A stretch of DNA of 64,000 nt. Origin: Bacteroidales bacterium (GTDB lineage: Bacteria > Bacteroidota > Bacteroidia > Bacteroidales > VadinHA17). The position numbers were made by a program, and so were the translations under genes. The stretch covers positions 11,006-75,005 of the forward strand of contig JAWLEO010000004.1 of assembly GCA_041686075.1 (NCBI GenBank), given 5' to 3'. The notes beneath the pieces were generated by a model. It was not told where the DNA came from. It made no database searches and saw only the letters and a list, made by a program, of their open reading frames with translations. This document shows positions 1 through 64,000 of this stretch, one piece after another (the first letter of the stretch is position 1; the number at the start of each line of letters is the position of its first letter).

Positions 1-391
1 GTGCCTTGGCCATACCGAGGGCAGCGGATATAGATGTTGATGCATGCCCTACCCCGAAGGCGTCATATTCACTTTCCTCCCGCTTTGGGAAACCGCTAAT
101 TCCCTTGTATTTACGATTCGTATGAAAGTTATCCCGCCTGCCTGTCAGTATTTTATGTCCATATGCCTGGTGGCCTACATCCCAGATAATTTTATCATAG
201 GGTGTATTATAAACATAATGCAGGGCAACAGTAAGCTCGACAACACCAAGGCTGGCCCCAAAGTGACCTGGATTACAACTTACCACGTCAATGATAAACT
301 GCCTGAGCTCCTTGCTTAGAACTATCAGGTCCTCGGGCTTCAGTTTCTTCAGATCGTCAGGAGAAGAAATAGTGTTAAGCAGGTTGTACAT
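1..391 (-). CDS. dxs: 1-deoxy-D-xylulose-5-phosphate synthase, N-terminal ~130 codons (gene continues past the window start)
   Basis: Absent from the ORF track because it runs off the edge. Reverse-strand translation from the ATG at complement 389-391 reads [88 protein letters not shown], the canonical DXS N-terminus. Confidence 0.92.
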
Positions 392-527
392 TTTATCCGT
401 CAAATATTATAAAGCTTATTACAAAGATAAAAATAATATTGCTATATGTCTTTGCATGTTGATACATCGAATTTGTTATTTTTGTAGATTAACGAAATTC
501 AGACTTTTTTGTTTAAAGCTACCTGTT

Positions 528-1541
528 ATGAGTAATATAAAATTCTTATTAATAATCTGTTTATCAGTTTTTTTAACAATAGTATCCTGTGTTCCCGGTG
601 GTAGGTACAGGACATTGCACGATAAGAGTGTCCAGTACATGAATGAGAGGGATAATTTGAAAACTGAAAACCTTGACCTGTCTATGAGGAACAGGGAGAT
701 GGCTGCTCAACTTGAATCACTTAAGGAGGACCTGGAAGGTATGGAAGATGAGAGAGAAGAACTCCAGGCAGAAGTTGACAGGGCAAGGGCTCAATACAGT
801 GACATTAACAACAGGTACACTGAACTGCAAAAGGCTCAGGAGGACCTTATAAGGGGTAATGTTGCTGAAACCAGGCGTTTGCTCCGCGAACTGCAGGAGG
901 CCCAGGAAAACCTCCAGAACAAGGAAAACCTTATGAAGCAACTGGAGATGAATATGGAGGCTAAAAGAGCGTCCCTGGACGAGTTGTCATACGAACTGGA
1001 ACAAAGGAATGCAAGGCTCACGGAGCTGGAACAGATACTTGAGGAACAAACCAGGATTGTCAAGGACCTGAAGACCAAGGTGTCGGATGCATTATATGGT
1101 TTTGAAGGCGAAGGATTAACGGTATCAATGAAGAACGGTAAGGTATACGTTTCACTTGAGGAAAAACTGCTGTTCCGGACAGGCAGTTACAACATTGACG
1201 CCAATGGCCGTAATGCACTGAGAAAACTGGCCACTGTATTGAAGAACAATCCTGATATACAGATAACTATTGAAGGACATACCGATGACGTACCATATAT
1301 TTCATCAGGTGGCCCCATCCAGGATAACTGGGATTTAAGTGTGAAAAGGGCAACAACCGTTGTCAGGACATTGCTTGACGGCTCGGGTATTAATCCTGCA
1401 AGGCTGACAGCTGCCGGAAGGGGAGAACATTTACCTGTTGATGATAATAAGACTGCCGAGGCAAGAAGGAGAAACAGGCGTACCGAAATTATACTGACTC
1501 CCGACCTGAGTGAGCTTTACAGGGTTATTGAGAGTTATTAG
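528..1541 (+). CDS. OmpA/MotB-family lipoprotein with long coiled-coil segment
   Basis: ORF 291..1541. The internal ATG at 528 gives MSNIKFLLIICLSVFLTIVSC, a lipoprotein-type signal. A heptad-like E/L/Q/R-rich region follows, then an OmpA_C-like domain (TIEGHTDDVPY, NWDLSVKRA, NRRTEIIL). Confidence 0.85.
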   Translation: MSNIKFLLIICLSVFLTIVSCVPGGRYRTLHDKSVQYMNERDNLKTENLDLSMRNREMAAQLESLKEDLEGMEDEREELQAEVDRARAQYSDINNRYTELQKAQEDLIRGNVAETRRLLRELQEAQENLQNKENLMKQLEMNMEAKRASLDELSYELEQRNARLTELEQILEEQTRIVKDLKTKVSDALYGFEGEGLTVSMKNGKVYVSLEEKLLFRTGSYNIDANGRNALRKLATVLKNNPDIQITIEGHTDDVPYISSGGPIQDNWDLSVKRATTVVRTLLDGSGINPARLTAAGRGEHLPVDDNKTAEARRRNRRTEIILTPDLSELYRVIESY

Positions 1542-3063
1542 AAGTGTATTCGCCTAACCGGGCATTTATACGTGACAGGGCTTCCTTAATGCTTTCTTCA
1601 GGCCTGACATAATTATCAGTACCCCAGAATTCCCTGTCATAGCTGTTTATTGTTTCAGAAAAGATTGAATGCAGGGGTGCACGTTCCTCCCTTGCAAACC
1701 TTTGCACGTTTACAGTGTCAATATTGGTAATTGCCATTTCAAAGAAGATGGTGTAGGTATTGCCAAATATCCTGTTTTTCTTCCTGGCATAGAATTCAAG
1801 GTCACCCCTTACGTGGTTAAGATAATAGCGATTGTTAATATGACGGTAATTAATACGATACTGTGCTGACCTTATTTTTACATTAAAACCTTTGGCCGAA
1901 CGTTGAATAAAAGACCTGTCAAGTTTGTTAATGTAATCCTGGTTAATCTCAAAGTCAAAGGCATGAATGCCATAGTCTTGTGTGTTTATGTATATTACGC
2001 CTTCGGGCAGGGCTGTTTCATCAAGACCTTCTTTCTGTTCAAACTCAATAACAAAGGCAGCTTCATCGCCAATGTTTATAATGTTGGTCATCCTGTAATT
2101 GTAATCAGGAAAGCTTTCTTCCTTGAGAAAATCAAAGGTATTCTTCACACCATCGAGTAAAAGACATCCGTCCAGGCCCGACCTCAGCTTGAAAGTCAAT
2201 GTGTCTGACTGGTCGAGGTTATTTATTTTGCGACTTTTATAAATTTTTACCTGGTCATTAAACAGGGTGGCAGTGTATGAACTTTTATATAATTCGAGAA
2301 CTGCTTCCGAGTATTCCAGTAATTTCCTCTTCTTAGATACCGATTCGCGGTAGAAAGCAGTCATATGAGCAGGGTTGTTGCCATAGTTTTCGGGTATCCT
2401 TTCCTTTGCATTCCGGATCAGTTCAAGTGGATCCCTGTTTCTGATTATTACTTCAGGTATGGGAACATACATCCTGGTCAGGCTAATATTGAAGTAACTA
2501 TTAATCGCCTGCTTAACAGGGATCCTGCGACTGAAGAAGCCGAGGTAGGATACAACAAGTGTATCATCCAGGAAATCTTTGCTCAATTTAAGGTTATACT
2601 TCCCCTCATAATTTGACACAGTGCCTTTACCCTTTGACATTACACCTATTGTGGCATAAGGCAGGGGATCGCCACTGGCGGCATCTGTCACCTCACCTGA
2701 GAGCCTGTAAACGGCCTCCCTCCCTTCTTCCTTTATCAAAGGAGTGGAGTCACTGACTGACCGGTAGATTATTATGTGATTATCAATGATGGAATAATTC
2801 AGCATTTTGTCATAAAAGATGGTATCAAGAATATCCTTCAGGGATTCATTTTCCATCTTCAGCGTTATTATGCTTTCGGGTTCTATAAGGTCTGTGTCGT
2901 AGGTAAAATGGTAGCCAGTTTCCCGGGATACGGATTTTAAAATTGTTGAAATGCTGACATTATTAAGATTAAAAGAAAATGGAGTTTCAAGAACACTTTC
3001 CTGTGCGAAGGTAAAAGAAGGGCATGTTATAATGAGAATGAATATAACAAGCCTTTTTATCAT
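1525..3063 (-). CDS. secreted STN-domain + CarboxypepD_reg-like protein, lacks TonB-dependent plug/barrel
   Basis: ORF 1525..3096; likely start is MIKRLVIFILIITCPSFTFAQ (ATG at complement 3061-3063). An STN-like segment (NVSISTILKSVSRETGYHFTYDTDL..IIIY) is followed by a carboxypeptidase-regulatory-like segment (LSGEVTDAASGDPLPYATIGV..GTVSNYEGKYNL). The ~300-aa C-terminal domain is shared with 4601..5902. Confidence 0.7.
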   Translation of the reverse strand: MIKRLVIFILIITCPSFTFAQESVLETPFSFNLNNVSISTILKSVSRETGYHFTYDTDLIEPESIITLKMENESLKDILDTIFYDKMLNYSIIDNHIIIYRSVSDSTPLIKEEGREAVYRLSGEVTDAASGDPLPYATIGVMSKGKGTVSNYEGKYNLKLSKDFLDDTLVVSYLGFFSRRIPVKQAINSYFNISLTRMYVPIPEVIIRNRDPLELIRNAKERIPENYGNNPAHMTAFYRESVSKKRKLLEYSEAVLELYKSSYTATLFNDQVKIYKSRKINNLDQSDTLTFKLRSGLDGCLLLDGVKNTFDFLKEESFPDYNYRMTNIINIGDEAAFVIEFEQKEGLDETALPEGVIYINTQDYGIHAFDFEINQDYINKLDRSFIQRSAKGFNVKIRSAQYRINYRHINNRYYLNHVRGDLEFYARKKNRIFGNTYTIFFEMAITNIDTVNVQRFAREERAPLHSIFSETINSYDREFWGTDNYVRPEESIKEALSRINARLGEYTSNNSQ

Positions 3064-3111
3064 AGCATTATATTTGGCATAAGCTAATACATTCATGAAA
3101 TAATTTAACCT

Positions 3112-4053
3112 TTATTTTGTATCCAGGAAATAAATATTCCCCTCTTTATAATATTCAAGGTTAAAAGTAGTACAAATAATACGGATAATTGTTTCAGGTG
3201 ACTGCTTATCAAAAACAGATGTGACTCTCAGATTGTGTATTTCATCATTTTCAATTTCTATGTTGATATTATGAACTTTTTTCAGATCGGAAATCACTTT
3301 CTCCAGGCTATCACCTTCAAATACCAGTACATCGGTTTTCCAGGCCAGGTAGTTTGGGTCGGGGTTAATATTTTTTGAGGTGTGGTTGTCAATTATTGAT
3401 CCCAGATCTCCCGGTTCAAGTGTCACTGAATGGTTTTCTTTATTGCTGAGCCTGACCTTACCTTCAGTGACAAAAACCTCAACTTTGTTATTTTCTGTAT
3501 TTACGTTAAAGGATGTTCCGAGCACTGTAATGTCAGCTTTACCGGCATCAACGGTGAAGGGCCTGGTGGCATCATATTCAACATCAAAAAATGCTTCACC
3601 TTCCAGCTTCACCCGTCTTTCTTGATTGTCAAAGCGGTCAGGATATTCTATTCTCGAATTCCTGTTAAGAAATACCTTACTGCCATCAGGCAGATTAACA
3701 GGGACATTTTTTTGTTCTATTCCTGCACTTATAACATTCGTATTATTTTTTCCAAAGCCATTTGTTCCAATGTATATGCCTGCAAAGCCAAGCCCGACAA
3801 TCAGTATCACAGAAGCAGCTATTCTGAAAACAGTATTATTGAATATCTTCTTCCTCTTGATAAGATTATCTTCTTCAAACCTGTTATAAAGCTTGTTCCA
3901 TGCTTTATCGGTATCGACTTCGGTATTTTTCACTATTTCATCCATTTCCTTCCAGTATTTTTTAGCAGATTGGTTTTGTCCGGAGAGGAACTCATCAAGC
4001 ATAGTCCTTTCCCTATCTTCCATTTTGTCATTATTTTTTTCTCTTTTTCCCAT
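3112..4053 (-). CDS. FecR-family anti-sigma factor
   Basis: 313 aa with one central TM helix (VFRIAASVILIVGLGFAGIYI) and a periplasmic FecR-like beta-rich domain. The start lies 2 nt downstream of the ECF sigma stop. Confidence 0.8.
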   Translation of the reverse strand: MGKREKNNDKMEDRERTMLDEFLSGQNQSAKKYWKEMDEIVKNTEVDTDKAWNKLYNRFEEDNLIKRKKIFNNTVFRIAASVILIVGLGFAGIYIGTNGFGKNNTNVISAGIEQKNVPVNLPDGSKVFLNRNSRIEYPDRFDNQERRVKLEGEAFFDVEYDATRPFTVDAGKADITVLGTSFNVNTENNKVEVFVTEGKVRLSNKENHSVTLEPGDLGSIIDNHTSKNINPDPNYLAWKTDVLVFEGDSLEKVISDLKKVHNINIEIENDEIHNLRVTSVFDKQSPETIIRIICTTFNLEYYKEGNIYFLDTK

Positions 4054-4055
4054 TT

Positions 4056-4589
4056 TTACACTGAAAATTCTTTCCTGAATTCTTTTAACGCCTTACCCAT
4101 ATTTGCTTCAACCGTTTTTATTGAAATTGACAGTTGTTCGGCTATCTCGGCATATTTGAGACCGTCGAAACGGCTCATACAGAAAACTTTTGCACATCGT
4201 TCAGGTAGTTTCTCTATTATCCCGGCTACCTTTTCGTGCATCTCTTTATAGTAGATTTCATGCTCGGGGTCTGCACCGGTGCTTTTGACACTGTCCTTCA
4301 TTTCTTTTTCATGTTTCATTACAACTTTTTTGTGTTCGATAAAATGAAGACACCTGTTATATACAGACCGTAAAAGATAAGCATTCAGAGAACTATTAAT
4401 TTTTATCTTTTTCCTGTCACGCCATAATACATAGAAAAGTTCCTGGACTATCTCTTCAGATATATCCTTGTCTCTCAGTATTGATCTGGCATAATTAACC
4501 AGAGAATTATAGGAGGACCTGAAAAGATTCTCAAATTCCTTGATATCATCCTTTCTGATCCTCCTGATAATTTCTCTATCGGTTACCAT
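4056..4589 (-). CDS. ECF-type RNA polymerase sigma-70 factor
   Basis: 177 aa. Region-2-like FENLFRSSYNSLVNYARSIL and a region-4 HTH, LPERCAKVFCMSRFDGLKYAEIAEQLSISIKTVEANMGKALKEFR. Confidence 0.88.
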   Translation of the reverse strand: MVTDREIIRRIRKDDIKEFENLFRSSYNSLVNYARSILRDKDISEEIVQELFYVLWRDRKKIKINSSLNAYLLRSVYNRCLHFIEHKKVVMKHEKEMKDSVKSTGADPEHEIYYKEMHEKVAGIIEKLPERCAKVFCMSRFDGLKYAEIAEQLSISIKTVEANMGKALKEFRKEFSV

Positions 4590-4600
4590 ATACCTTTCAT

Positions 4601-5902
4601 CTAGTTATCAAATAAATCGCTCCACCTGAGCTTCCGGTTGAGTTTTCTTATTGCGGATTCTATACTCTGGTCGGGTTCAATAACATTGTACTCACCCCAG
4701 AAATCAGGATCTGCAAAAGCACTCAATTGTTCAGTAAAGATATCACCTTTTCTGATTTTTTCACGTGATGCAAATTTTATCACTTCCTCTTCAGTCCTGT
4801 CAGTAATAGCTATTTCTGACATTGTGGTGTAAGTTTTATTAAAGAGTTTTCTCTTCCAATTACACTTAAACTCCACTTCAGCACGTGCATATGCAAAGTA
4901 GTACTTACCATCCTGTTCACGGAACTTAACCCTGTAGCTTGCTGCTTCGGGAGTTACTTTCATCCCGAGTGGTTTTTTCCTCACGAAAATTGATGCTGCC
5001 AGGTCTTCATCTTCAAGATTAATGCTGAATTCCGCTTCAGTTATGGCATAAGTGTTCATCTCGACATAAAATTTTCCGAGGAATAAGGGTACTTCTACAT
5101 TTGGACGCTGCTTAAATTCAATTACATAATGAGGCTTTTCATCAATTGTTATGATATTGTCAAGTTTATATTCATATGAGTCCATGATATCATAAGTGAG
5201 TATCCCATATGTATTCTTGGCGATATCAAGCTGTAAAGTTGTAACCGGTCCACCCTGCAGCCGGAACAATACTGTGTCAATCTTTGAGACATCAATATTT
5301 TTCCTTCCTTTGTAGACTTTTGTTGCATCAAACCTGAAAACACTGTTATAGGGAGCTTTAAAGACTTCTATCACAGCTTCAGCTATTGATACGTAATTCC
5401 TGTTTTTCTTGATGGTTTCACGGTAGAAACCTGTCATAAGGTTAGGTACCAAGGCATAATTATCAGGTATATTACTTATTACCTTTTCAATGATTTCTGT
5501 AGGGACTACAGGTTTAACGGTAACTTCCTGTATGGGTATTGTTGCCTGCCTTAGCTCTATAACATTTTCTTCCTCACCGGTTGAGAGATTTACAAGGGGG
5601 ATCTCTTTATTCTTGTAACCTACATACGTTACCTCTATATAGGGATTTTCTACCTTAACGTCTATTTTAAGAAGAAAATCGCCGTCGAGGTTAGACACTG
5701 TTGCCACATTTGTACCTTTCAGGGCAACGGTTGCAAATATCAGGGGGTCACCTGTTTCGTAATCCACTATCTTACCCCTGATTGTAGTAAAAGGTTGTTG
5801 ATCCTGGTCTGATATCTGAGCTTTAACTTCTGCATTGGCACTGAAAGAAGAAATAATACCAAGGATCAAAACAATCATTGTAATATTGATAAATCTTTTC
5901 AT
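4601..5902 (-). CDS. secreted CarboxypepD_reg-like protein, paralog of 1525..3063 without the STN domain
   Basis: Signal peptide MKRFINITMIVLILGIISSFSANA, then IRGKIVDYETGDPLIFATVAL..TVSNLDGDFLL. It aligns with the other paralog by eye (MTGFYRETIKKNRNYVSIAEAVIEVFKAPY vs MTAFYRESVSKKRKLLEYSEAVLELYKSSY; FWGEYNVIEPDQSIESAI vs FWGTDNYVRPEESIKEAL). Confidence 0.7.
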   Translation of the reverse strand: MKRFINITMIVLILGIISSFSANAEVKAQISDQDQQPFTTIRGKIVDYETGDPLIFATVALKGTNVATVSNLDGDFLLKIDVKVENPYIEVTYVGYKNKEIPLVNLSTGEEENVIELRQATIPIQEVTVKPVVPTEIIEKVISNIPDNYALVPNLMTGFYRETIKKNRNYVSIAEAVIEVFKAPYNSVFRFDATKVYKGRKNIDVSKIDTVLFRLQGGPVTTLQLDIAKNTYGILTYDIMDSYEYKLDNIITIDEKPHYVIEFKQRPNVEVPLFLGKFYVEMNTYAITEAEFSINLEDEDLAASIFVRKKPLGMKVTPEAASYRVKFREQDGKYYFAYARAEVEFKCNWKRKLFNKTYTTMSEIAITDRTEEEVIKFASREKIRKGDIFTEQLSAFADPDFWGEYNVIEPDQSIESAIRKLNRKLRWSDLFDN

Positions 5903-6139
5903 GACTTTTAATTTTTTTTAAAATTTTTTAATGAATTCTCATTGTTCGTTTCTCACCTGTATGACCGGTAATATTGCTTTTACCCTATATAAAATATAAG
6001 CTTATTGTCATAGTAACTTTATAACAAGATAAATGCCTATTATGTTTTATTATAAAATAATAACGAATTTGCCCGTGACTTATCAGGCTGGGGAGGGTGT
6101 CATTAAAACACTCACCGGTATTCTTGAGGATGGAAGGTT

Positions 6140-6703
6140 TTACACAGTCATTATATCTGTTTCTTTTGCCTCAATTATCTCATCAACTTTTTTGACATAT
6201 TCATCGGTCAGTTCCTGGACATTATTTTCTGCATCTTTTTCCGCATCTTCTGAGAGGCCTTCCTGAAGGAGTTTTCTAAGTTCGTCATTGGCCCACTTAC
6301 GTGAATTACGTATACTTATTCTGGCTGATTCTCCTTCGTTTTTTACCATTTTAACAAGCTGCGACCTTCTTTCTTCAGTGAGAGGTGGAACATTAATCCT
6401 TATTACTTCACCATTATTGATGGGCGTAAGGCCGATGTTGGCAGCCAGGATAGCTTTTTCTATCGGGCCAAGCATTGTTTTTTCCCAGGGCTGTATGATT
6501 ATTGATTTGGCATCGGGGGTATTAATATTCGACACCTGGTTTAGAGGTGTATTAACACCATAATAATCGACTTTAATATCGTCCAGCAGGGAAGGTGTTG
6601 CTTTGCCAGCCCTTAGTTTTGACAGCTCGGTTTCAAGGTGCTTAATAGCTCCTTTCATCCTGTCAGTTGTTTCTTCCATTATGATTTCTATCTCTTCATT
6701 CAT
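6140..6703 (-). CDS. frr: ribosome recycling factor
   Basis: 187 aa, full-length RRF pattern (KLRAGKATPSLLD..VDYYG..TPL..PPLTEERR). Confidence 0.95.
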   Translation of the reverse strand: MNEEIEIIMEETTDRMKGAIKHLETELSKLRAGKATPSLLDDIKVDYYGVNTPLNQVSNINTPDAKSIIIQPWEKTMLGPIEKAILAANIGLTPINNGEVIRINVPPLTEERRSQLVKMVKNEGESARISIRNSRKWANDELRKLLQEGLSEDAEKDAENNVQELTDEYVKKVDEIIEAKETDIMTV

Positions 6704-6771
6704 ACCGGTAGTTTTAAATTATGACGATTTGCCAGTTAGCAAATTTAAAAAAAATCTGTAAAAACATAATT

Positions 6772-7482
6772 TCAGCCCTTATATACCAGTGTTCCCACTT
6801 TCTGTCCCCTGATGACCCTGGTAAGATTACCTGAAATATTCATGTCAAATACAACTATTGGTATATTGTTTTCACGGCACATGGTGAAAGCAGTCTGGTC
6901 CATTACCCTGAGTTGCCTGGATATCACTTCATCGAAAGAAATACGGTCAAATTTATAAGCCTCAGCCGACTTTTCAGGGTCATCGGAATATACACCATCA
7001 ACCCGTGTTCCTTTTAGCAGTGCGTCACAACCGGTCTCCACAGCCCTGAGTGCTGCTGCGGTATCGGTTGTAAAGAAGGGGTTGCCAGTGCCCCCGGCAA
7101 GAATGCATACACAGCCGTTTTTCATGTTACTTACCACCTTATCCCTCTTGTATAATTCTCCCACAGGTTCCATCCTGATTGAAGTGTATACCTTCGCACT
7201 GCAGTTCAATAATAGTAATTCACTTTCAAGCGCAAGACTGTTTATCACCGTAGCCAGCATACCCATCTGGTCACCTTTAAGCCTGTCAAAGCCTTGCGTG
7301 GTACCTGTTACACCCCTGAATATATTGCCACCCCCGATAACTATACCCATTTCGGTTCCTGAATCGACCACCTCCTTTATCTGCCCGGAATAATATTTGA
7401 GTTTTAAAGGGTCAATTCCGTAATTATCATCACTCTGAAGGGATTCGCCGCTAAGCTTAAGGAGTATTCTCTTATATTTCAT
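6772..7482 (-). CDS. pyrH: UMP kinase
   Basis: ORF 6772..7551. The conserved N-terminus MKYKRILLKLSGESL starts at complement 7480-7482. GGGNIFRG and the frr-pyrH synteny support the call. Confidence 0.93.
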   Translation of the reverse strand: MKYKRILLKLSGESLQSDDNYGIDPLKLKYYSGQIKEVVDSGTEMGIVIGGGNIFRGVTGTTQGFDRLKGDQMGMLATVINSLALESELLLLNCSAKVYTSIRMEPVGELYKRDKVVSNMKNGCVCILAGGTGNPFFTTDTAAALRAVETGCDALLKGTRVDGVYSDDPEKSAEAYKFDRISFDEVISRQLRVMDQTAFTMCRENNIPIVVFDMNISGNLTRVIRGQKVGTLVYKG

Positions 7483-7672
7483 CTTTTGTGAGGGTGTAAT
7501 TTTTATATTATTTATTAGCACCAGTACCGACCTTATAACTGGCAGTATCAAAAATAGTAATTTTACTTATATAAATATGAGTTCGAAAATATGGGTAAAA
7601 TGAAAAATTGTATTTCTTTGTAACAGGTTCAGGGGCTAAGTATTAAATATTTTTAGGATAATTTCAGAATCA

Positions 7673-9082
7673 ATGAAAAACACATACTTTAATCTGGTCG
7701 AACAAACTTACTATTTCCCTCAGGAGGGATTTGATTTGATTGACGACTACCTTACTTTCTATGGTGTTTCACTTAAGTACCTGATTCAAAAGCATGGTAC
7801 TCCTTTCAGGTTGATCTACCTGCCAAGGATAGGAGATCAAATAAAGAGAGCCAGGAACCTCTTTAACAGGGCAATAAAAAGCACCGATTACAATGGAGCC
7901 TACCATTTCTGCTATTGTACTAAATGTTGTCATTTCCATCATGTTGTAAGTGCTGCACTCAAACATAACGTTAATCTTGAAACTTCCTCTTCGTTCGACA
8001 TTGACCTTATTGAAAAATTATATATGAAAGGAGAGATTGATAAGAAAAGGATTATTATACATAATGGTTATAAAAGTCCCGAATACATAGGGAAGATATT
8101 GAGATTGCAGAAAAGTGGATTTATTAATTCTATAATCATCCTTGACAGCGAGGAAGAGCTTAGCCGTATAATGGACCAGGTAGGGGACACTAAAGTACAG
8201 GTTGGCATTCGTATGGCCATTGATGAGGAACCCCAATCGGCTTATTACACCTCAAGGCTGGGATTACCTTATTCTGATATAATAAATTTTTATGTTAACA
8301 AGATTAAGAATAATCCAAGGGTGGAAATGAAAATGCTGCATTTCTTCGTTGATTCAGGGATCAAGGACAGCCTGTACTACTGGGGTGAACTCCAGAAAGC
8401 GCTCAAGCTGTATGTTGATTTAAAAAAGGAATCAAAAAGCCTTGATTCAATAAATCTCGGCGGAGGTTTTCCTATAAGGAACCACCTTGGCTTTGAATAT
8501 GATTATGAATACATGATACTGGAAATAGTACGTAATATTAAAGAAACATGCACTAATGCAGCCATCAGGGATCCGGATATTTATACCGAATTTGGAAAGT
8601 ACACCGTGGGAGAAAGCGGGGCTATCATTTTCAAAGTTTTGGAACAAAAACAACAGAATGACAATGAACTGTGGTATATAGTTGATAACAGTCTTATGAA
8701 CACCATCCCCGATGCATGGTCCATGCATGAAAAATTCATACTTCTGCCGGTTAATAAATGGCATAATGAATATACACGGGTGAACATTGGTGGTATCAGT
8801 TGCGATCATTCGGATTACTATAATTCGGAAGACTTTAACCAGCAGATATTATTACCTAAATATAAAAAGGAAGAAAAGGAACCCCTTTATATCGGCTTTT
8901 TCCACACCGGTGCTTACCAGGATTCAATAAGTGGCTACGGGGGGATTAAACATTGCCTGATACCTGCACCCAAACATGTTATAATTGACAGGGACAGCAC
9001 AGGAAATTTCGTTGATTATGTTTACAGGAATGAACAATCAGTAGATGATATGCTGAATATTTTGGGTTATCTTAGCGTATAA
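7673..9082 (+). CDS. type III PLP-dependent decarboxylase, short arginine-decarboxylase-like
   Basis: 469 aa. Candidate PLP-lysine context YCTKCC, glycine loop NLGGGFPI, and GGISCDHSD (G-x-x-CD-x-x-D substrate loop of Orn/DAP/Arg decarboxylases). Its stop overlaps the start of the ureohydrolase gene (TAATG). Confidence 0.7.
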   Translation: MKNTYFNLVEQTYYFPQEGFDLIDDYLTFYGVSLKYLIQKHGTPFRLIYLPRIGDQIKRARNLFNRAIKSTDYNGAYHFCYCTKCCHFHHVVSAALKHNVNLETSSSFDIDLIEKLYMKGEIDKKRIIIHNGYKSPEYIGKILRLQKSGFINSIIILDSEEELSRIMDQVGDTKVQVGIRMAIDEEPQSAYYTSRLGLPYSDIINFYVNKIKNNPRVEMKMLHFFVDSGIKDSLYYWGELQKALKLYVDLKKESKSLDSINLGGGFPIRNHLGFEYDYEYMILEIVRNIKETCTNAAIRDPDIYTEFGKYTVGESGAIIFKVLEQKQQNDNELWYIVDNSLMNTIPDAWSMHEKFILLPVNKWHNEYTRVNIGGISCDHSDYYNSEDFNQQILLPKYKKEEKEPLYIGFFHTGAYQDSISGYGGIKHCLIPAPKHVIIDRDSTGNFVDYVYRNEQSVDDMLNILGYLSV

Positions 9083-9927
9083 TGAAAACATTTGGTAAGA
9101 TAGAGGAAAAATTTGCCGGCTTTGAAAGTTCGGATATTTTATTGCAGTCTTTACCTTACGATGGTACCACCACCTGGGGTAAGGGCTCTGACAGAGCATT
9201 TCAAGCTTTCCTGGAGGCGTCAAACCATCTCGAGCTATACGATATTGAAACGGGGTCAGAAGTTTTCAGAAAGGGTATTCACATATTGCCGGAGATAGCC
9301 CTGGAAGGTAATCCTGAAGAGGTATCCATAAAAATATATGAACGAACAAAGCACCTGTTGGAAATTGATAAGTTGTTGACTTTTATAGGAGGAGAGCATT
9401 CTGTCAGTATTGGTATCATAAAGGCCTTCGCTGAGAAATTCAGTGGCCTGAGTGTTTTACAGTTGGATGCACATACCGATCTCAGGCCTGAATATATGGG
9501 TTCAGTATATAATCACGCCTGCGCCTTGCATGAGGCATCAAAAAACACCGATCTTATACAGGTGGGAATAAGAAGCATGGATATCAGTGAACTGGAGTAT
9601 TTTGACCGTTCGAAATGTATCTTCGCCGAAGAGATGCAGGATAATGATTACTGGGTTGAAAGGGTTGTTTCACTTTTAAATGATGATGTTTATATCACTG
9701 TGGACATGGATGTATTCGATCCTTCCGTCATGCCTGCAACAGGTACACCGGAACCGGGTGGTATGACATGGTACCAGGTTCTTAAGCTCTTGAAGAAAGT
9801 ATTTACAGCGAGCAATGTCAGGGGATTCGATATCGTGGAACTTGCGCCAATGGAAAGCATGAAGGCCCCGGCTTTCATGATGGTTAAATTATATTATAAA
9901 ATGTTAAGCTATAAATACTATGGCTAA
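9082..9927 (+). CDS. speB: agmatinase (ureohydrolase family)
   Basis: 281 aa. Mn-binding ureohydrolase motifs GGEHSVS, LDAHTDL, DMDVFDPS. Sits between the decarboxylase and the DHS-like gene. Confidence 0.8.
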   Translation: MKTFGKIEEKFAGFESSDILLQSLPYDGTTTWGKGSDRAFQAFLEASNHLELYDIETGSEVFRKGIHILPEIALEGNPEEVSIKIYERTKHLLEIDKLLTFIGGEHSVSIGIIKAFAEKFSGLSVLQLDAHTDLRPEYMGSVYNHACALHEASKNTDLIQVGIRSMDISELEYFDRSKCIFAEEMQDNDYWVERVVSLLNDDVYITVDMDVFDPSVMPATGTPEPGGMTWYQVLKLLKKVFTASNVRGFDIVELAPMESMKAPAFMMVKLYYKMLSYKYYG

Positions 9928-10891
9928 GGGTAGAATAAGTACATTTATGGATGAGCATTTCAGGCATTTCAATTCCGCCAGCTTGCTTGATGCCGCGAGG
10001 GCATACAATGCACAGCTTGAAAATGGTGCCAGGATGATGATCACACTTGCCGGGGCGATGAGTACGGCAGAGCTGGGTAAATCACTCGCTGAAATGATCA
10101 GGGAAGATAAGGTGCATATCCTTACATGTACAGGGGCAAATCTTGAAGAAGATGTCTTTAACCTTGTTGCACACAGTCATTATAAAAGAATACCGGAATA
10201 CAGGAACCTTAGTGACGACCAGGAAAGCAAGCTGCTGAAAAATCATTATAACAGGGTTACCGATACATGCATACCGGAAGAAGAAGCAATGAGGAGAATA
10301 GAGAAGCACCTGATGAAAGCATGGGAGAAGGCCAGTAAGGAGGGTGAGAGATATTTCCCCCATGAATATTTTTATGATATTCTGAAGAGTGGTGAACTAA
10401 AGGAATATTATGAGATTGATCCCCGGGATTCATGGTTGCTTGCTGCAGCCGAAAAAAATCTGCCCGTAATAGTGCCGGGATGGGAGGATTCGACATGTGG
10501 CAATTTTTTCGCATCTCATTGCATACGGGGCTTATATGACACATCAATTATTCGGTCAGGGATAGAATATATGATGTTCCTTGCTGAATGGTACCAAAAG
10601 AATTCCGCCGATGGCGTTGGCTTTTTCCAGATAGGAGGTGGCATAGCCGGTGATTTCCCTGTATGTGTTGTTCCCATGTTACACCAGGATCTTCAACTTG
10701 AAGATATTCCGGTATGGTCTTATTTTTGCCAGATAAGTGATTCAACTACCAGTTATGGTTCCTATTCGGGTGCTGTGCCCAACGAGAAAATAACATGGGG
10801 TAAGCTGTCACCGGAAACACCCAGGTTTATTATTGAATCAGATGCTACGATAGTGGCCCCGCTTATGTTTGCATATATCCTTGGCTGGTAA
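9920..10891 (+). CDS. deoxyhypusine synthase-like protein (probable homospermidine synthase)
   Basis: 323 aa. IGGGIAGDF and ITWGKL resemble the GGG..KH and SWGK (catalytic Lys) motifs of DHS-family enzymes. 8-nt overlap with the agmatinase stop. Confidence 0.75.
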   Translation: MAKGRISTFMDEHFRHFNSASLLDAARAYNAQLENGARMMITLAGAMSTAELGKSLAEMIREDKVHILTCTGANLEEDVFNLVAHSHYKRIPEYRNLSDDQESKLLKNHYNRVTDTCIPEEEAMRRIEKHLMKAWEKASKEGERYFPHEYFYDILKSGELKEYYEIDPRDSWLLAAAEKNLPVIVPGWEDSTCGNFFASHCIRGLYDTSIIRSGIEYMMFLAEWYQKNSADGVGFFQIGGGIAGDFPVCVVPMLHQDLQLEDIPVWSYFCQISDSTTSYGSYSGAVPNEKITWGKLSPETPRFIIESDATIVAPLMFAYILGW

Positions 10892-10912
10892 CTCCAGATA
10901 AAACTGGAATAT

Positions 10913-11039
10913 TGGAATAATGGAACCAAGGATCCCGAGCCCTACTCCCCTCGGCACGGTTCTTCCACCTTCGCCTTTCAAGCTCCGGCGGACAAAGGGA
11001 GAACCGCGCCAGCGGGGTGAGTCAATGATGGAATAATGG
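10913..11039. repeat. GC-rich hairpin element flanked by an 11-bp direct duplication (TGGAATAATGG)
   Basis: TGGAATAATGG occurs at 10913-10923 and 11029-11039. Clamp stem is GGCACGGTTCT (10953-63) / AGAACCGCGCC (11000-10) followed by AGCG. Inner arms are CCACCTTCGCC (10965-75) / GGCGGACAAAGG (10987-98). Confidence 0.75.
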
Positions 11040-11052
11040 GTTTTAATTCGGT

Positions 11053-11883
11053 TTAATCATTCAGGGTATACCTGACAAATCCGGTTACCGTGAGATCTTT
11101 ATCTGCAGATTCAAGGTATTGCCTGATAGTTTGTTTGTTATTCTTAACGAATTCCTGGTTAAGCAGTGTATTTTCCTTAAAGAATTTACCCAGTTTGCCC
11201 ATGGCTATTTTCTCCAGCAGGTTATCGGGCTTACCTTCACGGCGTGCCTGTTCTTTACCGATCTCTAATTCCCTGTCTATATCTTCCTGTTTTACATCAT
11301 CTTTATCTACAGCAATGGGATTCATTGCAGCAATTTGCATTGTAACATCCTTGTAAACCTGGGTATCAAGGCCTGACTTATTGAATCCTGCCAGTGTAGC
11401 CAGCCTGTTACCGGGATGGATATATGAATGCACGTGCTCCGCTTTAATATTATCGTAAAACGACAGTTCTAATTTTTCTCCTATAATGCCAATTTGCTCA
11501 ACGACTTTATCTTCAATCTTAACACCATCTATTTTACTTTTTTTCAGCTCATCAAGATTCTCAGCCTTCTCTTCAAGTGCCTTATCAAGTATTTCGTTAG
11601 CCAGCTTTTCGAAGTCAGCATTTTTTGCCACAAAATCAGTTTCGCAGTTAAGCACTATGAGGGCACCAAATTTTTCATCAGCGGTGGTCCTGGCGAGCAC
11701 CACTCCTTCACTTGCTTCACGATCGGCACGTTTACTGGCAACAGCCTGTCCTTTCTTTCTTATTATTTCAATTGCTTTGTCGAAATCACCTTCAGCTTCC
11801 TGCAGGGCATTTTTACAGTCCATCATACCCGCACCGGTCATTTTTCTCAGTTTTGCTACATCAGCAGCACTTATTGAAGCCAT
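11053..11883 (-). CDS. tsf: translation elongation factor Ts
   Basis: 276 aa. N-terminal UBA-like VAKLRKMTGAGMMDCKNAL and the EF-Ts core; downstream of rpsB. Confidence 0.95.
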   Translation of the reverse strand: MASISAADVAKLRKMTGAGMMDCKNALQEAEGDFDKAIEIIRKKGQAVASKRADREASEGVVLARTTADEKFGALIVLNCETDFVAKNADFEKLANEILDKALEEKAENLDELKKSKIDGVKIEDKVVEQIGIIGEKLELSFYDNIKAEHVHSYIHPGNRLATLAGFNKSGLDTQVYKDVTMQIAAMNPIAVDKDDVKQEDIDRELEIGKEQARREGKPDNLLEKIAMGKLGKFFKENTLLNQEFVKNNKQTIRQYLESADKDLTVTGFVRYTLND

Positions 11884-11919
11884 TTTATAATCCTTTTTAT
11901 TATTTATTAGTTTGATAAA

Positions 11920-12801
11920 TTATTTTTTCCTCAGGTTCTTATCATAATCATCCCCTGTTTTTCTCCTGCGCCTGGTTTTTGGTTGTTCTTCTTCCACATT
12001 TATCTCTTCCAATTCGTCATAATCTTCAGCTTTCACCGATCTCACTTTCTTTGCGGATGCCTTTGTTTCCTTTGGTCTTTTTTCCCTGGCATCTGCTTCT
12101 TTTTCCTTTTCTGTCTTCCTCTCGTTAAGGCCTTCCTCGACTGCCTTACAAAGAATATCAACAATGAGGGATATTGACTTTGATGCATCGTCATTTGCCG
12201 GGATAGGAAAATCAACATCATTGGGGTCTGAGTTTGTATCAACCATTGCTATCACGGGTATCCCTAATTTTTTTGCCTCTCTTACTGCAATATATTCTTT
12301 GGTTATATCAACAACGAAGAGGGCGGCGGGCAACCTGGTAAGGTCAGCAATACTACCCAGCAATTTCTCCAGTTTGGCGCGCTGGCGTGTAATCTGTAAC
12401 CTTTCTCTCTTCGACAGGTTATCAAAGGTGCCGTCTGTTGACATTTTATCAATAGCCGACATTTTTTTTACTGCCTTCCTTATTGTAGGAAAATTAGTAA
12501 GCATGCCCCCGGGCCAACGCTCCGTTACGTATGGCATATTTACCTGTTTTACTTTTTCGGCAACTATGTCTTTTGCCTGCTTTTTAGTTGCTACAAATAA
12601 GATTTTTTTCCCTGATTTTGCTATCTGCTTGATGGCCGATGCCGCTTCTTCTATCTTTTGTTCTGTTTGCTCGAGGTCAATAATATGAATACCGTTACGC
12701 TCCATGAAGATGTAAGGAGCCATTGCGGGATTCCATTTCCTTTTAAGATGTCCGAAATGAACACCTGCATCCAGCAGTTCGTTGAAATTTGTTCTTGGCA
12801 T
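11920..12801 (-). CDS. rpsB: 30S ribosomal protein S2 (with K/E-rich C-terminal tail)
   Basis: 293 aa. LLDAGVHFGH..RWNP..YIF, then a charged ~60-aa tail. Confidence 0.95.
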   Translation of the reverse strand: MPRTNFNELLDAGVHFGHLKRKWNPAMAPYIFMERNGIHIIDLEQTEQKIEEAASAIKQIAKSGKKILFVATKKQAKDIVAEKVKQVNMPYVTERWPGGMLTNFPTIRKAVKKMSAIDKMSTDGTFDNLSKRERLQITRQRAKLEKLLGSIADLTRLPAALFVVDITKEYIAVREAKKLGIPVIAMVDTNSDPNDVDFPIPANDDASKSISLIVDILCKAVEEGLNERKTEKEKEADAREKRPKETKASAKKVRSVKAEDYDELEEINVEEEQPKTRRRRKTGDDYDKNLRKK

Positions 12802-12899
12802 TTTGTGATTTTAAAGTTTACATTCTGTTTGTCAATTGCATAGTAGCCCGCTGTGCGAAGTCAATGCAATTTAGATACTAAACATGCATCTATATGGTT

Positions 12900-13286
12900 T
12901 TAACGTTTACTAAATTGGAATCTCTTTCGGGCTTTGGGCTGACCCGGTTTCTTTCTTTCCACCTCCCTGGGATCTCTTGTGAGGAAACCTTCAGATTTAA
13001 GGGTAGGCTTGTCCTCTTCGTTCAGTTTTACCAGGGCCCTCGATATCCCGAGTCTTAAAGCTTCAGCCTGTCCTTTCGATCCGCCTCCGTTAAGGATTAC
13101 CTTAATGTCATATTTGTTGGAAACATTCAAAAGGTTGAGAGGTTGCATAACAACATACTGAAGTGTTTTTGCAGGGAAATACTCCTTGTAATCTTTATTG
13201 TTGACAGTGATCTGTCCTTTGCCTTCGGAAAGATAAACTCTTGCTATGGCTGATTTCCTTCTTCCTGTAGTATTGATAACTTCCAT
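12900..13286 (-). CDS. rpsI: 30S ribosomal protein S9
   Basis: 128 aa. GRRKSAIARV and C-terminal ..PGQPKARKRFQFSKR. Confidence 0.95.
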   Translation of the reverse strand: MEVINTTGRRKSAIARVYLSEGKGQITVNNKDYKEYFPAKTLQYVVMQPLNLLNVSNKYDIKVILNGGGSKGQAEALRLGISRALVKLNEEDKPTLKSEGFLTRDPREVERKKPGQPKARKRFQFSKR

Positions 13287-13289
13287 TTA

Positions 13290-13745
13290 TTATTTTATTT
13301 TATCCAGTTCGATTTTTTTTGGTTTCTGAGCTTCCTGCTCATGCTTGTCTCCAGCATATACATAGAGATTATTAAAAATAGCCCTTCCAAGCCTGTTTTT
13401 TGGCAACATTCCCCTCACAGCATTTTCCACAACTTTCTCAGGATGCTTTTTAAAAACTTCACTGACATGGACTGATTTTTGTCCACCGGGATATCCCGAA
13501 TATCTTATATATTCTTTTTCTTCCCACTTGTTTCCCGTCATTTTCACCTTGTCAGCATTTATTATTATGACATTATCACCACAATCAACGTGGGGTGTAA
13601 AGTCGGGTTTATGCTTGCCGCGGATGAGCTTTGCTACCTTTGATGCCAGGCGACCCAGAATTTCACCATCAGCATCTACAAGGAGCCACTCCTTATTCAC
13701 CGTTGCCTTATTAGCCGAAATGGTCTTGTAGCTATTGGTATTCAC
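13290..13745 (-). CDS. rplM: 50S ribosomal protein L13
   Basis: 151 aa. WLLVDADGEILGRLAS..A..LRGKHKP.FTPH.D.GD.VI. Confidence 0.95.
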   Translation of the reverse strand: MNTNSYKTISANKATVNKEWLLVDADGEILGRLASKVAKLIRGKHKPDFTPHVDCGDNVIIINADKVKMTGNKWEEKEYIRYSGYPGGQKSVHVSEVFKKHPEKVVENAVRGMLPKNRLGRAIFNNLYVYAGDKHEQEAQKPKKIELDKIK

Positions 13746-13956
13746 GTCCTTTTGTTTTAATCTTTACTATTATATTTTCCTAATATCCTGTATTTTCGGG
13801 TGTGCAAAAGTACAATATTTTTTAATAAAAAAGAATAATCCATGGATTAAATTGGGTTAAGTCTGTTATATATGCAAAAAAGTATTATCGAGCAATGTAA
13901 TCTTTCATGGTTTTTATATTTTCTTAATCTTTGGATAAAAAAATAAGAAAAAAATT

Positions 13957-14475
13957 ATGCATGAGGGCAAACGCTTAAACAGGGATTTTTTTACCAGGGA
14001 TGTTCTGGAAGTAGCTCCCTCTTTGCCTGGTAAATTATTGTGCGTAAATGATGCGGACGGCATTACAGGCAAATATATGATAACGGAAGTTGAGGCTTAT
14101 CGTGGTGAAGAGGATAAAGCCTGTCATGTAAGCAGGGGAAGGACCTCGAGGAACGAAATTATGTATCAGAGGGGAGGGTTTATATATATGTACTTAATAT
14201 ATGGCATGTACTGGATGCTCAATATTGTAACGGCAGAAAAAGAAATACCCCAGGCTGTTTTAATAAGAGGAATCAAGGGCTTTCATGGGCCGGGCAAGCT
14301 AACCAGGCATCTTAATCTGGATGGCTCATTTTATGGAGAAGATGTATGTGAATCGGAGAGGATTTGGCTGGAAGACCAGGGTATACATGTGGAAGTGAAA
14401 CAGGGAAAGCGTATAGGGATTGACTATGCCGGATCGTACTGGAGAGATATTGAGTGGAGATATTATGCAAGGTAA
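13957..14475 (+). CDS. DNA-3-methyladenine glycosylase (MPG/AAG family)
   Basis: 172 aa. FF.RDVLEVAP.L.GK.L, ITEVEAYRGEEDKACH, GGF.Y.YL.YGM..MLN.V, VLIRG motifs. Confidence 0.8.
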   Translation: MHEGKRLNRDFFTRDVLEVAPSLPGKLLCVNDADGITGKYMITEVEAYRGEEDKACHVSRGRTSRNEIMYQRGGFIYMYLIYGMYWMLNIVTAEKEIPQAVLIRGIKGFHGPGKLTRHLNLDGSFYGEDVCESERIWLEDQGIHVEVKQGKRIGIDYAGSYWRDIEWRYYAR

Positions 14476-14538
14476 TGGCTTTTCGATATATTTACAATTA
14501 ATTTCATTCAAATATGCCTTATCAAATCCTATCAAAGA

Positions 14539-17500
14539 ATGAGTGATTACAATCTCTACTTCAGAAAAATAAACAATATCACAGGCTGGGTGGTTTTCCT
14601 GATCTCACTTACTGTTTATACACTTACACTGGAACCAACTGTAAGCTTCTGGGATTGCGGTGAGTTCATCCTTTCAGCCTGGAAACTGCAGGTTGGTCAT
14701 CCCCCCGGTGCACCCTTCTTCCTTCTGCTGGGACGTTTTTTCTCATTATTCAGTTTTGGCAATGAGTCAGGTGTGGCCATGATGGTTAATTTTCTTTCCG
14801 CAATGGCCAGTGCCTTTACGATCATGTTTCTTTTCTGGACAATTACACACATGGTAAGAAAGGTTTTCCTGGATGAGGAAGCTAAAACATTTACCGGCGT
14901 AGCCACTGTAATGGCCAGTGGTGTGATAGGGGCACTTACCTGCACTTTTTGTGACACTTTTTGGTTCTCTGCTGTTGAAGGAGAAGTATATGCTACATCT
15001 TCGCTGTTCACAGCCTTAGTATTCTGGGCCATCCTCAAATGGGAAGATGAAAAGGAGGAAGGGCTCAAAGGAAGGTGGCTGGTCTTGATAGCTTACCTGA
15101 TGGGATTATCTATAGGTGTACATCTGCTTAACCTGCTTGTCTTACCGGCTATTGTGCTGGTATATTATTTCAATACATACAAGGTGACTACCAGGGGTGC
15201 AATAAAAGCATTGCTGGCATCATTTGTCATATTGGGCTTCCTGGTCTTTTTACTCTTGCCCTATACAGTAAAAATTGCAGGCTGGTTTGAACTTTTATTT
15301 GTTAACGGCCTTGGCCTTCCTTTTAACTCGGGACTTTATTTTTATTTAATACTTCTTATTGCTGTGCTTATATGGAGTATGAACTACTCAATAAGACATC
15401 ATAAGGTTTTACTCAATTACGCAGTAACAATACTGGCAGTTATTTTACTCGGCTATTCATCATATGCACTCATACCTATAAGGGCTGATGCCCGTCCTCC
15501 CATGAATCAGAATGATCCTTCAGATGTGTTCTCAATGATATATTATGTAAACAGGGAGCAGTATGGCAGCACTCCTTTGCTGACAGGTAATTATTATACT
15601 GCACCGGTTATTGATATTAAAAAGAAGACCGGAGGCTATATCAAAGAAAATGGCCGGTATCTTCCCTATAAAAAGAACGAATATGTTTTTGATGACCGAT
15701 TTACCACCATCTTCCCCAGGATGTGGAGTCCCGAGGAAAGGCATCGCTCCGAGTATGAATACTGGGGCAGGGTAGAAGGTAATAAGGTCAGAATGAATAC
15801 CTCGAGTGGTCGCCAGGAATTCATAGTTCCGACTTTTGCAGAGAACCTCAGGTTCTTTTTCAATTACCAGCTAGGCTACATGTATGGACGCTACTTTATG
15901 TGGAATTTTGTTGGAAGGCAAAACGACATACAGGGTAATGGCAATGTAATACATGGTAACTGGATCAGCGGTATTGATGCCATAGATAATTCCCGACTTT
16001 GCGACCAGGATACATTACCCGATGAGCTAAAAAATAACCCGGCAAGAAACACTTACTACTTCCTCCCACTCATCCTGGGCCTGCTGGGTATGGCCTGGCA
16101 ATACAAAAAAGACCGGAAAGGATTCTGGGTTATAACTGTTCTTTTTGTTATGACAGGCATAGCCATAGTGGTGTATCTAAACCAGTATCCCCTACAACCC
16201 CGGGAGAGGGATTATGCATATGCAGGCTCATTTTACGCTTTCTCCATATGGGTGGGTTTGGGCTTATGCTTTATAGTGGATAAGCTGGGTAAAATTGTGC
16301 CTCACAAAATAATATTGCCCGTGGCTTTCCTTATATGCCTTGCAGCGGCACCTGTTCTTATGGCAGTTCAGAACTGGGACGATCATGACCGTTCAGGCCG
16401 GTATACTGCCCGGGATATAGGCAGTAATTACCTTAACAGTTGTGACGAGAATGCAGTATTGCTGACATATGGCGATAATGACTCGTTTCCCGTATGGTAT
16501 GCACAGAATGTAGAGGGTATAAGAACCGATGTAAGGGTTGCGAACCTGAGTTATCTCTCTGCCGGCTGGTATATCGATATGATGAGGCAGAAGGCATATG
16601 AATCTGAGCCAATAAAATTTACTCTCGGACCGGAGAAGTACAGGCCCGGCAAAAGGGAGCAACTGCCCGTAACAGACAGGATAAAGAGGCCTTATGATAT
16701 TATTGAACTGATAAAATTTGCGGGCTCGGATGAAAGGCAAAGCAAGATAGATTTCTCAGGCAGGGGTGATTATTATAATTACATCCCTTCAAGCAATTTC
16801 CTTGTGCCCGTAGATTCAGCCAGGGTAATGAAAAAGGGCATAGTGAAAGACTATCAGGCTGAAAGGTTGCTTAATAATGTGATATGGCATTATGACGACA
16901 GGGAAATGTATAAAAATAACCTGGCAGTAATGGATATGTTTGGCACCAGCAAATGGGGCCGTCCTTTTTATTTTGCCAGTACGGTTCCACCATCAAACTA
17001 TATGGGCCTGGATGATTACTTTCAGCTTGAAGGGCTGGCTTACCGGATAGTACCGCTGGATTCAACGGGAACCCGCACCCAGGACATAGGATATATTGAT
17101 ACGCGGCAGATGTATGAAAATGTAATGAACAGATTTAAATGGGGCAATGCTTCAGATCCGGATGTTTACCTTGATGAAAATAACAGGCGTATGTTCAGTA
17201 ACTTCAGGAGAATGTTCGGCATGTTAGCTGAAGGTCTTATAGAAGAGGGTGATACACTTAAAGCAAAAGAAGTACTGTACAAAAGCCTGGAAGAAATACC
17301 AGCATCTAAAATTGGACATAACTACTATTCAATTAATCTTTTCAATGGCTTATACAGGGTGGGAGAAAAAGAAGAGTCCATGAAGATAGCTGTTGACATA
17401 GTCAATAATGCCAGGGCATACCTTGAAATGGTACTTCAACTGGAGACTGCAAGAAGATACGATCTTGATTATGTAATTGGTTTAAACATACAGGCACTTA

Positions 17501-17607
17501 TCAGCCTCTATAACATGTCTGCCTCGATGGGCATAACTGACCTTATGGATCTCATTGAGCCGGATATTGACCGCTATTATAATGAACTAATTATGAAACC
17601 TTCATGA
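14539..17607 (+). CDS. DUF2723/TMEM260-like polytopic membrane protein (putative glycosyltransferase) with C-terminal soluble domain
   Basis: 1022 aa with a large N-terminal multi-TM region. The SFWDCGEF motif in the first loop is typical of this family. The helical C-terminal part is by-eye recognition only. Confidence 0.65.
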   Translation: MSDYNLYFRKINNITGWVVFLISLTVYTLTLEPTVSFWDCGEFILSAWKLQVGHPPGAPFFLLLGRFFSLFSFGNESGVAMMVNFLSAMASAFTIMFLFWTITHMVRKVFLDEEAKTFTGVATVMASGVIGALTCTFCDTFWFSAVEGEVYATSSLFTALVFWAILKWEDEKEEGLKGRWLVLIAYLMGLSIGVHLLNLLVLPAIVLVYYFNTYKVTTRGAIKALLASFVILGFLVFLLLPYTVKIAGWFELLFVNGLGLPFNSGLYFYLILLIAVLIWSMNYSIRHHKVLLNYAVTILAVILLGYSSYALIPIRADARPPMNQNDPSDVFSMIYYVNREQYGSTPLLTGNYYTAPVIDIKKKTGGYIKENGRYLPYKKNEYVFDDRFTTIFPRMWSPEERHRSEYEYWGRVEGNKVRMNTSSGRQEFIVPTFAENLRFFFNYQLGYMYGRYFMWNFVGRQNDIQGNGNVIHGNWISGIDAIDNSRLCDQDTLPDELKNNPARNTYYFLPLILGLLGMAWQYKKDRKGFWVITVLFVMTGIAIVVYLNQYPLQPRERDYAYAGSFYAFSIWVGLGLCFIVDKLGKIVPHKIILPVAFLICLAAAPVLMAVQNWDDHDRSGRYTARDIGSNYLNSCDENAVLLTYGDNDSFPVWYAQNVEGIRTDVRVANLSYLSAGWYIDMMRQKAYESEPIKFTLGPEKYRPGKREQLPVTDRIKRPYDIIELIKFAGSDERQSKIDFSGRGDYYNYIPSSNFLVPVDSARVMKKGIVKDYQAERLLNNVIWHYDDREMYKNNLAVMDMFGTSKWGRPFYFASTVPPSNYMGLDDYFQLEGLAYRIVPLDSTGTRTQDIGYIDTRQMYENVMNRFKWGNASDPDVYLDENNRRMFSNFRRMFGMLAEGLIEEGDTLKAKEVLYKSLEEIPASKIGHNYYSINLFNGLYRVGEKEESMKIAVDIVNNARAYLEMVLQLETARRYDLDYVIGLNIQALISLYNMSASMGITDLMDLIEPDIDRYYNELIMKPS

Positions 17608-18227
17608 TTCCAAGATTTTTTAGATTCCCCGCCGTGGCACGATTATTTTACAGGGATGCCATTTACAGGATCAAGGGAAGTGGCAGGAAAATATATCTCA
17701 CATTCGATGACGGTCCGTCTGAAGAGGGTACCGGGGAAATAATAGGTGTACTTAAACAGAATGATATCGGTCAGGCAGTATTTTTTTGTACGGGCTCAAA
17801 TATCCATAAGTATCCTGGTTCGGCAGTGATGATAAAAAATAATGGGTACTCACTGGCAAATCATGGTTACCTTCACCTGGATGGCTGGAAAAGCAGGCGC
17901 AGGGACTATGTTGATAATTGTATTAAGGGATCGGAACTCAGCGGCTCAATGTTTTACAGGCCGCCATACGGTCACCTTTCGGTGCCTCAGTATATGGATT
18001 TAAGGAAAATAATGAAAATTGTTTTCTGGGACCTCTTATTGTATGATTTCGACAAAAAGCTGCAGGCGGAATATATACTGAGGAAATCTGAAAAACTCCT
18101 TCGCCCGGGATCTGTCGTTGTATTACACGATAAAGAAAATATGTGTGCACTGAGGGTACTTGAGGGGTTGATAAGCCTGTGCATAAACAGAGGGTATGAA
18201 TTTGGAGATCTGACAAAAGATTTGTAA
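17604..18227 (+). CDS. polysaccharide deacetylase (NodB-homology) family protein
   Basis: 207 aa. LTFDDGPS motif and later His residues (HGYLH). ATGA start/stop overlap with the upstream gene. Confidence 0.75.
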   Translation: MIPRFFRFPAVARLFYRDAIYRIKGSGRKIYLTFDDGPSEEGTGEIIGVLKQNDIGQAVFFCTGSNIHKYPGSAVMIKNNGYSLANHGYLHLDGWKSRRRDYVDNCIKGSELSGSMFYRPPYGHLSVPQYMDLRKIMKIVFWDLLLYDFDKKLQAEYILRKSEKLLRPGSVVVLHDKENMCALRVLEGLISLCINRGYEFGDLTKDL

Positions 18228-18316
18228 GCTTTTGGGACTTATGAGACAGCCCCAGGAGAATTTTTTTTCTTCGCCGTATATGCTATTTTTGAGAAATTTA
18301 TTGAATTCCAGATAAT

Positions 18317-19588
18317 ATGAATGTTCTTATACTTGGATCGGGAGGGAGAGAACACACCCTCTCATGGAAAATATCACAGAGTGACAGGCTTAGTAAAATA
18401 TATATTGCACCCGGCAATGCAGGTACCGCTCTCGAAGGCGAAAATGTGAATCTTGATATCGGCAATTTTGAATCTGTTGCTGAATTTGCTCTTGAGAACA
18501 AAATAGATATAATAATTGTCGGACCCGAAGCACCCCTGGTGGCAGGTATCCATGATTTTTTTATTGAAAATGAAAAATACAGACATATACCGGTGGTGGG
18601 GCCCCAGAAAAGAGGGGCAATGCTGGAAGGGAGCAAAGATTTTGCAAAAGGCTTCATGAAGAAGTACGGGATACCCACGGCAGCTTACAGGAGCTTTAAC
18701 AAAGAAAGTTTTGATGATGCACGCGAATTCCTGAAGACCATGAAGAAACCCTATGTTTTAAAAGCTGATGGACTTGCTGCGGGGAAGGGAGTATTGATAT
18801 TAGATGATTATGATGAAGCTGTTAATGAACTTGACAGGATGTTCTCGGGGAAATTCGGAGAGGCAGGAAACATTGTAGTAATTGAGGAATTTCTTAAGGG
18901 GATAGAATTATCGGTCTTCGTTATTACAGACGGAGATGATTATAAGATTCTTCCCGAAGCCAAGGATTATAAACGAGTGGGTGAAAAAGATACGGGGCTC
19001 AATACAGGTGGCATGGGCGCTGTTTCACCGGTGCCCTTTGCAGATGATATCTTTCTCAAAAGAGTTGAGGAGAGAATTATTAAGCCAACCGTATCAGGAC
19101 TGAAAAGAGAAGGTATAAGATATAAGGGCTTTATTTATTTTGGGCTTATGAATGTAAGTGGGAATCCCTATGTTGTTGAATACAATGTACGTATGGGTGA
19201 CCCCGAGGCTGAGGTCGTGATACCGAGGATAAAGAGTGATTTGATGGATTTGCTGCTTGGTGTTGCTCAAGGTAACCTGGGGAAAAGAAAGCTTGAAATA
19301 TCATCAGATACCGTTACCACTGTAATGCTTGTATCGGGAGGTTATCCAGGTTCGTATAAGAAAGGGAAGGAAATAATGAATATTGACAGGACCCGGGATA
19401 GTATTATTTTCCAGGCAGGCACAAAAATGGATGGTGGAAGATTGCTGACTTCCGGAGGCAGGGTTCTGGCAATAAGCTCTTTTGGACATAATTTAAAAGA
19501 GGCATTGAAAAAATCATACAGGAATGCGGAAATAATTGATTTCGAAGGTAAATATTTCAGGAAAGATATTGGATTTGACTTATACTAA
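18317..19588 (+). CDS. purD: phosphoribosylamine--glycine ligase
   Basis: 423 aa. MNVLILGSGGREH..W, ATP-grasp core, GLNTGGMGA, and VEYNVRMGDPE (cf. the E.N.R.GDPE pattern). Confidence 0.95.
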   Translation: MNVLILGSGGREHTLSWKISQSDRLSKIYIAPGNAGTALEGENVNLDIGNFESVAEFALENKIDIIIVGPEAPLVAGIHDFFIENEKYRHIPVVGPQKRGAMLEGSKDFAKGFMKKYGIPTAAYRSFNKESFDDAREFLKTMKKPYVLKADGLAAGKGVLILDDYDEAVNELDRMFSGKFGEAGNIVVIEEFLKGIELSVFVITDGDDYKILPEAKDYKRVGEKDTGLNTGGMGAVSPVPFADDIFLKRVEERIIKPTVSGLKREGIRYKGFIYFGLMNVSGNPYVVEYNVRMGDPEAEVVIPRIKSDLMDLLLGVAQGNLGKRKLEISSDTVTTVMLVSGGYPGSYKKGKEIMNIDRTRDSIIFQAGTKMDGGRLLTSGGRVLAISSFGHNLKEALKKSYRNAEIIDFEGKYFRKDIGFDLY

Positions 19589-19591
19589 TAT

Positions 19592-20590
19592 ATGCTTTTA
19601 AGAATTTACAGGGGAGTTGGCCCGGGGACCATCATGGCCATAATAATAAGCCTTGTGCTGGTATGGTTGCAACCACTGTTGCATCCTGTTGAACCGTCAC
19701 TATACCACAATATTAATCCTGCACCTTTGTATTCCCTGATTATGGCTCCTTTTAAGGGGAAGGCTTTAGCCGGGATAATTTTTTCAATGCTTATGGTTCT
19801 TTTAACAGCCATCTACCTGGTTAATTTCAACACCCGTTTGTTTTTTATTAATGAAAGAACATTCCTGCCCGCTTCACTTTATGTTCTCCTGAGCGGGTAT
19901 ATATACAGCAACCAGGTGCTCAACCCGGTATTGCCGGCCTCCCTTCTTCTTCTTGTATCTATCAACAGAATAATCGTTTCTTACAGGAAACCCGGAATTG
20001 CCTATAATCTTTTTGATGCTTCCCTGTTGATTGGGATTGCTGCCTTGATTTATACTAATATTATTTGGTTTTACCTGCTGATAATTATCGGAATAGGCTT
20101 ATTCCGCTCCGTTAATTTCAGGGAAATCTTAATTTCTCTGGTGGGATTGATCACTCCCTTTATAATATTATACTCCTTTTATTACTTTATGGGCCGGGAC
20201 ATCACATGGCTGAATCAATTTTTCATTAAGAGCATAATAACTGATGTGCGTGATTTCTACTGGTCGCCTGAATTTATAATAATATCATCTATTAACGCAT
20301 TCATTTTCATAGTGGCCTTATTACACCTGTGGAGCGTTTTCAATACCAAAAAAGTAAGGTCAAGGAAAATATTTTCACTTTTTACCTGGATGTTAATAAT
20401 CACCGTGCTTATTTATCTTATAATACCGTCAGCATCCGTTGAAATGATGTATGCTTTTCTTATCCCGCTGGTTTATTTCCTTACTCATTATCTTGTTATG
20501 ATGAGGAATAAAAAAATAGCAAATTATTTATTTGCTATTATTTTTCTGTCGGTATTATTCATGCAATTAAACAGGGCAATAATTATTTAA
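19592..20590 (+). CDS. polytopic membrane protein, unknown function
   Basis: 332 aa with ~9-10 hydrophobic helices. Starts 4 nt after purD. No recognisable catalytic motif. Confidence 0.6.
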   Translation: MLLRIYRGVGPGTIMAIIISLVLVWLQPLLHPVEPSLYHNINPAPLYSLIMAPFKGKALAGIIFSMLMVLLTAIYLVNFNTRLFFINERTFLPASLYVLLSGYIYSNQVLNPVLPASLLLLVSINRIIVSYRKPGIAYNLFDASLLIGIAALIYTNIIWFYLLIIIGIGLFRSVNFREILISLVGLITPFIILYSFYYFMGRDITWLNQFFIKSIITDVRDFYWSPEFIIISSINAFIFIVALLHLWSVFNTKKVRSRKIFSLFTWMLIITVLIYLIIPSASVEMMYAFLIPLVYFLTHYLVMMRNKKIANYLFAIIFLSVLFMQLNRAIII

Positions 20591-21017
20591 GCAGGGATAC
20601 AATGCCTACTCCCAGTCCTTTCTTGCCGTCTTTAAATGAGTACCATAAGGTATAAAGTCCTGTTTTATTACAGGAAAATTCCACGGCGGAATACACCTTG
20701 CCGTTTCTTTTGTTTATGGAACTTGTAATAAGGCCATTTGCATCATATAATCCAATTATCAGTTCACCCGCGGAATCTTCTGCATTACACTGAGTAAACA
20801 GGTATGTTTGTTTCTTCATGAGGTATATATTCTCTTTATGAACGGGAATGTTATCCTGGTTGCTTGCTTCCGGTAGCTTAATAACAAAATCTTTAAGGTA
20901 AGTGGTATTCCCGCCTATGCTAAGAGCACAATCACTAACCATCTGTTGATGATCCTGGGCATTTAGTGAGAAAGAAGCCAGTAATAAGGTAATAAAAACG
21001 ATTGTTGTCCTTTTCAT
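20583..21017 (-). CDS. secreted hypothetical protein
   Basis: 144 aa. Sec signal MKRTTIVFITLLLASFSLNAQ, with beta-rich composition. Last gene of the ABC/lipoprotein gene string on this strand. Confidence 0.55.
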   Translation of the reverse strand: MKRTTIVFITLLLASFSLNAQDHQQMVSDCALSIGGNTTYLKDFVIKLPEASNQDNIPVHKENIYLMKKQTYLFTQCNAEDSAGELIIGLYDANGLITSSINKRNGKVYSAVEFSCNKTGLYTLWYSFKDGKKGLGVGIVSLLK

Positions 21018-21026
21018 ATCCAGGGC

Positions 21027-21944
21027 TTAAAATGATACTATTTTATTTCTGATCTCTTCTGTTTTCTGTATTATACCCTCCAGCACATCATCACTGAATA
21101 TTACAGTGCTTTCTTCATTTTGCACTACGATGAGCCTTCCATCTTTTTTTTCAACTGTTTCAGGCTCGCCGGGGGTGTAAGTTATATCAACATCTGAATA
21201 GTTACGCTTTAAATGCTCCAGCTCATTGTAAAGCTCGCTGTATTCATCACTGGTCTCATTGTAGGGTAGGAGCAGCATCAGCAGGTCATTAAGTATGATT
21301 TTTTGTTCACCTATCCTGTTTTTCAGATCTTTGTGTGGATAATCCTTTACTATCTCGCATGCAAGGTATTGGGCCTCCAGCCATACACCTGTTATCATTA
21401 AAGCCGACAGATAGCCCCGGTCGTTATCCCGCAGGTATTTATCGATCTGGTTATACGAGCGAACTGAAAGGAAGAGGAGTGAGTCAATATTACTCCTGTT
21501 TATGGCAAGGTTTTTAAGAGTCTCGAAATCAAAAAATTGGCCAACTCGTAAGTCTTCTGCAAGCTTGTTTATGGTTGATAGTGTTTCAACTGCACTTCCT
21601 GTCTTTTCATATATATTAAGGTAGCCAAGGTCAGCACCGTAAATTCCCAGGCGAAGAGCTTTCTGAAAACTGGTGCTAAGGCTTCCTGCTTCCTCGATTG
21701 ATGCCAGGTGTTTAGCAGTAAAAGGTACTTCCAGGTCAATCAGCAGAGATGCCATTTCAACCGGGGAGCCGATATTCTGGACAATATCGTCTATAGCTTC
21801 CTGGCTTAATTTTTCAGCCTCCTTAACGGGGATGGAATCAGATTCAGGGAAGATAAATTCTGATTCTTTTTTACCCCTGTTCTTACAGGAGAAAGTAAGA
21901 ACCAGAATTATCAAAATTGTGAAAACGGAGAGAACTTTTTTCAT
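21027..21944 (-). CDS. hypothetical lipoprotein (helical)
   Basis: 305 aa. Signal and lipobox-like MKKVLSVFTILIILVLTFSC. 73 nt downstream of the ABC gene on the same strand. Confidence 0.6.
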   Translation of the reverse strand: MKKVLSVFTILIILVLTFSCKNRGKKESEFIFPESDSIPVKEAEKLSQEAIDDIVQNIGSPVEMASLLIDLEVPFTAKHLASIEEAGSLSTSFQKALRLGIYGADLGYLNIYEKTGSAVETLSTINKLAEDLRVGQFFDFETLKNLAINRSNIDSLLFLSVRSYNQIDKYLRDNDRGYLSALMITGVWLEAQYLACEIVKDYPHKDLKNRIGEQKIILNDLLMLLLPYNETSDEYSELYNELEHLKRNYSDVDITYTPGEPETVEKKDGRLIVVQNEESTVIFSDDVLEGIIQKTEEIRNKIVSF

Positions 21945-22017
21945 ATTAGGGCCTTATTGACTTTATTATACAAAAGTAAAAAAATAATAATATTAATGAA
22001 GTTACTTTGTTAAATGA

Positions 22018-25000
22018 TTATTTTTTTGATAAAGAGTTGACTATTCGCTCCAGAATATTGTAATACAAAAGAACATACAATATCAATGACATGAGCCATA
22101 CAAATATCATATTAAAAGTATAGGTGTCAAATCTTATACCCAGCGATACTTTGGTAGGGGCAAAAAAATGGCTCCTGAAAGCAGGGAATTCATCACCTGT
22201 GGGATCACGGTAAATCGGGTCAAAATTTTGAACAAGCCTGTTTTTGTACTCCAGTATCTTATTTTTTTCATATATCTTCCTGACAATCTCTTCCAGCCGG
22301 TCATTGTGATACTGGTTATATAATTCATCCAGCCTTTCCCGGTTGGCACTTATGAATTTGTCTTTCCTGATATCCGCAGAATTACTCATTCTCAGGAATA
22401 TCCTGTTTACAGAGTCAATATATTCAGAAAGTCTTTCAGCAACAAGGTTATCGAAATCAGAATAATTTATTTTACCCAGGTCATTAAATTCGTACAGGTT
22501 TTCATTTTGGGAGAGTTCGGAAATTTCATTACTCAATAGAGACAGTTTGGATGGATTATCCTCGGTCAGCTGTCCACTCCTGTAGTGCAAGACTGTTGTG
22601 TTAAGGGCATTCTCCAGTTCAGGCAAACGGAATATGGAATTGTAATCAGCCACACTGATGGTTTTATTTATGTCGTAAACAAGCATGTCATATTTATTAT
22701 CTTTGAACTGTGTAACCATCAGGGCTTCATAAGTCCACTTCGTAGGCATTATTTCAGCTATCCAGGGAACCTTATCAACACTGCTCACATTACGGTTCAG
22801 TTTATCAAAGGGGAACATTGAACCGCTGAGTACCATCATTGGTATTATAAGGATTGGCACTACAATGTATATGGTGATTGCAGAATTAAAAGCATCCGAG
22901 ACATTGAGGCCCAGGATATTTGCAAATGTTGCAGTGGTAAAAAAAGCAAACCAGTAATGGAAATATAGTTCTTTTATTCCCAGTATAGGATTTGCCACAA
23001 TGATGAACAACAGGGCCTGTATGGCGGATATCGAAAATAAAATAAGGACTTTTGCAGCAAGATAACTACCCTTGCTAAGGTTTAGGAATTGTTCCCTGTG
23101 ACGTATCTTTTTATCTTTAAAGATTTCCTCTGCACTTGTTATGAGACCGAGAAAAAGAGCAACGATGAGGCAAACAAATATATATATCGGGATATTCTCA
23201 TTTTCCCTGAAAATATAAACACTTGAGCCGGGATCAACTATATATCTTATTATGTATGATAATATGAATCCGAGAACCGGTGCCTCGAGGAGGGTGAGAA
23301 GCAAATACTGCCTGTTGGATATTTTGCTGCCCAGGTCCCTGCGGATAAAGATCTGAAATTGTTTCAGGAGGTTTGGCCTTTTAAGGTTCGACCTTGGTCT
23401 GGTTTTTACCTCACGCAGGGGGACAGAAGTGTGCGATTCATTGTACCTCTCAGCCCATTCGGTGGGTGAACGTTTTCTGACACCCGTATATCTCCCGTAT
23501 TCATCTACCACTTCTGTTTCAATGATGTTAAAGATAGCTTCCGGGTTTATGTTGCCACATGTTGGGCATTCACCTATATGGCTTTCTATTTGTTCATCAA
23601 GTCTTTTAAAATATATAAGCGCCTCAATTGGATTTCCGTAGTAAATCATTTCACCACCTTCGTCAAGGATTATTATCCTGTCAAATATCTTATATATTTC
23701 TGAAGATGGTTGGTGTATTGATGTAAATAAGAGTTTGCCTTTTAAGGTCAAATCCCTCAATAAAGACATTACATTCTCGGAATCCCTGGATGATAATCCC
23801 GTTGTGGGTTCATCAACGAAAAGTATCGATGGTTCGCGTATTAGTTCCAGTGCTATGTTCAATCTTTTTCTCTGACCGCCGCTGATTACCTTTTTAAGTG
23901 TGGAGCCCACTTTAAGATCCCTTTTATTGTATAGCCCCAGGGACCTGAGCATCCTGTCTACCTTTAATGTTATTTCATTACTGTCCAGGTCATTAAAACA
24001 AAGGGATGCTGTATAATAAAGGTTTTCGAAGACTGTGAGGTCTTCCATAAGCATGTCTTCCTGGGGCACGTAACCAATTATACCATCCGGTAGGCGGGAT
24101 TTATTATTAAGATCGATACCATTTATTTTCACTGAACCACTGGACGGTTGATTAATCCCAATGAGAAGATTGAGGAGAGTGGTTTTACCCGCTCCGCTAC
24201 CTCCCATTATGCCAATAAGGTTGCCCTCCCTTTCAGCAATGTTTACATTATGAATCCCTGTTTGGCCCCCGGGAAATTTATAAACCAGGTTCTGGGTTAC
24301 CAGGCTTATCTTGTTGAATGACCTTCTCGATAAATAATGGGATGATATATCGCTGTAATATATAGGCTGGCCGTGTTGGTACCTCAGTGCGCTTCCCTTG
24401 GCCAGTGTATATATTTTACCCCTGTCAACGGGCAGGCCATTAAGGTATAGCTGCTTATCAGAGTAATGCTTAATAAAATAAAGGTCCACACTACTTATCC
24501 ACAGTATAACAAGGAGATTGGTTTCTGTATCTTTCTTTTTAGTATTGATACCAGGATCCGGGGAACGCGCAGGATGCTTAAGAACCAGTAATGAACTGTC
24601 ATGGGGGTCCTCATCGGAAGTATGTTTAATAAAACGTTCTATACTTCTGAATTCGTCAGGTAATATTCTGAATACTTCTGCTACAGTATTGATGATATTC
24701 ATTCTCTGAAGGGTGAACCTTTTATCGGCATTTACCAATTCATAAAGCCGCATTACCACAACCACTTTTTGAGCCTGGTTGAGGGTTCGGTTAATTTGCC
24801 TGCATATATTGAATATCTTAACGGAATCTTTTACGGAGGGTGGTTTGTTTTCTACATAAGAAGCATCATCCATTAACGGCCCGGCATTACTGTCGAAGAG
24901 CTTCAGGTATTCATTTACTGATTCATGGCTTAGTTGCGTTTCAAGGAAGTTCACAACATATTCCCTTTCGCTCGATAGCATACCTCCATCCTGCTTAATG

Positions 25001-25047
25001 ATCAGGGCAAAAAGTTGCATCAGCGCTTTCAGGATCTCTTCGCTCAT
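22018..25047 (-). CDS. ABCG/White-type ABC transporter (fused ATPase + ABC-2 permease) with long N- and C-terminal extensions
   Basis: 1009 aa. Walker A GGSGAGKTT, signature ISGGQRKRLNIALELI, Walker B ILFVDEPTTGLS, H-loop SIHQPS. About 6 TM helices are followed by a ~270-aa extension ending in one more TM. The N-terminal ~270 aa include a TerB-like helical segment (LFALIIKQDGGMLSSEREYV). Confidence 0.8.
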   Translation of the reverse strand: MSEEILKALMQLFALIIKQDGGMLSSEREYVVNFLETQLSHESVNEYLKLFDSNAGPLMDDASYVENKPPSVKDSVKIFNICRQINRTLNQAQKVVVVMRLYELVNADKRFTLQRMNIINTVAEVFRILPDEFRSIERFIKHTSDEDPHDSSLLVLKHPARSPDPGINTKKKDTETNLLVILWISSVDLYFIKHYSDKQLYLNGLPVDRGKIYTLAKGSALRYQHGQPIYYSDISSHYLSRRSFNKISLVTQNLVYKFPGGQTGIHNVNIAEREGNLIGIMGGSGAGKTTLLNLLIGINQPSSGSVKINGIDLNNKSRLPDGIIGYVPQEDMLMEDLTVFENLYYTASLCFNDLDSNEITLKVDRMLRSLGLYNKRDLKVGSTLKKVISGGQRKRLNIALELIREPSILFVDEPTTGLSSRDSENVMSLLRDLTLKGKLLFTSIHQPSSEIYKIFDRIIILDEGGEMIYYGNPIEALIYFKRLDEQIESHIGECPTCGNINPEAIFNIIETEVVDEYGRYTGVRKRSPTEWAERYNESHTSVPLREVKTRPRSNLKRPNLLKQFQIFIRRDLGSKISNRQYLLLTLLEAPVLGFILSYIIRYIVDPGSSVYIFRENENIPIYIFVCLIVALFLGLITSAEEIFKDKKIRHREQFLNLSKGSYLAAKVLILFSISAIQALLFIIVANPILGIKELYFHYWFAFFTTATFANILGLNVSDAFNSAITIYIVVPILIIPMMVLSGSMFPFDKLNRNVSSVDKVPWIAEIMPTKWTYEALMVTQFKDNKYDMLVYDINKTISVADYNSIFRLPELENALNTTVLHYRSGQLTEDNPSKLSLLSNEISELSQNENLYEFNDLGKINYSDFDNLVAERLSEYIDSVNRIFLRMSNSADIRKDKFISANRERLDELYNQYHNDRLEEIVRKIYEKNKILEYKNRLVQNFDPIYRDPTGDEFPAFRSHFFAPTKVSLGIRFDTYTFNMIFVWLMSLILYVLLYYNILERIVNSLSKK

Positions 25048-25160
25048 AGAAGCAAATGTTGTGAGTCACTATGGATTCTTAAAAGTAATTAATAATTATT
25101 ACCTGTCAATAAATCCAAGCTTGTAAAATTATAAACGGAATATTTCTTATTTCCTGTATA

Positions 25161-27875
25161 TTATTTATTTTTCTTTTGCAGATTTTCCTCTTCTTTTTTC
25201 TCCATATAAGTTTTGCCTTCTTTTATCCAATCCTCAGCAGGTTCACCAAGTAAGTGATGATCAATAAACTGTTTCACCTTCATGGAATAATCAAGCATAT
25301 TTTCTTCTTTTCTCAAACCATGGTTCTCGCCTTCATAAACAAGCATAATGTATGGTTTTTCCATTCGGCGCATTGTGGTGAACATCTCTATACCCTGGTG
25401 CCAGTCAACCGCTCCGTCCTGATTACCGAAGGTGACGAGGAGGGGAGTTGTGATATTGGCTGCATTGAACATTGGTGAATTGTCCATGTATTCATCCATA
25501 ATCACCCACCACGGTTCTCTTAACCTGCCCTGGGATGTTTCAAAAATTCTCTGGTTGGGCGAACCCGTATTCCAGTATATCACATTATACATACTTATCA
25601 TATCTATTAGCGGGGCACCGGCTATTGCCGCGGCAAAAAGGTCGGTCTGTGTTATTATAAAACTAGTCTGGTAAGCACCCCAGCTATGTCCCATCAGGGC
25701 TATCTTTTTCTCGTCAATCATTCCTGTTTCAAGTACTTTCTCAACGGCAGGTACAACACAGTCAACTGCCGACTCCCCGGGATGATTTGTTTTATATACT
25801 ATATCGGGCTGAAAGACAAAGAAACCAGCGGTTGTGTAATTAGTGGTGTTATAAGCACTTTTCGGACTGGGACTCACATAGCGGTGTACACCTCTGGACC
25901 GTATCTCGTAGATATAGACTATCATGGGATATTTTTTGCCTTTTTCATAATTGGCAGGATAGTACAGGGCACCCTGAAGTTCTTTGCCATCTGTGTTTGT
26001 AAATTCGATGAGTTCACTTTTTCCCCAGTAATAGTCAGACTGCTGGGGATTGGTATTCGTCATCTGTACTTTCTTCCTGAATTTGCTGCTTGTAAGGAAA
26101 ATATCAGGTGAATCAGAATAACTTTCTGAGCGGTACAACAATTGATCGGCAGACTTAGCTTTTCTCAATCCTGATATGTAAAGATCATCAAAGATCATCT
26201 CCTGTAATTTACCCTCAGGGCTTATTTTATAAAAACCGCTTTTCTTTGTTTTGTCACCTCTTGCAGAAAGGTAGAGATCCTCACCTGGTTCGAAATAATT
26301 ATTCTCATAATCGAGCCTGAGGGTTCTGAATATTATCTCGTCTTCACGTCCGTCGGTGAGCTTTATTGTTTCGGTAGTGGCAGGAGAAACCTTCCATACG
26401 TCATATTCATCGTAAATAAGCATATGGCTGTCATCTTCGTACCATCCGCCGGAACCGAAAGGGGGCTTTACTTCCCTCGGGCTATCGTCTCTTGTATTCC
26501 AGAGCTCTGTTTCAATGGAAGAACTTATTAACCTGTTTTCTCCTTCCTTGATATCATATACCCACCAGTTTTTATCTTTAAAATACGGAATATACTTACC
26601 GTCAGGTGACGAATTACCCAGGCGTGTAAAATTCTCGATGATCAGTTTCTTCTCACCTGTTGAAACATTCACAATATAATGGTCATAATATTCAAGCCTG
26701 AAGGCAGGCTGGTATGGCAGATCGGTGCTGATAACTACATTCTTCCCGTCGGCGGTGATATTATAATCCCTGAATTCCTCGTTGCTTATCCTGTTCACTT
26801 TATTATTAGTAAGGTCCCATGAGCATAGGTATACATAATCTTTTTCACTTCTTTCGTACCTTTTTTCCTGTTCGGGCTGGATGGGATCATCTTTCCAGTG
26901 CCAGATATCGACATCGGGTATTTTTTCATCTTTTTTATCCTTTCCTTTTTCTTTTTCTTTTTTCTCCTTCACATGCCAATCATAAATACCGAAGTAAAGT
27001 ATTCTCATATCCTTTGAAAATCTTGGGGTAAAAGTCTCCCGCACTCTCATACTATCAGGTATAACGTCCTTATCGAGCGGATTAAGGCTTTTGATATCCA
27101 AATCGTTGTAGATATCCAGTACAGCAAAGACACTATGATTTTTTTCAACATAGCCGGTATCCTCAAATGACTTGAGAAAGCCAAAGGCATTACCTTCTTT
27201 TTCCCATGCCAGTCTTGTATAAGTACATGTATCAGTGTCAATAATCCTTATTGAATAATCATCCAGGCTGAATAATTCTACTCCATTGCCTTTCTTACCT
27301 TCAGCATCAATTATATAGGCAAGGCGGTTGCCTTTTTTATTGAGACCATAATCTGATACATTGCCTATATTTTTCAATGTCTTCTTTTTAAGATTATAAA
27401 TATAGAGGTCGTAGTTCTTGGTGTTCTCATCGGGGTAATCACTCATAATGAGGTGTTTGTTGTCCTTGCTGAGTGTAAACTGCTGAATATCGTTAAAGAT
27501 TCTTTTGCTGCCCGACTCAAGGTTAAGAAGAACAACTTTGTTCTGTATCTTCTTTTTCTGCTCCTTCATTTTTTCTGTTTCCTCCTTGCTATAACCTTTC
27601 CTTGCTGCCAGCCAGCGGGAGTCATCAGAGAAAGAAGGTGAAGAGCAAAGGCCAAGCTTGTATTCAGTTTCTTTATCCGATGATATAATAAAGAGGGTGT
27701 CATTCCCTTCAACGGGTGATATTAAATAGGAGATCCAGTTACCGTTGTCAGATATGGAATAGGAACCTAAATTTTGCCATTTATCATAATCTTCACGGCT
27801 AAGATTCTTTTTCTGTGCACTGAGTTGGAAGACCATTAAGAGACTCAGCAGGGGAATACTAATATACTTTTTCAT
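25161..27875 (-). CDS. S9 family serine peptidase (prolyl oligopeptidase/DPP-like) with N-terminal beta-propeller region
   Basis: ORF 25161..27980; likely start is MKKYISIPLLSLLMVFQLSAQ (ATG at complement 27873-27875). Nucleophile elbow GHSWGAY, then later GNQDGAVD and ENHGL for the Asp/His of the triad. Confidence 0.85.
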   Translation of the reverse strand: MKKYISIPLLSLLMVFQLSAQKKNLSREDYDKWQNLGSYSISDNGNWISYLISPVEGNDTLFIISSDKETEYKLGLCSSPSFSDDSRWLAARKGYSKEETEKMKEQKKKIQNKVVLLNLESGSKRIFNDIQQFTLSKDNKHLIMSDYPDENTKNYDLYIYNLKKKTLKNIGNVSDYGLNKKGNRLAYIIDAEGKKGNGVELFSLDDYSIRIIDTDTCTYTRLAWEKEGNAFGFLKSFEDTGYVEKNHSVFAVLDIYNDLDIKSLNPLDKDVIPDSMRVRETFTPRFSKDMRILYFGIYDWHVKEKKEKEKGKDKKDEKIPDVDIWHWKDDPIQPEQEKRYERSEKDYVYLCSWDLTNNKVNRISNEEFRDYNITADGKNVVISTDLPYQPAFRLEYYDHYIVNVSTGEKKLIIENFTRLGNSSPDGKYIPYFKDKNWWVYDIKEGENRLISSSIETELWNTRDDSPREVKPPFGSGGWYEDDSHMLIYDEYDVWKVSPATTETIKLTDGREDEIIFRTLRLDYENNYFEPGEDLYLSARGDKTKKSGFYKISPEGKLQEMIFDDLYISGLRKAKSADQLLYRSESYSDSPDIFLTSSKFRKKVQMTNTNPQQSDYYWGKSELIEFTNTDGKELQGALYYPANYEKGKKYPMIVYIYEIRSRGVHRYVSPSPKSAYNTTNYTTAGFFVFQPDIVYKTNHPGESAVDCVVPAVEKVLETGMIDEKKIALMGHSWGAYQTSFIITQTDLFAAAIAGAPLIDMISMYNVIYWNTGSPNQRIFETSQGRLREPWWVIMDEYMDNSPMFNAANITTPLLVTFGNQDGAVDWHQGIEMFTTMRRMEKPYIMLVYEGENHGLRKEENMLDYSMKVKQFIDHHLLGEPAEDWIKEGKTYMEKKEEENLQKKNK

Positions 27876-28002
27876 TTCTGGTAAATTTTTATTGAAAACG
27901 TAAATATAGGAATTATGTATAGTTTTGGCCGGAGCCCAGACATTTTTGTAAAACACAGCTAAACCAAAGACATTCTGCATTCAACATTCAACTCCCTGCT
28001 CC

Positions 28003-30162
28003 CTAAATTGCTTCCAATGTCCCGTTTAGCCGGATATCTTCCGAAGAAGCACCGACCATCAATTTGATCTTCCCCCTTTCAAGAATGAAGTCATGTTTTT
28101 CTACGTTCCAGTACCTTAGCTCATCTGCTTCCAGGGGGATGGTAACAGTCATGCTTTCACCTGCTGGGATATGGATACGCTTGAAGCCCTTTAAAGCCTT
28201 GACCGGTCTTTTAACTTTTGAATCAGGGAAGCTTACATAAAGTTGTACCACTTCATCGCTGTTAACCGTACCGGTGTTTTGCACAGTGAGAGAAACATCA
28301 ACTACCTCTCCTTCCTTTAGTGTTTCCTTTTCAAGCTTAAGGTCAGAGTACTCAAATGAAGTGTAGCTAAGCCCATGTCCAAAGGGGAAAAGAGGTTCAT
28401 GTTTGTCGTACATATATGTGCGGCCATGGCGGATATTGTAATCAAGTATTGGCAGCAGGTTATCTATTGAAGCTGACCATGTTTGTACCAGCCGGCCGGC
28501 AGGGCTTACTTTGCCGAAGAGTATATCTGCCAGTCCGTTTCCCATCTCCTGGCTTGATTGTGTAATGTGAAGGATAGCCGGTACATTTTCTTTAGACCAG
28601 TTAATGGCATATGGGAAGCTGGAAACCATTACAAGCACGGTATTTGGATTGGCAGCCTTTACCAGCTTCACCAGGTCTTCCTGCTCAATGGATATTGCCT
28701 GGCGGTCCACTTCTTCGCGCCCGTCACTGTATACATGATTCTGTCCCCAACCGAGGCCGTAGCTTAGGGGATGGTTGCCGATGCATACTATGGCAATATC
28801 CGATTCACGGGCTGCTGTAACGGCTGAATCCGCCTTATTGGTTTTTGCAAATTTAACTTCGAGATTTTCGCCGGCAGCCTTACTGATGCCGTCAAGTATT
28901 GAGACTCTGTAGGGAGGAGTGCCCGAATACCAGTCCGGGACGACAAGGTTGGCACTGGGACCTATCACGGCGACTGATTTGATTTCTTCCTTGTCCAAAG
29001 GTAAGAGGCCATCATTCTTCAGCAGGACTATCGATTTGACCGTGGCCTCCCTTACCAGGTCCCTGGCTTCCTGCTTTGTCCATGGTTTTGTTATGTCATC
29101 AATACCGATATTGTTGTAAGGATTTTCGGGATCCTCATCAAGTAGACCTAGCCTGAGCATTACCCTGAGGTTACTTCTTACGGCCTCATCTATTTCTTCT
29201 TCAGTCACAAGGCCCTGGTTCAGTGCTTCCCTGAGGGCTGATTTATAATCATCCAGGAAAACAGTTATTCCTGCTTTAATGCATTCAGCGGCTGCTTCAG
29301 GGAAATTATCATAGTACTGATGTGAATTGACCAGGTGGGTAAAAGCGCCACCATCGGTACAGATGATTCCGTTCTGGCCCCATTCTTTCACAGTTATATT
29401 TTCCAGCATGGGGTGGACGGTACAGGGAATACCGTTGTATTTGTTATAGGCAGCCATGAAAGCCCTTGATCCGCCTTCAACAACTCCTTTATAGAAAGGG
29501 TAGGAATAATATTCACGGAAGAGGCGTTCATCAAAGTCGGACGAGTTGATATAGCGGTTATTCTCGTTGCTGTTTGCCAGGAAGTGCTTCATCAGGGAGG
29601 CTGTTTTCCAGTAGCGGGGGTGGTCACCCTGGAGGCCTTTCACAAAGGCGCCTGTAAGGACGGAAGCGAGGTAGGCATCTTCACCGTAGCATTCTTCAGT
29701 GCGGCCCCAGCGTATATCCCTCCCCAGGTCTGCGTTGGGAGCAAGTAAGATAAGGCCGGCACTTTTATAGTCTTCATTCTGTGCCAGGAAACGTGTCTCG
29801 TACGCTTCCCATGCGGCTATTTCCTGGTGCAGCACAGGGTCCCACATCTGTGCCAGGCCATAAGCCTGGGGGAAGGTGGTGGTGGGCGCCTCACCCTCGC
29901 CTTTTACGGCCCAGTTAGCCGGCCCGCTTAGGGCAAGTCCGTGAAGGCCTTCAACAAAGCGCGTTCCTTCCACCCCCAGCCTGGAGATGCCTGGCAGGCG
30001 GGACGACAGGTGGTCGATTTTCTCATCCATGGTCATCAGGGAGATGAGGTTGTCAAGGCGTTCTTCATCGGGAAGATCAGTGTTTCTGAACGGGTATTCC
30101 TCTGTCTGCGAACAGGACAGGGCAGTAATGATTATAAAAATCAGAAATAATGCTTTTTTCAT
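28003..30162 (-). CDS. glycoside hydrolase family 3 lipoprotein (beta-glucosidase/xylosidase-like)
   Basis: 719 aa. Signal MKKALFLIFIIITALSC, GH3 N-terminal barrel, nucleophile-region GIICTDGGA (cf. SDCGA/SDW), alpha/beta sandwich, and a C-terminal FnIII-like domain (VSFPDS..RPVKALKGF..I). Confidence 0.85.
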   Translation of the reverse strand: MKKALFLIFIIITALSCSQTEEYPFRNTDLPDEERLDNLISLMTMDEKIDHLSSRLPGISRLGVEGTRFVEGLHGLALSGPANWAVKGEGEAPTTTFPQAYGLAQMWDPVLHQEIAAWEAYETRFLAQNEDYKSAGLILLAPNADLGRDIRWGRTEECYGEDAYLASVLTGAFVKGLQGDHPRYWKTASLMKHFLANSNENNRYINSSDFDERLFREYYSYPFYKGVVEGGSRAFMAAYNKYNGIPCTVHPMLENITVKEWGQNGIICTDGGAFTHLVNSHQYYDNFPEAAAECIKAGITVFLDDYKSALREALNQGLVTEEEIDEAVRSNLRVMLRLGLLDEDPENPYNNIGIDDITKPWTKQEARDLVREATVKSIVLLKNDGLLPLDKEEIKSVAVIGPSANLVVPDWYSGTPPYRVSILDGISKAAGENLEVKFAKTNKADSAVTAARESDIAIVCIGNHPLSYGLGWGQNHVYSDGREEVDRQAISIEQEDLVKLVKAANPNTVLVMVSSFPYAINWSKENVPAILHITQSSQEMGNGLADILFGKVSPAGRLVQTWSASIDNLLPILDYNIRHGRTYMYDKHEPLFPFGHGLSYTSFEYSDLKLEKETLKEGEVVDVSLTVQNTGTVNSDEVVQLYVSFPDSKVKRPVKALKGFKRIHIPAGESMTVTIPLEADELRYWNVEKHDFILERGKIKLMVGASSEDIRLNGTLEAI

Positions 30163-30362
30163 GGGATGTATATTTCAATGGAATTGATTTACTAAAATAC
30201 TGATTTTGCATGCCAAATAAAATTTTTACAATAAACAAGGATCGTTCCCCTTGTTAACCCGATTCAGCACTTTAACAATTAAACAGTTCAACAATAAACA
30301 GGGGCATGATTTTTGCAATTAATTTATTGACTGCTTATACATTAATAATTAATGCAGGTGTT

Positions 30363-30482
30363 CTTTGAAGATGGGCAGACAAAGGCTGGGGGGTGTTCGC
30401 TACGCTCACCGTCCCCTTACCTCCAGTACTGAAAATAAAAACAATCACTCGCTACGCGATTACCGGAACAAGCTCCGTTCGA
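30363..30482. repeat. cluster of short GC-rich hairpins downstream of tRNA-Ala (GCGTAGCGA-loop type)
   Basis: CTTTG..GGGCAGACAAAG (30363-30385). GGGGTG-TTCGCTACGCT-CACC..CCCC (30388-30416). AATC-ACTCGCTACGC-GATT (30443-30461). GTTCGAAC palindrome (30476-30483). The motif TCGCTACGC occurs twice. Confidence 0.5.
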
Positions 30483-30490
30483 ACCGTATG

Positions 30491-30518
30491 AAAAACAAAA
30501 AACCTCCTGGCGGAGGTT
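30491..30518 (-). terminator. Rho-independent terminator after tRNA-Ala
   Basis: On the minus strand AACCTCC-GCCA-GGAGGTT is followed by TTTTGTTTTT (complement of 30491-30500). Confidence 0.7.
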
Positions 30519-30536
30519 GATTGTTTTTGCTTTAAC

Positions 30537-30611
<75 letters not shown>

Positions 30612-30623
30612 ATCGAAGTTCTG

Positions 30624-30654
30624 CAAAAATAAATGAAAAATTATTATATGCAAA
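30624..30654 (-). promoter_or_regulatory. Bacteroidetes-type sigma-A promoter for tRNA-Ala (TTTG-N19-TATTTTTG)
   Basis: The minus strand reads acccacTTTGcatataataatttttcattTATTTTTGcagaacttcgat followed by tRNA +1. This matches the -33 TTTG / -7 TAnnTTTG consensus with 19-nt spacing, 12 nt before the mature 5' end. Confidence 0.55.
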
Positions 30655-30820
30655 GTGGGTTAAATAGTTATTTGTTTTTTCATGAGAGTGATGCAGAGCA
30701 TTTTGACATGAAAAAAATTGACAAAAAGAAAAATATTTCGTATATTAATCAGAGTATTTAAATAAAATTTTGAAATTATTCTTTTAAATACTTAATTTTA
30801 GGCACTCAAAACGTAAAAAT

Positions 30821-31510
30821 ATGGAAATCAAGAAAAACGACAATGTAAATCTGGAGAAGCGTAAGGGTATATTCTTGCAACTGGGGCTCGTCATTGTCCT
30901 GGCAATATGCCTTATTGCTTTTGAATGGACTTCAGGAGAACGGAGAGATAGTGTTTTCGATACCGGTGGAGAGGAAGTGATTGATGAGGAGATGATTCCG
31001 ATTACCGAAATGGAAGAGCAGCAACCCGAAGCTCCACCTGAAGTACCAAAGGTGACAGAAATATTTGAAATCGTTGAAGATGATGTGGACATCGAAAATG
31101 AAGTCTTATTTGAAGATGATGAAGCTGACATCGATGAAGAGGTTCAAATGTATGATTTTGAAGTAACGGAAGAAGAGGAAGAAGAAGAAGAGGAAATTTT
31201 CGTTGTTGTTGAGGATATGCCTACTTTCAGAGGTGGTGATGTGAATAAATTCCGTGAATGGGTACAGCAAAGAATCAAATATCCCCAGATAGCAGCAGAA
31301 AATGGAATCCAGGGTAAAGTATTTCTCATGTTTGTTGTCGAGCCTGATGGTTCAGTAAGTAATGTTTCAGTTTTAAGGGGTGTTGACCCTGCACTCGACA
31401 ACGAAGCCGTAAGAGTGGTTGAAAGCTCACCAAAATGGTCTCCTGGCAAGCAAAGGGGATCATCTGTGAGGGTACGCTTTTCGATTACAGTTAATTTCCA
31501 GTTACAATAA
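30821..31510 (+). CDS. TonB-family energy transducer
   Basis: 229 aa. N-terminal TM anchor (GIFLQLGLVIVLAICLIAF), acidic/Pro-Glu linker including E9, and a TonB_C domain (MPTFRGGDVNKFREWV..YP..A..NGIQGKV.L.FVV..DGSV). Confidence 0.85.
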   Translation: MEIKKNDNVNLEKRKGIFLQLGLVIVLAICLIAFEWTSGERRDSVFDTGGEEVIDEEMIPITEMEEQQPEAPPEVPKVTEIFEIVEDDVDIENEVLFEDDEADIDEEVQMYDFEVTEEEEEEEEEIFVVVEDMPTFRGGDVNKFREWVQQRIKYPQIAAENGIQGKVFLMFVVEPDGSVSNVSVLRGVDPALDNEAVRVVESSPKWSPGKQRGSSVRVRFSITVNFQLQ

Positions 31511-31538
31511 AAAAATTCACTTTTATATTATTTTAAAT

Positions 31539-31569
31539 GCCGCCCTGTTAAATGAGGCGGCTTTTTTTT
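31539..31569 (+). terminator. Rho-independent terminator after the TonB-family gene
   Basis: GCCGCC-ctgttaaatga-GGCGGC followed by TTTTTTTT. Confidence 0.7.
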
Positions 31570-31623
31570 CAGGAAAATTATAATATCATATCTTTATTGC
31601 CAATAAACCAATAATCTTTAAAA

Positions 31624-32796
31624 ATGAGAAAGGTAATTTTTTATTTCGTAATTATCTCTATCTTCTTTGCGTCCTGTGGGTCAGCAAAAAGGCAGATGGA
31701 GTCAGGCAATTATGATGCAGCAATAAGCAAAGCTGTTGAAAAGATTCGAAAAGACAGGACCGATACGAAAAATATCGACATCCTGGATCAATCTTATAAA
31801 ATTGCCCTTGAACAGGATAATGAGAAAATAAGATTGTTGAAGATGGAAGGGAAACCACAAAACTGGGATGAAATATACCTGATCTATAAAAAAATGCATG
31901 ACAGGCAGTCGATGGTACGAACAGTATTGCCACTGAAGTCCGGTAACCGTACCGTTGATTTTCCATACGTTGATTATATGGAAGAAATGATTACGGCGAA
32001 AAACAAAGCTGCTGATTATTACTATGCAAACGGCCTTGAATTAATGAAGAACGGGACAAAAGAATCATACCGACAGGCCTTTGCCGAGTTTTCAAGGGCT
32101 AAGGAATATGTTGGTAATTACGAGAATATTGATCAGCTAATTGAAGAATCAAGGTACATGGGCATGAGCAGGGTATTTGTAAGGGTGGATAATCGTTCTC
32201 ATATTAATTTCCCCCCTGAATTTGAATCTGACCTCCTTGCCCTTGACCTGCCAAGGCTTGATAATTCCTGGGTAGAATACCATACGAAGCAGCTGGATGA
32301 GGATACGGAGTTCGATTATATAGTCTCCGTTATAATTAAATCAGTTGCCGTGTCTCCGGATAACACTTTCGAGAAAGATACCCTGATCAAAAGAGAAATT
32401 GAAGATGGTTTCCAGTATGTCCTGGATGATAATGGTAATGTAATGAAAGACAGCCTTGGTAATGATGTAAAAGTGAAAAAATACAAAACTGTGCAATGTG
32501 CACTGATTGAATCGGTGCAAACCAAGGAATGTATTATTGACGGCCAGGTGGAAATTGTCACTGTTAAGCTGGCGAAAGTGCTGAAAAGTGACCCCCTGTC
32601 TGCTGATTCATATTTCGAACATGTTTCAGCAAGGGCAATAGGGGATGAGGAAGCACTGATGCCGGCCGAGCGAGAAAAGATAAATAGCAAACCTATTCCC
32701 TTTCCTTCCGATCTCGAAATGGTGATAAGATGTTCTGAGGCTCTGAAGATGGGGATACGGAATGCAATGCAGAGAAACAGGAGATTCATAATATAA
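31624..32796 (+). CDS. hypothetical lipoprotein
   Basis: 390 aa. MRKVIFYFVIISIFFASC lipoprotein signal; no recognisable catalytic motifs. Confidence 0.6.
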   Translation: MRKVIFYFVIISIFFASCGSAKRQMESGNYDAAISKAVEKIRKDRTDTKNIDILDQSYKIALEQDNEKIRLLKMEGKPQNWDEIYLIYKKMHDRQSMVRTVLPLKSGNRTVDFPYVDYMEEMITAKNKAADYYYANGLELMKNGTKESYRQAFAEFSRAKEYVGNYENIDQLIEESRYMGMSRVFVRVDNRSHINFPPEFESDLLALDLPRLDNSWVEYHTKQLDEDTEFDYIVSVIIKSVAVSPDNTFEKDTLIKREIEDGFQYVLDDNGNVMKDSLGNDVKVKKYKTVQCALIESVQTKECIIDGQVEIVTVKLAKVLKSDPLSADSYFEHVSARAIGDEEALMPAEREKINSKPIPFPSDLEMVIRCSEALKMGIRNAMQRNRRFII

Positions 32797-32849
32797 AACT
32801 TCCTCATTTGTAAATATTATTATAACCTGCGGTCGTTTTGAATTGAATA

Positions 32850-34052
32850 TTGAGTATGGGTAAAATGATTGAAACGGCAGGCCAATCCGACCGTGCTGTT
32901 CTTATTGGTGTGGTGCTTCCTCGCCAGAGTGAAGAAGAAACAACTGAATACCTTGATGAACTGGCCTTTTTAACAGAAACAGCCGGCGCAATACCGGTAA
33001 AGACATTTGTGCAGAAACTTAATGCACCCGATCCTAAAACCTTTGTTGGCAGAGGTAAGATCAAGGAAATAGAAATTTATATCCGCAATAATGATATAGA
33101 TCTTGCAATATTCGATGAGGAACTGAGCCCCTCACAGCTCCGAAATATAGAAAAGATACTAAAATGCAGGATACTCGACCGTACTAACCTGATCCTCGAT
33201 ATCTTTGCACGCAGGGCACGGACTGCCCATGCCAAAGTGCAGGTTGAACTGGCACAATATGAATACCTCCTGCCACGACTTACAAGAATGTGGACCCACC
33301 TGGAAAGACAAAAAGGAGGAATAGGATTAAGGGGACCAGGTGAAACCGAGCTTGAAACAGATCGCCGCATAATACGTGATAAGATAGCCAGGCTTAAAAA
33401 GCAATTGCAGAAAATAGACAGGCAGATGACCGTTCAGCGTAAGAACAGGTCAAAAATGGTGCAGGTGGCCCTGGTGGGATACACTAATGTTGGTAAATCA
33501 ACCATAATGAACTTGCTCAGTAAGTCTGATATTTTTGCTGAGAATAAGCTTTTTGCAACCCTTGATACCACCGTGAGAAAAGTAGTAATAGGAAACCTGC
33601 CCTTCCTGCTCTCAGATACCGTGGGGTTCATTAGAAAGCTACCTCCTGAATTGGTTGAGTCATTTAAATCGACCCTCGATGAAGTAAGGGAAGCAGATAT
33701 CCTGTGCCATATAGTCGATATATCACATTCTGGCTTCGAAGACCAGATCAGGATAGTTAACGAAACACTGAGTGATCTGAAAGTGGATAATAAAGAGATA
33801 ATAATGGTATTCAATAAGATTGATGCTTTTCGGTATACCGTAAAAGACGAGGATGATCTCACAGCGAAAGGGAAAGAAAACTTTACGCTTGAAGAACTGG
33901 AGGAGAGCTGGATGTCAAATAATAAAAATGCCAAAACAGTATTTATCTCGGCAAAGGGAAAAACAAATATTGATGCCTTCAAGGAAATTCTCTATACCGA
34001 GGTGAAGAAACTGCATGAGAAAATTTATCCCTATGATAATTTTTTGTATTAG
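32850..34052 (+). CDS. hflX: GTPase HflX
   Basis: 400 aa. HflX N-terminal domain, G1 GYTNVGKST, G3 DTVGF, G4 NKID. Confidence 0.92.
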   Translation: MSMGKMIETAGQSDRAVLIGVVLPRQSEEETTEYLDELAFLTETAGAIPVKTFVQKLNAPDPKTFVGRGKIKEIEIYIRNNDIDLAIFDEELSPSQLRNIEKILKCRILDRTNLILDIFARRARTAHAKVQVELAQYEYLLPRLTRMWTHLERQKGGIGLRGPGETELETDRRIIRDKIARLKKQLQKIDRQMTVQRKNRSKMVQVALVGYTNVGKSTIMNLLSKSDIFAENKLFATLDTTVRKVVIGNLPFLLSDTVGFIRKLPPELVESFKSTLDEVREADILCHIVDISHSGFEDQIRIVNETLSDLKVDNKEIIMVFNKIDAFRYTVKDEDDLTAKGKENFTLEELEESWMSNNKNAKTVFISAKGKTNIDAFKEILYTEVKKLHEKIYPYDNFLY

Positions 34053-35029
34053 GGAAAAATAATTTCCGCTATCTGGATGGCATTAGTTGCTGCCCCCTTA
34101 CGTATATTATCAGCCACTATCCACATGTTCACAGCATTATCACATGAGTAATCTTTCCTTATACGCCCAACAAATACCTCATTTTTACCTGAAGCATCCA
34201 CGGGCATAGGATAGATATTTTTGGATGGATCATCCCTTACAAGCACACCCTCTGTTTTATTGAGTATCTTTTTTATATCAGACAGCCTGGCTTCCTTTTT
34301 GAATTCTACATTTACGGATTCTGAATGTCCTCCGGTAACAGGTAATCTCACTGCTGTTGCAGTAATCTGAATGCTATCATCCCCAAGGATTTTCTTTGTT
34401 TCGTTGACCAGCTTCATCTCTTCACGGGTATACCCGTTATCAAGAAAAGTGTCACAATGAGGCAGGCAATTCATGAATATTTTATGGGGGTAAGCCATGT
34501 TTCCACTTACACCCTTTATCTCGTTCTCCAGTTGCTTAACGGCTTCAGTGCCTGTGCCTGTAACAGACTGGTAGGTTGATATTACCAGGCGTTTAATGCC
34601 ATAAAGCCTGTACAGGGGAGCCAAAACCATTATTAGTTGTACCGTGGAACAGTTAGGGTTGGCTATGATCTTGTGTTCCCGGCTGATTGCCGTGGCATTA
34701 ACTTCAGGCACTATCAGCGGTATTTCTTTGTTCATCCTCCAGGCCGAAGAATTATCGATAACCGTAATGTCCTTTGCAGCAAAAACAGGGGCCCATTCCA
34801 GTGATATTTTACTGCCTACTGAAAAGAATGCTATATCAGGTCTTTTTTCAAGTGCGTCAGCAATGCTTATAATCTTATGTTTTTGACCCTTGAAAATTAT
34901 CTCTTTACCTTCAGACCGGTGTGATGCAACCGGTATTAATTCACCAAGCGGAAAATTCCGTTCCTCAAGTACTGTGAGCATTGCCTGTCCTACCAAACCA
35001 CTCACTCCAACCACTGCCACTTTCTTCAT
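34049..35029 (-). CDS. asd: aspartate-semialdehyde dehydrogenase
   Basis: 326 aa. VAVVGVSGLVGQ Rossmann N-terminus and active-site NCST (ANPNCSTVQL). Confidence 0.92.
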   Translation of the reverse strand: MKKVAVVGVSGLVGQAMLTVLEERNFPLGELIPVASHRSEGKEIIFKGQKHKIISIADALEKRPDIAFFSVGSKISLEWAPVFAAKDITVIDNSSAWRMNKEIPLIVPEVNATAISREHKIIANPNCSTVQLIMVLAPLYRLYGIKRLVISTYQSVTGTGTEAVKQLENEIKGVSGNMAYPHKIFMNCLPHCDTFLDNGYTREEMKLVNETKKILGDDSIQITATAVRLPVTGGHSESVNVEFKKEARLSDIKKILNKTEGVLVRDDPSKNIYPMPVDASGKNEVFVGRIRKDYSCDNAVNMWIVADNIRKGAATNAIQIAEIIFP

Positions 35030-35118
35030 AAACTTTTTGTTTTTTAAAATATATTGCTGAAATTTATAAGACTAATATTGTAAAGATAGTTTTTTAGCTT
35101 CTTTCATCTATTCGCTGC

Positions 35119-37740
35119 ATGAGAAAAATTGTATTACTATTTGTTATGATACCGGGCATGGTATATGCCCAGGTTATCAATGAAAATTTCGAGTCAGGCC
35201 TGACTGGAAATTGGCTTCAGGATCCCCCAAACAGGTGGGGTATTGATTCGCTGCAAAATATTAGCGGTTCTTATTCTCTCCACCATTCTTTTGATAATCC
35301 CGAGTCAGGATGTGACAGGATCGGGATAATGATAAATGGTCTTCAACCGTCTGCTTCTGAAACAAGCTGGCAGTTTAAGATCAGACATTCATACAATCCT
35401 TCTTCGGCAAATAACTGGTCTTTTTTCCTGATGTCTGATCAGCCTCCATCCGGCATGATAACAGGAGGGACAACGTCAGCTTATGCCCTTGGGGTAAATC
35501 TGAGTGGCTACGATGACATACTGAGCCTGTGGAAGATTGTAAATGGTGACCCGTCAAGAGTGTTTCCAACTTCCCTTAACTGGCAAAGTGATATAGGGGT
35601 CGACTCGGTGGTTTGCTTAACAGTAAAAAGAACAGTTGAAGGAAACTGGCAGGTTTTCATTGCTGATGAAAGGGATAATCAGGTACTGATTGGAGAGGGT
35701 ATTGACGATGATCTGTTTTATATTGGCTGGGCGGGAATAATGTACGAATACTCCTCAGCACAGGATCGCAAGCTATGGCTTGATGATATCATCATCGAAG
35801 GACATGTTGAAGTGGATGACAGGGCACCTGCTGTTGATACTGCATTTTTTTCAGGAAGTAAGATGCTGATCATGGAATTTGATGAGGCCCTGGCCGATGA
35901 CCCCCGCCCGGAAGAATGCCTGTTGATGCCAGGCAGTCATTTACCCGCATGTATAAAAAAAAGCAATGAAGCCTATATGCTTGAATTTACGACTGACCTT
36001 CCAGACAAAACATATTACACATTGCATCTGAATGATATTTGTGATTTATCAGCGAATTGTTGCGATATAATTATTGACAGCATACTCCTGGTGATACCCG
36101 GATGGAACGATATTATTATTTCAGAAATAATGTTCGATCCTGATCCGCCTGTTGGATTGCCACCATGTGAGTACATCGAGCTTCATAACATCTCGGGGTT
36201 TGATCTTAATATTGACGGGTTCATGCTACAGGTGGGAGACCGAAAGCACAGAATAAAGGGAGGCTATTTTGAGGCAGGCGACTATTTATTGCTTACCAAT
36301 GAGAGTGATGTAAATTCTTTTGCTTCCCCTGGCAGTATCTTTTATACCGAAAGCAAATTCAGCATGGATAATAAAACGGACAGGTTGCTGTTATTGAATT
36401 CTTCCGGCAATGTTATCCATGGGGTCGACTATGATATCGATTGGTATAATAATCAGCTGAAGAAATACGGCGGCTGGTCACTGGAAATTATTGACCCGCT
36501 CTATCCTTTTGCGGGAAAGACAAACTGGTCGGAATCTACAAACAGGACAGGGGGCACTCCCGGATCTGTCAATTCAAACAATGGCCTGAACCCGGACCTT
36601 GAGAGCCCTCTAATTACCAATATATATCCACGAACAGGCAAAGTAATACACATTATGTTTTCAGAAACCATGAAAGAGAATGTAACGGATAAGGAAAATT
36701 GGGCTTTTCAGGATAATACTGCAGAAGATATAGTCCTGGCTGATGAATTAATAAAGAGTATTGATATAAAGTTTAGAGACAGCCTGGTTACAGGTACCAT
36801 TTATAAAATAAGTACACTGGAAGACATGAGCGACCAGGCCGGTAATATTCTGATAATAAAGGACGATAGATTTGGTCTTCCTGCTGACACAGAAGAAGGG
36901 GATTTACTTTTTAATGAAGTGTTATTTGATCCCTTACCCGGGGTGCCTGAATTTATTGAGTTATTTAACCCATCTGAAAAGATTATTGATCTGTCAGACC
37001 ACTTTATCGTAAGTTTTAATTCCGAGACTTCTGATACAGGGAGGATAATATGGTTGTCAGAAGAGCCCAGGTGCCTGATGCCGGGGGACTATTTTGTTAT
37101 AACAACTGACCGGGAAGCTTTAATCAATGCATACAGCACCTGTGACAGAGACAGGATTTATGAGCTGGGCTCATTGCCTTCAATGCCCAATAAAGGCGGT
37201 GGCCTGCTTTTATTTAACAGGAGCCTGGGCTTGATAGACAGGATGAATTATTCTGAAGACATGCATTATAGCATGCTTTCTATCACCTGTGGAGTTTCAC
37301 TTGAACGTATCGATATGGCTAAGCCGGGAACTGACAATGATAACTGGAGGTCGGCTTCAGGAATGGCAGGCTATGCCACCCCCGGAATGGAAAATTCCTG
37401 TGGTGAAGTTGAAGAGGTAGTCAGTGAGGAAGTTATGAGTTTATCGTCAGGTAAGATAAGCCCTGACAATGACGGCTGGGAAGATTTTCTGGAGATTAAT
37501 ATCAACCTGCCCGATGATGAAAATATAGTGGAAGTAAGAGTGTACAATGATATGGGTTATCCTGTGCGGGATCTGGCTGATAACCTGACTGCCGGCTATC
37601 TTTCAAAGATAATATGGGATGGATGCGACGACCATGGCTATCCTGTCAGAGAAGGGATTTACATAATATGCTCGAAAATAATATCCCCTGGCAGGGCACC
37701 ATGTGTTTTAAAAGAGGTATGTGCCGTTGTTTATTATTGA
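35119..37740 (+). CDS. secreted protein with two lamin-tail-like domains and a T9SS type-B-like C-terminal domain
   Basis: 873 aa with signal MRKIVLLFVMIPGMVYAQ. LTD-like segments are IIISEIMFDPDPPVGLPPCEYIELHNISGFDLNIDGFML and LLFNEVLFDPLPGVPEFIELFNPSEKIIDLSDHFIV. The C-terminus ISPDNDGWEDFLEI..VRVYNDMGYPV..WDG..G..V.EGIYI resembles the gliding-motility/CHU_C sorting domain. Confidence 0.65.
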   Translation: MRKIVLLFVMIPGMVYAQVINENFESGLTGNWLQDPPNRWGIDSLQNISGSYSLHHSFDNPESGCDRIGIMINGLQPSASETSWQFKIRHSYNPSSANNWSFFLMSDQPPSGMITGGTTSAYALGVNLSGYDDILSLWKIVNGDPSRVFPTSLNWQSDIGVDSVVCLTVKRTVEGNWQVFIADERDNQVLIGEGIDDDLFYIGWAGIMYEYSSAQDRKLWLDDIIIEGHVEVDDRAPAVDTAFFSGSKMLIMEFDEALADDPRPEECLLMPGSHLPACIKKSNEAYMLEFTTDLPDKTYYTLHLNDICDLSANCCDIIIDSILLVIPGWNDIIISEIMFDPDPPVGLPPCEYIELHNISGFDLNIDGFMLQVGDRKHRIKGGYFEAGDYLLLTNESDVNSFASPGSIFYTESKFSMDNKTDRLLLLNSSGNVIHGVDYDIDWYNNQLKKYGGWSLEIIDPLYPFAGKTNWSESTNRTGGTPGSVNSNNGLNPDLESPLITNIYPRTGKVIHIMFSETMKENVTDKENWAFQDNTAEDIVLADELIKSIDIKFRDSLVTGTIYKISTLEDMSDQAGNILIIKDDRFGLPADTEEGDLLFNEVLFDPLPGVPEFIELFNPSEKIIDLSDHFIVSFNSETSDTGRIIWLSEEPRCLMPGDYFVITTDREALINAYSTCDRDRIYELGSLPSMPNKGGGLLLFNRSLGLIDRMNYSEDMHYSMLSITCGVSLERIDMAKPGTDNDNWRSASGMAGYATPGMENSCGEVEEVVSEEVMSLSSGKISPDNDGWEDFLEININLPDDENIVEVRVYNDMGYPVRDLADNLTAGYLSKIIWDGCDDHGYPVREGIYIICSKIISPGRAPCVLKEVCAVVYY

Positions 37741-38921
37741 TTTCCTGTATTATTATTTGTTTTTTCCGGGATCCTGAAGGCAAAAATGATGGAGAAGAAA
37801 GCCATTAAGCCTGCTATGAGGTAGGTGGTGTCCATACCAATGTGGTCAGAAAGGGCACCAACACCAAGAGTCATAACCGCGGTGATGAAAAAATTAATCA
37901 TCATGTACACACCGTTAACAAAGGGTAGGTGCTTAGTATCGAGATCGTGAATGACGGCAAGGTTTACTGACTGGGGTGCTACAAGGAAGACTCCCATCAG
38001 GACTAATAAGACAATATTTACCAGGCCTGTTGAATTAATGAACAGGAGCATCAGAACAGGTGACACTATGGATACAATTATCAATGTTTGGCGGCGTCCT
38101 ATTTTATCAGATATTGAACCTGAAATAAATGTGCCGGCAGCGCCTGCCAGCTGAAGGACAGATAAGGATATGCCAGCACCCCACAGTTCCATCCCTTTGC
38201 CGGTCAGGTAAACAGGAAGATATAATGTCAATGAGGCTTTCATGGCGCCCCTGAAGAAGGTTATCCCTGCCAGTGTAAGAAAGACCGGAAGAAAATGTCT
38301 GAAAATAAGCAGGTAATTAGGTTTCTCTGTTCTTATTTCTTCGCTGATTGATACTTTTCTGAGCCGCAACCAGAGAATGAATGAAGCCAGTACACCAAAA
38401 GGAATAAGTCTCAATGTACCATTCAGACCCCATTGTTCAACAGCTGCAACCACTATCAATGGCCCCAGTGTCCTGGCCAGCTCGCCACCGACCATAAAGA
38501 AGCTCATACCCATGCCTGTCCTTTCTCCGGATATTTTCTTTACCATTACCGGGGCAGGAACATGGAACATGGTTGAACTGATACCACTTACTAAAAGCAA
38601 TATTACGAGTATTATATACAGGGGGGCCACTCCTATTAGACCCATAGCAATGGTGGTAACCGCAGGTGCAAATATTACGAAATACCTTACTTTAATATTC
38701 TCAGCCAGTATACCTACCAGGGGATTAAAAAGTGATGGTACCCGTTGTACAACACTCAGAATACCAGAGAGGAAAAGTGACATATTAAATTTCTCAATTA
38801 AAAGAGGCAGTAATGGTGCCAGGAAGGAGGTATAGATATCATGAATAAGGTGAGCCAGTGAGATCAGTATTACATTATCTGTTTGAAATCCATTCCTGCT
38901 GACCTTATTCTCGTTTTGCAT
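37734..38921 (-). CDS. MFS transporter
   Basis: 395 aa, ~12 TM helices, with MFS loop-type motifs (ISDKIGRRQT). Confidence 0.8.
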   Translation of the reverse strand: MQNENKVSRNGFQTDNVILISLAHLIHDIYTSFLAPLLPLLIEKFNMSLFLSGILSVVQRVPSLFNPLVGILAENIKVRYFVIFAPAVTTIAMGLIGVAPLYIILVILLLVSGISSTMFHVPAPVMVKKISGERTGMGMSFFMVGGELARTLGPLIVVAAVEQWGLNGTLRLIPFGVLASFILWLRLRKVSISEEIRTEKPNYLLIFRHFLPVFLTLAGITFFRGAMKASLTLYLPVYLTGKGMELWGAGISLSVLQLAGAAGTFISGSISDKIGRRQTLIIVSIVSPVLMLLFINSTGLVNIVLLVLMGVFLVAPQSVNLAVIHDLDTKHLPFVNGVYMMINFFITAVMTLGVGALSDHIGMDTTYLIAGLMAFFSIIFAFRIPEKTNNNTGNQ

Positions 38922-38929
38922 TACCCGGT

Positions 38930-39739
38930 TCAGATTTTATTTATCAGGCGTGTCATTATTGCCGTCATTTTTGATTCGCTCGCGGCGGCGGCTTCTTTTA
39001 CCATTTCATGGGTGATATAATGTATTTTGCCTTCAACACCCAGGTCGCTGATTATGCTAACCGCAAAAGATGGGACGCTCATGTGCCTGGCAATTATGAC
39101 TTCAGGGACCGTGGACATACCTACGGCATCGGCTCCTATCAACCTGAAGTGCTTATATTCTGCCGGTGTCTCAAAGGTAGGTCCGGAGGTAGCAAGGTAT
39201 ATTCCTTTTTTAATATGAATATCCAGTTCCTTTGACACCTTTTCTGCTTTTGCAATCATGGTTTTATCATATGCCTCACTCATATCAGGGAATCGCGGTC
39301 CGATCATATTATTATTTGGTCCTATCAGTGGATTGGGTAAGAAATTAATATGATCAGTGATGATCATTATATCTCCAACGTTGAAATCCGGATTTAATCC
39401 CCCTGCAGCATTTGACAGGAAGAGGTATTTTATGCCGAGATATTTCATTACCCTTATAGGAAATACAAGTTGATCCACCGTGTAACCCTCATAGAAGTGA
39501 AAGCGACCTTTCATAGCCACTATTTTTTTATTTCCAAAATCACCAAAAATCAATTTACCCTCATGTCCTTCAACGGTGGCAACAGGGAAATTAGGGATCT
39601 TCGAATAATCGATCTCATTTCTGATATTAATTTTTGACACCAGCCCTCCAAGTCCGGTACCCAGCACTATGCCTGCATCAGGTGCTGTAAAGCCTTTTGA
39701 TTTAAGAAATGATGCTGTTTTTTCTATTTTTTCTAACAT
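38930..39739 (-). CDS. purine nucleoside phosphorylase (trimeric PNP/PunA type)
   Basis: 269 aa. GIVLGTGLG, VEGHEGKL, GRFHFYEGY, SNAAGGLN, GMSTVPE motifs. Confidence 0.9.
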   Translation of the reverse strand: MLEKIEKTASFLKSKGFTAPDAGIVLGTGLGGLVSKINIRNEIDYSKIPNFPVATVEGHEGKLIFGDFGNKKIVAMKGRFHFYEGYTVDQLVFPIRVMKYLGIKYLFLSNAAGGLNPDFNVGDIMIITDHINFLPNPLIGPNNNMIGPRFPDMSEAYDKTMIAKAEKVSKELDIHIKKGIYLATSGPTFETPAEYKHFRLIGADAVGMSTVPEVIIARHMSVPSFAVSIISDLGVEGKIHYITHEMVKEAAAASESKMTAIMTRLINKI

Positions 39740-40796
39740 AGTCTTTAATTAATTTATTAAAATCGTCTCCCTGATTATTAATGAAAACAATATTTATCCT
39801 CAGAAAAAAAAGTTTATCGTCAGGGAAAAATTCTTCATGGATGATTTCCTTTAGCCGTATTGCATCTTTTTCCGTTGTAATTAAACATCTATCGCCTTCC
39901 GGCAGGCTAAGATACTTATCTCTTATCCTCATGCAATCCTGGCGATTGTACCTGTGATGATCCCGATATTTCAGATGACTTATTTCAAGGTTATATTCAT
40001 TTAAATAGTTAACTAATATCCCGGGTTCAGCTATACCTGTGACCAATAGGACGTTTTTAAGTTCATAAGCTATCTGATCCATACTGATATCTTTCCTATG
40101 CTGCTCGAAAATACTTAAAGGCTGATCATACGATAGGCAGGTGTAAAATAAATGTTGTTCGGATGACAGTTGTATTTTCTCTGATATGAGGTTCATTTCA
40201 GGATGAGGCAGGCCAGGTGGCGATTTGGTAATAAGAACAATATTAGCTCTTTTGACAGAAGAACGGGGTTCTCTTAACCTGCCTGCCGGCAGGAGATAAT
40301 CATTGGTTATCAACCGGTTATAATCAATTAGAAGTATACTCAGGCCCGCCTCGACATATCGATGCTGGTATGCATCGTCAAGAATAATGATTTCTGTTTC
40401 TGGTTTTTTTGAGAGAATTTCATTTATCCCATGCACCCGGTTCCTGTCGACGGCTACAGTAACACCTGGATATTTGCATTTAATCTGCAGAGGTTCGTCA
40501 CCGGTGGTATCAACCCCTGAGTCAGTTTCAACTACATTGAAATTTTTTGTTCTTCTCTTGTATCCCCTGCTCAATACAGCAATATTGTAATCATCTTTAA
40601 GCAACTCAAGAAGGTACTCAACATGAGGGGTTTTACCTGTCCCGCCAACTGTCAGGTTGCCAACTGTGATGACAGGCAAGGCAAAATAAGTTGATTTTAT
40701 TATGCCTGTATCGAAAAGCAAGTTACGTATCCTTATCACTAAGCCATAGGCAAGGGCAAAAGGGAATAATAATATTCTATCCAGCTTACTCTTCAT
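39702..40796 (-). CDS. lpxK: tetraacyldisaccharide 4'-kinase
   Basis: 364 aa. P-loop GNLTVGGTGKTP and LSRGYKR. Start overlaps the sppA stop (TAATG). Confidence 0.9.
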   Translation of the reverse strand: MKSKLDRILLFPFALAYGLVIRIRNLLFDTGIIKSTYFALPVITVGNLTVGGTGKTPHVEYLLELLKDDYNIAVLSRGYKRRTKNFNVVETDSGVDTTGDEPLQIKCKYPGVTVAVDRNRVHGINEILSKKPETEIIILDDAYQHRYVEAGLSILLIDYNRLITNDYLLPAGRLREPRSSVKRANIVLITKSPPGLPHPEMNLISEKIQLSSEQHLFYTCLSYDQPLSIFEQHRKDISMDQIAYELKNVLLVTGIAEPGILVNYLNEYNLEISHLKYRDHHRYNRQDCMRIRDKYLSLPEGDRCLITTEKDAIRLKEIIHEEFFPDDKLFFLRINIVFINNQGDDFNKLIKDYVRKNRKNSIIS

Positions 40797-42562
40797 TACC
40801 TGGTCTCGAGAAAATAGGGCAAGCGGGCCTGTATGCCTTTCAGGGATCTGAGCTCATTAATATTCTCATAATGCCTGGCCAGTTCGCCGAGTTCTTTATT
40901 TATTATCCTGGCTGTAATATCTCCTGTGAGGCTTTTCATAATTTTGGTATATGGGTCCTCAGGTTCCGGATATTCCTTAATTTTATAATCTTCCAGCGAT
41001 GCCAGCTTTGCAGCCTCGTCTATTGCTTCCGGCAGGCCGCCTATATAATCAACAAGGTTTAATTCAAGGGCATCTTCACCACAGTATACATGACCCTGTC
41101 CCAATTCATCAACTCTTTCTTTATCCATGCCGCGTCCCTTAGATACGCGGTTCACAAATTCGTCATATGTCCTGTTAATGTGCTCCTGGTATATGGTTTG
41201 CTCATAGCTGTTCATCCCTCTGTATAATGATAGTATGTCTGAATTTTCATTCGTTTTAACAACATCTGTGGTGATACCCAGCTTTTCTTCCATAAGCTCG
41301 CTTGCTTCAGGGAAAAGGCCAAATACACCAATAGAACCGGTTAATGTTGTAGGATGGGCAAATATTTTTGTTGCAGGAACTGAAATATAATACCCGCCGG
41401 AGGCAGCAAAATTACTCATTGATACCACAACGGGGATAGAATCTGCGGTAAGTTTTATCTCCCTCCACATATTATCCGAAGCCATTGCATTACCACCCGG
41501 TGAGCTTACCCTGATCACCACAGCCTCATAATCGCCACTCTCCCTTATTTTCCTGAATATAGAGGCGTAACCATCGCCTCCTATCATGCCAGTTGTAGAC
41601 TTACCCATGTTAATGGTGCCTTCGGCATATATTACAGCTATGCTCGATTCAGCTTTTTCTTTTTTCTCCCTTTCCACATTCCTGTATTTAGCCATTGTAA
41701 CTTTTTCAGGATCTTTCTCTTTTTCGGCACTGCATAGGGTTTTTAATTCTTCGATAAGCTCATCTTCATACATAAGTTTATCTATAAGGCCTTCTTCAAC
41801 AGCTTTATTAATATCAAATACTATGAGGTCATCGGCTAGCTGGTTTAGTTTGTCAGCACTGATGTTTCGTGCTGACGAAATCTCACCTATCACATGAGTC
41901 CATATACCTGTTAAATAATCATTGATCTGCTCACGGTTGGCTTCGCTCAAGCTGTTAAGCATAAATTTTTCTACTGCTCCTTTGTATTTACCATGTCTTA
42001 TTACCTGAACATTTACGCCAAGTTTCTCAAGGGCATCTTTATAGAAAACAACCTCAGAGGCCAGTCCTTTAAATTCCATAATAGCATTGGGATTGACATA
42101 TATCTTGTCTGCAAGGCTTGAGATATAATATGATTCCTGGGTTAATATATAATCGGTATATGATATAATGAACTTACCGGACTCCTTAAACCTTTGCAGC
42201 GCATTACGTATTTCTTCTGCTTTACCCCATCCGTTTACCATGAGGCCGTTTTCAATAAGAACTCCTTTTATCCTTTCGTCATCAGCTGCCTTCTTAAGGT
42301 TTGATAATATATCATTTATACCGGGAGCTGGTTTAAATGTGAAATTTATGGGATCAAAACTACTCCATGGATCATTTGTTCCCTGTTCCGGCATTATTAA
42401 TCCTGTATTCAGTACAAGAACTGAATTGGAACTTATGCTAACAGGTTTTTCCGCTGAAGCGATCATCAGACTGAGACTTGCCAGGCTGATAAAAAAGAAT
42501 AATATACCGGCAATAAGAAGGCCTGTGATTGTAGCTAAAGTATATTTCAGGAAACTCTTCAT
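40796..42562 (-). CDS. sppA: signal peptide peptidase SppA, 67K type
   Basis: ORF 40796..42613; likely start is MKSFLKYTLATITGLLIAGILFF (ATG at complement 42560-42562). Duplicated ClpP/crotonase-like S49 domains (GGNAMASD, AASGGYYIS). Confidence 0.88.
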   Translation of the reverse strand: MKSFLKYTLATITGLLIAGILFFFISLASLSLMIASAEKPVSISSNSVLVLNTGLIMPEQGTNDPWSSFDPINFTFKPAPGINDILSNLKKAADDERIKGVLIENGLMVNGWGKAEEIRNALQRFKESGKFIISYTDYILTQESYYISSLADKIYVNPNAIMEFKGLASEVVFYKDALEKLGVNVQVIRHGKYKGAVEKFMLNSLSEANREQINDYLTGIWTHVIGEISSARNISADKLNQLADDLIVFDINKAVEEGLIDKLMYEDELIEELKTLCSAEKEKDPEKVTMAKYRNVEREKKEKAESSIAVIYAEGTINMGKSTTGMIGGDGYASIFRKIRESGDYEAVVIRVSSPGGNAMASDNMWREIKLTADSIPVVVSMSNFAASGGYYISVPATKIFAHPTTLTGSIGVFGLFPEASELMEEKLGITTDVVKTNENSDILSLYRGMNSYEQTIYQEHINRTYDEFVNRVSKGRGMDKERVDELGQGHVYCGEDALELNLVDYIGGLPEAIDEAAKLASLEDYKIKEYPEPEDPYTKIMKSLTGDITARIINKELGELARHYENINELRSLKGIQARLPYFLETR

Positions 42563-42677
42563 AACAGTATTTTTTACGGGTTTTATTTGAGACCTTAAAT
42601 ATATAAAAAACAAGGACAGGGGAGTTTGGTTTTAAATGATTTAATAATTTTGAAGCTGGAGAATATAGATTATTGCC

Positions 42678-43166
42678 ATGGCAAAAGTATACCTGGGACT
42701 GGGTTCTAATATTGGCGAGCGGTATGAAAACCTTGCAGAGGCAAGGAAAAGACTGACCGGTTTGTCTTTTGAGATATTATCGGTTTCACCCGTTTATATT
42801 TCAGAACCATGGGGCTTTAAAAGCAATAATGATTTTTATAACCAGGTGATTGAAGTTAAAACTGATGTTGATCCCTATGACTTGCTGGATATTATCCAGG
42901 AGACAGAAAACAAAATGGGGAGAGAGCGAAGAATAAAAGGTTATTCAGACAGGATTATTGATATTGATATTCTCTTTTACGATAATAAGATAATAAGCAG
43001 TAAACCTTTGATTATTCCACATCCGCTTCTTCATAAACGTATGTTCGTTCTACAACCTATGGCTGATATAGCCCCTGAGTTTATACACCCGGTGTTTAAT
43101 AAAACTATTGAAGAATTGATGCAAGAGTGCGAGGATCCCCCTTTGAAGGGGGTCAGGGGGATGTGA
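42678..43166 (+). CDS. folK: 2-amino-4-hydroxy-6-hydroxymethyldihydropteridine diphosphokinase (last ~10 codons supplied by a repeat unit)
   Basis: 162 aa. V.LGLGSN.G, SPVY.SEPWG, R.IDIDIL.Y, IPHP.L..R.FVL.P motifs. The C-terminal EDPPLKGVRGM is encoded by the first 31-bp repeat copy. Confidence 0.88.
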   Translation: MAKVYLGLGSNIGERYENLAEARKRLTGLSFEILSVSPVYISEPWGFKSNNDFYNQVIEVKTDVDPYDLLDIIQETENKMGRERRIKGYSDRIIDIDILFYDNKIISSKPLIIPHPLLHKRMFVLQPMADIAPEFIHPVFNKTIEELMQECEDPPLKGVRGM

Positions 43167-43226
43167 TCCCCCTTTGAAGGGGGTCAGGGGGATGTGATCC
43201 CCCTTTGAAGGGGGCCAAGGGGATGT
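43134..43226. repeat. 3 tandem copies of a 31-bp unit GATCCCCCTTTGAAGGGGGTCAGGGGGATGT
   Basis: Copies at 43134-43164, 43165-43195 and 43196-43226; the third has 2 substitutions. Each unit contains the CCCCC-TTTGAA-GGGGG palindrome. Confidence 0.95.
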
Positions 43227-43609
43227 TAATCCTCCTCTCCACCACCCTCAATCTCATGTATTGTTTTCTCAATCACCCTTAAAACATTCCACATTTTTTT
43301 CCTTACTTCATATTCATCAAACCGGATAACCTTGATGCCATAAGATTCAAGGATGCCCTGTCTTGCCTTATCGTTTTCATATTTATGATCATGACTTGAT
43401 CCGTCAATTTCAATAGCCAACATTAGCTCATGGCAATAGAAGTCAACTATGAAATTATCAATAGGTACCTGTCGGTGGAATTGATGTCCCATGGATTTGT
43501 TTTTTATTTCCAGCCAGAGAAGTACTTCTCCCAGAGTACTCTTTTTGCGTAATATTTTAGCAAGTTCTTTTAGTTTTGGCTTATAGGGAATTATTTTATT
43601 TTTTGGCAT
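43226..43609 (-). CDS. DUF559 / Vsr-like endonuclease-domain protein
   Basis: 127 aa. ..LAKILRKKSTLGEVLLW..I.....GHQFHRQVPIDNFIVDFYCHELMLAIEIDGSSH......D..R...L...GIKVIRF matches the DUF559 pattern (aE..LW, kFrRQ.pi..yivDFyc...kl.iE.DG..H, vlRf). Confidence 0.85.
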   Translation of the reverse strand: MPKNKIIPYKPKLKELAKILRKKSTLGEVLLWLEIKNKSMGHQFHRQVPIDNFIVDFYCHELMLAIEIDGSSHDHKYENDKARQGILESYGIKVIRFDEYEVRKKMWNVLRVIEKTIHEIEGGGEED

Positions 43610-43633
43610 GTGTCAGGTGTTTAGGTTTTTTTT

Positions 43634-43682
43634 TACATCCCCCTTGTCACGCTGCGCGTGACTTTCCCCCTTCAAAGGGGGA
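43634..43682. repeat. reverse-complement copy of the 31-bp unit, split by an inserted perfect hairpin
   Basis: ACATCCCCCT + [tGTCACGC-tgc-GCGTGACttt, stems at 43645-51 and 43655-61] + CCCCCTTCAAAGGGGGAGC. The uninterrupted reverse-complement unit would be ACATCCCCCTGACCCCCTTCAAAGGGGGATC. Confidence 0.85.
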
Positions 43683-43689
43683 GCCCCTT

Positions 43690-44373
43690 CTATATCATCC
43701 CATTATCCGCATAGCTGTAATAACCGTTATCGGTTACGATAATATGGTCGAGCAGGCTGATATCAAAATAAGCTACAGCTTCCTTGATCTTTTGTGTTAT
43801 ACGGTTGTCAGCCTCGCTGGGGTCCAGGTTCCCCGAAGGATGGTTGTGGCATATTATCATTGAAGAGGCAAGCAATTCAAGTGCCTTTTTTACTATTAAA
43901 CGTACATCGGTTATGGTGCCGCTGATTCCTCCCTGGCTTAATTTGTGGCGACTCAGTATTTTGTTAGACCTGTTAAGGTAGAGCAACCAGAATTCTTCAT
44001 GGGTGAGATCGGCCAGCAGGGGATTGAATATGGTATACACATCATTGCTTGACCTAATTTTAGCAGCTTCAATTATCTCTGCTGATTTGCGTCGACGTCC
44101 AAGTTCAAGGGCAGCCATAATATTAATTGCTTTGGCCGTTCCTATCCCTTTTAGTTTAACCAGGTCATGTACATCCAGCTTACCAAGACGGTTCAGGTTA
44201 TTGGAAGCAAGATTCAATATTTCGCGTGCCAGGTCCACAGCAGATTTATCATTACTACCGGAGCCGATCAATATGGCTAATAGTTCAGCATCGCTCAGGC
44301 TTGAAATACCTTTATAAAGGAGTTTTTCGCGGGGCCTGTCCTCCAGGGCCCAGTCTTTAATTTTTAGTGACAT
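43690..44373 (-). CDS. radC: RadC-family JAB-domain protein
   Basis: 227 aa. N-terminal HhH-like region (L.D.ELLAILIG.G) and the JAMM motif HNHPSG..PS..D. Confidence 0.88.
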   Translation of the reverse strand: MSLKIKDWALEDRPREKLLYKGISSLSDAELLAILIGSGSNDKSAVDLAREILNLASNNLNRLGKLDVHDLVKLKGIGTAKAINIMAALELGRRRKSAEIIEAAKIRSSNDVYTIFNPLLADLTHEEFWLLYLNRSNKILSRHKLSQGGISGTITDVRLIVKKALELLASSMIICHNHPSGNLDPSEADNRITQKIKEAVAYFDISLLDHIIVTDNGYYSYADNGMI

Positions 44374-44423
44374 GCAGCAAGATTTTTTATTCTACTGCAA
44401 TTTACATAAACAAAGCGAAAAAT

Positions 44424-44450
44424 AAAAAAGGCTGTCCGGGAAAGACAGCC
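44424..44450 (-). terminator. Rho-independent terminator after rpsT
   Basis: Minus strand reads GGCTGTC-tttcccg-GACAGCC followed by TTTTTT. Confidence 0.7.
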
Positions 44451-44472
44451 TTAAAACTTTTAATAAATTTTT

Positions 44473-44724
44473 TTACAGGCTATTCACATGTTTTGCCAGC
44501 GATGATTTAAGGTTGGCTGCTTTTTTCTTATGGATAATATTCTTCTTCACCAGTTTATCAAGCATGGAAGACACTTTGGGATATAAATCCTGAGCTTCTT
44601 CCTTATTTGTTGTAGCACGCAGCTTCTTCAGGTTGGTGCGCATCGACTTAAGAAAGTACTTGTTATGTAATCTCCTGTTTTCACCCTGCCTGTTCCTTTT
44701 TTCTGCTGATTTGTGATTAGCCAT
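44473..44724 (-). CDS. rpsT: 30S ribosomal protein S20
   Basis: ORF 44473..44742. The conserved start MANHKSAEKR.RQ is at complement 44722-44724. Basic helical protein of S20 size. Confidence 0.9.
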   Translation of the reverse strand: MANHKSAEKRNRQGENRRLHNKYFLKSMRTNLKKLRATTNKEEAQDLYPKVSSMLDKLVKKNIIHKKKAANLKSSLAKHVNSL

Positions 44725-44753
44725 ATTTTTATCCTCTGTCATTTATAAACTTG

Positions 44754-44825
44754 TACTCCGTAGGGGAATCGAACCCCTGCTACCAGGATGAAAACCTGGC
44801 GTCCTAACCACTAGACGAACGGAGC
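44754..44825 (-). tRNA. tRNA-Glu (anticodon TTC)
   Basis: Reverse complement is GCTCCGTTCGTCTAGTGGTTAGGACGCCAGGTTTTCATCCTGGTAGCAGGGGTTCGATTCCCCTACGGAGTA. It folds as a cloverleaf with anticodon loop TTTTCAT. The 1:72 pair is G.U. Confidence 0.9.
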
Positions 44826-44941
44826 AAAAACTCTCTTTTACAGAAAGCGGATGCAAAGAAAATACCTTTTTTTGAATATTACAAATCCTTAGTTGGAAAA
44901 AGGAAGGATAAATAACCTTTACCAGATCCTCTGGCATTATC

Positions 44942-45406
44942 TTAGAAGACGTACCTGACGGATAATCCTCCGTGTATCCCTCCCCAGCCGGTATAGCCAA
45001 TAAGGTTGACACTGGGCATTAAGTCCAGAGCCAGGTTCAGTGGTATTTCGTCAAAGGTGTATTCCAGGCCCAACACAAAATCTGCTCCCAGGACAGATGT
45101 AACATCAGGGTCATCTATGTAACGATTGCCATCCCAGAAACCTACATGGGCACCAAAGCCCCAGTACCAGTTAAGACCGGGATATTGTCCTGTCCAGTGT
45201 TCATTTTCATATAAGCCGGTTATTACAAAACCACCCCAGCTGCTGGCAAGTATACCTTCTAGTGCATTGGTTTCGTTGAGGAAGTGTTTAACAGTTACAC
45301 CGTATGGGAAACCTGCCCTCAAACCCAGGCTGGTACGGTAATCCTGGGCATTCACTGTGAATCCCAGTACAAAAAGTGTTATAAGTATCAGTACAACTTT
45401 TTTCAT
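44942..45406 (-). CDS. small outer-membrane beta-barrel protein
   Basis: 154 aa. Signal MKKVVLILITLFVLGFTVNAQ, alternating Gly/aromatic strand pattern, and C-terminal ..LSVRYVF (terminal Phe beta-signal). Confidence 0.7.
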   Translation of the reverse strand: MKKVVLILITLFVLGFTVNAQDYRTSLGLRAGFPYGVTVKHFLNETNALEGILASSWGGFVITGLYENEHWTGQYPGLNWYWGFGAHVGFWDGNRYIDDPDVTSVLGADFVLGLEYTFDEIPLNLALDLMPSVNLIGYTGWGGIHGGLSVRYVF

Positions 45407-45565
45407 TGCATTGGTTTATTTATTAAACATGGCAGTTTATTAAAATGAGTTACAAGATAACCAAAATAAAGCGGCTTCTCAAACAATATTTACAATTTTA
45501 ACCACATCTGAAGCCGGATCAAAACGTTTACTGATAGAGTTTACTGTCTCTATCCATTTTCAGGC

Positions 45566-46927
45566 TTAATACTTTATCAGCTCCTCTGCAAGCTTGTGAA
45601 TGTCAAAGCCATTGAAATTGCCTGAGCTCATAAATAAATATACTGTGCCCTCACCGGCTTCCTCGTTAATTTTATAGAATAATTCATCTGAATCATCTGT
45701 AACAGCGATATTGGAATCACCGAATGCTTGTTTTACTTTTTCCTTGCTAAGCATCTCTAGCTTTTTTAATTTAAGCGCCCGGGGGTTATAGTATACATAT
45801 GCTTTATGGGCCTCATCCATACAGCCCTGGTAATTATTGAGGAAGGTGGAATTCAGGCTGCTGTAGGTATGTAGTTCCAGGCAGGCAATGAGCCTGTGGG
45901 CAGGGTACCTTTCAGCTACGGCATTAACTGTTGCTTTAACTTTGGAAGGGGCGTGGGCAAAATCAAGGTACACCAGGCAATTGTCTCCGGAGCTTAACAT
46001 TTCAAGACGTTTGCCCGAACCTAAAAAGCTGCCGGCTGCGGAATAAAAATCATCATCACCTATTCCCAGTTCATCGCATACAGCTTTGGCAGCCCCAAGG
46101 TTAATCATATTATGTTCACCAAAGATTTCCATTTTTTGTGTCCTGTTGAGAGTGGCAGCAAAGAATCCCTTCTTATTCTGAAAATAACCGTGGACCGTGT
46201 AAGGGATCAAAGTGATATCCCTGCGGGCTTTTTGTGCTAGCTTCTCAACCAGGGGGTCATCCTGGAAATACACCAGCTTACCGTTTTCACTTATGGTGTC
46301 TGCAAAAATCCGGAATTGTTCCAGGTAGGTGTCAAAATCAGGAAAAACATTGATATGGTCCCATGATATGCCGTTAATTACAGCTATATCCGGCTTATAC
46401 AGGTGAAATTTAGGCCGGGGATCAAGTGCCGAGCTGAGGTATTCGTCTCCCTCGAAAATAGCTATTAATGAATTGTCTGACAGCTTGACCGTTGTATCAA
46501 AACCGTTGAGCTGTGAGCCAACCATGTAATCAAATTCAACACCGCATGATTTCAATACGTGCAATATCATTGATGTGATGGTCGTTTTTCCATGGCTGCC
46601 ACCGATAACCACCCTTTTTTTATTCTTTGTTTGATCGTAAAGGTATTCTGGGAAGGATTTTATTTCAAGCCCCAGTTCCTGTGCCTTTAATAGTTCGGGG
46701 TTGTTTTTACGGGCATGCATGCCCAGTATTACAGTATCGATGTCATTAGTTATTTTTTCGGGGTGCCAGCCCTTTTCTGTGGGGAGCAGCCCATAAGCCG
46801 CAAGTCTGCCTGCCGAAGGTTCAAATATTTCATCATCTGAACCGCTTACCTGGTGCCCATTCCTGTGTAATGATATCGCCAGATTATGCATTACCGCTCC
46901 GCCAATGGCTATAAAATGTATCCTCAT
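45566..46927 (-). CDS. mpl: Mur-ligase family enzyme, Mpl-like (UDP-N-acetylmuramate:tripeptide ligase)
   Basis: ORF 45566..46933 starting MLMRIHF; the Mpl-type N-terminus MRIHFIAIGG..M..LA is at the third codon. ATP site GGSHGKTTITSM. Confidence 0.7.
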   Translation of the reverse strand: MRIHFIAIGGAVMHNLAISLHRNGHQVSGSDDEIFEPSAGRLAAYGLLPTEKGWHPEKITNDIDTVILGMHARKNNPELLKAQELGLEIKSFPEYLYDQTKNKKRVVIGGSHGKTTITSMILHVLKSCGVEFDYMVGSQLNGFDTTVKLSDNSLIAIFEGDEYLSSALDPRPKFHLYKPDIAVINGISWDHINVFPDFDTYLEQFRIFADTISENGKLVYFQDDPLVEKLAQKARRDITLIPYTVHGYFQNKKGFFAATLNRTQKMEIFGEHNMINLGAAKAVCDELGIGDDDFYSAAGSFLGSGKRLEMLSSGDNCLVYLDFAHAPSKVKATVNAVAERYPAHRLIACLELHTYSSLNSTFLNNYQGCMDEAHKAYVYYNPRALKLKKLEMLSKEKVKQAFGDSNIAVTDDSDELFYKINEEAGEGTVYLFMSSGNFNGFDIHKLAEELIKY

Positions 46928-47038
46928 AAGCAAATTTTATGCAAAAATACCCATTTCAACGGTTTAACAGGTAAACGATTCAAAAAATAACTTTTTATCT
47001 CTGCTAAAGCACTGTATATTTGCAAAAAATTTTCCCTT

Positions 47039-47878
47039 ATGAAATTGTCACCGGTACATATTTCAAATTTTAAAGTTGACGGGGGCACTATGTTCGGAGT
47101 AGTGCCGAAGGTTTTATGGAATAATAGATATCCCGCCGATGAAAATAACATGATAAACCTGGCCCTGCGCTCTTTGCTTGTTAACAACGGGGAGAATGTG
47201 ATATTGATAGATAATGGCTGGGGTGATAAGCAGAGCAAGAGATTTTTCAGGCATGTTCATCTCTACGGTGGTGACGGACTGGAAGGTGGTTTGAGAAAAG
47301 CGGGGTATGGGCTTGAAGACATCACCGATGTGGTACTTACCCATCTTCATGCTGATCATTGTGGTGGCGGGGTTAAAAAAGCAGCTGATAGAAGAGGTTA
47401 TGAGATGGTTTTTCCAAATGCTAAGTACTGGGTCAGCAGACAACAATGGGACTGGGCAATTAATCCCAACCCACGGGAGGCAGACAGCTTCCTGGAAGAA
47501 AACCTTCTTCCGATGATGGGGCATGGTAAACTGCATATGGTGGAGAAAGCCGGTAAATTATTCGAGGGATTTGACGTAAGGATAGTGAACGGGCATACCC
47601 CGGGACAACTGATACCGATAATAGATTATAAAAAGACAAAACTTGTTTTTGCAGCCGACCTTATACCCACAGTGGCGCATATTCCCTTACTGTGGAATAT
47701 GAGTTACGACCTTGACCAGCTTGCCACAATAGAAGAAAAAAGAGAAATTCTTGAGGAATCGCTGGCTAATAAATATATCCTGTTTTTCGAACATGACATT
47801 CATACGGAATGCTGCACCGTGAAAGACACCCCCAAAGGTATCAGGGAAGACAGGCTGATGAGGTTCAGAGACATATAA
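47039..47878 (+). CDS. MBL-fold metallo-hydrolase
   Basis: 279 aa. HxHxDH motif (LTHLHADHCGG) and later His/Asp ligands. Confidence 0.8.
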   Translation: MKLSPVHISNFKVDGGTMFGVVPKVLWNNRYPADENNMINLALRSLLVNNGENVILIDNGWGDKQSKRFFRHVHLYGGDGLEGGLRKAGYGLEDITDVVLTHLHADHCGGGVKKAADRRGYEMVFPNAKYWVSRQQWDWAINPNPREADSFLEENLLPMMGHGKLHMVEKAGKLFEGFDVRIVNGHTPGQLIPIIDYKKTKLVFAADLIPTVAHIPLLWNMSYDLDQLATIEEKREILEESLANKYILFFEHDIHTECCTVKDTPKGIREDRLMRFRDI

Positions 47879-47961
47879 ACTCGTTTCTCGTTGCTCGTTT
47901 CGTTTCCCCACCTTCGCTCTACGGGCTACGGCGGGCAGGCTTGGTTCTTGGTTCTAATTTT
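47879..47961. repeat. GC-rich spacer element sharing the CCACCTTCGC..CGGCGG core with the 10.9-kb element
   Basis: CTCGTTTC occurs twice (47880-87, 47894-901). Core is CCACCTTCGC (47908-17) ... CGGCGGGCAGG (47929-39). Tandem CTTGGTT x2 (47940-53). The element fills the whole convergent spacer. Confidence 0.6.
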
Positions 47962-49899
47962 TCATTTTTGTACGGCAAGAGCCGCTTCCACATCCTTTTG
48001 CAGCTGTTGGTAATCAAAATGATAAGACATTATTTCGTTTGCTTCCTTAATTAGTTGATAAGCTTCTTCATACCTGCCGAGTTTATAGCAGGCATAGGCT
48101 TTAAGAGCTTTCCCGTTTCCTGATTCAGGGTTTTGTGCCAGCCATTCTTTCTCAACGAATTCCAGACCTTCATTAATATCAATTTCCTGGTCGATAAGGA
48201 GGTGGGCCAGATTGGCCTTATAAACAAAGTTATTGGGATTAAGTTCCGTGGCTTTCCTCATGTGTTCTTCTGCTTCTTTTTTCCTTCCTGCCTCCCAATA
48301 GATATGCCCCAACCAATACTGAATATTATCAGCGGATTCACCCAGGCGATGCTTGGTATTTAAATATTCCCGGAGGTATTTATCAGCAGCACTTGTGTCA
48401 TTCCCGGAAAGGGCACATAGCGAAAGGAGGAAGTAAATTTCTCTTTGGCTTATATCGTCATGTAATATTTCCAGGCCCTTTTCGAGTATTTCTTTTTCCC
48501 TGTCATGGTAGCCGGCATTATGTAAAGCATTTCCAAAATGGGTGTAAAATTTCCAGGTCTTAGGATAATCACCTCTTTCCTGGCTGATACGCATTATCTT
48601 CTCAAATGCGTGAATGGTTTTTTCATATTGTTTTAAAAAATCGTGATATGTTACACCAATGTCATACCAGAGCAATGTTGACTCTATCCCTGATACCTCC
48701 AGCATCTCCAGTTTTTTCCTGATCCTGTCCGGGTTTTCCTCGATGAGAGCTTCATACCATAGGTCAACCCAGTTCTGGTACCTGGGCTGCAGGTTTTCTT
48801 TATGCCGGTATGCTATCTTTGTCCACTCTCTTGCAGCATCCTGATCCTGGGGAGTTTTAAAGCAATGGCTGAATGCAATAAAGAATGAAGCAAGGGTAAA
48901 AGTGGAGTCTATTTCGAGCGCCATTTTCATTTCCTCAATTGCAGGATCATAGTTGCCGGCCAGGAGCATATTCAGACCATCGATATAATGCCTGTATGCT
49001 CCGGGTGACTGTGTATATGCCTTTATGATGTCAGCACCTGCATTCGCTTCAATAGCCCTGATCTCGAGGTGGTTTTTTATTTCCTCGCATAAGGAAGAGG
49101 CCATTTCAAGGTAGCCTGATGACTCCAGGTTACCTTCAACCCGGAGGCTTGATATGACATTCCCTGTTTCCGTATTTACCAGGTTGGCAAGTATCCAGTA
49201 GGTAGATTCACGTCCCTGGTAACTGCCAGTGATATATGTCTCTGCCCTGGCCAGCTTTGCTATTCCCTGTGCCCTGGCGGGTGATATGCCCGCGGTGTAG
49301 ACCTGGTTGGCACTTTCTGTTACCTCGTACATGGTATGATCATCGCAGACTGCCAGTTCAGGCGAAGTGCCAAGTATGTTTATCAATAGTGATGATATCC
49401 CGTTGCTGAACCAGTTCAGTGTTGTGTCACCCGTCTGGTTAACAAAGGGCATAACTGCTATGGAGATCCTGCCGTCATCCTGTCGTATATCATGGAATTT
49501 ATCCCTTTTAAATATTTTAGGATAGACGAGGACCATGACCATTACCACAAGTATGGCAATTACTAGATCGCTTACCTTCAGTTTTCTTTTTTTTGCTCCG
49601 GCAGGAGCAGTATCCCCTGGGTAATTTACATTTTCAGCCCCAGTTGTCTCAGTTTTCTTGATTCCCTCGGATGTAAAATCATATATCCATGAAACCACTG
49701 CAGTAATAACGAAGCCGATGCAAAGGAGGACCAGGACAAAATTTATTGTCCATGCAGGTAAGCCGAGCGGATCGACTATGATCGAAGTTAATTCAAGAAT
49801 AACATAGGCAGCGGCGGCATAAGCGATAATAACACGGATTACCTTCCTGCGCTTCAGTTCCTGCCAGAATGAAAGAGGCTTTTTCGATTTGCCGGCCAT
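47962..49899 (-). CDS. membrane-anchored TPR-repeat protein
   Basis: 645 aa. N-terminal FWQELKRRKVIRV + 2 TM helices, then multiple TPR-like helical repeats (A..Y.LG.Y.EA patterns). Confidence 0.65.
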   Translation of the reverse strand: MAGKSKKPLSFWQELKRRKVIRVIIAYAAAAYVILELTSIIVDPLGLPAWTINFVLVLLCIGFVITAVVSWIYDFTSEGIKKTETTGAENVNYPGDTAPAGAKKRKLKVSDLVIAILVVMVMVLVYPKIFKRDKFHDIRQDDGRISIAVMPFVNQTGDTTLNWFSNGISSLLINILGTSPELAVCDDHTMYEVTESANQVYTAGISPARAQGIAKLARAETYITGSYQGRESTYWILANLVNTETGNVISSLRVEGNLESSGYLEMASSLCEEIKNHLEIRAIEANAGADIIKAYTQSPGAYRHYIDGLNMLLAGNYDPAIEEMKMALEIDSTFTLASFFIAFSHCFKTPQDQDAAREWTKIAYRHKENLQPRYQNWVDLWYEALIEENPDRIRKKLEMLEVSGIESTLLWYDIGVTYHDFLKQYEKTIHAFEKIMRISQERGDYPKTWKFYTHFGNALHNAGYHDREKEILEKGLEILHDDISQREIYFLLSLCALSGNDTSAADKYLREYLNTKHRLGESADNIQYWLGHIYWEAGRKKEAEEHMRKATELNPNNFVYKANLAHLLIDQEIDINEGLEFVEKEWLAQNPESGNGKALKAYACYKLGRYEEAYQLIKEANEIMSYHFDYQQLQKDVEAALAVQK

Positions 49900-50052
49900 C
49901 GGATTTCTGTTAGGTATAATTTATTATTAAAGATATGATATACAGATTACATGTCAAAATAAAGAATTGACATTAAGTATCCCATTCAGAGTAAACAACC
50001 CTAAGAGTTGGAAATGCCTTAAACTTAGCCTTCAGATGTTTTTGTCATGCCT

Positions 50053-51462
50053 TTATTGCACTTCAATATCAAAGATTTCATGCCGGTCAAGGTTTTTCCA
50101 GTAAAGTATGGCTTTTTGCCGAACCAGTTCCCAGTATATATTGCTGTCGAGCCCGTAAATGAAATTGATCTCTTTCAGTTCGTTTCTTATCGCAGAAGCT
50201 AAATCATCAACAAGACTCAGTTTTATAGTTCTGTCCATATAGGTAAAGCTTGCTTGTGGTACACCTTCATCATTGACCACCTCAAGCAAGCCATGCCCTG
50301 GTGTTGCTCCGCAGCTTACCTGCAGGCCGTCATTCAAGCAGCTTACCGGGGTTACTGAACCTGCATACGAGACAACATTCATTTCATCCACACCTATATG
50401 GAAATATTCCCTGGCTCTTATGCCCATCTTTAAACCTATTATTGCATATATACCGAGATGGCGGTGTAACTCATTTGTAAGTACACCAGCTTCAAATTCC
50501 TCCTTGCCATGGCGAGAAATTATATCCGGTATGTATTCCTGTATATCTGGAAAATAAAATGATGTATCGGAAGGTATGTCCTTGAATACCTGGTTCCTGT
50601 TGACCGTATTACCCGATAGGATATCACATATCGCCTCATCATCTATATTTTCCATTACCGGCCTGTAAAAAGAAATATTACCGAGCGAATCACCTGTAAA
50701 CATTTCCGGGTAATGAAGATAAAGGGGTATCATGTCATCTACAAGTCCAAATATGAAGTCGTGATGCTTTTGAGAATTTAAAAGTTCGGATGTTTTCTTA
50801 GCATATGGAGTGTTGATCTCTTTGATCTTTTGCTGAAGCAGGCTGTCATAAAACTCCGGGAAGAAGTATCCCACCACTTTTACAGGTATATCCTTCTCCA
50901 TCATCTTCATGGCCGATAATGTATCGAGCTCGTAATTGAAGCCCCCCAGCGGATTAATGCCATCATTACTCCAGATAAGATTTTTTACCTGGCTGAAAAG
51001 AACAGGATGTTCTTCAGAAAACCGGTAAGCGGTGTTAAGACTTGCCAGTGAAATAAAGCTCACTGGTGTTTTTTCGTGCTGCAGCACATAGCTCAGCACC
51101 TTGTTATAATTCTCGGCCTTATCCGGGTTTATCCCGGTGATATCTGCCCAGTCAAAGGCCATGGGCAGAGGCATTTCCCTGAATGCGGAATTTCTGTTTA
51201 TACCTACTTTAAGACCCTGATGGTAATAATGATTGAGCAAGCTCCTGACTTTAATATATGACTCTTCGGCAGGCATAAGACCGCCGGATGCAATAATTGC
51301 CAGCACCCTGACGTCAGGAGAGGCAAGTAACATGTTTATGGCCTTCAGATCGTCCAGGCCCCCGTCAGTGTCTATTATAACATAATGGGATGGCTTCCAT
51401 GGATGGGCAAATAATATTTGCGTACAAAATATAAGTAAGAGAGCACTTATTATCTTTTTCAT
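50053..51462 (-). CDS. secreted fusion: nucleoside-hydrolase-like domain + FmdE-like domain
   Basis: 469 aa with signal MKKIISALLLIFCTQILFA. N-terminal VIIDTDGGLDDLKAINMLL matches the IUNH DxDxxxDD motif. C-terminal ELHRHLGIYAIIGLKMGIRA..VSCLNDGLQVSCGATPGHGLLEV resembles the FmdE family (HGH.CPG..iG.r.. / C..D.iQ...GCT.Gkg.L) with the first metal motif degenerate. Confidence 0.6.
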   Translation of the reverse strand: MKKIISALLLIFCTQILFAHPWKPSHYVIIDTDGGLDDLKAINMLLASPDVRVLAIIASGGLMPAEESYIKVRSLLNHYYHQGLKVGINRNSAFREMPLPMAFDWADITGINPDKAENYNKVLSYVLQHEKTPVSFISLASLNTAYRFSEEHPVLFSQVKNLIWSNDGINPLGGFNYELDTLSAMKMMEKDIPVKVVGYFFPEFYDSLLQQKIKEINTPYAKKTSELLNSQKHHDFIFGLVDDMIPLYLHYPEMFTGDSLGNISFYRPVMENIDDEAICDILSGNTVNRNQVFKDIPSDTSFYFPDIQEYIPDIISRHGKEEFEAGVLTNELHRHLGIYAIIGLKMGIRAREYFHIGVDEMNVVSYAGSVTPVSCLNDGLQVSCGATPGHGLLEVVNDEGVPQASFTYMDRTIKLSLVDDLASAIRNELKEINFIYGLDSNIYWELVRQKAILYWKNLDRHEIFDIEVQ

Positions 51463-51563
51463 AATTCATTGAAATAATATGCGACTGTAAAAATAAGCAA
51501 ATGTCGTGCCCATATGAAAAAGTTTTTTCTATATTGAGCGATCATTACTTTCGACCACAGTAA

Positions 51564-53084
51564 ATGAAAAGATTCTGGTTCATTTTCATCCCTGGCCTGA
51601 TACTGGGGATTCTTTTGGTTCTTGGAAGTAACAGTGCCATAAGGCTTACTTCCAGGAATGAATTCTGCGCAAGTTGTCATATTCATCCCCAGGCTACCAC
51701 CTCATGGAAACAGTCAGTACATTATATTACGAGGTCAGGTGATAAAACAGCCTGTGTCGAATGTCACCTTCCCCCTAAAGGCCAGGGGCATATACCTGCC
51801 AAGATAAAGACCGGTGTAAGGGATGTATGGGGACAGTGGTTTAAGGATCCGGAGAGTTTTAACTGGGAAGAAAAATCAAGGCTCGAAAATGCCAGGAAGC
51901 ATGTACCGGAGAGTTCGTGCCTCTATTGCCATGAAACATTGTTTACACCCGAGTTGACAAGGGAAGGAGAAGAGGCCCATCTTTATTATGACCAGGCTGA
52001 AAAAACCGATGATCTTCATTGTATTAACTGCCACCTGAATGCAGGTCATTATATCGAGGGGTATACTTATGGCAGCAATGAATCATTCGGGTTGGAGGAG
52101 AAGCCCGAAATAATTTATGACAGGCCGGCAAATGTTATATCATTCAACTCATACACTGAATATATACCGGGCTCTTCCGTTTCCTTTCAGATGGTGGCAA
52201 TCCCCGGAGGTGAATTCACCATGGGCAGCCCGGAGAATGAGCCTTTCAGGGATAAGGATGAAGGGCCGCAGGTTAAAGTAAAGATCAGTCCCTTTTTCAT
52301 GGGAAGGATTGAGGTTACCTGGAATGAATACCTTGCTTTTTATGAGCAGACCTCTGCTGAAGGGCGCACAACAGATACAGAAGGGGTAAGAACAGGGTCG
52401 GCTGTCGATGCCATAAGCGGTGCCACACCCCCATATGGTCAGCCCGACCAGAACTGGGGTATGGGTGACAGGCCTGTGATTTCTATTACCCATCATGCCG
52501 CCCAAACGTATTGTAAATGGCTTAGCCTGGTTACGGGGAAGACCTACCGCCTGCCTACAGAAGGGGAATGGGAATATGCCTGCAGGGCAGGTACGGAGAC
52601 ACCGTATTTCTTTGAGGGCGATCCTGAAGATTTTCAACGAAGAGGATTTTTGTCGTGGATAAGGAAAAATGATACCTCAAAAATTAATACATTTGTCGTA
52701 TACCGGGCCAATAGTTCGGCTAAGACACAGGAGCCTGGAGTGGTGAAACCAAATCCCTTTGGCTTAAAAAATATGCCGGGTAACGTGGAGGAATTTTGTT
52801 CCGATTGGTATTCAGACAGTACATATGCCATGTATCCTGAATCTGGAGTGACAGATCCTATAGGACCACCCTCGGGTGAAGAAAAGGTAATAAGAGGGGG
52901 ATCTTTCAGGGACCCGGCCAGTGAGCTGAGGTCAGCAGAACGTGATCATACAAAAACAGAACGGTGGCTGATGACAGATCCCCAGATACCAAAGAGCATA
53001 TGGTGGTATTCTGATTGTTACCACGTCGGCTTCAGGGTAGTATGTGAGTACGATGAGAACACAGGCAAAACAATGAACGAGTAA
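51564..53084 (+). CDS. membrane-anchored tetraheme NapC/NirT-like cytochrome c fused to an FGE/SUMF1-family domain
   Basis: 506 aa with N-terminal TM (FWFIFIPGLILGILLVLG). Four CxxCH motifs: CASCH, CVECH, CLYCH, CINCH. The FGE-sulfatase-type domain follows (MVAIPGGEFTMGS, PV..ITHHAAQTYCKWLS, YRLPTEGEWEYACRAG, NPFGL.NM.GNV.EFC.DWY, IRGGSF, VGFRVV). Confidence 0.8.
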   Translation: MKRFWFIFIPGLILGILLVLGSNSAIRLTSRNEFCASCHIHPQATTSWKQSVHYITRSGDKTACVECHLPPKGQGHIPAKIKTGVRDVWGQWFKDPESFNWEEKSRLENARKHVPESSCLYCHETLFTPELTREGEEAHLYYDQAEKTDDLHCINCHLNAGHYIEGYTYGSNESFGLEEKPEIIYDRPANVISFNSYTEYIPGSSVSFQMVAIPGGEFTMGSPENEPFRDKDEGPQVKVKISPFFMGRIEVTWNEYLAFYEQTSAEGRTTDTEGVRTGSAVDAISGATPPYGQPDQNWGMGDRPVISITHHAAQTYCKWLSLVTGKTYRLPTEGEWEYACRAGTETPYFFEGDPEDFQRRGFLSWIRKNDTSKINTFVVYRANSSAKTQEPGVVKPNPFGLKNMPGNVEEFCSDWYSDSTYAMYPESGVTDPIGPPSGEEKVIRGGSFRDPASELRSAERDHTKTERWLMTDPQIPKSIWWYSDCYHVGFRVVCEYDENTGKTMNE

Positions 53085-53098
53085 TTATTATTAATCTT

Positions 53099-53275
53099 AT
53101 AACTGATAACCTTGTCCACTGTAGCAAGGCACGGATCTGGAACCGAGGAGCCTGAGCTTGCTATGGCAAGCGATGGTGACGAGCTCGACGAAATGAGTTG
53201 GCACGAGTCTGGAGACTCGCGCCAGCGATTTAAGTCAGATCCGCGCCAGCGAAGGAGGACTCATAACTGATAACC
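53099..53275. repeat. nested GC-rich hairpin element flanked by a 13-bp direct duplication (ATAACTGATAACC)
   Basis: ATAACTGATAACC occurs at 53099-53111 and 53263-53275. Outer clamp is GGCACGGATCT (53128-38) / AGATCCGCGCC-AGCG (53237-51). Inner clamp is GGCACGAGTCT (53200-10) / AGACTCGCGCC-AGCG (53213-27). An extra stem GCTTGC-tatg-GCAAGC lies at 53156-71. Confidence 0.8.
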
Positions 53276-54622
53276 ATGAAAAATTCCATATCACGACGAA
53301 GCTTTCTTGGCAAAGCTGCAGCAGCAGGTGCAGCAGGTGCCGTAATACCCTCTTTTTTGAACTCATGTGCCCCCGATGGCAGTAAGAGAGATATCATAGT
53401 ACCTGAATTCCTTGACCAGGCACCCGACGGACCTGAATTAAAGGCCGGACTTATCGGCTGCGGTGGTCGTGGCACAGGAGCGGCAATTGATTTCCTTTCA
53501 TCCGGCCCGAACCTGAAAGTAATTGCCCTGGGTGATGTGTTCACCGACAGGCTTAATTCATGCAGGGAGAGGCTGGTGAAGGAGAAAAATAATGAAGTGG
53601 CCGATGAAAACTGTTTTATTGGCTTTAATGCTTTTCAGGAGGTAATTGACTCTGGTGTGGATGTAATAATTCTTGCCACTCCACCTTTCTTCAGACCTGA
53701 GCATTTTGCTGCTGCAGTGGATGCACGAAAACATGTTTTCATGGAGAAACCTGTTGCAGTAGATCCTCTAGGTGCAAGGTCAATAATGGCCACTGCAAAA
53801 AAAGCAGAGAGCATGGGCCTCAGTGTCGTGACGGGAACCCAGCGCAGGCACCAGAGGGATTATGCCAATACTTATGCACAGGTTGCGGCAGGCACCATGG
53901 GTGAGATAGTAAGTGCAAACTGCTATTGGAACCAGAGTAAACTGTGGCACCGTAATCCAAACGCAGAGTGGACTGAAATGGAATATATGATCAGGAATTG
54001 GGTAAACTGGTGCTGGCTCTCAGGTGACCACATAGTTGAACAACATGTTCATAACCTGGATGTTATCAACTGGTTTACCGGTAAACACCCTGTCCAGGCT
54101 GTAGGTTTCGGATCACGACACAGGAGGGTTACGGGAGACCAGTATGATAATTTCAGTGTAGATTTTGTTCTGGATAATGGTGTACACGTCCACAGTATGT
54201 GCCGGCAGATCAATGCTTGTGCAAATAACGTTTCAGAGCATATACAGGGAACCCTCGGTTCATCCAATTGCCGGGATTCAATAGTTGATCTCAGTGGACA
54301 GGTGATATGGAAATATGATTATCCCCTGAATGATGAGGGAGAAGAAACAAACAGCGTAAGTATCAGCCCTTATGTCCAGGAACATATTGACCTTGTAACT
54401 GCAATCAGGACAGACAAGCCTTTCAATGAAGCAGAAAATACAGCTATCTCTACAATGGTTGGCATCATGGGTCGTATATCATCTTACACGGGAAAACTGG
54501 TGACATGGGATGAAATGATGAATTCAGACCTTAAGCTCGGACCCCAGGTGTTCGAATTTGGACCGGTAGACATTCCAAAAGAAGTACCTGTTCCCGGTGA
54601 ACCATATAAGCCCGATGTGTAG
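53276..54622 (+). CDS. Tat-exported Gfo/Idh/MocA-family oxidoreductase
   Basis: 448 aa. Twin-arginine signal SRRSFLGKAAAAGAAGAV, Rossmann GLIGCGGRGTGA, and the family EKP motif (FMEKPVA). Confidence 0.85.
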   Translation: MKNSISRRSFLGKAAAAGAAGAVIPSFLNSCAPDGSKRDIIVPEFLDQAPDGPELKAGLIGCGGRGTGAAIDFLSSGPNLKVIALGDVFTDRLNSCRERLVKEKNNEVADENCFIGFNAFQEVIDSGVDVIILATPPFFRPEHFAAAVDARKHVFMEKPVAVDPLGARSIMATAKKAESMGLSVVTGTQRRHQRDYANTYAQVAAGTMGEIVSANCYWNQSKLWHRNPNAEWTEMEYMIRNWVNWCWLSGDHIVEQHVHNLDVINWFTGKHPVQAVGFGSRHRRVTGDQYDNFSVDFVLDNGVHVHSMCRQINACANNVSEHIQGTLGSSNCRDSIVDLSGQVIWKYDYPLNDEGEETNSVSISPYVQEHIDLVTAIRTDKPFNEAENTAISTMVGIMGRISSYTGKLVTWDEMMNSDLKLGPQVFEFGPVDIPKEVPVPGEPYKPDV

Positions 54623-54683
54623 GGTACTGTTATTTCTCGCTATAACTTTTATACTGGATGCCTGCTCATACAATGAGCCTTTA

Positions 54684-55271
54684 TTATTTAGTTTTGCCGT
54701 GTCGGTGCAAGAGTGATTTCTTATGTGGCGGCGGTGCTGCCTGGTGGAATACTTCGCGGTTGACCAGCCTTATGGATTCAATTGTATAAAGGGCACGGGG
54801 GTTATAATTATTTATTATTTCAAGCACAGGCTTGACCATGCTTCTTTTCACTATGATATAAACCACACCTACTTCTCCTTCAACACCGTGTGCCTGTATG
54901 AAGGTAACACCAAAGCCTTTATCCCTTAATGCATCCACAAGGTCTAAGGCTTCGCTCTTTGTTATTACCCTTATCATTTCATGGCCTATGGCCAGGCGCT
55001 CTTCCAGTAACATCCCGATGTAATTACCCGCAGCAAATCCTCCGGCATAAGCAAGGTATGCAATCCAGTTGTCAAGATCCTGGAATATCCTGCTTATCGC
55101 AAGTAACCATATAAGTATTTCGAAGAAACCAATCAGGGGTGCCACATTTTTCATACCCTTGGATACAAATATTATCCTTATTGTTCCAAGTGAGACATCT
55201 GCAATACGTGCCAGGAAGATGAGAAGAGGAAGAACAAGGTAGGAGAAAATGCCGGTTTCAAGAAATTCCAT
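54684..55271 (-). CDS. UPF0316/DUF2179-type small membrane protein
   Basis: 195 aa with 3 N-terminal TM helices (RIADVSLGTIRIIFVSKG pattern) and a C-terminal soluble DUF2179-like domain. By-eye family recognition. Confidence 0.6.
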   Translation of the reverse strand: MEFLETGIFSYLVLPLLIFLARIADVSLGTIRIIFVSKGMKNVAPLIGFFEILIWLLAISRIFQDLDNWIAYLAYAGGFAAGNYIGMLLEERLAIGHEMIRVITKSEALDLVDALRDKGFGVTFIQAHGVEGEVGVVYIIVKRSMVKPVLEIINNYNPRALYTIESIRLVNREVFHQAAPPPHKKSLLHRHGKTK

Positions 55272-55312
55272 TTCGTAAGGGTTTAGATAATATAATTTAT
55301 TTAACTAATCTA

Positions 55313-56677
55313 TTATTCCAGTGCTTTTTTCAGGGCTTCTGTTGTGGTGTAATATTTGACGATCATGTTGGGCACCTCCCATTCTGGCATCTCTCCTTTC
55401 TCCAGGTATTCCAGGTATTTTTCCATTACCTGGCCGAAATGGGCCTCGTGACCCAGCCTGTATTTTTCAGGTATTATGAATTTCCATTTCTTGTCGTTGA
55501 CCTCCAGGTATTCAACTCCATCCCACGGTAATTCATCAAGTGCACTTTTCAGTATATCTTCAAACCCAGGGAGGGTATTTTCAAGTTCAATGTACAGTAC
55601 AGGTATATATCCTTCCTTCTCCCCATGCCTGATCACCAGGTTCGACTTTGTCCCGCGCATTATTGAATAATGAGTATCTCCTGTCCTTTCAGGTGCCCGG
55701 TATTTCCATACAACAACTATCCTGGCAAAGGTGTCTTTTATCTTATACAATATTTCTCCGTTTGCATATACGTGGAGCTCACCATCAATAATATCTTTTT
55801 CAAGATATGGTGGGAAGTCATCCATTCCGGTTACTTTGCTGAACTGGTCAGCACTCAGGACCGTAGGCCACCTGCGGGCTTCAATAATTTCAATATCAGA
55901 TCTTTCAAGTATCTCACCCGGGTAACATTCCCATTGAATGAGGTCAACCAGGTGGGTCGTTACATCCACAATACCTTCTCCCTGTTGCTCGGTGTCAAAG
56001 AACCACGGGGGCCTGACAAGGGCGGAACCGGCCACATATTTAAAGAAGTGATGTACACTCTCTTTGGTAACAGCTGGTTTATCGGGGCTTCCCCTTACTA
56101 GTTGACCGAAAATTTCATTGTTTTGAGACAGGGCTTTCTGAAGCATTGTTGTGATCTCGTATCTCTCGGTCATAATATCATAGAGCAGGACATTATTATC
56201 TTCAGCTATGTTGAATGCCTTTTCCAGCATGGGAAATTTATCCGGAGTAATAACCATGGGCTTATCGGCCAGTACATTCAAGCCGGACTTGATCGATTCA
56301 AGAATATAATCCGTTTTCTTTTGATTATTGCCTGCCAGCACAACAAGATTCCCCGGTTGCTTCACAAGCATCTGTTCAAAGAAATCGGGACCGGTATATA
56401 CCTTTTCTTCCCAGGCTGTGGGATTTTCAGACCTATTATTAAAAGACTTTATCTTTTCCAGGTGCTGATTGAGCTCTTTTCCTTCAGGGGCGAAAACAAA
56501 TACTTCGGGAGATACTCCTTCGTACATATTCTTCTGTACCAGTGCGGCATGGAAATGCCCGGGGTCAACAGTCATAAGTCTAACGTTTTTCATCTTATCA
56601 TTACCGTCTTTTTTACCTGTACCGCAGGATGTTACTGCAATAATGAAAATGATTAACAGGTATTTAATAAATTGCAT
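55313..56677 (-). CDS. lipoprotein oxidoreductase (Gfo/Idh/MocA-related, 'DPGHFHA' type)
   Basis: ORF 55313..56752; likely start is MQFIKYLLIIFIIAVTSC (ATG at complement 56675-56677), 1 nt after the stop of the upstream gene. MTVDPGHFHAALV..VLADKPMVI resembles the putative-oxidoreductase family common in Bacteroidetes. Confidence 0.65.
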   Translation of the reverse strand: MQFIKYLLIIFIIAVTSCGTGKKDGNDKMKNVRLMTVDPGHFHAALVQKNMYEGVSPEVFVFAPEGKELNQHLEKIKSFNNRSENPTAWEEKVYTGPDFFEQMLVKQPGNLVVLAGNNQKKTDYILESIKSGLNVLADKPMVITPDKFPMLEKAFNIAEDNNVLLYDIMTERYEITTMLQKALSQNNEIFGQLVRGSPDKPAVTKESVHHFFKYVAGSALVRPPWFFDTEQQGEGIVDVTTHLVDLIQWECYPGEILERSDIEIIEARRWPTVLSADQFSKVTGMDDFPPYLEKDIIDGELHVYANGEILYKIKDTFARIVVVWKYRAPERTGDTHYSIMRGTKSNLVIRHGEKEGYIPVLYIELENTLPGFEDILKSALDELPWDGVEYLEVNDKKWKFIIPEKYRLGHEAHFGQVMEKYLEYLEKGEMPEWEVPNMIVKYYTTTEALKKALE

Positions 56678-56678
56678 A

Positions 56679-58100
56679 TTATATTCCTTTAAAATTCTTA
56701 AGTGTATAATTTGTCCCATAGGGCCATCTCTGTGGCCTGGAAAGCATTCCATTTGCCCGGTCGTTATTTATGAATTTTTCTTTATCCGGATCCCAATAAA
56801 GTTTGCCAGGCAATTTCATAGCGATATGATGAAGCAGGCATGCAGAACATGAACGGTGTCCTATTTCAGCTGTTGCTACAGGGTCTTTGCGGCTGACAAT
56901 ACAGTCAATCCAGTTTTTATGTTGTTCCGGGCTCTCATAGAGGTGTAGCTCATCTGGTCCTATAACTGAATCCAGTATTTTTTTGTCCGAGGCATCCAGT
57001 GCCTGGAGCTCCGTGTCTTCTGCCCCGGGGTCAGAAGCAGTAACCTTAACCGCTCCCCTGGAAACAAAGATCCATCCCTCTGATCCCACAAATTTTACCC
57101 CGTTGGGGTATTCTCCGCTTAGATGCATAATTACGCCATTGGCATACCTTGCAGTGGTCTTAAACTTACCATGTACATTCCACAGGCCACTCTCGGGAAA
57201 TTCCGCATAACCTTCCACTTCCACAGGACCTGTATATTCTGTTCCCAGGCCCCAGTGAGCTGTATCAATATGATGGGCACCCCAGCCGGTGATCATTCCT
57301 GCCCCGAATTGTTCGCACCGCAGCCACCCGGGCCTGCTGCCTATATCCGTTTGTGAATGCACCCTTTTCTCGGTGTAATATACATAGGGGGTTGAACCCA
57401 GCCACATATCATAATCCAGGTTGTTGGGCACGGGCATTTCGGGTTCTTTTGGTCCGGATGGATCGCCCGGAAGGCCAACATAAATTGTATGTATATCGCC
57501 TATTCTGCCATTTCTCACCAGTTCACACGCTTTCTTAAACTGGGGCCATGGATCAAGTGATCTTTGCTGGCTTCCCTGCTGAAAGATGCGGCCTGTACGG
57601 TGAATGATATTGCTCATCTGCCGGCCTTCTTCAATTGTGAGTGAGGCGGGTTTCTGAAGATAAATATCCTTACCTGCGAGTGCGGCTTCTATAGCAGGCT
57701 GGGCGTGCCAGTGATCAGGGGTTGATATAATCACGGCATCAATCGATGGGTCCAGAAGCATTTCATGATAATCCCGGTAAAGTGAAATATCAACAAAATT
57801 CTTTTTACCTGTTTTTTCCTCATAAAATTTCAGGGTCCACTTTTTGCCCTCTTTTGCCCTCTTGCTATCTACATCGGCAATTGCTACCAGCCGTGTAATA
57901 TCATGCATCAAAGTCATAGGCAAATCATGAGTCATAGCTATTCTTCCAAAACCTATCTGGGCTATGTTGATCTTATTACTGGGTGCACTGTGTCCAAATA
58001 CAGAAGATGGTACTATGGTCGGCAATACAATTGTTCCGGCAGCACCTGCCAGGCTGTTCCTGATAAATTTACGTCTGGTAATATTTTTTCTGCATGTCAT
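56679..58100 (-). CDS. Tat-exported Gfo/Idh/MocA-family oxidoreductase
   Basis: 473 aa. Twin-arginine signal TRRKFIRNSLAGAAGTIVLP, Rossmann IAQIGFGRIA, and the YLQKP (EKP-type) motif. Confidence 0.85.
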   Translation of the reverse strand: MTCRKNITRRKFIRNSLAGAAGTIVLPTIVPSSVFGHSAPSNKINIAQIGFGRIAMTHDLPMTLMHDITRLVAIADVDSKRAKEGKKWTLKFYEEKTGKKNFVDISLYRDYHEMLLDPSIDAVIISTPDHWHAQPAIEAALAGKDIYLQKPASLTIEEGRQMSNIIHRTGRIFQQGSQQRSLDPWPQFKKACELVRNGRIGDIHTIYVGLPGDPSGPKEPEMPVPNNLDYDMWLGSTPYVYYTEKRVHSQTDIGSRPGWLRCEQFGAGMITGWGAHHIDTAHWGLGTEYTGPVEVEGYAEFPESGLWNVHGKFKTTARYANGVIMHLSGEYPNGVKFVGSEGWIFVSRGAVKVTASDPGAEDTELQALDASDKKILDSVIGPDELHLYESPEQHKNWIDCIVSRKDPVATAEIGHRSCSACLLHHIAMKLPGKLYWDPDKEKFINNDRANGMLSRPQRWPYGTNYTLKNFKGI

Positions 58101-58111
58101 TGTTTTACATT

Positions 58112-58963
58112 TTATTCCGGTAATGTATTGGTTTTTACACTTGTATAATCAGGTCCACTGCCATCTCCAATGGCCCATATTATTCCGCCTTTTATGTGGT
58201 TGATAAGGTCCGGATCGGAATAATGTTTTATTGAGTGTCCCAGGGCAGTGTAGAACACCCTTCCTCCTTCAAATTCATGGTACCAGGCCAGTGGGAAATA
58301 GTTCCCAAACACTTCCCCGGGGTATATATCCTTTTGATCATCTTCAATAGTGCGTAGATCAGCGGCTAATAAGATATTAATGTCAGGGTTAAGATGTTTG
58401 AGGTAATAGCATTCGTCCTCCCAGTGCCATATGTTTCCCAGAAAACTTGTAGATGGATGATCATGGTCTATAACTTTTATTTCAAACGGTTGGTAGGGAG
58501 GGTGCCTCTCAAATTTCCCCCCCAGCATAGCCCAGAACCATTGCCATTCCCGTTCCGATCCGCAGGCTGAATGAATGCCCACCACACTTCCTCCGGCGTG
58601 TAGATACCTCACGAAAGCCAGTTTCTGCTCATCGGTGTCAAAGGTTTCATTATTGGTGTTTGATAATACAATGCAATGATACCTTTTCAGGTTATCCTCG
58701 TTTATAACTATAGGATTATCACTAACATCAACATTCATCTCATTTTGCTTTCCTATCTTTTCCAGTGCTTTAACGCTTGCTTTTATATTATCATGGACAT
58801 AGCCTTCACCGTTTTTTGTGTATACAAGTATGTTGGTGTTATAATCTGGTTTCATTTTGCAATCGTTATTGAAGGATAACATTGCGGTCAGAAGGATTAT
58901 GAGAATCTTATTCATATTTAAATTTTGTGATATTCTTTTCATAAAAATATTACTACTCCACAA
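58112..58963 (-). CDS. ThuA-domain (trehalose-utilisation-like) secreted protein
   Basis: 283 aa in the ORF; start is ambiguous (M1, MKRIS or MNKILIILLTAMLSF). ThuA pattern ILVYTKNGEGYVHD, YHCIVLSNT, GGSVVGIHSA, LGGKFERHP, HPST, WEDECYY. Confidence 0.78.
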   Translation of the reverse strand: MWSSNIFMKRISQNLNMNKILIILLTAMLSFNNDCKMKPDYNTNILVYTKNGEGYVHDNIKASVKALEKIGKQNEMNVDVSDNPIVINEDNLKRYHCIVLSNTNNETFDTDEQKLAFVRYLHAGGSVVGIHSACGSEREWQWFWAMLGGKFERHPPYQPFEIKVIDHDHPSTSFLGNIWHWEDECYYLKHLNPDINILLAADLRTIEDDQKDIYPGEVFGNYFPLAWYHEFEGGRVFYTALGHSIKHYSDPDLINHIKGGIIWAIGDGSGPDYTSVKTNTLPE

Positions 58964-59203
58964 TTCTTGCTTCTTTCAGCCTGTTTTCCTGTTTTAGGTG
59001 GTGGCCGTTGCAGTAATGTGGTTTATATATACCGGATTAGTCAGTCTAAAATAAACAAAAAGTTTATAGTATTTCAAATAACAGTGTAACAGATGCCAGG
59101 TAAAATAAATGTGTTTATAAGCATCTTACTTTTATTTAATGTCATATCTTTCTAACTTTGATAATAAGTGTACCACGAATATTACTAACCAAATAAAATT
59201 ATA

Positions 59204-60820
59204 GTGATGGCCGATTTTATATATGAAAAACCATTCCAGATCAGTGAAGACAAAACTGAATATCGCCTGATAAGCTCAGATTATGTGAAGCTTAAGAAGG
59301 TAAAAGGCAGGAAAATTCTGCATGTTGATCCTGAAGGACTTGAGGAGCTGGCGCGTGAAGCCATAAATGATGTTTCCTTCCTTATGAGAAGCTCCCATCT
59401 TGAAAAGTTGAAAAAGATAATTGATGATCCTGAAGCAACAGACAATGATAAATTCGTGGCTTATGTAATGCTCAAAAACCAGGTTATTGCAGCTGCCGGT
59501 GAACTGCCATCATGCCAGGATACAGGAACAGCAATTGTAATAGCAAAAAAGGGGGAGGATGTATATACAGGAGCTGATGATGCTGAGCACCTGTCAAAAG
59601 GTGTATATGATGTTTATAAGAACAAAAACCTCAGATACTCACAAATTGTGCCTTTTTCAATGTTCGAAGAAAAAAATTCAGGGACTAACCTCCCTGCACA
59701 GATCGATATATATTCCAGGCCTGGCAACGAATATGAATTCCTTTTTATCACTAAGGGAGGAGGATCGGCCAATAAGACTTTCCTTTATCAGCAAGCTAAA
59801 TCCCTGTTAAACGAAGAGAACCTCACCAAATTTGTTAAGGAGAAGATCAAGGATCTGGGTACAGCAGCATGTCCTCCCTATCACCTTGCTCTTGTGATAG
59901 GAGGCACCTCGGCGGAAGCAACGCTTAAAACGGTGAAAGAAGCATCAGCAGGTTACCTTGATCACCTGCCAACTGAAGGTAATGCCAGCGGAAGGGCATT
60001 CCGTGACCTGGAATGGGAAAAGAAAATTGAAAAGATATGTCAGGAATACGGTGTTGGGGCCCAGTTCGGAGGCAAGTATTTTGTACATGACGTAAGAGTA
60101 ATAAGATTGCCCCGGCATGCAGCCTCGTGTCCTGTTGGTATGGGAGTGAGTTGCAGTGCTGACCGGAATATTAAAGCTAAAATAAATGAAAAGGGGATAT
60201 ACCTTGAACAACTTGAAAAAAATCCTCAACGCTTTATGCCTGAGAAAGCTCCCGACCTGGATGAACCTGTTGAAATTAACCTTGACAGACCCATGGAGGA
60301 AGTGCTGTCTGAACTGACAAAATACCCTGTTAAGACAAGGTTGAGCCTTACAGGCACCCTGGTGGTTGCCAGGGATATGGCACATGCAAGGATAAAGACT
60401 ATGCTTGACGAGGGTAAGCCGATGCCTGATTATTTCAAAGACCACCCGGTATACTATGCAGGCCCTGCCAAAACACCCGAAGGCATGGCGTCAGGAAGTT
60501 TTGGTCCTACCACAGCAGGAAGGATGGACCCCTATGTAGATCTCTTCCAGAGCCACAGGGGGTCGATGATAATGCTGGCTAAAGGCAACCGTTCGCGACA
60601 GGTTATTGATGCCTGTAAAAAACACGGGGGGTTTTACCTTGGTACAATAGGGGGGCCGGCAGCTGTACTGGCCAAGGATAATATTAAATCGGTTGAGGTG
60701 GTCGATTTTGAAGAACTGGGAATGGAAGCCGTAAGAAAGATAAGGGTTGAGAACCTGGCGGCATTTATACTCACCGATGACAAAGGGAATGACTTTTTTG
60801 ATGAATACAATAAATTTTAA
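59204..60820 (+). CDS. class I (Fe-S) fumarate hydratase
   Basis: 538 aa, two-domain FumA/FumB-like. [31 protein letters not shown] and the C-terminal beta-subunit-like domain (L.G...VARD.AHA). Confidence 0.9.
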
Positions 60821-60870
60821 TCATCAGTTTTGGGCTTGAGTAAACAAAGATTAAATCAAACAGCAGATAA

Positions 60871-61773
60871 TTGGCAAAGTGGACCAAAAGCAATATTGGG
60901 CGACAGGACAATAAAATTGTAATTGTCACCGGTTCGAACAGTGGTATTGGTTTCCACACAGCAAAAATGCTTGCCTTGAGGGGTGCAAAAGTAATTATGG
61001 CATGCCGTAATATTGAAAAGACAAAAATTGCTGCCGGAAAGATATATGAGCAGGACAAGAATGCCGACCTGGAAATAATTCACCTTGACCTTTCTGACCT
61101 GGCATCGGTAAGGCGATTAGCAGCGGAGATCAATAAGAGGTATGACAGGCTCGATATACTGATAAATAATGCAGGGGTACTGGCTACTCCATATAAAAAG
61201 ACCAGGGACGGTTTCGAATGGCAGTTCGGCATAAACCACCTGGGTCACTTTGCCCTTACAGGCCTACTGATTGACCTGCTGATGAAAACTAATGGTTCAA
61301 GGGTTGTAACGGTTACCAGTATAGCTCATTTCAGAGGCACGATACATTTCGATGATCTGTCGGGTGCGACATGGTACGGCAGGATGAGGGCATACAGGCA
61401 GTCGAAGCTTGCAAACCTGCTTTTTGCATATGAATTGCAGAAAAGACTAAAGAGTTCGGGATCAGGAACAATATCAGTGGCAGCACAGCCTGGTATCAGT
61501 TCAACACATATTGTATGGCTCCCTTTCCCGGTTAATAAATTGAAGAATCTTGTATTGATGAGTGCTGCAAAGGGCTCACTTTCGGTACTTATGGCGGCAA
61601 CAGAAAAAAACATCAGGGGTGGTGAATATATTGGTCCTTCCGGTGTCTGGCATGCTTATGGTTATCCATCTGTCCTCAGGTCAGGTAAATCATCCTATGA
61701 TGAGGCATTATGGGCTAAACTCTGGAAGGTGTCAGAACAGATGACAGGAATATCCTATCTGAATGTTAAATAA
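60871..61773 (+). CDS. short-chain dehydrogenase/reductase (SDR)
   Basis: 300 aa. VTGSNSGIG cofactor motif, NNAG, catalytic YRQSK. Confidence 0.85.
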   Translation: MAKWTKSNIGRQDNKIVIVTGSNSGIGFHTAKMLALRGAKVIMACRNIEKTKIAAGKIYEQDKNADLEIIHLDLSDLASVRRLAAEINKRYDRLDILINNAGVLATPYKKTRDGFEWQFGINHLGHFALTGLLIDLLMKTNGSRVVTVTSIAHFRGTIHFDDLSGATWYGRMRAYRQSKLANLLFAYELQKRLKSSGSGTISVAAQPGISSTHIVWLPFPVNKLKNLVLMSAAKGSLSVLMAATEKNIRGGEYIGPSGVWHAYGYPSVLRSGKSSYDEALWAKLWKVSEQMTGISYLNVK

Positions 61774-61860
61774 GGAATTGTTTTAAAATTATTCTTTTCC
61801 GGTATTACATAGGTGTATAATTCGCCCGCTATAAATATTCATGTTTTCACTAGCCTAAAT

Positions 61861-62727
61861 TTAACCATGGTCTACGGGTTCCATATGTATTGTAGCTTCA
61901 ATATCGTGCTTATTCCTTATTTCATTTTCAATTTTGGTAACCAGGTCATGACCCTTGTTTACTGAAATATCACCATCCATGATAATATGAAAAGTCAGTT
62001 CTTTATGATTAACATAATTGTGGATTTGGAAGTGATGGGGGTGCAGGTCTTTCCCCGCTGTTGAATAAACGATGGATTTAATGTTATTTACAAGTTCCTG
62101 GCTTGGCTTTTCACCAAGGATTTTATTTATCGATCCAGCAACAATTTCATATGTGGCATAGAAAATCATCAGGGAAATTATAATCCCCAGTACACTGTCA
62201 ATCCACCAGAAATAATTCCTCAGCATGATACCAACAAGGACGATTAATGATGATAAAGCATCAGTACGGTGATGCCAGCCGTCAGCTTTTACAGATGCAT
62301 TTTCAAATTTGCGGGATAGATAGAAAGCATATTGAGCAAGCCCTTCTTTTACCAGTATCGATACAATTGTTACTATAATTGCAACCAGGCCAAAATCTGC
62401 AGATTCCCTTTCCCTGAAATTTATAACAGAATCTTTAATAAAATTCCAGGCTATGAGTGCCAGCAGAAACCCTATAAATAAAGCTGCTATATGTTCCCAT
62501 CGTCCGTGACCGAATGGATGTTCTTTATCCGCTTTTTTTGCTGAGAGTTTTGTTCCTGCGATAACTATCACCGAACTTGCCGAATCGGAAAGTGTATGCC
62601 AGGCATCGGCTACCAGTGCTATTGAATTTGATATTATTCCTGCCCATAATTTAAGACCGAAAAGAACTACATTGGCAACAATTGACACTATTCCTTCAAG
62701 GTATCCGGCTCGTTGTCTTTTTTTCAT
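61861..62727 (-). CDS. cation diffusion facilitator (CDF) family transporter
   Basis: 288 aa with 6 TM helices. HTLSDS and HHRTDALSS metal-site motifs, plus a C-terminal cytoplasmic domain. Confidence 0.88.
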   Translation of the reverse strand: MKKRQRAGYLEGIVSIVANVVLFGLKLWAGIISNSIALVADAWHTLSDSASSVIVIAGTKLSAKKADKEHPFGHGRWEHIAALFIGFLLALIAWNFIKDSVINFRERESADFGLVAIIVTIVSILVKEGLAQYAFYLSRKFENASVKADGWHHRTDALSSLIVLVGIMLRNYFWWIDSVLGIIISLMIFYATYEIVAGSINKILGEKPSQELVNNIKSIVYSTAGKDLHPHHFQIHNYVNHKELTFHIIMDGDISVNKGHDLVTKIENEIRNKHDIEATIHMEPVDHG

Positions 62728-62859
62728 ATACGTAATTATTCAGGATAGTTCTTTAACGCTGTAAAGGTAACATAGTTATATTTAAATAGCCATAAAACGT
62801 AATATGTTATAGTTGTTATCGGGCTAAGTAACTCAACATACAATTATTTTGATCATTGT

Positions 62860-62891
62860 TTTGGTCAGTCGCTTAAACAATGTTATATTTG
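62860..62891 (+). promoter_or_regulatory. Bacteroidetes-type sigma-A promoter for initiator tRNA (TTTG-N20-TATATTTG)
   Basis: TTTG at 62860-63, a 20-nt spacer, then TATATTTG at 62884-91. This lies 9 nt before the tRNA 5' end. Confidence 0.55.
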
Positions 62892-62900
62892 CACACACAT

Positions 62901-62972
<72 letters not shown>

Positions 62973-62977
62973 CAAAG

Positions 62978-63009
62978 AAAAGCCTTAACGCAAAGCGTTG
63001 AGGCTTTTT
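62978..63009 (+). terminator. strong hairpin terminator after tRNA-fMet
   Basis: AAAAGCCTTAACGC-aaa-GCGTTGAGGCTTTT forms a 14-bp stem including one U.G pair, with a T-run. It could act bidirectionally (A-run upstream). Confidence 0.7.
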
Positions 63010-63110
63010 ATATACCCGCCCGTCAAAAGTTTGCTTTTGTAAGGGATGTTATATAAAAAGCCTCATCCATGCATAGCATGGTAAGGCTTTTCTTTGTTAA
63101 GCACTTCACA

Positions 63111-63213
63111 AGAAGATCACGAGCGAAGCGAGTAATCTTCCCCCCCGAAGATCACGCGACCGCAGGGAGGGTAATCTTTAACCTTCGCCAGGAATCCCGG
63201 GCTCTGCTAAGGT
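63111..63213. repeat. twin hairpins with identical stems (GAAGATCAC / GTAATCTT) plus a CCTTCGCC hairpin
   Basis: Hairpin 1 spans 63113-63139 (loop GAGCGAAGCGA). Hairpin 2 spans 63148-63178 (loop GCGACCGCAGGGAGG). Both carry the same single C.A mismatch. Hairpin 3 is ACCTT(CGCC)...AAGGT at 63181-63213, with CCCGGG in the loop. Confidence 0.7.
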
Positions 63214-63328
63214 CACCCCCTTACTTCAATAAGAGTAAATTAATTTGTAATTTTGAAACTCGACTTAATAATGTGTTTAATGCAAATAAAAGGTAACTTT
63301 ATCCGGCTACCAATTTAATAGTACATCT

Positions 63329-63712
63329 ATGCCACGCGTATTCAAAGCTACCAATATAGAGAATGAAGAAAAAGAGGTAAAGAAGGATTACCTAGACCGG
63401 CACATGCCCCATGTAATTTGTGAAGACAGGGTAAAGAAAGGAGAGGCGTTCAGGGTGAAAGTAAGGATGGGTGAACATTACACCCACCCAGATGATTATG
63501 ATCATTATATAAGCAACATCCAGTTATGGAACAGGGAAACACTACTGGCAGAAACAAGGTATTCATCGGGAGCATACGGGAATAAAGCTTCCAATGTGGA
63601 GGTTGATTTCTACATTATTGCTCCCGAGGTATCGATGAACCTATCGGCTATGGCCGTATGTACAAAGCATGGCTTGTGGCAGAGTGAAGATAAACCCGTG
63701 AAAGTTATTTAA
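63329..63712 (+). CDS. superoxide reductase-like protein (desulfoferrodoxin Fe-binding domain, single-domain type)
   Basis: 127 aa. HMPHV (cf. KHVPV), HPDDYDHYI (cf. HPM...HYI.WI) and CTKHGLW (cf. CN.HGLW) give the His4-Cys ligand pattern. Confidence 0.55.
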   Translation: MPRVFKATNIENEEKEVKKDYLDRHMPHVICEDRVKKGEAFRVKVRMGEHYTHPDDYDHYISNIQLWNRETLLAETRYSSGAYGNKASNVEVDFYIIAPEVSMNLSAMAVCTKHGLWQSEDKPVKVI

Positions 63713-63713
63713 A

Positions 63714-64000
63714 ATGGCAAAAACCGACACCAAAAAAAGGAGCTGGAGAGATAAGTACCGGTTCTCCATATACAATGACAAAACATTTGAAGAAGTATGG
63801 CATATACGAATGACAAGGTACAGTGGCTTCCTTCTGCTTGTTTTCCTTGTGCTTTTTATTGTCGGTCTTACCACGGTGCTCATATCTTTCACCAATCTAA
63901 GGGAATTTATCCCGGGATATCCTGATGGTAATACCAGGCGCAATATTATAATGAATGCAATAAGGCTCGATTCCCTTGAGAATGAACTGGAACTCAGAGA
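63714..64000 (+). CDS. membrane-anchored protein, N-terminal fragment (M23 peptidase-like N-terminus; continues past the window end)
   Basis: Not in the ORF track because it is open at the edge. ATG at 63714 gives MAKTDTKKRSWRDKYRFSIYNDKTFEEVWHIRMTRYSGFLLLVFLVLFIVGLTTVLI.., which resembles the N-termini of Bacteroidetes M23 metallopeptidases. The catalytic part is not in the window. Confidence 0.45.
   Translation, partial: MAKTDTKKRSWRDKYRFSIYNDKTFEEVWHIRMTRYSGFLLLVFLVLFIVGLTTVLISFTNLREFIPGYPDGNTRRNIIMNAIRLDSLENELELR

Follow-up and report, generated by a model that had tools for sequence, protein, structure and literature searches.

The window analyzed here, a 64-kb stretch of DNA from an uncultured Bacteroidales bacterium, contains a minus-strand operon in which trans-envelope signaling is seemingly split from transport. 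The protein encoded by its last gene (B) appears to keep the full periplasmic signaling head of SusC, namely the STN (signaling) domain, the NTE and the TonB box, and the place of the SusC plug and 22-strand barrel would be taken by a LolA/RseB-like half-barrel. In the reading that we prefer, which we hold with about as much belief as doubt, B would be a periplasmic, barrel-less transducer of cell-surface signaling (CSS) whose ligand is a hydrophobic or amphipathic molecule of the envelope, and its paralog A would be the output of a self-contained, auto-regulated cassette. Such an arrangement is not a new category, because the barrel-less VreA of the Pseudomonas PUMA3 system is already known.

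Operon Layout, Sigma Factor and Anti-Sigma Factor

The operon is comprised of four co-directional minus-strand ORFs in the order A, ECF sigma factor, FecR and B, as in the sequence-only reading, whose ECF/FecR module with an STN-bearing partner and an STN-less paralog was recovered with all of its ORFs and domains and at the coordinates that it had given. Gene A (4601..5902) encodes the STN-less paralog of 433 aa and is separated by 11 nt from the sigma factor gene (4056..4589, 177 aa), which is followed after 2 nt by the gene for a FecR-type anti-sigma factor (3112..4053, 313 aa). These two gaps agree with the earlier values, and the third, previously given as 48 nt, depends on the start chosen for gene B (1525..3096): it is 48 nt from the alternative start at Met12 (nt 3063) and 15 nt from the first ATG (nt 3096). 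The first ATG yields a protein of 523 aa, a length common to close homologs, and mature B is identical from either start. The genes are real, since each search recovered homologs by the hundreds or thousands, the best of them at an E-value of 0.

The sigma factor scores 168 bits against TIGR02985 (cutoff 126), the Bacteroidetes-type FecI-like subfamily, and contains Sigma70_r2 and Sigma70_r4_2 domains. The anti-sigma factor comprises a cytoplasmic N-terminus (residues 1-72), a single TM helix recognized as a hydrophobic segment (residues 75-97), a periplasmic FecR domain (residues 116-201; Pfam FecR, E 4e-20) and an STN-like FecR_C domain (residues 243-307, nt 3133-3327; E 8e-12). A self-cleavage-type GT motif is located at residues 179-180 (nt 3514-3519), and its surrounding pattern, h.h.GT.F.h, is kept by 81 of the 82 orthologs; its role is assigned after PMC11637429.

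The Predicted Periplasmic Signaling Head of Protein B

In protein B, a signal peptide precedes the STN domain, which is followed by a SusC-type NTE Ig domain and by a domain of 300 aa that also occurs in A; over 870 homologs have lengths of 513-529 aa. The full-length AlphaFold2 model has a pLDDT of 84 and a pTM of 0.81. As had been proposed, this FecR partner carries STN without plug or barrel: profile searches of B found neither Plug nor TonB_dep_Rec, even at E<=10, and the fold predicted behind the signaling head is LolA-like.

The signal peptide (residues 1-31, 3004..3096) is the single N-terminal hydrophobic stretch of B. Signal peptidase I is predicted to cut after ...TFA, leaving Gln32 exposed, which conforms to the Q-rule of Bacteroidota (PMC5837995). 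This glutamine is at least 90% conserved, and [ACGST]-Q occupies the cleavage position in 267 of 292 B-type proteins; only 1 of the 89 “CQ” cases fits a lipobox. Because B has an SPase-I Q-rule site and lacks a lipobox, a T9SS C-terminal domain and a beta-signal, it is most likely located in the periplasm, and the suggestion that it is a sensor for a surface cue found no support.

The STN domain extends over residues 39-112 (2761..2982). Its PF07660 match in B (residues 62-112) reaches 28.4 bits, which is exactly the Pfam cutoff, and the assignment outlived both profile and structural tests: this borderline call is secured by matches to PF07660 in 47 of 58 family members (best E-value 7.6e-11), by the beta-alpha-beta fold of the region in the AlphaFold model, and by Foldseek matches to the PilQ N0 domain, the InvG secretin and the FpvA signaling domain. 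A poorly conserved linker of 16 residues (113-128, 18% identity) leads to the NTE (residues 129-206, 2479..2712; PF13715, E 6e-14). CarbopepD_reg_2 matches residues 132-216 with 52 bits, the domain aligns with positions 3-81 of the TIGR04056 model, and Foldseek superposes it on the SusCdex NTE (9hfj) with a TM-score of 0.86 and an rmsd of 1.8 Å. Thus, the “regulatory-like Ig domain” of the earlier description is indeed an Ig domain, more exactly a SusC NTE that is followed by a strongly conserved TonB-box-like motif.

This motif, IPEVIIR (residues 213-219, 2440..2460), lies where the NTE is joined to the C-terminal domain by a flexible stretch that is modeled with lower confidence. No other part of B is as well conserved (69% identity); I213, P214, E215 and I218 are invariant among 58 sequences, and the B-type consensus is [IL]-[PQ]-E(96%)-[VI]-[IV]-[IV]-R (n = 222). 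The motif aligns to LNEVVVS of the solved TonB-dependent transporter (TBDT) 9gbc, and in BT1763 the TonB box, VDEVVV, is likewise found immediately behind the NTE (PMC7782687). By its sequence and position, the B motif occupies the place of the SusC TonB box and may bind TonB. A point against the preferred reading is that a TonB box on a protein that has no outer-membrane anchor offers no obvious route for the transmission of force.

The Shared C-Terminal Domain

The C-terminal domain of B (residues 222-523, 1528..2433) had been described without a function. It has no sequence match in Pfam, NCBIfam or PDB, and at the sequence level it is not a member of the LolA or RseB families, but it is LolA/RseB-like at the level of fold. 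Modeled alone by AlphaFold2 (pLDDT 83, pTM 0.83), it contains two short helices and 10-11 long antiparallel strands, and its tail carries a conserved D-x-x-F-W-G. The Foldseek matches that reach probability 1.0 all belong to LolA-superfamily or lipid-transfer barrels; among them are RseB (2p4b; E 2.4e-6), LolA3, NE2245, DUF1329 and a lipoprotein-sorting protein. Despite this probability, TM-scores to LolA/RseB folds are 0.3-0.4 with an rmsd of about 10 Å, a remote likeness that weighs against the preferred reading; the predicted structure is a soluble, LolA/RseB-like open half-barrel. Between A and B, 29 columns of the domain do not vary. Most of the invariant residues are polar or carry a charge (R, E, E, K, D, K, R, K, D, D, R, D), an unusual makeup for a cavity that binds lipid only; this too weighs against the preferred reading and could mean that the ligand is polar or that the domain contacts another protein.

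A very different arrangement would be a compact or split outer-membrane barrel, or a plug variant, in which, for example, 11 strands from A and 11 from B build one 22-strand barrel and B remains a TonB-dependent transducer. The count of about 11 long beta-strands per domain, the TonB box before each domain and the constant company of the two genes fit such a barrel. We nevertheless consider it very improbable. The structure prediction is neither a compact barrel nor a plug, the monomer is modeled as a compact domain, and outer-membrane barrels score no more than 0.3 in Foldseek probability, with a TM-score of about 0.13, against 1.0 for LolA-type folds. The domain is also rich in charge (28% of residues, with charges on both faces of 6 of 10 strands) and predicted soluble, neither the A nor the B family ends in the aromatic residue of a beta-signal, and Plug and TonB_dep_Rec signals are absent as noted above.

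Gene A and the Promoter Candidate

Proteins A and B are 32% identical along an alignment of 397 aa (E 6e-72), in keeping with the proposal of a secreted partner of about 510 aa that has its C-terminal domain in common with the upstream paralog. Behind its signal peptide, A has an Ig domain of the SusC NTE type (CarbopepD_reg_2, residues 41-129, E 1e-15), a TonB-box-like motif and a LolA-like domain; a Pfam search of A found no STN. The motif, IQEVTVK (residues 124-130, 5513..5533), follows the A-type consensus I-P-I-x-E(96%)-[VI]-[VI]-[IV]-K-P (n = 141), and in A and B alike the form [IL]xE[VI][IV][IV][RK] comes directly after the NTE. A is presumed to be the output or effector of the operon because it is, besides B, the sole non-regulatory gene.

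A putative ECF-dependent promoter, found as a conserved dyad by enumeration over 75 upstream regions, is located at 5960..5988 (minus strand) and ends 57 nt 5′ of the ATG of A. It comprises a -35 box, ATAGGGTA, and a -10 box, GGTCATA, separated here by a non-conserved spacer of 14 nt; over all loci the pattern is ATAGGGTA-N14-16-GGTCWTA. The dyad lies at an equal position in 66 of 80 loci while the spacer sequence is free to vary, and the -35 box is retained in distant cassettes too. A looser form of the pattern has one other match in the window, at 21263 within an ORF, which is consistent with chance (0.41 expected). From its shape and conservation, this promoter may be used by the sigma factor of the operon, and its position upstream of A suggests that the cassette is probably auto-regulated.

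Conservation of the Cassette

Some 85 loci have the complete order A-sigma-FecR-B, with unrelated flanks and with identities that fall to about 31%. It is the same in all 80 reference-genome loci, as far as their contigs reach, and in four more cassettes at about 31-35% identity, again with unrelated flanks; A heads the cassette in every locus examined, and all carriers seen are uncultured MAGs. No TBDT and no further ORF with an NTE or STN is found anywhere in the 64-kb window or within ±7 kb of the approximately 85 cassettes; the earlier phrase “signaling uncoupled from transport” is therefore fair. The family of the C-terminal domain numbers 1,208 representatives of 50%-identity clusters, with uniform lengths (median 516 aa), intact reading frames and many invariant columns. 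The match of the N-terminal half of B (STN, NTE and TonB box) to the head of a SusC transducer might also be expected of a SusC transducer in decay, stripped of its barrel and without function, or of an annotation artefact. The breadth of the family, its intact frames and the persistence of the cassette at low identity, together with a C-terminal domain that does not derive from plug or barrel sequence, speak against this idea, which the conservation data effectively refute.

Identities are 44% for FecR and 47% for B, vs. 62% for the sigma factor and 61% for A; FecR and B thus diverge in parallel and at higher rates than the other two proteins. These rates bear on a reading in which A and B are mere outputs of the sigma factor, acting as periplasmic LolA-like chaperones or carriers, and FecR senses its signal otherwise; the STN of B would then not control FecR and would serve, for example, oligomerization or contact with a protease. 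STN domains contact numerous partners, among them proteases and other STN domains (PMC11637429); in PUMA3, the part that VreA plays in signaling is unsettled and VreI does not induce vreA (PMC2729926); and the invariant columns of the A and B C-terminal domains suggest the same biochemical activity. We regard this reading as quite unlikely, given the matched and elevated rates of FecR and B, the confinement of STN in every cassette to the gene directly downstream of FecR, the retention by FecR of its STN-like FecR_C docking domain, and the binding of STN-containing N-terminal domains of Bacteroides SusC proteins to the C-terminal domains of their cognate anti-sigma factors (PMC2709373).

Proposed Mechanism

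If B is a barrel-less transducer, as we prefer, its STN at rest would lie on the STN-like FecR_C domain and shield FecR from periplasmic proteases, much as the STN of FoxA guards the anti-sigma factor FoxR against Prc (PMC11637429). A ligand, for which a lipid, LPS or a lipoprotein is a candidate, would bind the LolA-like domain of B and, possibly together with TonB at the TonB box, alter or break the STN-FecR contact. Similarly, lipid signals free the LolA-like MucB/RseB from the anti-sigma factors MucA/RseA (PMC7400510). FecR would then be lost by regulated proteolysis, setting the sigma factor free to transcribe the operon from its promoter and thereby to supply more A, a presumed non-signaling effector that shares the ligand-binding domain and TonB box of B. 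In this scheme, the contact of STN with FecR, the binding of TonB, the kind of ligand, the way in which regulation runs and the function of A are inferred.

Comparison with Known Systems

Among the closest parallels are the SusC/FecR/ECF systems of Bacteroides (e.g., BT1042/BT1052/BT1053), of which FecA/FecR/FecI and FoxA/FoxR/FoxI are the proteobacterial equivalents. Both they and the cassette combine a TIGR02985 sigma factor, a FecR with FecR_C and GT motif, and a partner with STN, the SusC-specific NTE and a TonB-box-like motif directly behind it, encoded by tightly linked, probably auto-regulated genes. In contrast, the cassette has no plug, 22-strand barrel, SusD, PUL or nearby TBDT; its sensor is predicted to be a LolA-like domain that is soluble, the leading gene always encodes an STN-less paralog, and sensing and effector roles are apparently split over two paralogs instead of being united in one transporter.

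In the RseB/RseA/sigma-E (MucB/MucA/AlgU) module, a periplasmic protein of LolA-like, lipid-binding fold is likewise bound to the periplasmic portion of the anti-sigma factor of an ECF system and controls the proteolysis of that factor, with release by lipid or LPS signals. B differs in that it has no sequence homology to RseB (the MucB_RseB Pfam is not matched), its anti-sigma factor is FecR-type and not RseA-type, the link to that factor would be the STN and not the RseB C-terminal domain, and it bears an NTE and a TonB box in addition. LolA/LolB lipoprotein carriers, with LolA paralogs of Bacteroidota such as P. gingivalis LolA3 (9tp6), and DUF1329 (4z48) share the open antiparallel half-barrel with helices and are the best structural matches of the C-terminal domain, within the low TM-scores given above; that domain is longer (about 300 vs. 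180-240 aa), has many invariant charged residues and is fused to STN, NTE and TonB box, and no Lol genes surround the cassette. Dma, also a Bacteroidota-specific and non-canonical link between an ECF anti-sigma factor and the outer envelope (PMC10927553), was rejected as a relative: its one polypeptide chain includes an outer-membrane barrel of 8 strands, its sigma partner is of the ECF21 group, and it has no FecR, STN, NTE or LolA-like parts.

DUF5686 (PF18939) also begins with a CarbopepD_reg_2 Ig domain, and the region behind it is weakly matched by some relatives of A and B (E about 1e-5, profile positions 120-251); P0338 has a precomputed match. These matches reach about 24 bits, under the 39.2-bit cutoff, and cover about 130 of 669 profile positions, so that the large C-terminal part of DUF5686 is missing here; A and B of the window have no DUF5686 match even at E<=10. 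This sub-threshold likeness to the N-terminal third of a longer protein hints at related domains with added C-terminal modules and would suit a B that is a periplasmic relay adaptor. Its LolA-like domain, perhaps aided by A, would then bind an outer-membrane protein or lipoprotein that is encoded elsewhere and is the true sensor, and the signal reported by the cassette would still be an extracellular or surface cue. Lipoprotein acyl chains are ligands of LolA-like folds, and a TonB box is mechanically most sensible on a protein kept at the outer membrane. Just such a relay was proposed in the original VreA model for a barrel-less STN protein (PMC2729926). We consider it possible but on the unlikely side, as no candidate partner is conserved beside the cassette (an OmpA-like lipoprotein gene adjoins it in the close clade only and is missing at distant cassettes), TBDTs are absent from the vicinity of the loci, and none of the top 150 family representatives exceeds 543 aa.

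VreA itself, in the VreA/VreI/VreR system (PUMA3) of Pseudomonas aeruginosa, is a small STN “receptor” without a beta-barrel that is mostly soluble and periplasmic (PMC2729926), and it is the only described precedent that we found for barrel-less CSS; the sequence-only reading had not mentioned it. VreA belongs to a different phylum and has no sequence relationship to B beyond STN: it is a protein of 238 aa in which STN is joined to a TolA/TonB-C-terminal-like domain, with no NTE, LolA-like domain or canonical TonB box after STN, and its genes are ordered vreA-vreI-vreR, with no paralog. In a sense the two proteins are mirror images, since VreA resembles TonB's C-terminal domain and B bears a TonB box.

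Organization of the cassette and its regulatory proteins

Four tightly packed open reading frames (ORFs) lie on the minus strand, as the sequence-only reading had described: gene A (4601-5902, 433 aa), an ECF sigma factor (4056-4589, 177 aa), a FecR anti-sigma factor (3112-4053, 313 aa), and gene B (1525-3096, 523 aa for the longest ORF; the start at 3063 in that reading is Met12). The gaps between them are 11 nt, 2 nt, and 15 or 48 nt, the last depending on which start of B is used. Neither the sigma factor nor FecR departs from the norm of its family. The former scores 168.3 bits against TIGR02985 (Sig70_bacteroi1; NCBIfam cutoff 126.4) and contains Sigma70_r2 and Sigma70_r4_2 domains (Pfam); its assignment to the sigma_PG0214 equivalog was rejected (92.9 bits vs. 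130). FecR carries PF04773 (FecR; E 4e-20) and PF16344 (FecR_C; E 8e-12), and its one hydrophobic segment (residues 73-98) indicates a single-pass protein, with residues 1-72 predicted to be cytoplasmic and the FecR and STN-like C-terminal FecR_C domains periplasmic. A Gly-Thr motif, the mark of self-cleaving anti-sigma factors of cell-surface signaling (CSS) systems, occurs as VLGTSFNV at residues 176-183 and is kept in 81 of 82 orthologs; this putative self-cleavage site fits the CSS anti-sigma definition, the site being defined as in PMC11637429.

Pfam identified CarbopepD_reg_2 in both A and B, and STN in B only. The two proteins are paralogs, with 32% identity (E 6e-72) spanning the Ig domain and the ~300 C-terminal residues, so that the C-terminal domain described earlier as common to them (the C-domain) is indeed shared.

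A SusC-type signaling head without plug or barrel

The STN domain of B (PF07660) scores 28.4 bits, exactly at the cutoff. This borderline call is solid at the family level, because 47 of 58 B homologs match PF07660 (best E 7.6e-11) and the modeled STN fold matches secretin N0 and FpvA signaling domains in Foldseek; the STN assignment made from the sequence alone therefore survives both profile and fold comparison. The accompanying proposal that this partner of FecR lacks a plug and a barrel is likewise borne out. Neither Plug (PF07715) nor TonB_dep_Rec was detected by Pfam in A or B even at E<=10, no Pfam match to a 22-strand outer-membrane barrel (PF00593/TIGR04056) was obtained for B, which has only 523 aa, and B covers TIGR04056 only at model positions 3-81 of 981. 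Since the two defining features, plug and barrel, both fail, B is not a TonB-dependent transducer, though it probably signals like one.

The middle domain of B had been read as a regulatory-like Ig domain, but its identity and the TonB-box-like motif adjoining it had been missed. This domain, to which the match at TIGR04056 positions 3-81 belongs, is the N-terminal extension (NTE) of SusC-type proteins, and its model superposes on the solved NTE of SusCdex (9hfj) with a TM of 0.86 and an rmsd of 1.8 A (Foldseek). Six residues beyond the NTE lies IPEVIIR (residues 213-219), which aligns with the LNEVVVS TonB box of a solved Bacteroidota TonB-dependent transporter (TBDT), 9gbc. The experimentally validated TonB box of BT1763 (VDEVVV) is flexible and lies directly beyond the NTE (PMC7782687). 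The consensus of the motif is [IL]-[PQ]-E(96%)-[VI]-[IV]-[IV]-R in 222 B-type sequences and I-x-E(96%)-[VI]-[VI]-[IV]-K-P in 141 A-type sequences. No other stretch of B is as conserved as this motif, whose identity of 69% compares with 56% in the C-domain, 51% in the NTE, 42% in the STN domain, and 18% in the STN-NTE linker; judged from its sequence, the motif may bind TonB. Thus composed of an STN domain, an NTE, a putative TonB box, and a LolA-like domain, B is in effect a SusC transducer in which the plug and barrel have been replaced.

In B, the STN domain (residues 39-112) stands ahead of the NTE (residues 129-206; both within 2479-2982 of the window), and TIGR04056 starts with the NTE, contiguous with the plug. 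For STN-bearing SusCs it is stated that "the NTE precedes the STN in all cases" (PMC7782687); either this wording is loose or the B family has the opposite order.

Predicted fold of the C-terminal domain

Searches of Pfam, NCBIfam, and PDB sequences gave no match to the C-domain; with a profile, the PDB sequences yielded nothing meaningful, only a casein kinase at E 0.1. AlphaFold2 modeled full-length B with a pLDDT of 84 and a pTM of 0.81, and the C-domain alone with a pLDDT of 83 and a pTM of 0.83. In the models the domain is built of 10-11 long antiparallel strands and a pair of short helices, and it ends in a conserved tail. When the C-domain was compared with the PDB by Foldseek, all matches with a probability of 1.0 were LolA-superfamily half-barrels or eukaryotic lipid-transfer barrels: DUF1329 (4z48; E 7.5e-8), a lipoprotein-sorting protein (3bk5), NE2245 (3buu), E. 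coli RseB (2p4b; E 2.4e-6, TM 0.24-0.28), P. gingivalis LolA3 (9tp6), and MTP, ApoB, and vitellogenin. The model accordingly falls in the LolA-superfamily fold class, an open antiparallel half-barrel of ~11 strands with helices in or against the cavity; only the fold class and not family membership is claimed, because the similarity is remote (TM 0.3-0.4). None of the window proteins matched the LolA, LolA_like, MucB_RseB, or DUF1329 profiles (Pfam/NCBIfam) at E<=10.

The sequence-only reading had considered that the C-domain might turn out to be a compact barrel or plug variant of TonB-dependent receptors, and structure prediction gave a LolA-like fold instead of an outer-membrane barrel. Charged residues make up 28% of the domain and occupy both faces of 6 of the 10 strands, an aromatic beta-signal residue is absent from the C-terminus in both the A and B families, and the outer-membrane barrels NalP, OccK, and OpdK match with a probability of <=0.3 and a TM of about 0.13 (Foldseek). 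For these reasons the C-domain, in spite of its many strands, is not regarded as a membrane barrel, and a compact or split outer-membrane barrel is highly improbable; a split barrel in which A and B together supply 11 + 11 = 22 strands was rejected in view of the strand charge, the fold matches, and the missing beta-signal.

An alignment of the A and B subfamilies revealed 29 invariant columns in the C-domain (B residues about 237-499), most of them charged or aromatic (FYRE, E..A, K..Y, D, K.RK, DT, D, Y, Q, Y, R, D..W..P). These shared columns suggest that A and B bind the same thing, and they are more reminiscent of a catalytic site or a site of specific binding than of the generic greasy cavity of LolA. 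Because many of the invariant residues are charged, the ligand may not be purely lipidic, and its class is uncertain.

A link of the C-domain to DUF5686 (PF18939) amounts to weak, sub-threshold Pfam matches and nothing more. A few homologs score ~24 bits at positions 120-251 of this profile, for which the gathering cutoff is 39.2 bits over 669 positions, and 7 of 58 homologs match at E<=0.01, below that cutoff, while A and B of the window have no match at E<=10. When a profile of the C-domain alone was used as the query, the top 120 matches showed just the same two architectures (those of A and B) and included no long DUF5686-type protein.

Predicted location of B

B contains one N-terminal hydrophobic segment. 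The Gln that follows its predicted cleavage site is at least 90% conserved, and 267 of 292 B family members have A, C, G, S, or T immediately before it, the pattern that characterizes proteins cleaved by signal peptidase I according to the Bacteroidota Q-rule (PMC5837995). Lipoboxes were recognized in 18 of 284 B-type and 2 of 139 A-type proteins, and the idea that B signal peptides with "C-Q" mark lipoproteins was rejected because only 1 of 89 fits a lipobox. Neither A nor B has a Pfam match to a type IX secretion (T9SS) C-terminal domain (Por_Secre_tail, CHU_C); the C-terminus of B is a helix in the AlphaFold2 model. Given the signal-peptidase-I/Q-rule site and the lack of a lipobox and of a T9SS domain, B is most likely a soluble periplasmic protein, and this predicted location argues against the earlier suggestion that it senses a surface cue.

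Conservation of the cassette and its putative promoter

The C-domain is represented by 1,208 clusters at 50% identity. Among the best 150 representatives, 111 have the STN-NTE-C-domain architecture (median 516 aa) and 24 the NTE-C-domain architecture (median 431 aa), the remainder being fragments; none is longer than 543 aa. Ten distant representatives looked up by cluster proved to be metagenomic proteins with no taxonomic assignment. The SusC periplasmic head (STN domain, NTE, and putative TonB box) is thus set on a soluble LolA/RseB-like domain in a large conserved family, and that B, for all its resemblance to SusC, is merely the decayed relic of one is scarcely credible. One homolog has been named automatically by NCBI as an [quoted passage not shown]

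A scan of reference genomes identified 322 species-level genomes with a relative. The best 80 are all uncultured MAGs, 79 of them labeled Bacteroidota (mostly Bacteroidales, some "Rikenellaceae" or Marinilabiliaceae) and one Chloroflexota. The contig of the latter (JBLNAO010000362.1) encodes a Bacteroidales-type B homolog with 46% identity at 3959-5461 and is probably a binning contaminant and not a case of horizontal transfer.

The gene order A, sigma factor, FecR, B is found in all 80 loci wherever the contig is long enough, and also in four distant cassettes (~31-35% identity) with wholly different flanking genes. Large flanking ORFs at related loci encode penicillin amidase, DPP-IV, a melibiase-like protein, and similar products. 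In the window, an OmpA_C-domain protein with a long coiled coil and a likely lipoprotein signal (LTIVSC) is encoded on the plus strand at 528-1541, convergent with B and overlapping its 3′ end by 17 nt, and this gene adjoins the cassette throughout the close clade. It was rejected as a fifth member, being missing from the distant cassettes and having no promoter dyad upstream. Since the distant cassettes keep the four genes but differ in their flanks, the OmpA-like lipoprotein and frr/pyrH probably represent lineage-specific synteny and not part of the system.

Identity across loci is 44% for FecR and 47% for B, against 62% for the sigma factor and 61% for A. The parallel, faster divergence of FecR and B fits a co-evolving pair of periplasmic sensor and anti-sigma factor. 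An alternative in which A and B are outputs only, and the STN domain exerts no control over FecR, seems doubtful next to this divergence pattern.

A candidate promoter dyad, ATAGGGTA-N14-16-GGTC[AT]TA, lies on the minus strand at 5988-5960, 57 nt before the ATG of gene A. It occurs at the equivalent place in 66 of the 80 loci, with a spacer whose sequence is not conserved, and its -35 box is kept in the distant cassettes. The dyad is shaped like an ECF promoter and may well depend on the sigma factor of the cassette; it has 15 specified bases, and chance matches would swamp regulon members in a metagenome-wide scan. A second loose match in the window (21263, inside the ORF at 21027-21944) is attributed to chance, 0.41 being expected. 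Because the dyad precedes A and the A-sigma and sigma-FecR gaps are too short to hold internal promoters, the operon is probably auto-regulated. Besides B, its only non-regulatory product is A.

Proposed mechanism and relation to known systems

CSS is defined by an outer-membrane TBDT with a double task, the import of its substrate and signaling to an anti-sigma factor of the FecR type, and the CSS systems of Bacteroidota have been described as PUL regulators built around SusC. Against this background, the best explanation of the cassette, to which we would give about an even chance, is that B signals through an STN-FecR contact and that the operon is thereby induced, with A as the effector. 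Three findings from the literature underlie this explanation: in the unstimulated state, FoxA contacts FoxR through its STN domain, which binds the STN-like C-terminal subdomain of FoxR and protects it from Prc (PMC11637429), the N-terminal domains of Bacteroides SusC proteins bind the C-terminal domains of cognate anti-sigma factors (PMC2709373), and the LolA-like MucB/RseB is freed from MucA/RseA by lipid signals (PMC7400510). By analogy, the STN domain of B would dock on FecR_C and stabilize FecR. A hydrophobic or amphipathic envelope ligand filling the LolA-like domain of B, together with TonB acting on the adjacent TonB box, would abolish this protection, whereupon FecR would be degraded and the sigma factor set free. 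The induced operon would then supply more A, which would act as the effector, since it shares the ligand domain and the TonB box with B but is devoid of an STN domain.

A barrel-less periplasmic STN "receptor" has already been published in the form of VreA from the PUMA3 system of P. aeruginosa, a mostly soluble 238-aa protein composed of an STN domain and a TolA/TonB-CTD-like domain (PMC2729926). B resembles VreA in having a signal peptide and an STN domain, in lacking a barrel, in its predicted periplasmic location, and in its position beside an ECF sigma/FecR-type pair. However, the C-terminal domain of B is LolA-like and not TolA/TonB-CTD-like, and B additionally has an NTE, a TonB-box-like motif, and an obligatory paralog. 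B is therefore analogous to VreA, and not homologous beyond the STN domain. In the manner of VreA, B might serve as an adaptor for an unlinked outer-membrane sensor, which we consider rather unlikely; no other NTE, STN, or TBDT ORF was found within +-7 kb of any related locus or in the 64-kb window, and a search of 88 loci and the window for lineage-matched SusC TonB boxes or a DUF5686 protein yielded no further NTE, STN, or C-domain ORF.

The closest functional analogy for the sensor domain of B is RseB/MucB. The latter is a two-domain protein, in which a LolA-like N-domain is followed by an RseA/MucA-binding C-domain, whereas B matches the LolA-like part only, at the fold level, has no MucB_RseB profile match, and is partnered by an anti-sigma factor of FecR type. 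The resemblance is functional and does not imply membership. The Dma dual-membrane anti-sigma family was rejected as a relative on account of its different architecture. A literature search found no published description of an STN domain fused to a LolA-like domain, and for a domain that has had no annotation and occurs in more than 1,200 protein clusters, the present analysis supplies a context as well as a fold.

It is also tempting to speculate, though with little confidence, that A and B are soluble periplasmic clients of TonB, namely LolA-like carriers that use the NTE and TonB box to couple proton-motive force to the handling or extraction of a lipidic envelope component without an outer-membrane transporter, with an STN domain acquired in addition by B reporting carrier occupancy to the FecR/ECF switch. 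TonB would then drive a process in which no TonB-dependent transporter takes part, and Bacteroidota would possess an analogue, built from CSS parts, of the RseB lipid-sensing stress response.

If the inferences on B and A hold, an STN domain and a TonB box can work without a barrel, and the cassette offers a clean natural system in which to separate TonB/NTE signaling from transport, a question open for both SusC and classical CSS. The FecR/ECF switches of Bacteroidota would then serve purposes beyond nutrient uptake, perhaps the monitoring of periplasmic or lipid homeostasis, and the sensor role (B) and effector role (A) would have been split by gene duplication.

Other genes in the window

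ORFs of 305-390 aa at 19592-20590 (plus), 21027-21944 (minus), and 31624-32796 (plus) have no Pfam match at E<=1e-5. On the minus strand, a 1009-aa ORF (22018-25047) combines an N-terminal TerB domain with an ABC ATPase and an ABC-2 permease, and a 469-aa ORF (50053-51462) combines inosine-uridine nucleoside hydrolase and FmdE domains. Lamin Tail Domain repeats occur, together with a weak type IX secretion signal (CHU_C), in an 873-aa protein encoded on the plus strand (35119-37740), which is a probable T9SS cargo. Beside pyrH/frr, three co-directional genes on the plus strand (7673-10891) are syntenic with genes of a related locus (L001) annotated as Orn/Arg decarboxylase, arginase-family (agmatinase-like), and deoxyhypusine-synthase-like proteins; judged from these annotations by synteny, they probably constitute a polyamine operon. 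Finally, a 506-aa ORF on the plus strand (51564-53084) shows an unusual combination, in which the N-terminal region of a NapC/NirT-type multihaem cytochrome c (E 9e-29) is fused to an FGE-sulfatase (SUMF1-like) domain (E 2e-42).

Follow-up and report, generated by a model that had tools for sequence, protein, structure and literature searches.

A GC-rich insert downstream of tsf in a Bacteroidales genome, probably a mosaic element of a Bacteroidota REP-RAYT system

The insert in the tsf spacer

In the window (the whole 64-kb stretch of DNA that was analysed), a deoxyhypusine-synthase-like (DS-like) gene and tsf converge on a spacer of 161 bp that contains a GC-rich insert. According to the original prediction, this insert is bracketed by two copies of the 11-mer TGGAATAATGG. 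Exact copies are indeed present at 10913-10923 and 11029-11039, and the 105 bp between them (10924-11028) are rich in GC and in hairpins, with a local GC content of 0.63-0.67 in 60-nt windows compared to 0.41 for the window as a whole. Each of the stems that had been named (CCGAG/CTCGG, an outer clamp and an imperfect inner hairpin) was also found in the sequence. The features of the locus are listed here; the type A and type B modules to which some of them belong are described in the next section.

9920-10891, plus strand: DS-like gene (Pfam DS)
10905-10923, plus strand: left octamer array TGGAATAT TGGAATAA TGG (TRF), which includes the left 11-mer (10913-10923)
10920-11027, plus strand: polymorphic 108-bp segment, absent from loci L088 and L089, with junctions ambiguous by 3 bp (AAT)
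10924-10952, plus strand: truncated 5' part of a type A module (AACCAAGGATCCCGAG…), which carries the CCGAG/CTCGG stem
10935-10939 and 10950-10954, plus strand: CCGAG and CTCGG, the two sides of that stem, read in the sequence
10953-11014, plus strand: REP core hairpin, with arms GGCACGGTTCT (10953-10963) and AGAACCGCGCC (11000-11010) and tail AGCG (11011-11014)
10964-10999, minus strand: inner type B-minimal module (minus-strand reading CTTTGTCCGCCGGAGCTTGAAAGGCGAAGGTGGA), within the REP loop TCT^…^GGAGA
10964-10975 and 10988-10999, plus strand: inner imperfect hairpin, TCCACCTTCGCC and GGCGGACAAAGG, read in the sequence
11015-11026, plus strand: conserved type A 3' end GGGTGAGTCAAT, a 12-mer that recurs after the REP
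11024-11039, plus strand: right octamer units AATGA TGGAATAA TGG, native and shared with the empty site, which include the right 11-mer (11029-11039)
11053-11883, minus strand: tsf, the convergent partner of the DS-like gene

The tsf element is a copy of a type A module whose 5' part is truncated (10924-10952 differs from the type A consensus AACCGAGGAACCTGAG at three positions), whose 3' end is kept and whose core loop is interrupted by 36 nt, namely a type B-minimal module in inverted orientation. Position 4 of the core stem is an A.C mismatch on the plus strand and a G.T pair on the minus strand. The element contains one REP core and not the two inverted REPs with a short spacer that define a REPIN.

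These repeats break short-read assemblies, and several Logan contigs terminate inside the element: contigs L002, L005, L006, L007 and L008, which encode an identical tsf protein, end within it or just before it. (Two of these contigs run into the adapter-like sequence AGATCGGAAGAGC.)

A family of hairpin modules in Bacteroidota

The insert had been proposed to share its clamp with a second GC-rich element, located at 53.1 kb in the window, and the two do belong to the same family. The clamp GGCACG-NN-TCT…AGA-NN-CGCGCC-AGCG is common to the tsf insert and to the 53.1-kb element, where it occurs in two nested copies (53128-53251 and 53200-53227), so that there are three REP cores in the 64 kb. 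The string CGCGCCAGCG has three exact matches in the window, all within these two elements; with at most one mismatch it has five matches when 0.5 are expected, a number that was reached in none of 100 shuffles. The related copies are as follows.

47905-47941, minus strand: type B-minimal module lacking a REP core, CCTGCCCGCCGTAGCCCGTAGAGCGAAGGTGGGG; a third copy related to these elements
53112-53262, plus strand: sister element, a type B module with its REP at 53128-53251, flanked on both sides by ATAACTGATAACC

The type B REP of the sister element is interrupted exactly at TCTGG^AGA by a complete type A module, which in turn contains a minimal 28-nt REP (53200-53227). The module at 47905-47941 (region 47880-47955, minus strand) lies directly past the stop codon of the gene at 47962-49899 on the minus strand and has heptamer arrays on its flanks (CTCGTTT, three units, and CTTGGTT, 2.3 units). 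It is related to the inner module of the tsf copy, as is a module in the tsf-DS spacer of locus L092. Two further repeats were seen in the window. At 43134-43226 there is a 31-nt GC-rich unit, GATCCCCCTTTGAAGGGGGTCAGGGGGATGT, in three tandem copies, each with a CCCCC/GGGGG hairpin, the sequence of which is unrelated to the REP family. The region 62972-63097, which directly follows the tRNA at 62901-62972, has an inverted repeat of 16 nt without mismatches (62972-62987 and 63082-63097) that encloses a 30-nt imperfect hairpin (62999-63065).

We scanned one genome per species (GTDB) with the pattern GGCACGNNTCTN{2,32}AGANNCGCGCCAGCG, which covers REPs free of large loop inserts like that of the tsf copy. 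The scan returned 79 loci compared to about two on a random-sequence background (a rough estimate), nearly all of them of the 28-nt form. Approximately 70 of the 79 are in Bacteroidota, often with many loci per genome (up to 12 or more per draft genome), and the carriers include Bacteroidales and Rikenellaceae MAGs, Lentimicrobiaceae, Rufibacter, Sabulibacter, Pontibacter, Hymenobacter and Cyclobacteriaceae; the few long-gap matches in GC-rich phyla look like chance. The sequence is a dispersed, GC-rich imperfect palindrome of the kind found in REP systems. Most copies lie between genes, whether these converge, diverge or run in tandem, and both orientations occur. When the ORFs around the 79 loci were clustered, the only neighbours that recurred were housekeeping paralogue families.

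The core is a 28-nt imperfect palindrome, GGCACG-NN-TCT-GG-AGA-NN-CGCGCC-AGC(G), that is present in its minimal form at 53200-53227. In 64 of 70 copies the two free positions of its stem form Watson-Crick pairs, with six different dinucleotides. The 23 copies whose discovery did not depend on the pattern all have A at position 4, C at position 21 and the tail AG(C). The 5' flank of the core is variable, and the conserved unpaired tag is the AGC located 3' of the hairpin (GCT located 5' on the opposite strand). The canonical REP foot GT[AG]G is missing from the family, which speaks against its assignment to the REPs.

A reading of the flanks shows that larger conserved modules usually surround the core. 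Type A has the layout (TGGAATAA)n-AACCGAGGAACCTGAG-(variable hairpin)-GA-AGGTGAC-GAGCTCGACGAA-tcccNgc-(core)-GGGTGAGTCAAT-(RATGGAAT)n, or in summary AACCGAGG…GAGCTCGACGAA…(REP)…GGGTGAGTCAAT. The terminal 12-mer follows the REP with zero to two mismatches in L014, L039, L040, L047, L063, L064, L068, L080 and L086, and all of these loci except L047 carry full-length type A modules. Type B has the layout cTTTGTCCGCCGTAGCat-(core)-AGCGAAGGTGGA, or in summary TTTGTCCGCCGTAGC…AGCGAAGGTGGA, and is often flanked by (AGCCTY)n. Nesting of the kind seen at 53.1 kb also occurs in L012, L018, L028, L049, L051 and L059; the inner type B-minimal module of the tsf copy is in the opposite orientation to the nested copies in L012 and L049.

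Other arrangements were observed as well. The first 1300 nt of L065 (1-1300) contain three REPIN-like doublets, each consisting of a minus-orientation core, an 83-bp AT-rich spacer and a plus-orientation core, and these doublets bracket two ORFs that were assigned by eye as PIN-type toxin-like (126 aa) and small antitoxin-like (99 aa). In addition, tandem arrays of whole cores (68-nt period, in Lentimicrobiaceae) or of 3' half sites (23-28-nt period), which are without matching 5' arms, are found at L034 1008-1103, around L074 200-280 and at L020 2195-2285.

Only tRNAs reach the gathering score of Rfam 15 in the window, and around the tsf and 53.1-kb elements matches at E<=10 are at chance level. 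The motif CCTGAG…CGAAGG of type A was considered as part of a hammerhead or other ribozyme; its core misfits CUGANGA, Rfam lends no support, and a hairpin with tandem G.A pairs is the better reading of the motif. The sequence CCGCGCCAGCGGGG (11003-11018 in the window, and in type A copies generally) matches the stem-loop of type I-E CRISPR repeats exactly over 14 nt. The string CGCGCCAGCG is likewise part of a type I-E CRISPR repeat, and a literature search by sequence strings gave type I-E CRISPR papers only, among them ones on the E. coli and Salmonella repeat; the identity of CCGCGCCAGCGGGG with the CRISPR repeat is probably a coincidence. No published description of Bacteroidota REPs with this motif turned up in limited literature searches.

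A RAYT gene flanked by inverted hairpins

To look for an associated enzyme, all fetched loci were searched with a regular expression for the HUH…Y motif, which found two ORFs (in L020 and L028), both of which touch hairpins. The L020 ORF (GCA_016928075.1) encodes 188 aa with a Pfam Y1_Tnp match of 38.8 bits and the motifs PDHFH, WQ and YIHNNP, and its homologues are annotated as RayT or REP-associated tyrosine transposase. The gene lies downstream of uvrB, with minus-orientation cores and half-site arrays upstream of it and a plus-orientation core 7 nt past its stop codon; the locus ends just after this core, which leaves the trxB side out of view.

The source genome has a RAYT as well. P0125, a protein with 75% identity to the L020 ORF, has its gene between uvrB and a trxB-like gene (GCA_046482335.1, contig JAWOFJ010000004.1). 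With 113 bits it exceeds the cut-off of 80 for NCBIfam NF047646 'REP-associated tyrosine transposase'; it also matches Pfam Y1_Tnp and has E. coli TnpArep (4ER8) as its best PDB match. In the spacer upstream of P0125 there are cores in minus orientation and half sites, together with a nested type A module, and a plus-orientation GGCACGGATCTGGAGATCCGCGCCAGCG is located 7 nt past its stop codon.

L100 1769-1951, minus strand, and 2569-2596, plus strand: hairpins that flank the source-genome RAYT in inverted orientation

The same inverted flanking is found in L101, L103-107 and L020. GCA_964562315.1 and GCA_975968585.1 share both the hairpin layout and the uvrB-RAYT-trxB synteny. In all, uvrB-RAYT-trxB-like synteny is present in three assemblies, with RAYTs that are 75-92% identical to the L020 query, and four genomes, the source genome among them, have the inverted hairpins on either side of the gene. 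No such hairpins surround a RAYT gene that shares 52% identity and has other genomic surroundings. The second ORF found by the search, at L028 3812-4465 (Bacteroidales UBA9300), is RAYT-like, and a composite of REP, type A and type B is inserted into it, with the frame kept, between the HUH motif (NHFH) and the Y motif (YILENP). (There is no transposase within the 64-kb window, just as the original prediction had stated; the RAYT gene is on another contig.)

The source genome therefore encodes a RAYT that is flanked by inverted cognate hairpins. Since this is the arrangement of a REPtron, the tsf insert is, with high probability, a non-autonomous mosaic REP/BIME-type element of a REP-RAYT system. 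Bacterial REPs had been offered for the insert as an analogy; with the clamp hairpin flanking the genome's own RAYT gene, they become the class to which it belongs. The family is an uncatalogued member of a known repeat class and not a new kind of element.

The family can be compared with its nearest known counterparts. Like the REPtrons of Proteobacteria (REP/BIME with a RAYT, or TnpA-REP; E. coli YafM, PDB 4ER8), it combines a short GC-rich imperfect palindrome that bears an unpaired tag, numerous copies between genes in either orientation and in mosaic clusters, and a Y1 HUH gene between inverted copies, in shared synteny in three assemblies. It differs from them in that the tag is AGC/GCT and not GTAG, stem position 4 is an invariant A.C/G.T mismatch, the REP lies mostly inside accessory hairpin modules, loops receive insertions, and short tandem arrays flank the modules. 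The REPINs of Pseudomonas fluorescens are non-autonomous and mobilised in trans by a RAYT, form clusters by insertion into or next to existing copies, and also occur in tandem arrays (Bertels & Rainey 2011, PMC3116915). L065 has true inverted doublets of this kind about 110 bp apart, whereas the tsf copy is a single REP.

Counterparts are also found among the RAYTs of Bacteroidetes. Subclass 2.4, from Cyanobacteria and Bacteroidetes, has REPs with three G-C pairs at the bottom of the stem as well as REPs inserted in frame inside the tnpA-REP gene; subclass 2.6, from Bacteroidetes, has 'atypical secondary structures' without GTAG, and atypical tags also occur in class 3 (Quentin et al. 2018, PMC6006769). 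The family resembles subclasses 2.4 and 2.6, by features alone, in its stem bottom GGC/GCC, in the motifs xHxH, WQ and YIHNNP and in the in-frame insertion of L028; CGCGCCAGCG is absent from the REP table of that study, which does not include this REP family. Of the two REP superfamilies tagged GTAG and CGTC, the latter has stems of 8-9 bp with A-T first pairs, and some families lie within larger 'target' palindromes and some within genes (Di Nocera et al. 2013, PMC3733652). The elements described here are likewise small tagged palindromes, but neither tag fits and the stem is 11 bp.

Two other systems share individual traits with the family. The GC clusters of yeast mitochondria are GC-rich palindromic modules that lie in AT-rich spacers, nest in one another and are polymorphic among strains. 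We know of no dedicated enzyme for them, whereas a cognate RAYT exists here, and there is no sequence relationship. IS1397 and ISKpn1 are autonomous IS3-family elements that insert specifically into the loop of a REP hairpin; the REP loop is also the insertion target here, but what is inserted are small non-coding modules.

Precise entry into the loop bears on another explanation, namely that a tyrosine recombinase acts on the core as a site of the Xer/dif-like or integron attC-like kind, with 8-bp arms around the 8-bp core TCTGGAGA at which modules are exchanged. The modules do enter exactly inside TCTGG^AGA, a conserved mismatch marks one strand, as it does in attC sites, and the L065 hairpin doublets bracket a putative toxin-antitoxin pair. 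However, the arm positions adjoining the core are free to vary and do so in concert, as expected of a hairpin rather than of protein-binding arms, no recombinase gene recurs nearby, and the RAYT association accounts for the data. We therefore regard a recombination site as scarcely credible and retain the REP-RAYT assignment.

Filled and empty sites, flanking repeats and movement

Close relatives lack the insert. L088 and L089, which are 99% identical in the tsf protein and 95-97% identical in the flanking DNA, have a spacer of 54 bp compared to 161 bp here. The existence of an empty site in L088 bears out the claim that a discrete segment was inserted, and with relatives this close it points to recent gain of the segment here or recent loss in L088. 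The empty site reads CTGGAATAT TGGAATGA TGGAATAA TGGGG, with TGGAATAT TGGAATGA TGGAATAA TGG in L088 at the position of the left array. At the junction, …AAAACTGGAATATTGGAAT is followed directly by GATGGAATAATGGGG… in the empty site and the filled site reads …AAAACTGGAATATTGGAAT(AATGGAACC…GGGGTGAGTCAAT)GATGGAATAATGGG…, where the parentheses enclose the additional segment. The difference is 108 bp, and only AAT is ambiguous at the junction. These 108 bp can be read as an element that has its own AATGG, with 3 bp of ambiguity, or alternatively as a 100-bp element (10924-11023) together with one 8-bp unit, AAT(A/G)ATGG, that could be an 8-bp duplication with one substitution.

The original prediction interpreted the 11-mers as an 11-bp target duplication of local sequence, and this part of it did not hold, whereas the insertion of a REP-like element did. 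Whichever way the 108 bp are read, the left 11-mer joins TGGAAT from the native sequence to an added AATGG, and the right one is native throughout. Moreover, the 11-mer, whose repeat extends imperfectly to 16 nt, belongs to an 8-bp periodic array (TGGAATAT TGGAATAA TGG, detected by TRF), the site as a whole being a (TGGAATRW)n octamer array that is already there when the site is empty. Because of this periodicity, the '11 bp' is a consequence of the array and not a measured stagger; the repeated 11-mer would be a by-product of the array, and no 11-bp staggered cut took place at the tsf site. The 11-mer is not a common low-complexity word either, as it occurs nowhere else in the window in exact form and, with at most one mismatch, has six matches compared to 3.1 expected.

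The array is a module-specific companion or target of type A rather than random local sequence. The junction motif GGAWTNNTGG (TGGAWTNNTGG in the array), which has a background of 0.065 per kb per strand, lies within 40 nt to the left of eight of the nine type A copies that have a defined 5' end, in at least six genomes, and L063 has at least six tandem octamer units. (Note that short arrays of 6-8 nt are fairly common among the spacers of the window, so the association with arrays may partly be a property of the genome; the link of TGGAATAA to type A is nonetheless specific.)

More distant relatives differ at this position. Those with 87% identity in tsf have an ordinary terminator hairpin in the tsf spacer, and those with 88% identity (L092-L094) have a hexamer array, AGGCTGAGGATAAGGATAAGGCT, and a type B-minimal module in the tsf-DS spacer. 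The spacers at 87-88% identity are unrelated and give no polarity to the gain or loss of the segment. Since the 88% relatives carry a different set of family modules, comparison of the spacers suggests that this one has been colonised repeatedly and independently across lineages.

These comparisons also bear on whether the insert functions as a structured RNA, that is, as a 3' UTR stabiliser or terminator for the rpsB-tsf operon (minus strand) or for the DS-like gene (plus strand). Folding of both strands, as had been proposed, gave a long rod on each (RNA -51 kcal/mol, z about -2); on the tsf strand a G.U pair in the REP stem takes the place of the A.C of the other strand; and in tandem spacers the GGCACG orientation is antisense in 17 cases and sense in seven (a weak bias, p about 0.06, an estimate), so that the G.U form is more often transcribed. 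REPs of E. coli are known to stabilise upstream mRNA. On the other hand, no T-tract terminator was predicted on either strand of 10700-11250, which leaves the suggested rpsB-tsf terminator without its signature, and there is no Rfam match even at E<=10. Copies of the family are also found between divergent genes, in either orientation and within a RAYT ORF, one close relative does without the segment, and an 87% relative uses an ordinary terminator hairpin. We consider an RNA function very unlikely to explain the insert. With the terminator signature lacking and the segment missing from a close relative, any role in tsf 3'-end formation is at most secondary, and an effect on tsf or DS-like transcripts, such as 3'-end stabilisation, would likewise be secondary.

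The 53.1-kb composite provides a second comparison. It is absent from relatives with 86-89% identity in the flanking proteins (L111, L112-L114), in which the spacer is 32-33 bp and a single diverged copy of the 13-mer, ATAACTCATAACT, lies beside the start codon. The empty spacer of L111 (1767-1801) has a heptamer array, (AAACYTG)x5, ahead of ATAACTCATAACTATG. Among near-identical strains, exact-protein look-ups gave only filled or truncated contigs and no empty 53.1-kb site. Judged from these relatives, the 13-mer does seem to be a genuine duplication of native sequence. The idea of a duplication of local sequence would fit the 13-mer at 53.1 kb but not the 11-mer at tsf. Across the family, direct repeats of 8-16 bp flank members (the 13-mer at 53.1 kb, about 12 bp at L068, 16 bp at L027).

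Such repeats might be taken to mean that the insert arose as a MITE-like element or by template switching, through staggered cuts or microhomology with variable duplications (8, 11-13 and 16 bp), and that the RAYT link is incidental, for instance because RAYT genes act as hot spots for the repeats. Native direct repeats do flank the copies at 53.1 kb (where relatives have the single diverged ATAACTCATAACT), L068 and L027, and the tsf site also fits a 100-bp element with the 8-bp duplication described above. Nevertheless, no DDE or other transposase recurs near the approximately 70 copies, nested insertions into REP loops have no duplication (53139/53140 in the window), and the same octamer flank in at least six genomes is unexpected if arbitrary targets are duplicated. 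Furthermore, the RAYT is flanked in a specific inverted layout in four genomes and the layout is absent around the RAYT at 52% identity. We therefore think this explanation unlikely. (A MITE of a DDE transposon in particular was rejected, as the flanking repeats vary, at 0, 3 or 8, 12, 13 and 16 bp, and only a RAYT is associated.) The variable-length flanking repeats remain a real, unexplained property of the family, and they also argue against the REP reading, as direct repeats of 8-16 bp are not expected from Y1 'peel-and-paste' transposition.

Under the REP-RAYT reading that we favour, the 28-nt core would be the REP cognate to a clade of Bacteroidota RAYTs (Y1 HUH family). From the layout of the RAYT loci we infer that the RAYT catalyses movement of the element, mobilising or excising it by an action in trans on single-stranded DNA in which the hairpin has folded, with the (TGGAATRW)n array downstream of tsf as the putative target or donor. 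The likely substrate is the strand that has a G.T wobble at stem position 4 and the tag GCT 5' of the stem, and the candidate would read CGCT-GGCGCGNNTCTCCAGANNCGTGCC in its folded form. As a single REP with an interrupted loop, the tsf copy may no longer be a substrate of the RAYT, a further point against the reading.

It is also conceivable, though doubtful, that the family moves as interchangeable hairpin modules that enter the REP loop precisely at TCTGG^AGA in either orientation, land in or generate module-specific arrays, and leave direct repeats of 8-16 bp. Module-specific tandem arrays are observed, (TGGAATAA)n with type A and (AGCCTY)n with type B. If such a scheme were true, it would mean an insertion chemistry linked to the RAYT, or a route through replication or template switching, unlike the duplication-free peel-and-paste of IS200/IS605.

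With these assignments both of the odd GC-rich inserts of the window are identified, and GGCACGNNTCTGGAGANNCGCGCCAGC can serve as an annotation signature for the REP family across Bacteroidales, Rikenellaceae, Lentimicrobiaceae and Cytophagales (Rufibacter, Sabulibacter, Pontibacter, Hymenobacter). To our knowledge, REP-RAYT systems have been studied almost only in Proteobacteria. A system from Bacteroidota with a non-GTAG tag, a strictly conserved mismatch in the stem and a pair of filled and empty sites in close strains offers starting points for tests of how RAYTs recognise and move their REPs.

Follow-up and report, generated by a model that had tools for sequence, protein, structure and literature searches.

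A DUF559 endonuclease gene enclosed by an inverted short repeat: a candidate REP/RAYT-like nuclease-plus-repeat element in Bacteroidota

The block at positions 43134-43682 of the window (the whole stretch of 64,000 nucleotides analysed here) is best explained as a cassette in which the gene for a small DUF559 endonuclease stands between inverted copies of a short repeat that belongs to it. We estimate a probability of about 55% that it represents an element of the REP/RAYT kind, made up of nuclease and repeat, that is both widespread and long-lived. The pairing of gene and repeat units is general, being found in dozens of Bacteroidota genomes, and it also appears to exist in the few DUF559 genes inspected from five further groups of bacteria. 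If this reading is correct, it would provide a first functional context for the very large DUF559 family (18,991 clusters at 50% identity for DUF559/COG2852 at E <= 1e-3), including E. coli YcjD and the protein solved by structural genomics as 3HRL, and would mean that the REP/RAYT lifestyle arose independently with a different nuclease superfamily.

The block between folK and radC and its nuclease gene

The features of the locus are as follows.
42678-43166, plus strand: folK (HPPK), from the ORF list; Pfam PF01288, E = 6e-38
43134-43164, minus strand: 3' unit copy c, distal to the DUF559 gene (repeat search)
43165-43195, minus strand: 3' unit copy b, identical to copy c (repeat search)
43196-43226, minus strand: 3' unit copy a, proximal to the DUF559 gene, with 2 mismatches, ACATCCCCTTGGCCCCCTTCAAAGGGGGATC
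43226-43609, minus strand: DUF559 gene, 127 aa, predicted Vsr/EDxHD-fold nuclease (Pfam, PDB, Foldseek)
43610-43634, minus strand: A-rich 25-nt leader from the upstream unit to the ATG
43635-43644, minus strand: box belonging to the upstream (5') unit, reading AGGGGGATGT in the gene's orientation; of the inverted repeat, this is the half next to the gene
43645-43664, no strand assigned: self-complementary 20-nt insert in the box-hairpin linker, predicted to fold as a separate stem
43665-43682, minus strand: hairpin belonging to the upstream unit, reading TCCCCCTTTGAAGGGGGA in the gene's orientation
43690-44373, minus strand: radC, the co-oriented neighbour upstream of the DUF559 gene (E = 1e-42)

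The three tandem 31-bp copies that the initial annotation had placed at 43134-43226 were recovered by Tandem Repeats Finder (period 31, 3.0 copies, 96% matches, score 172). At up to three mismatches, the unit GATCCCCCTTTGAAGGGGGTCAGGGGGATGT occurred three times in the 64-kb window, all within this array, and not once in 100 shuffles; its core CCCCCTTNNAAGGGGG occurred four times, always inside the block, and searches with unit and core found no solo units in the remaining 63 kb. In the gene's orientation, copy c reads ACATCCCCCTGACCCCCTTCAAAGGGGGATC, composed of a box, a GA linker and a hairpin. The proposed 1-nt overlap was also seen: the DUF559 stop codon TAA ends on the first A of copy a.

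A reverse-complement unit had been reported upstream of the gene. An inverted unit is present there, at 43635-43682, but it is interrupted by a palindromic insert of 20 nt. Its forward-strand parts are the box ACATCCCCCT (43635-43644), the insert TGTCACGCTGCGCGTGACTT (43645-43664), in which GTCACGC and GCGTGAC, separated by TGC, form the stem, and the hairpin TCCCCCTTCAAAGGGGGA (43665-43682), which is complementary to the downstream hairpins at 17/17 positions. The relatives L004, L007 and L010 have an insert-free unit at the upstream position, and L093 carries a similar self-complementary insert in its downstream units.

The block was further said to fill the spacer between two convergent genes. 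folK and radC are indeed convergent, with the cassette directly 3' of radC, but the last 11 codons of folK (..DPPLKGVRGM and stop) lie inside unit 1. Since the last 33 nt of the gene (43134-43166) take up the whole of unit 1 and another 2 nt from unit 2, with the TGA made at the junction of the two, the C-terminus ..EDPPLKGVRGM of the FolK protein is repeat-encoded. The number of downstream units varies: there are three in the window and in GCA_964562315.1 versus two in GCA_046482335.1, whose otherwise identical locus is missing copy b.

The assignment of the 127-aa ORF to DUF559 was confirmed by a match to PF04480 with E = 2e-27 (95.6 bits, cut-off 20.6) that spans profile positions 2-108 of 109; the only other Pfam matches were PF18741 and PF10881. 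The IEIDGSSHD segment is conserved in DUF559 homologs, and in 30 homologs E28, H73 and D80 never vary, with D56 kept in at least 90%. E28, D56, H73 and D80 correspond to E170, D196, H213 and D222 of I-Bth0305I, the last three pairs being directly aligned. With the composite catalytic residues E...D...H...D present, the nuclease is predicted to be catalytically intact. The best structural match of its AF2 model (pLDDT 84) was PDB 3HRL (Foldseek E = 3e-6, TMt 0.83; E = 7e-13 by sequence and 8e-19 with a profile), followed by 3R3P, which is I-Bth0305I (Foldseek E = 3e-4, TMt 0.76; profile E = 0.009). The Foldseek match to Vsr 1CW0 was weak (E = 0.06). JGI annotates these DUF559 proteins as very-short-patch-repair endonucleases.

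The protein has the superfamily fold in common with Vsr, but its sequence differs from that of E. coli Vsr. The T-TG-A/T-CA-A centre of the unit would give T:G mismatches if a strand paired with itself. We considered a true Vsr repair endonuclease and rejected this candidate: the Pfam search of the protein gave no match to the Vsr family PF03852, and no cytosine methyltransferase is encoded among the 18 genes within 10 kb.

Pairing of units with DUF559 genes in Bacteroidota

We compared 78 homologous loci from relatives, with protein identities of 53-81%. As the initial annotation had asked, other DUF559 genes are flanked by the same or covarying units: inverted units flank the gene in 79% of the 78 loci, above the 95th percentile of displaced controls, and the median flanking inverted-repeat score is 42.5 versus 17 in these controls. 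Nor are the units scattered irrespective of the gene. Within 250 nt of it we counted 174 units in 40 kb, compared with 36 in 537 kb of flanks, which corresponds to a ~64-fold higher density (4.3 vs 0.067 per kb, the latter being the frequency of solo units). The flanks also contain about 10 gene-less inverted doublets. Gene and units stay together as protein identity falls from 91% to about 35-40%, and 80 loci represent 66 different genomic contexts.

The unit consists of a box (ACAY plus a C-run, so that the box end reads ACAT or ACAC), a linker of 2-4 nt and a pseudopalindromic C-run/G-run hairpin whose 5' arm repeats the box sequence. In the Bacteroidota loci, the box faces the gene on both sides. 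Box and hairpin co-vary inside a unit: the C-runs of the box and the hairpin arm are equally long in 56/79 distinct units. The T-CA-A centre points the same way with respect to the box in 46/79. At the two outer positions of the stem, the bases pair in 60/63 and 61/63 units, and the pairs are of the CG, UA, GC and AU types; these two positions are the sole independent evidence for the stem, as the sequences had been pre-selected for at least five perfect inner pairs. The unit type tracks the protein clade, and within Pontibacter alone there are two clades with two unit types. The left and right units of one cassette differ in subtype at L028, L029 and L063, which makes a matched-ends transposase model in its strict form unlikely.

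A purely coincidental or passive association, in which an independent REP-like family (spread by another enzyme, slippage or recombination) surrounds a dispensable DUF559 gene with a host function such as repair, appears quite improbable. It would accommodate the gene-less solo units and arrays, the changes of array copy number (by simple slippage), the unit retained at folK in L093 after its DUF559 gene had moved, the gene-less spacer with hairpins in L092 and the repair annotation given by JGI; moreover, co-inheritance of gene and unit would also be expected from physical linkage alone. Against it stand the 64-fold enrichment and the box orientation fixed on both sides of the gene, the survival of the pairing across phyla and in proteins only about 35-40% identical, and the tracking of protein clade by unit type within one genus. 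Furthermore, units occur at 85-90% of the DUF559 junctions but at ~5% of the other intergenic junctions of the same loci, and a repair role is at odds with membership in PF04480 rather than PF03852 and with the lack of a methyltransferase gene within 10 kb.

Several properties of the units could also be read at the level of RNA. The units would then be intercistronic structures for processing, stabilisation or modulation of translation, and DUF559 would be an RNA binder or cutter of the RAP/FASTK type, the whole forming a self-contained expression module. Self-complementary stems are inserted in the box-hairpin linker in the window (43645-43664), L043, L021 and L071, and GCCCnnnGGGC inserts in L038, L062 and L087, some linker stems having compensatory variants; such tolerance is expected of a functional form that is single-stranded. 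In predicted folds, box and 5' arm are rivals for pairing with one 3' arm. The solo units in the Winogradskyella paa operon are uniformly arranged as hairpin, box and next ATG, the DUF559 gene is co-oriented with its upstream neighbour in 59/74 loci, and the unit must be transcribed in some loci, since it is only 3-10 nt away from the ATG. Foldseek also matched the protein to mitoribosomal proteins of Toxoplasma and Tetrahymena (TMq 0.57-0.65), which we take to be RAP-domain proteins. The Vsr-like FASTKD4 is described as acting on mRNA (PMC11879112). We nevertheless regard an RNA-level element as unlikely. The two sides of the gene are complementary, not identical, and one RNA-binding specificity cannot read both; the catalytic residues common to the DNA endonucleases Vsr and I-Bth0305I are all conserved; no Rfam family matched; and insertion polymorphism, tandem cassettes and gene-less doublets would be left unexplained, even if such a role could coexist with DNA mobility.

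In the Rfam searches, nothing reached the gathering score in the window region, and 17 related loci gave only tRNAs. A hit to Clostridiales-2 (28.8 bits vs a threshold of 58.6) was put down to a chance resemblance between G5/C5 hairpins. No terminator-like sites were detected at the units on either strand. The hairpins are followed by ATCACAT or TCAGGGGG; as a T-run is absent after them and a promoter consensus is inconsistent, we rejected a terminator or promoter role.

Inheritance, insertion and candidate mechanism

The gene order radC-DUF559-folK has been kept vertically in relatives down to 46% FolK identity, and those relatives with the DUF559 gene at this place have kept the repeats, too. 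The DUF559 gene at folK-radC has a dN/dS of 0.09-0.15, with dS ranging from 0.36 to saturation. Units of syntenic loci differ by 0-2 nt and are conserved far past the neutral expectation; the 25-nt leader (43610-43634) is unconserved among syntenic relatives and cannot be aligned. We conclude that the folK-radC copy is no recent invader but has long resided there, inherited vertically under purifying selection. The proposal of a mobile cassette is supported for the family, in which we found an insertion with its empty site, solo units, doublets and tandems, but not for recent mobility of the window copy.

When the folK-radC spacers of relatives were checked for empty sites, L092 was found to be without the DUF559 gene, its spacer retaining hairpins; in L093, a unit is kept at the 3' end of folK and the DUF559 gene has moved elsewhere. 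A pristine empty site is provided by L118, where the TAA of ECH abuts the TTG start of PALP and where neither unit nor palindrome was found. In the filled site L017, unit, DUF559 gene and unit lie exactly at the ECH/PALP junction, and solo units occur at two further junctions. This pristine empty site and the presence/absence polymorphism at conserved sites (L092 vs the window clade, L118/L119 vs L017) identify the cassette as an insertion. Close relatives within Winogradskyella differ in its presence; cassettes have been gained or lost between close relatives. They insert at gene boundaries, have terminal inverted repeats of 28-37 bp and can occur in tandem with 98-99% identity. No shared flanking k-mer indicating a target-site duplication was detected in ~50 cassettes.

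In 16 loci, the DUF559 ORF continues in frame into the host gene that follows, and the fusion ORFs carry a unit-derived linker, ..TPLKSPQGDN... The PALP homologs (81-95% identity) include unfused proteins of 311 aa and DUF559-fused proteins of 440-456 aa, interleaved by identity. Host genes can thus extend their reading frames into units or join them to that of the nuclease. This would explain oddities of Bacteroidota annotation such as repeat-encoded tails of host proteins and ORFs labelled as 'threonine dehydratase/very-short-patch-repair endonuclease' fusions. Palindromic elements of Rickettsia, reported by Ogata and colleagues in 2000, are said to be translated within host proteins; the repeat-encoded FolK C-terminus and the fusion linker are similar in this respect, but the Rickettsia elements insert within genes and are not known to be accompanied by a gene for a nuclease. 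The fusion partners include PALP and RnpA, an essential host protein.

The presence/absence polymorphism at conserved loci and the rank of I-Bth0305I as second-best structural match recall homing, to which the block had been likened. A classical free-standing homing endonuclease gene would cut one host sequence and be copied by repair, with the repeats as halves of the split target; indeed, the box and the inverted box together make a perfect palindrome of 16-20 bp split by the gene. For this site-specific form, the likeness did not hold up. The cassette occupies 66 contexts, the empty site L118 contains no palindrome or unit, intact box-box palindromes are absent from 888 kb, complete hairpins and not half-sites stand on either side, and the window copy is kept under purifying selection after fixation with no sign of decay. 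We therefore consider classical homing very improbable. The resemblance to I-Bth0305I (an EDxHD homing endonuclease, PDB 3R3P) concerns the catalytic fold, the composite motif and the target: its dimer cleaves the centre of a 14-bp pseudopalindrome (PMC3239194), and the unit here is pseudopalindromic. The EDxHD homing endonuclease family also includes free-standing genes. However, I-Bth0305I has an N-terminal NUMOD/HTH region, a group I intron and one specific recA site, whereas the DUF559 protein has only 127 aa, and its gene is intergenic, found in many contexts and framed by complete repeats.

In the preferred reading of a REP/RAYT-like element, the units are candidate cognate sites of the nuclease, as suggested by linkage, co-variation and conservation. 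The nuclease might bind the core of the unit, a pseudopalindrome of 14-16 bp, most likely in the form of a dimer by analogy with its structural relative I-Bth0305I, and its substrate may be single-stranded or an extruded hairpin. Nicking or cutting at the core could trigger copying of the unit that depends on repair, recombination or replication; the whole cassette would be copied as well, if rarely. The nuclease would then be a functional analogue of RAYT serving a population of units comparable to REP/REPIN sequences. A small nuclease with a compact putative cognate site, conserved across phyla, might also become a useful tool.

The comparison with RAYT/REP pairs, also drawn in the initial annotation, has proved the best analogy. 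In both, an enzyme gene that is mostly single-copy is bracketed by an inverted pair of short extragenic palindromes, which occur as singlets, short-spacer inverted doublets and arrays; both are inherited vertically, persist long under purifying selection and leave no target-site duplication. REPIN-RAYT systems are described as single-copy, vertically inherited and persistent (PMC3116915, PMC3337134 and RAREFAN). The enzymes differ: a PD-(D/E)XK nuclease of the Vsr/EDxHD type (PF04480) here, an HUH Y1 transposase there, and no IS200/IS605-type HUH Y1 transposase was present among the Pfam matches or in the neighbourhood. REP palindromes carry a GTAG/CGTC tag at their foot (PMC3733652), whereas our units lack such a tag and combine a hairpin with a box that duplicates one arm. 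Moreover, the whole gene-plus-repeat cassette is gained, lost and found in tandem here, and dispersed repeats are the hallmark of REP/RAYT, whereas the units are confined to one block within the 64-kb window. Transposons with terminal inverted repeats and their MITEs offer a further parallel in these repeats, in cargo-less miniature doublets and in intergenic insertions, but here no target-site duplication was seen and the ends may differ in subtype; the Pfam search gave no DDE or other transposase domain.

We rejected carriage by phages or plasmids: in 2.9 million viral contigs, unit B had 0 matches and unit A two solo matches, and only distant homologs (33-41%) were present in plasmid records and, twice, in phage records. 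Likewise, a variable genomic island in Algibacter was rejected as unit-mediated, its breakpoint being ~200 nt away from the units.

The partnership of nuclease and repeat looks to be undescribed, as the initial annotation had surmised. Titles and abstracts of the papers listed for DUF559 and YcjD/COG2852 revealed no link to repeats, and searches for the unit sequences and for Vsr-like proteins combined with mobility and inverted repeats found nothing relevant. Among the matches listed for REPIN, RAYT, Vsr, DUF559 and BoxC, work on repeats was nowhere linked to DUF559.

Similar elements in distant bacteria and BoxC

Similar hairpin-plus-box elements occur beside DUF559 genes in cyanobacteria, Deinococcus, Neisseria, Photobacterium, Sinorhizobium and at E. 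coli ycjD. By eye, they adjoin the gene in 7/7 distant cases, in a cross-phylum sample of seven loci that were partly picked post hoc; the strict detector scores six of these and finds none in Sinorhizobium L127.

In E. coli, one copy of the element lies ~170 nt 3' of the DUF559 gene ycjD, and members of its family are found at a median of 17 places in an E. coli genome. The origin and function of BoxC have been unknown since the 1990s. By its size, its copy number and the first description of BoxC, reported near envM/fabI, we take the ycjD-adjacent element to be probably BoxC. RefSeq carries no annotation of it. BoxC sequences, ~56 bp long, resemble our units in being GC-rich imperfect palindromes with C-run/G-run arms and a repeated box, which is G-rich in BoxC (..CCCCTCTGGGGAGAGGGTTAGGGTGAGGGG..), but their sequence cannot be aligned with the window's unit. 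K-12 has 33 BoxC copies of 51-59 bp (PMC5172473). With ~33 copies in 4.6 Mb, the chance of one falling within 400 bp of ycjD is ~0.6%, which is a further argument against a passive association. No description of a link between BoxC and ycjD was found in the literature searched.

We tentatively propose, as a possibility that we hold to be somewhat less than even, that DUF559/COG2852 proteins are the partner nucleases of pan-bacterial GC-rich hairpin-plus-box repeats, including BoxC. If so, there would be a second system, mechanistically apart from REP/RAYT, in which a nuclease of the Vsr/EDxHD fold propagates or maintains palindromic repeats, and whose cassette inserts at gene boundaries and can fuse in frame to essential proteins such as RnpA. 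It would also offer a testable candidate enzyme for BoxC-type repeats.

The cyanobacterial unit is CCCCCTGACCCCCATTCTGGGGGA, compared with CCCCCTGACCCCCTTCAAAGGGGGA in the window, the proteins being just 39% identical. In Deinococcus, where the terminal inverted repeats measure ~55 bp, the nesting is reversed and the boxes are distal.

Architecture of the cassette at folK-radC

The unit comprises a box (ACAY plus a C-run), a short linker and a pseudopalindromic C-run/G-run hairpin. In the window, the unit GATCCCCCTTTGAAGGGGGTCAGGGGGATGT was matched three times at up to three mismatches and nowhere else (shuffled sequences gave no match), and its core CCCCCTTNNAAGGGGG occurred four times, always within 43134-43682. 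The single strong array that Tandem Repeats Finder reported for the 64 kb lies at 43134-43226 (period 31, 3.0 copies, 96% matches).

Features of the cassette (window positions; repeat elements as read on the strand of the DUF559 gene)
42678-43166, plus strand: folK/HPPK, flanking the DUF559 ORF
43226..43609, minus strand: DUF559 ORF, 127 aa, PF04480 (E = 2e-27)
43690-44373, minus strand: radC, flanking the DUF559 ORF
After the radC stop: upstream hairpin TCCCCCTTTGAAGGGGG
Between upstream hairpin and upstream box: 20-nt insert with the stem GTCACGC/GCGTGAC
Then: upstream box AGGGGGATGT, 25-nt A-rich leader, ATG ... TAA
Downstream, after TAA: three times box ACATCCCCCT, GA, hairpin CCCCCTTCAAAGGGGGATC

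With this layout, the initial annotation of tandem units, a DUF559 ORF and an inverted upstream copy between folK and radC holds, with three corrections. The upstream reverse-complement unit is present, but the 20-nt insert splits its box from its hairpin. The block is flanked by folK and radC as described, but it is not simply the spacer between them, since repeat DNA encodes the last 11 codons and the stop codon of folK, the latter being the product of a two-unit junction. Finally, the three downstream copies are real in the window but not fixed: the array has three units in the window and in GCA_964562315.1 and two in GCA_046482335.1. The difference of three versus two units separates loci that are otherwise identical in two assemblies (window 43134-43226 and L001:10385-10446).

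Linkage of the unit to DUF559 genes

Scanning a single genome for each species gave at least 598 relatives, of which the best 80 were retained. These include Flavobacteriaceae, Pontibacter, Bacteroidales, Marinilabiliaceae, Sphingobacteriaceae, Chitinophagaceae and Balneolaceae as well as metagenome-assembled genomes (MAGs) of Calditrichaceae, Scalindua and Neomarinimicrobiota, and they place the gene in 66 different contexts. For the 78 loci with usable flanks, we compared the best inverted-repeat score between the 200-nt flanks with displaced control windows: 79% exceeded the 95th percentile of the controls and 68% the 99th (median score 42.5 versus 17). Up to 250 nt from the genes (40 kb in total), a structural detector found 174 units, compared with 36 in the remaining 537 kb (4.3 versus 0.067 per kb), and several of the distant hits adjoin a second DUF559 copy. 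On either flank the orientation is constant, with the box towards the gene and the hairpin outward. A passive association of the units with the gene is weakened as an explanation.

Where the two can be separated, unit type tracks protein clade and not host taxon: Pontibacter has two clades with a unit type each, and Capnocytophaga groups with Bacteroidales. The left and right units of a single cassette can differ in subtype, for example at L028, L029 and L063.

Unit variants and their distribution
ACATCCCCCT-NN-CCCCCTTCAAAGGGGGA: window clade, other Bacteroidales, Capnocytophaga, Scalindua
ACACCCCTAAAGTCCCCTCAAGGGGACA: most Flavobacteriaceae and one Pontibacter clade
ACACCCCTAACCCCTCTCAAGAGGGGAA: second Pontibacter clade
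ACATCTCCC-[GCCCnnnGGGC]-ACCCTCTTCAAAGAGGGAAT: Sphingobacteriaceae-like genomes

In 56 of the 79 distinct units, box and hairpin arm have C-runs of equal length, and 46 share the asymmetric centre T-CA-A, which always points the same way with respect to the box. Compensatory changes maintain the hairpin: of the eight pairs counted, the inner five are imposed by unit selection, while the outer two are free of it and hold in 60/63 and 61/63 units, as CG, UA, GC or AU. In predicted folds, box and 5' arm compete for one 3' arm. Extra self-complementary stems recur in the linker, for example in the window's upstream copy, and this tolerance hints that the functional form of the unit may be single-stranded, either ssDNA or RNA. 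A role of the units at the RNA level is weakened as a rival and could coexist with a symbiosis of nuclease and repeat.

In several Flavobacteriaceae units, an insert of ~45 nt (..TRAGCTAYGCTCGRTATCTT..A/T-rich..) recurs between box and hairpin (L015:3880-4000, L046 upstream, L107:3390-3470, L045 downstream). The 20-nt palindrome in the window's upstream unit occupies this position too, which would make the linker a possible hot spot for insertions.

Vertical inheritance, insertion and fusion

The order radC-DUF559-folK is common to relatives with 78-91% identical DUF559 proteins and also present in L011, a Marinilabiliaceae MAG (73%). All syntenic relatives carry inverted units on both sides, from one to at least three copies upstream and two to four downstream, and their upstream unit lacks the interruption seen in the window.

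Protein identity in relatives (%; RadC, DUF559, FolK)
L004: 97, 91, 87
L007: 94, 78, 74
L093: 93, 81, 68
L011: 78, 73, 46

DUF559 identity declines in parallel with that of RadC and FolK, and dN/dS of the gene at folK-radC is 0.09-0.15 (dS from 0.36 to saturation); this copy is therefore an old, vertically inherited resident under selection. The units vary by 0-2 nt across the syntenic relatives, whereas the leader from unit to ATG is unalignable over equal distances; the units are thus conserved or homogenised well past neutral expectation. The metagenomic locus L092 (RadC 92%, FolK 68%) has convergent folK and radC without DUF559, and its 83-bp spacer retains one intact and two decayed hairpins without boxes. 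The parsimonious reading is loss of the gene, because the outgroup L011 carries it. In L093, the tRNA-rpsT-radC-DUF559 cassette block is turned around with respect to folK, taking the window as reference (L093:2950-3045 and 3200-4900), and the 3' end of folK still bears one unit, disrupted by a ~50-nt insert. The metagenomic relative L007 has an IS-type DDE transposase (PF01609; L007:95-1372) some 2 kb upstream of its own syntenic cassette; the two are unrelated.

Winogradskyella provides an insertion polymorphism. Its PLP-dependent threonine dehydratase homologs (81-95% identity) occur in two interleaved forms, of 311 aa and of 440-456 aa, the longer combining PF04480 and PF00291. In L118/L119 the site is empty: the paa operon is compact and devoid of units throughout, and the enoyl-CoA hydratase TAA abuts the dehydratase TTG start. 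At the filled site, in L017 and nine other genomes, unit-DUF559-unit occupies this junction, the dehydratase start codon is lost and the DUF559 ORF reads on across the downstream unit, as ..KTPLKSPQGDN.., to join the dehydratase. The L017 strain also has solo units at two more operon junctions, oriented hairpin, box, next ATG. Therefore, the cassette is an insertion. No target-site duplication was visible at cassettes, the empty site L118 presented no obvious target, and an intact box-box palindrome was absent from 888 kb. Classic homing is weakened as an account of the cassette.

In-frame fusions of this kind were seen at 16/84 loci: the DUF559 stop codon is missing, and the frame stays open through the downstream unit, which supplies the linker peptide ..TPLKSPQGDN.., and takes in a complete host protein. 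No ATG separates the two parts, and the linkers change length solely through in-frame indels.

Fusion partners and loci
PLP-dependent threonine dehydratase, 10 genomes: L015, L017 (L017:3998-5347), L030, L033, L047, L048, L060, L070, L072, L075
RnpA, 5 genomes: L016, L018, L036, L051, L058
CutC, 1 genome: L063

Turnover also shows in tandem or multi-copy cassettes (L066; L034:4001-4987; L046:4001-4933; L013:4001-6591; L106-L115), among them two copies with 98-99% DNA identity in Lacinutrix and in Aureibaculum, and two with 83% identity in Algibacter, separated by a methyltransferase-like gene. Both ends of the 621-bp Winogradskyella marina contig L066 have identical sequence, a hint that a multi-copy element was collapsed. 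About 10 gene-less doublets have boxes 30-60 nt apart. Among long database representatives, many have DUF559 at one or other end or repeated two to three times.

In L120, a Winogradskyella without the DUF559 cassette, a 119-aa gene (3492-3851) for a 23S rRNA intervening-sequence protein (PF05635) is inserted between the dehydratase and 3HCDH genes of the paa operon that is compact in L118. Several junctions (813-892, 2428-2501, 5088-5178, 5588-5661) hold ~70-90-nt GATTAGCGATT-type inserts, compared with 0-10 nt in L118; gene and inserts together resemble a further family that combines small cargo with intergenic repeats. The exact type-A unit was found in only two of 2.9 million viral contigs, both without DUF559 (L116:2715-2741, L117:6384-6410), and one of these is a high-GC contig unlike Bacteroidota in appearance.

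The nuclease and its distant homologs

The AF2 model of the window protein (pLDDT 84) best matched the DUF559 structure 3HRL. The homing endonuclease I-Bth0305I came second through its catalytic domain (3R3P; profile E = 0.009, Foldseek E = 3e-4). Weaker matches were Vsr and mitoribosomal proteins of Toxoplasma and Tetrahymena, which we take to be RAP-domain proteins. A true Vsr was rejected, since PF03852 was not matched and no methyltransferase lies within 10 kb. In 30 homologs E28, H73 and D80 are invariant and D56 is conserved at ≥90%. In the alignment with I-Bth0305I, D56, H73 and D80 fall on the EDxHD residues D196, H213 and D222. Because the alignment starts later, we can only infer that E28 is the counterpart of E170. 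I-Bth0305I is a dimer that cleaves the centre of a 14-bp pseudopalindrome (PMC3239194). The natural candidate site of the nuclease is therefore the hairpin core of the unit, a pseudopalindrome of 14-16 bp.

The best-supported reading takes the cassette for a REP/RAYT-like symbiont of nuclease and repeat. REP/RAYT likewise pairs an enzyme with a palindromic repeat, but the nuclease fold differs. Linkage, architecture, co-variation, conservation, insertion polymorphism and derivatives are observed here; by inference, the nuclease would recognise and cut the unit, and cutting would drive copying. Over evolutionary time the cassette behaves as an insertion, while single copies, such as the window's, persist vertically under selection. 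Enzyme-plus-palindromic-repeat symbiosis is known; a version on a DUF559 nuclease would be new. In a search of literature available without subscription, the matches for DUF559 and YcjD/COG2852, judged by titles and abstracts, do not have repeats as their subject, the unit sequences appeared in no relevant paper, and none of the matches listed linked RAYT/REPIN or BoxC work with DUF559.

In a preliminary look at seven further records with distant DUF559 genes (33-41% identity), hairpin-plus-box elements adjoined the gene in 7/7 by eye and in 6/7 by a strict detector, which missed Sinorhizobium because its linkers are longer.

Elements at distant DUF559 genes
Picosynechococcus PCC 7002 pAQ6: upstream CCCCCAGAATGGGGGTCAGGGGGCA and CCCCGATTCGGGGGCTAGGGGGCA towards the ATG, GCCCCTAAATCCCCGTTCCGGGG at the stop; box-linker-arm near-identical to the window's
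Synechocystis B12 plasmid: just 5' of the ORF start (detector, 535-567) and at the gene 3' end (by eye)
Deinococcus psychrotolerans: gene between paaD and paaZ, ~55-bp inverted repeats nested box-hairpin-gene-hairpin-box, opposite to Bacteroidota cassettes
Neisseria gonorrhoeae: beside the homolog of the 3HRL protein
Photobacterium: adjoining the gene
Sinorhizobium: beside the gene by eye, strict detector zero
Positions: L124:490-560, 925-1185; L126:425-470, 855-905; L125:515-550, 1125-1165, 1228-1262; L128:870-1055; L127:880-1045; L123:530-567, 940-980
Escherichia coli K-12 ycjD region: L122:5040-5761 (NC_000913.3, about 1351040-1351760)

The E. coli ycjD ORF ends inside a C-run/G-run hairpin; downstream of the gene lie a partial second copy of its 3' end and then a 59-nt GC-rich imperfect palindrome. 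This palindrome is a dispersed repeat, present in 5,426/5,426 E. coli genomes at a median of 17 places; its size and copy number fit BoxC, which it probably is. A generic detector gave three true hits and one other in the 64-kb window, versus 0.65 in shuffles; across 8.7 kb surrounding the six distant genes outside E. coli, it gave 14.
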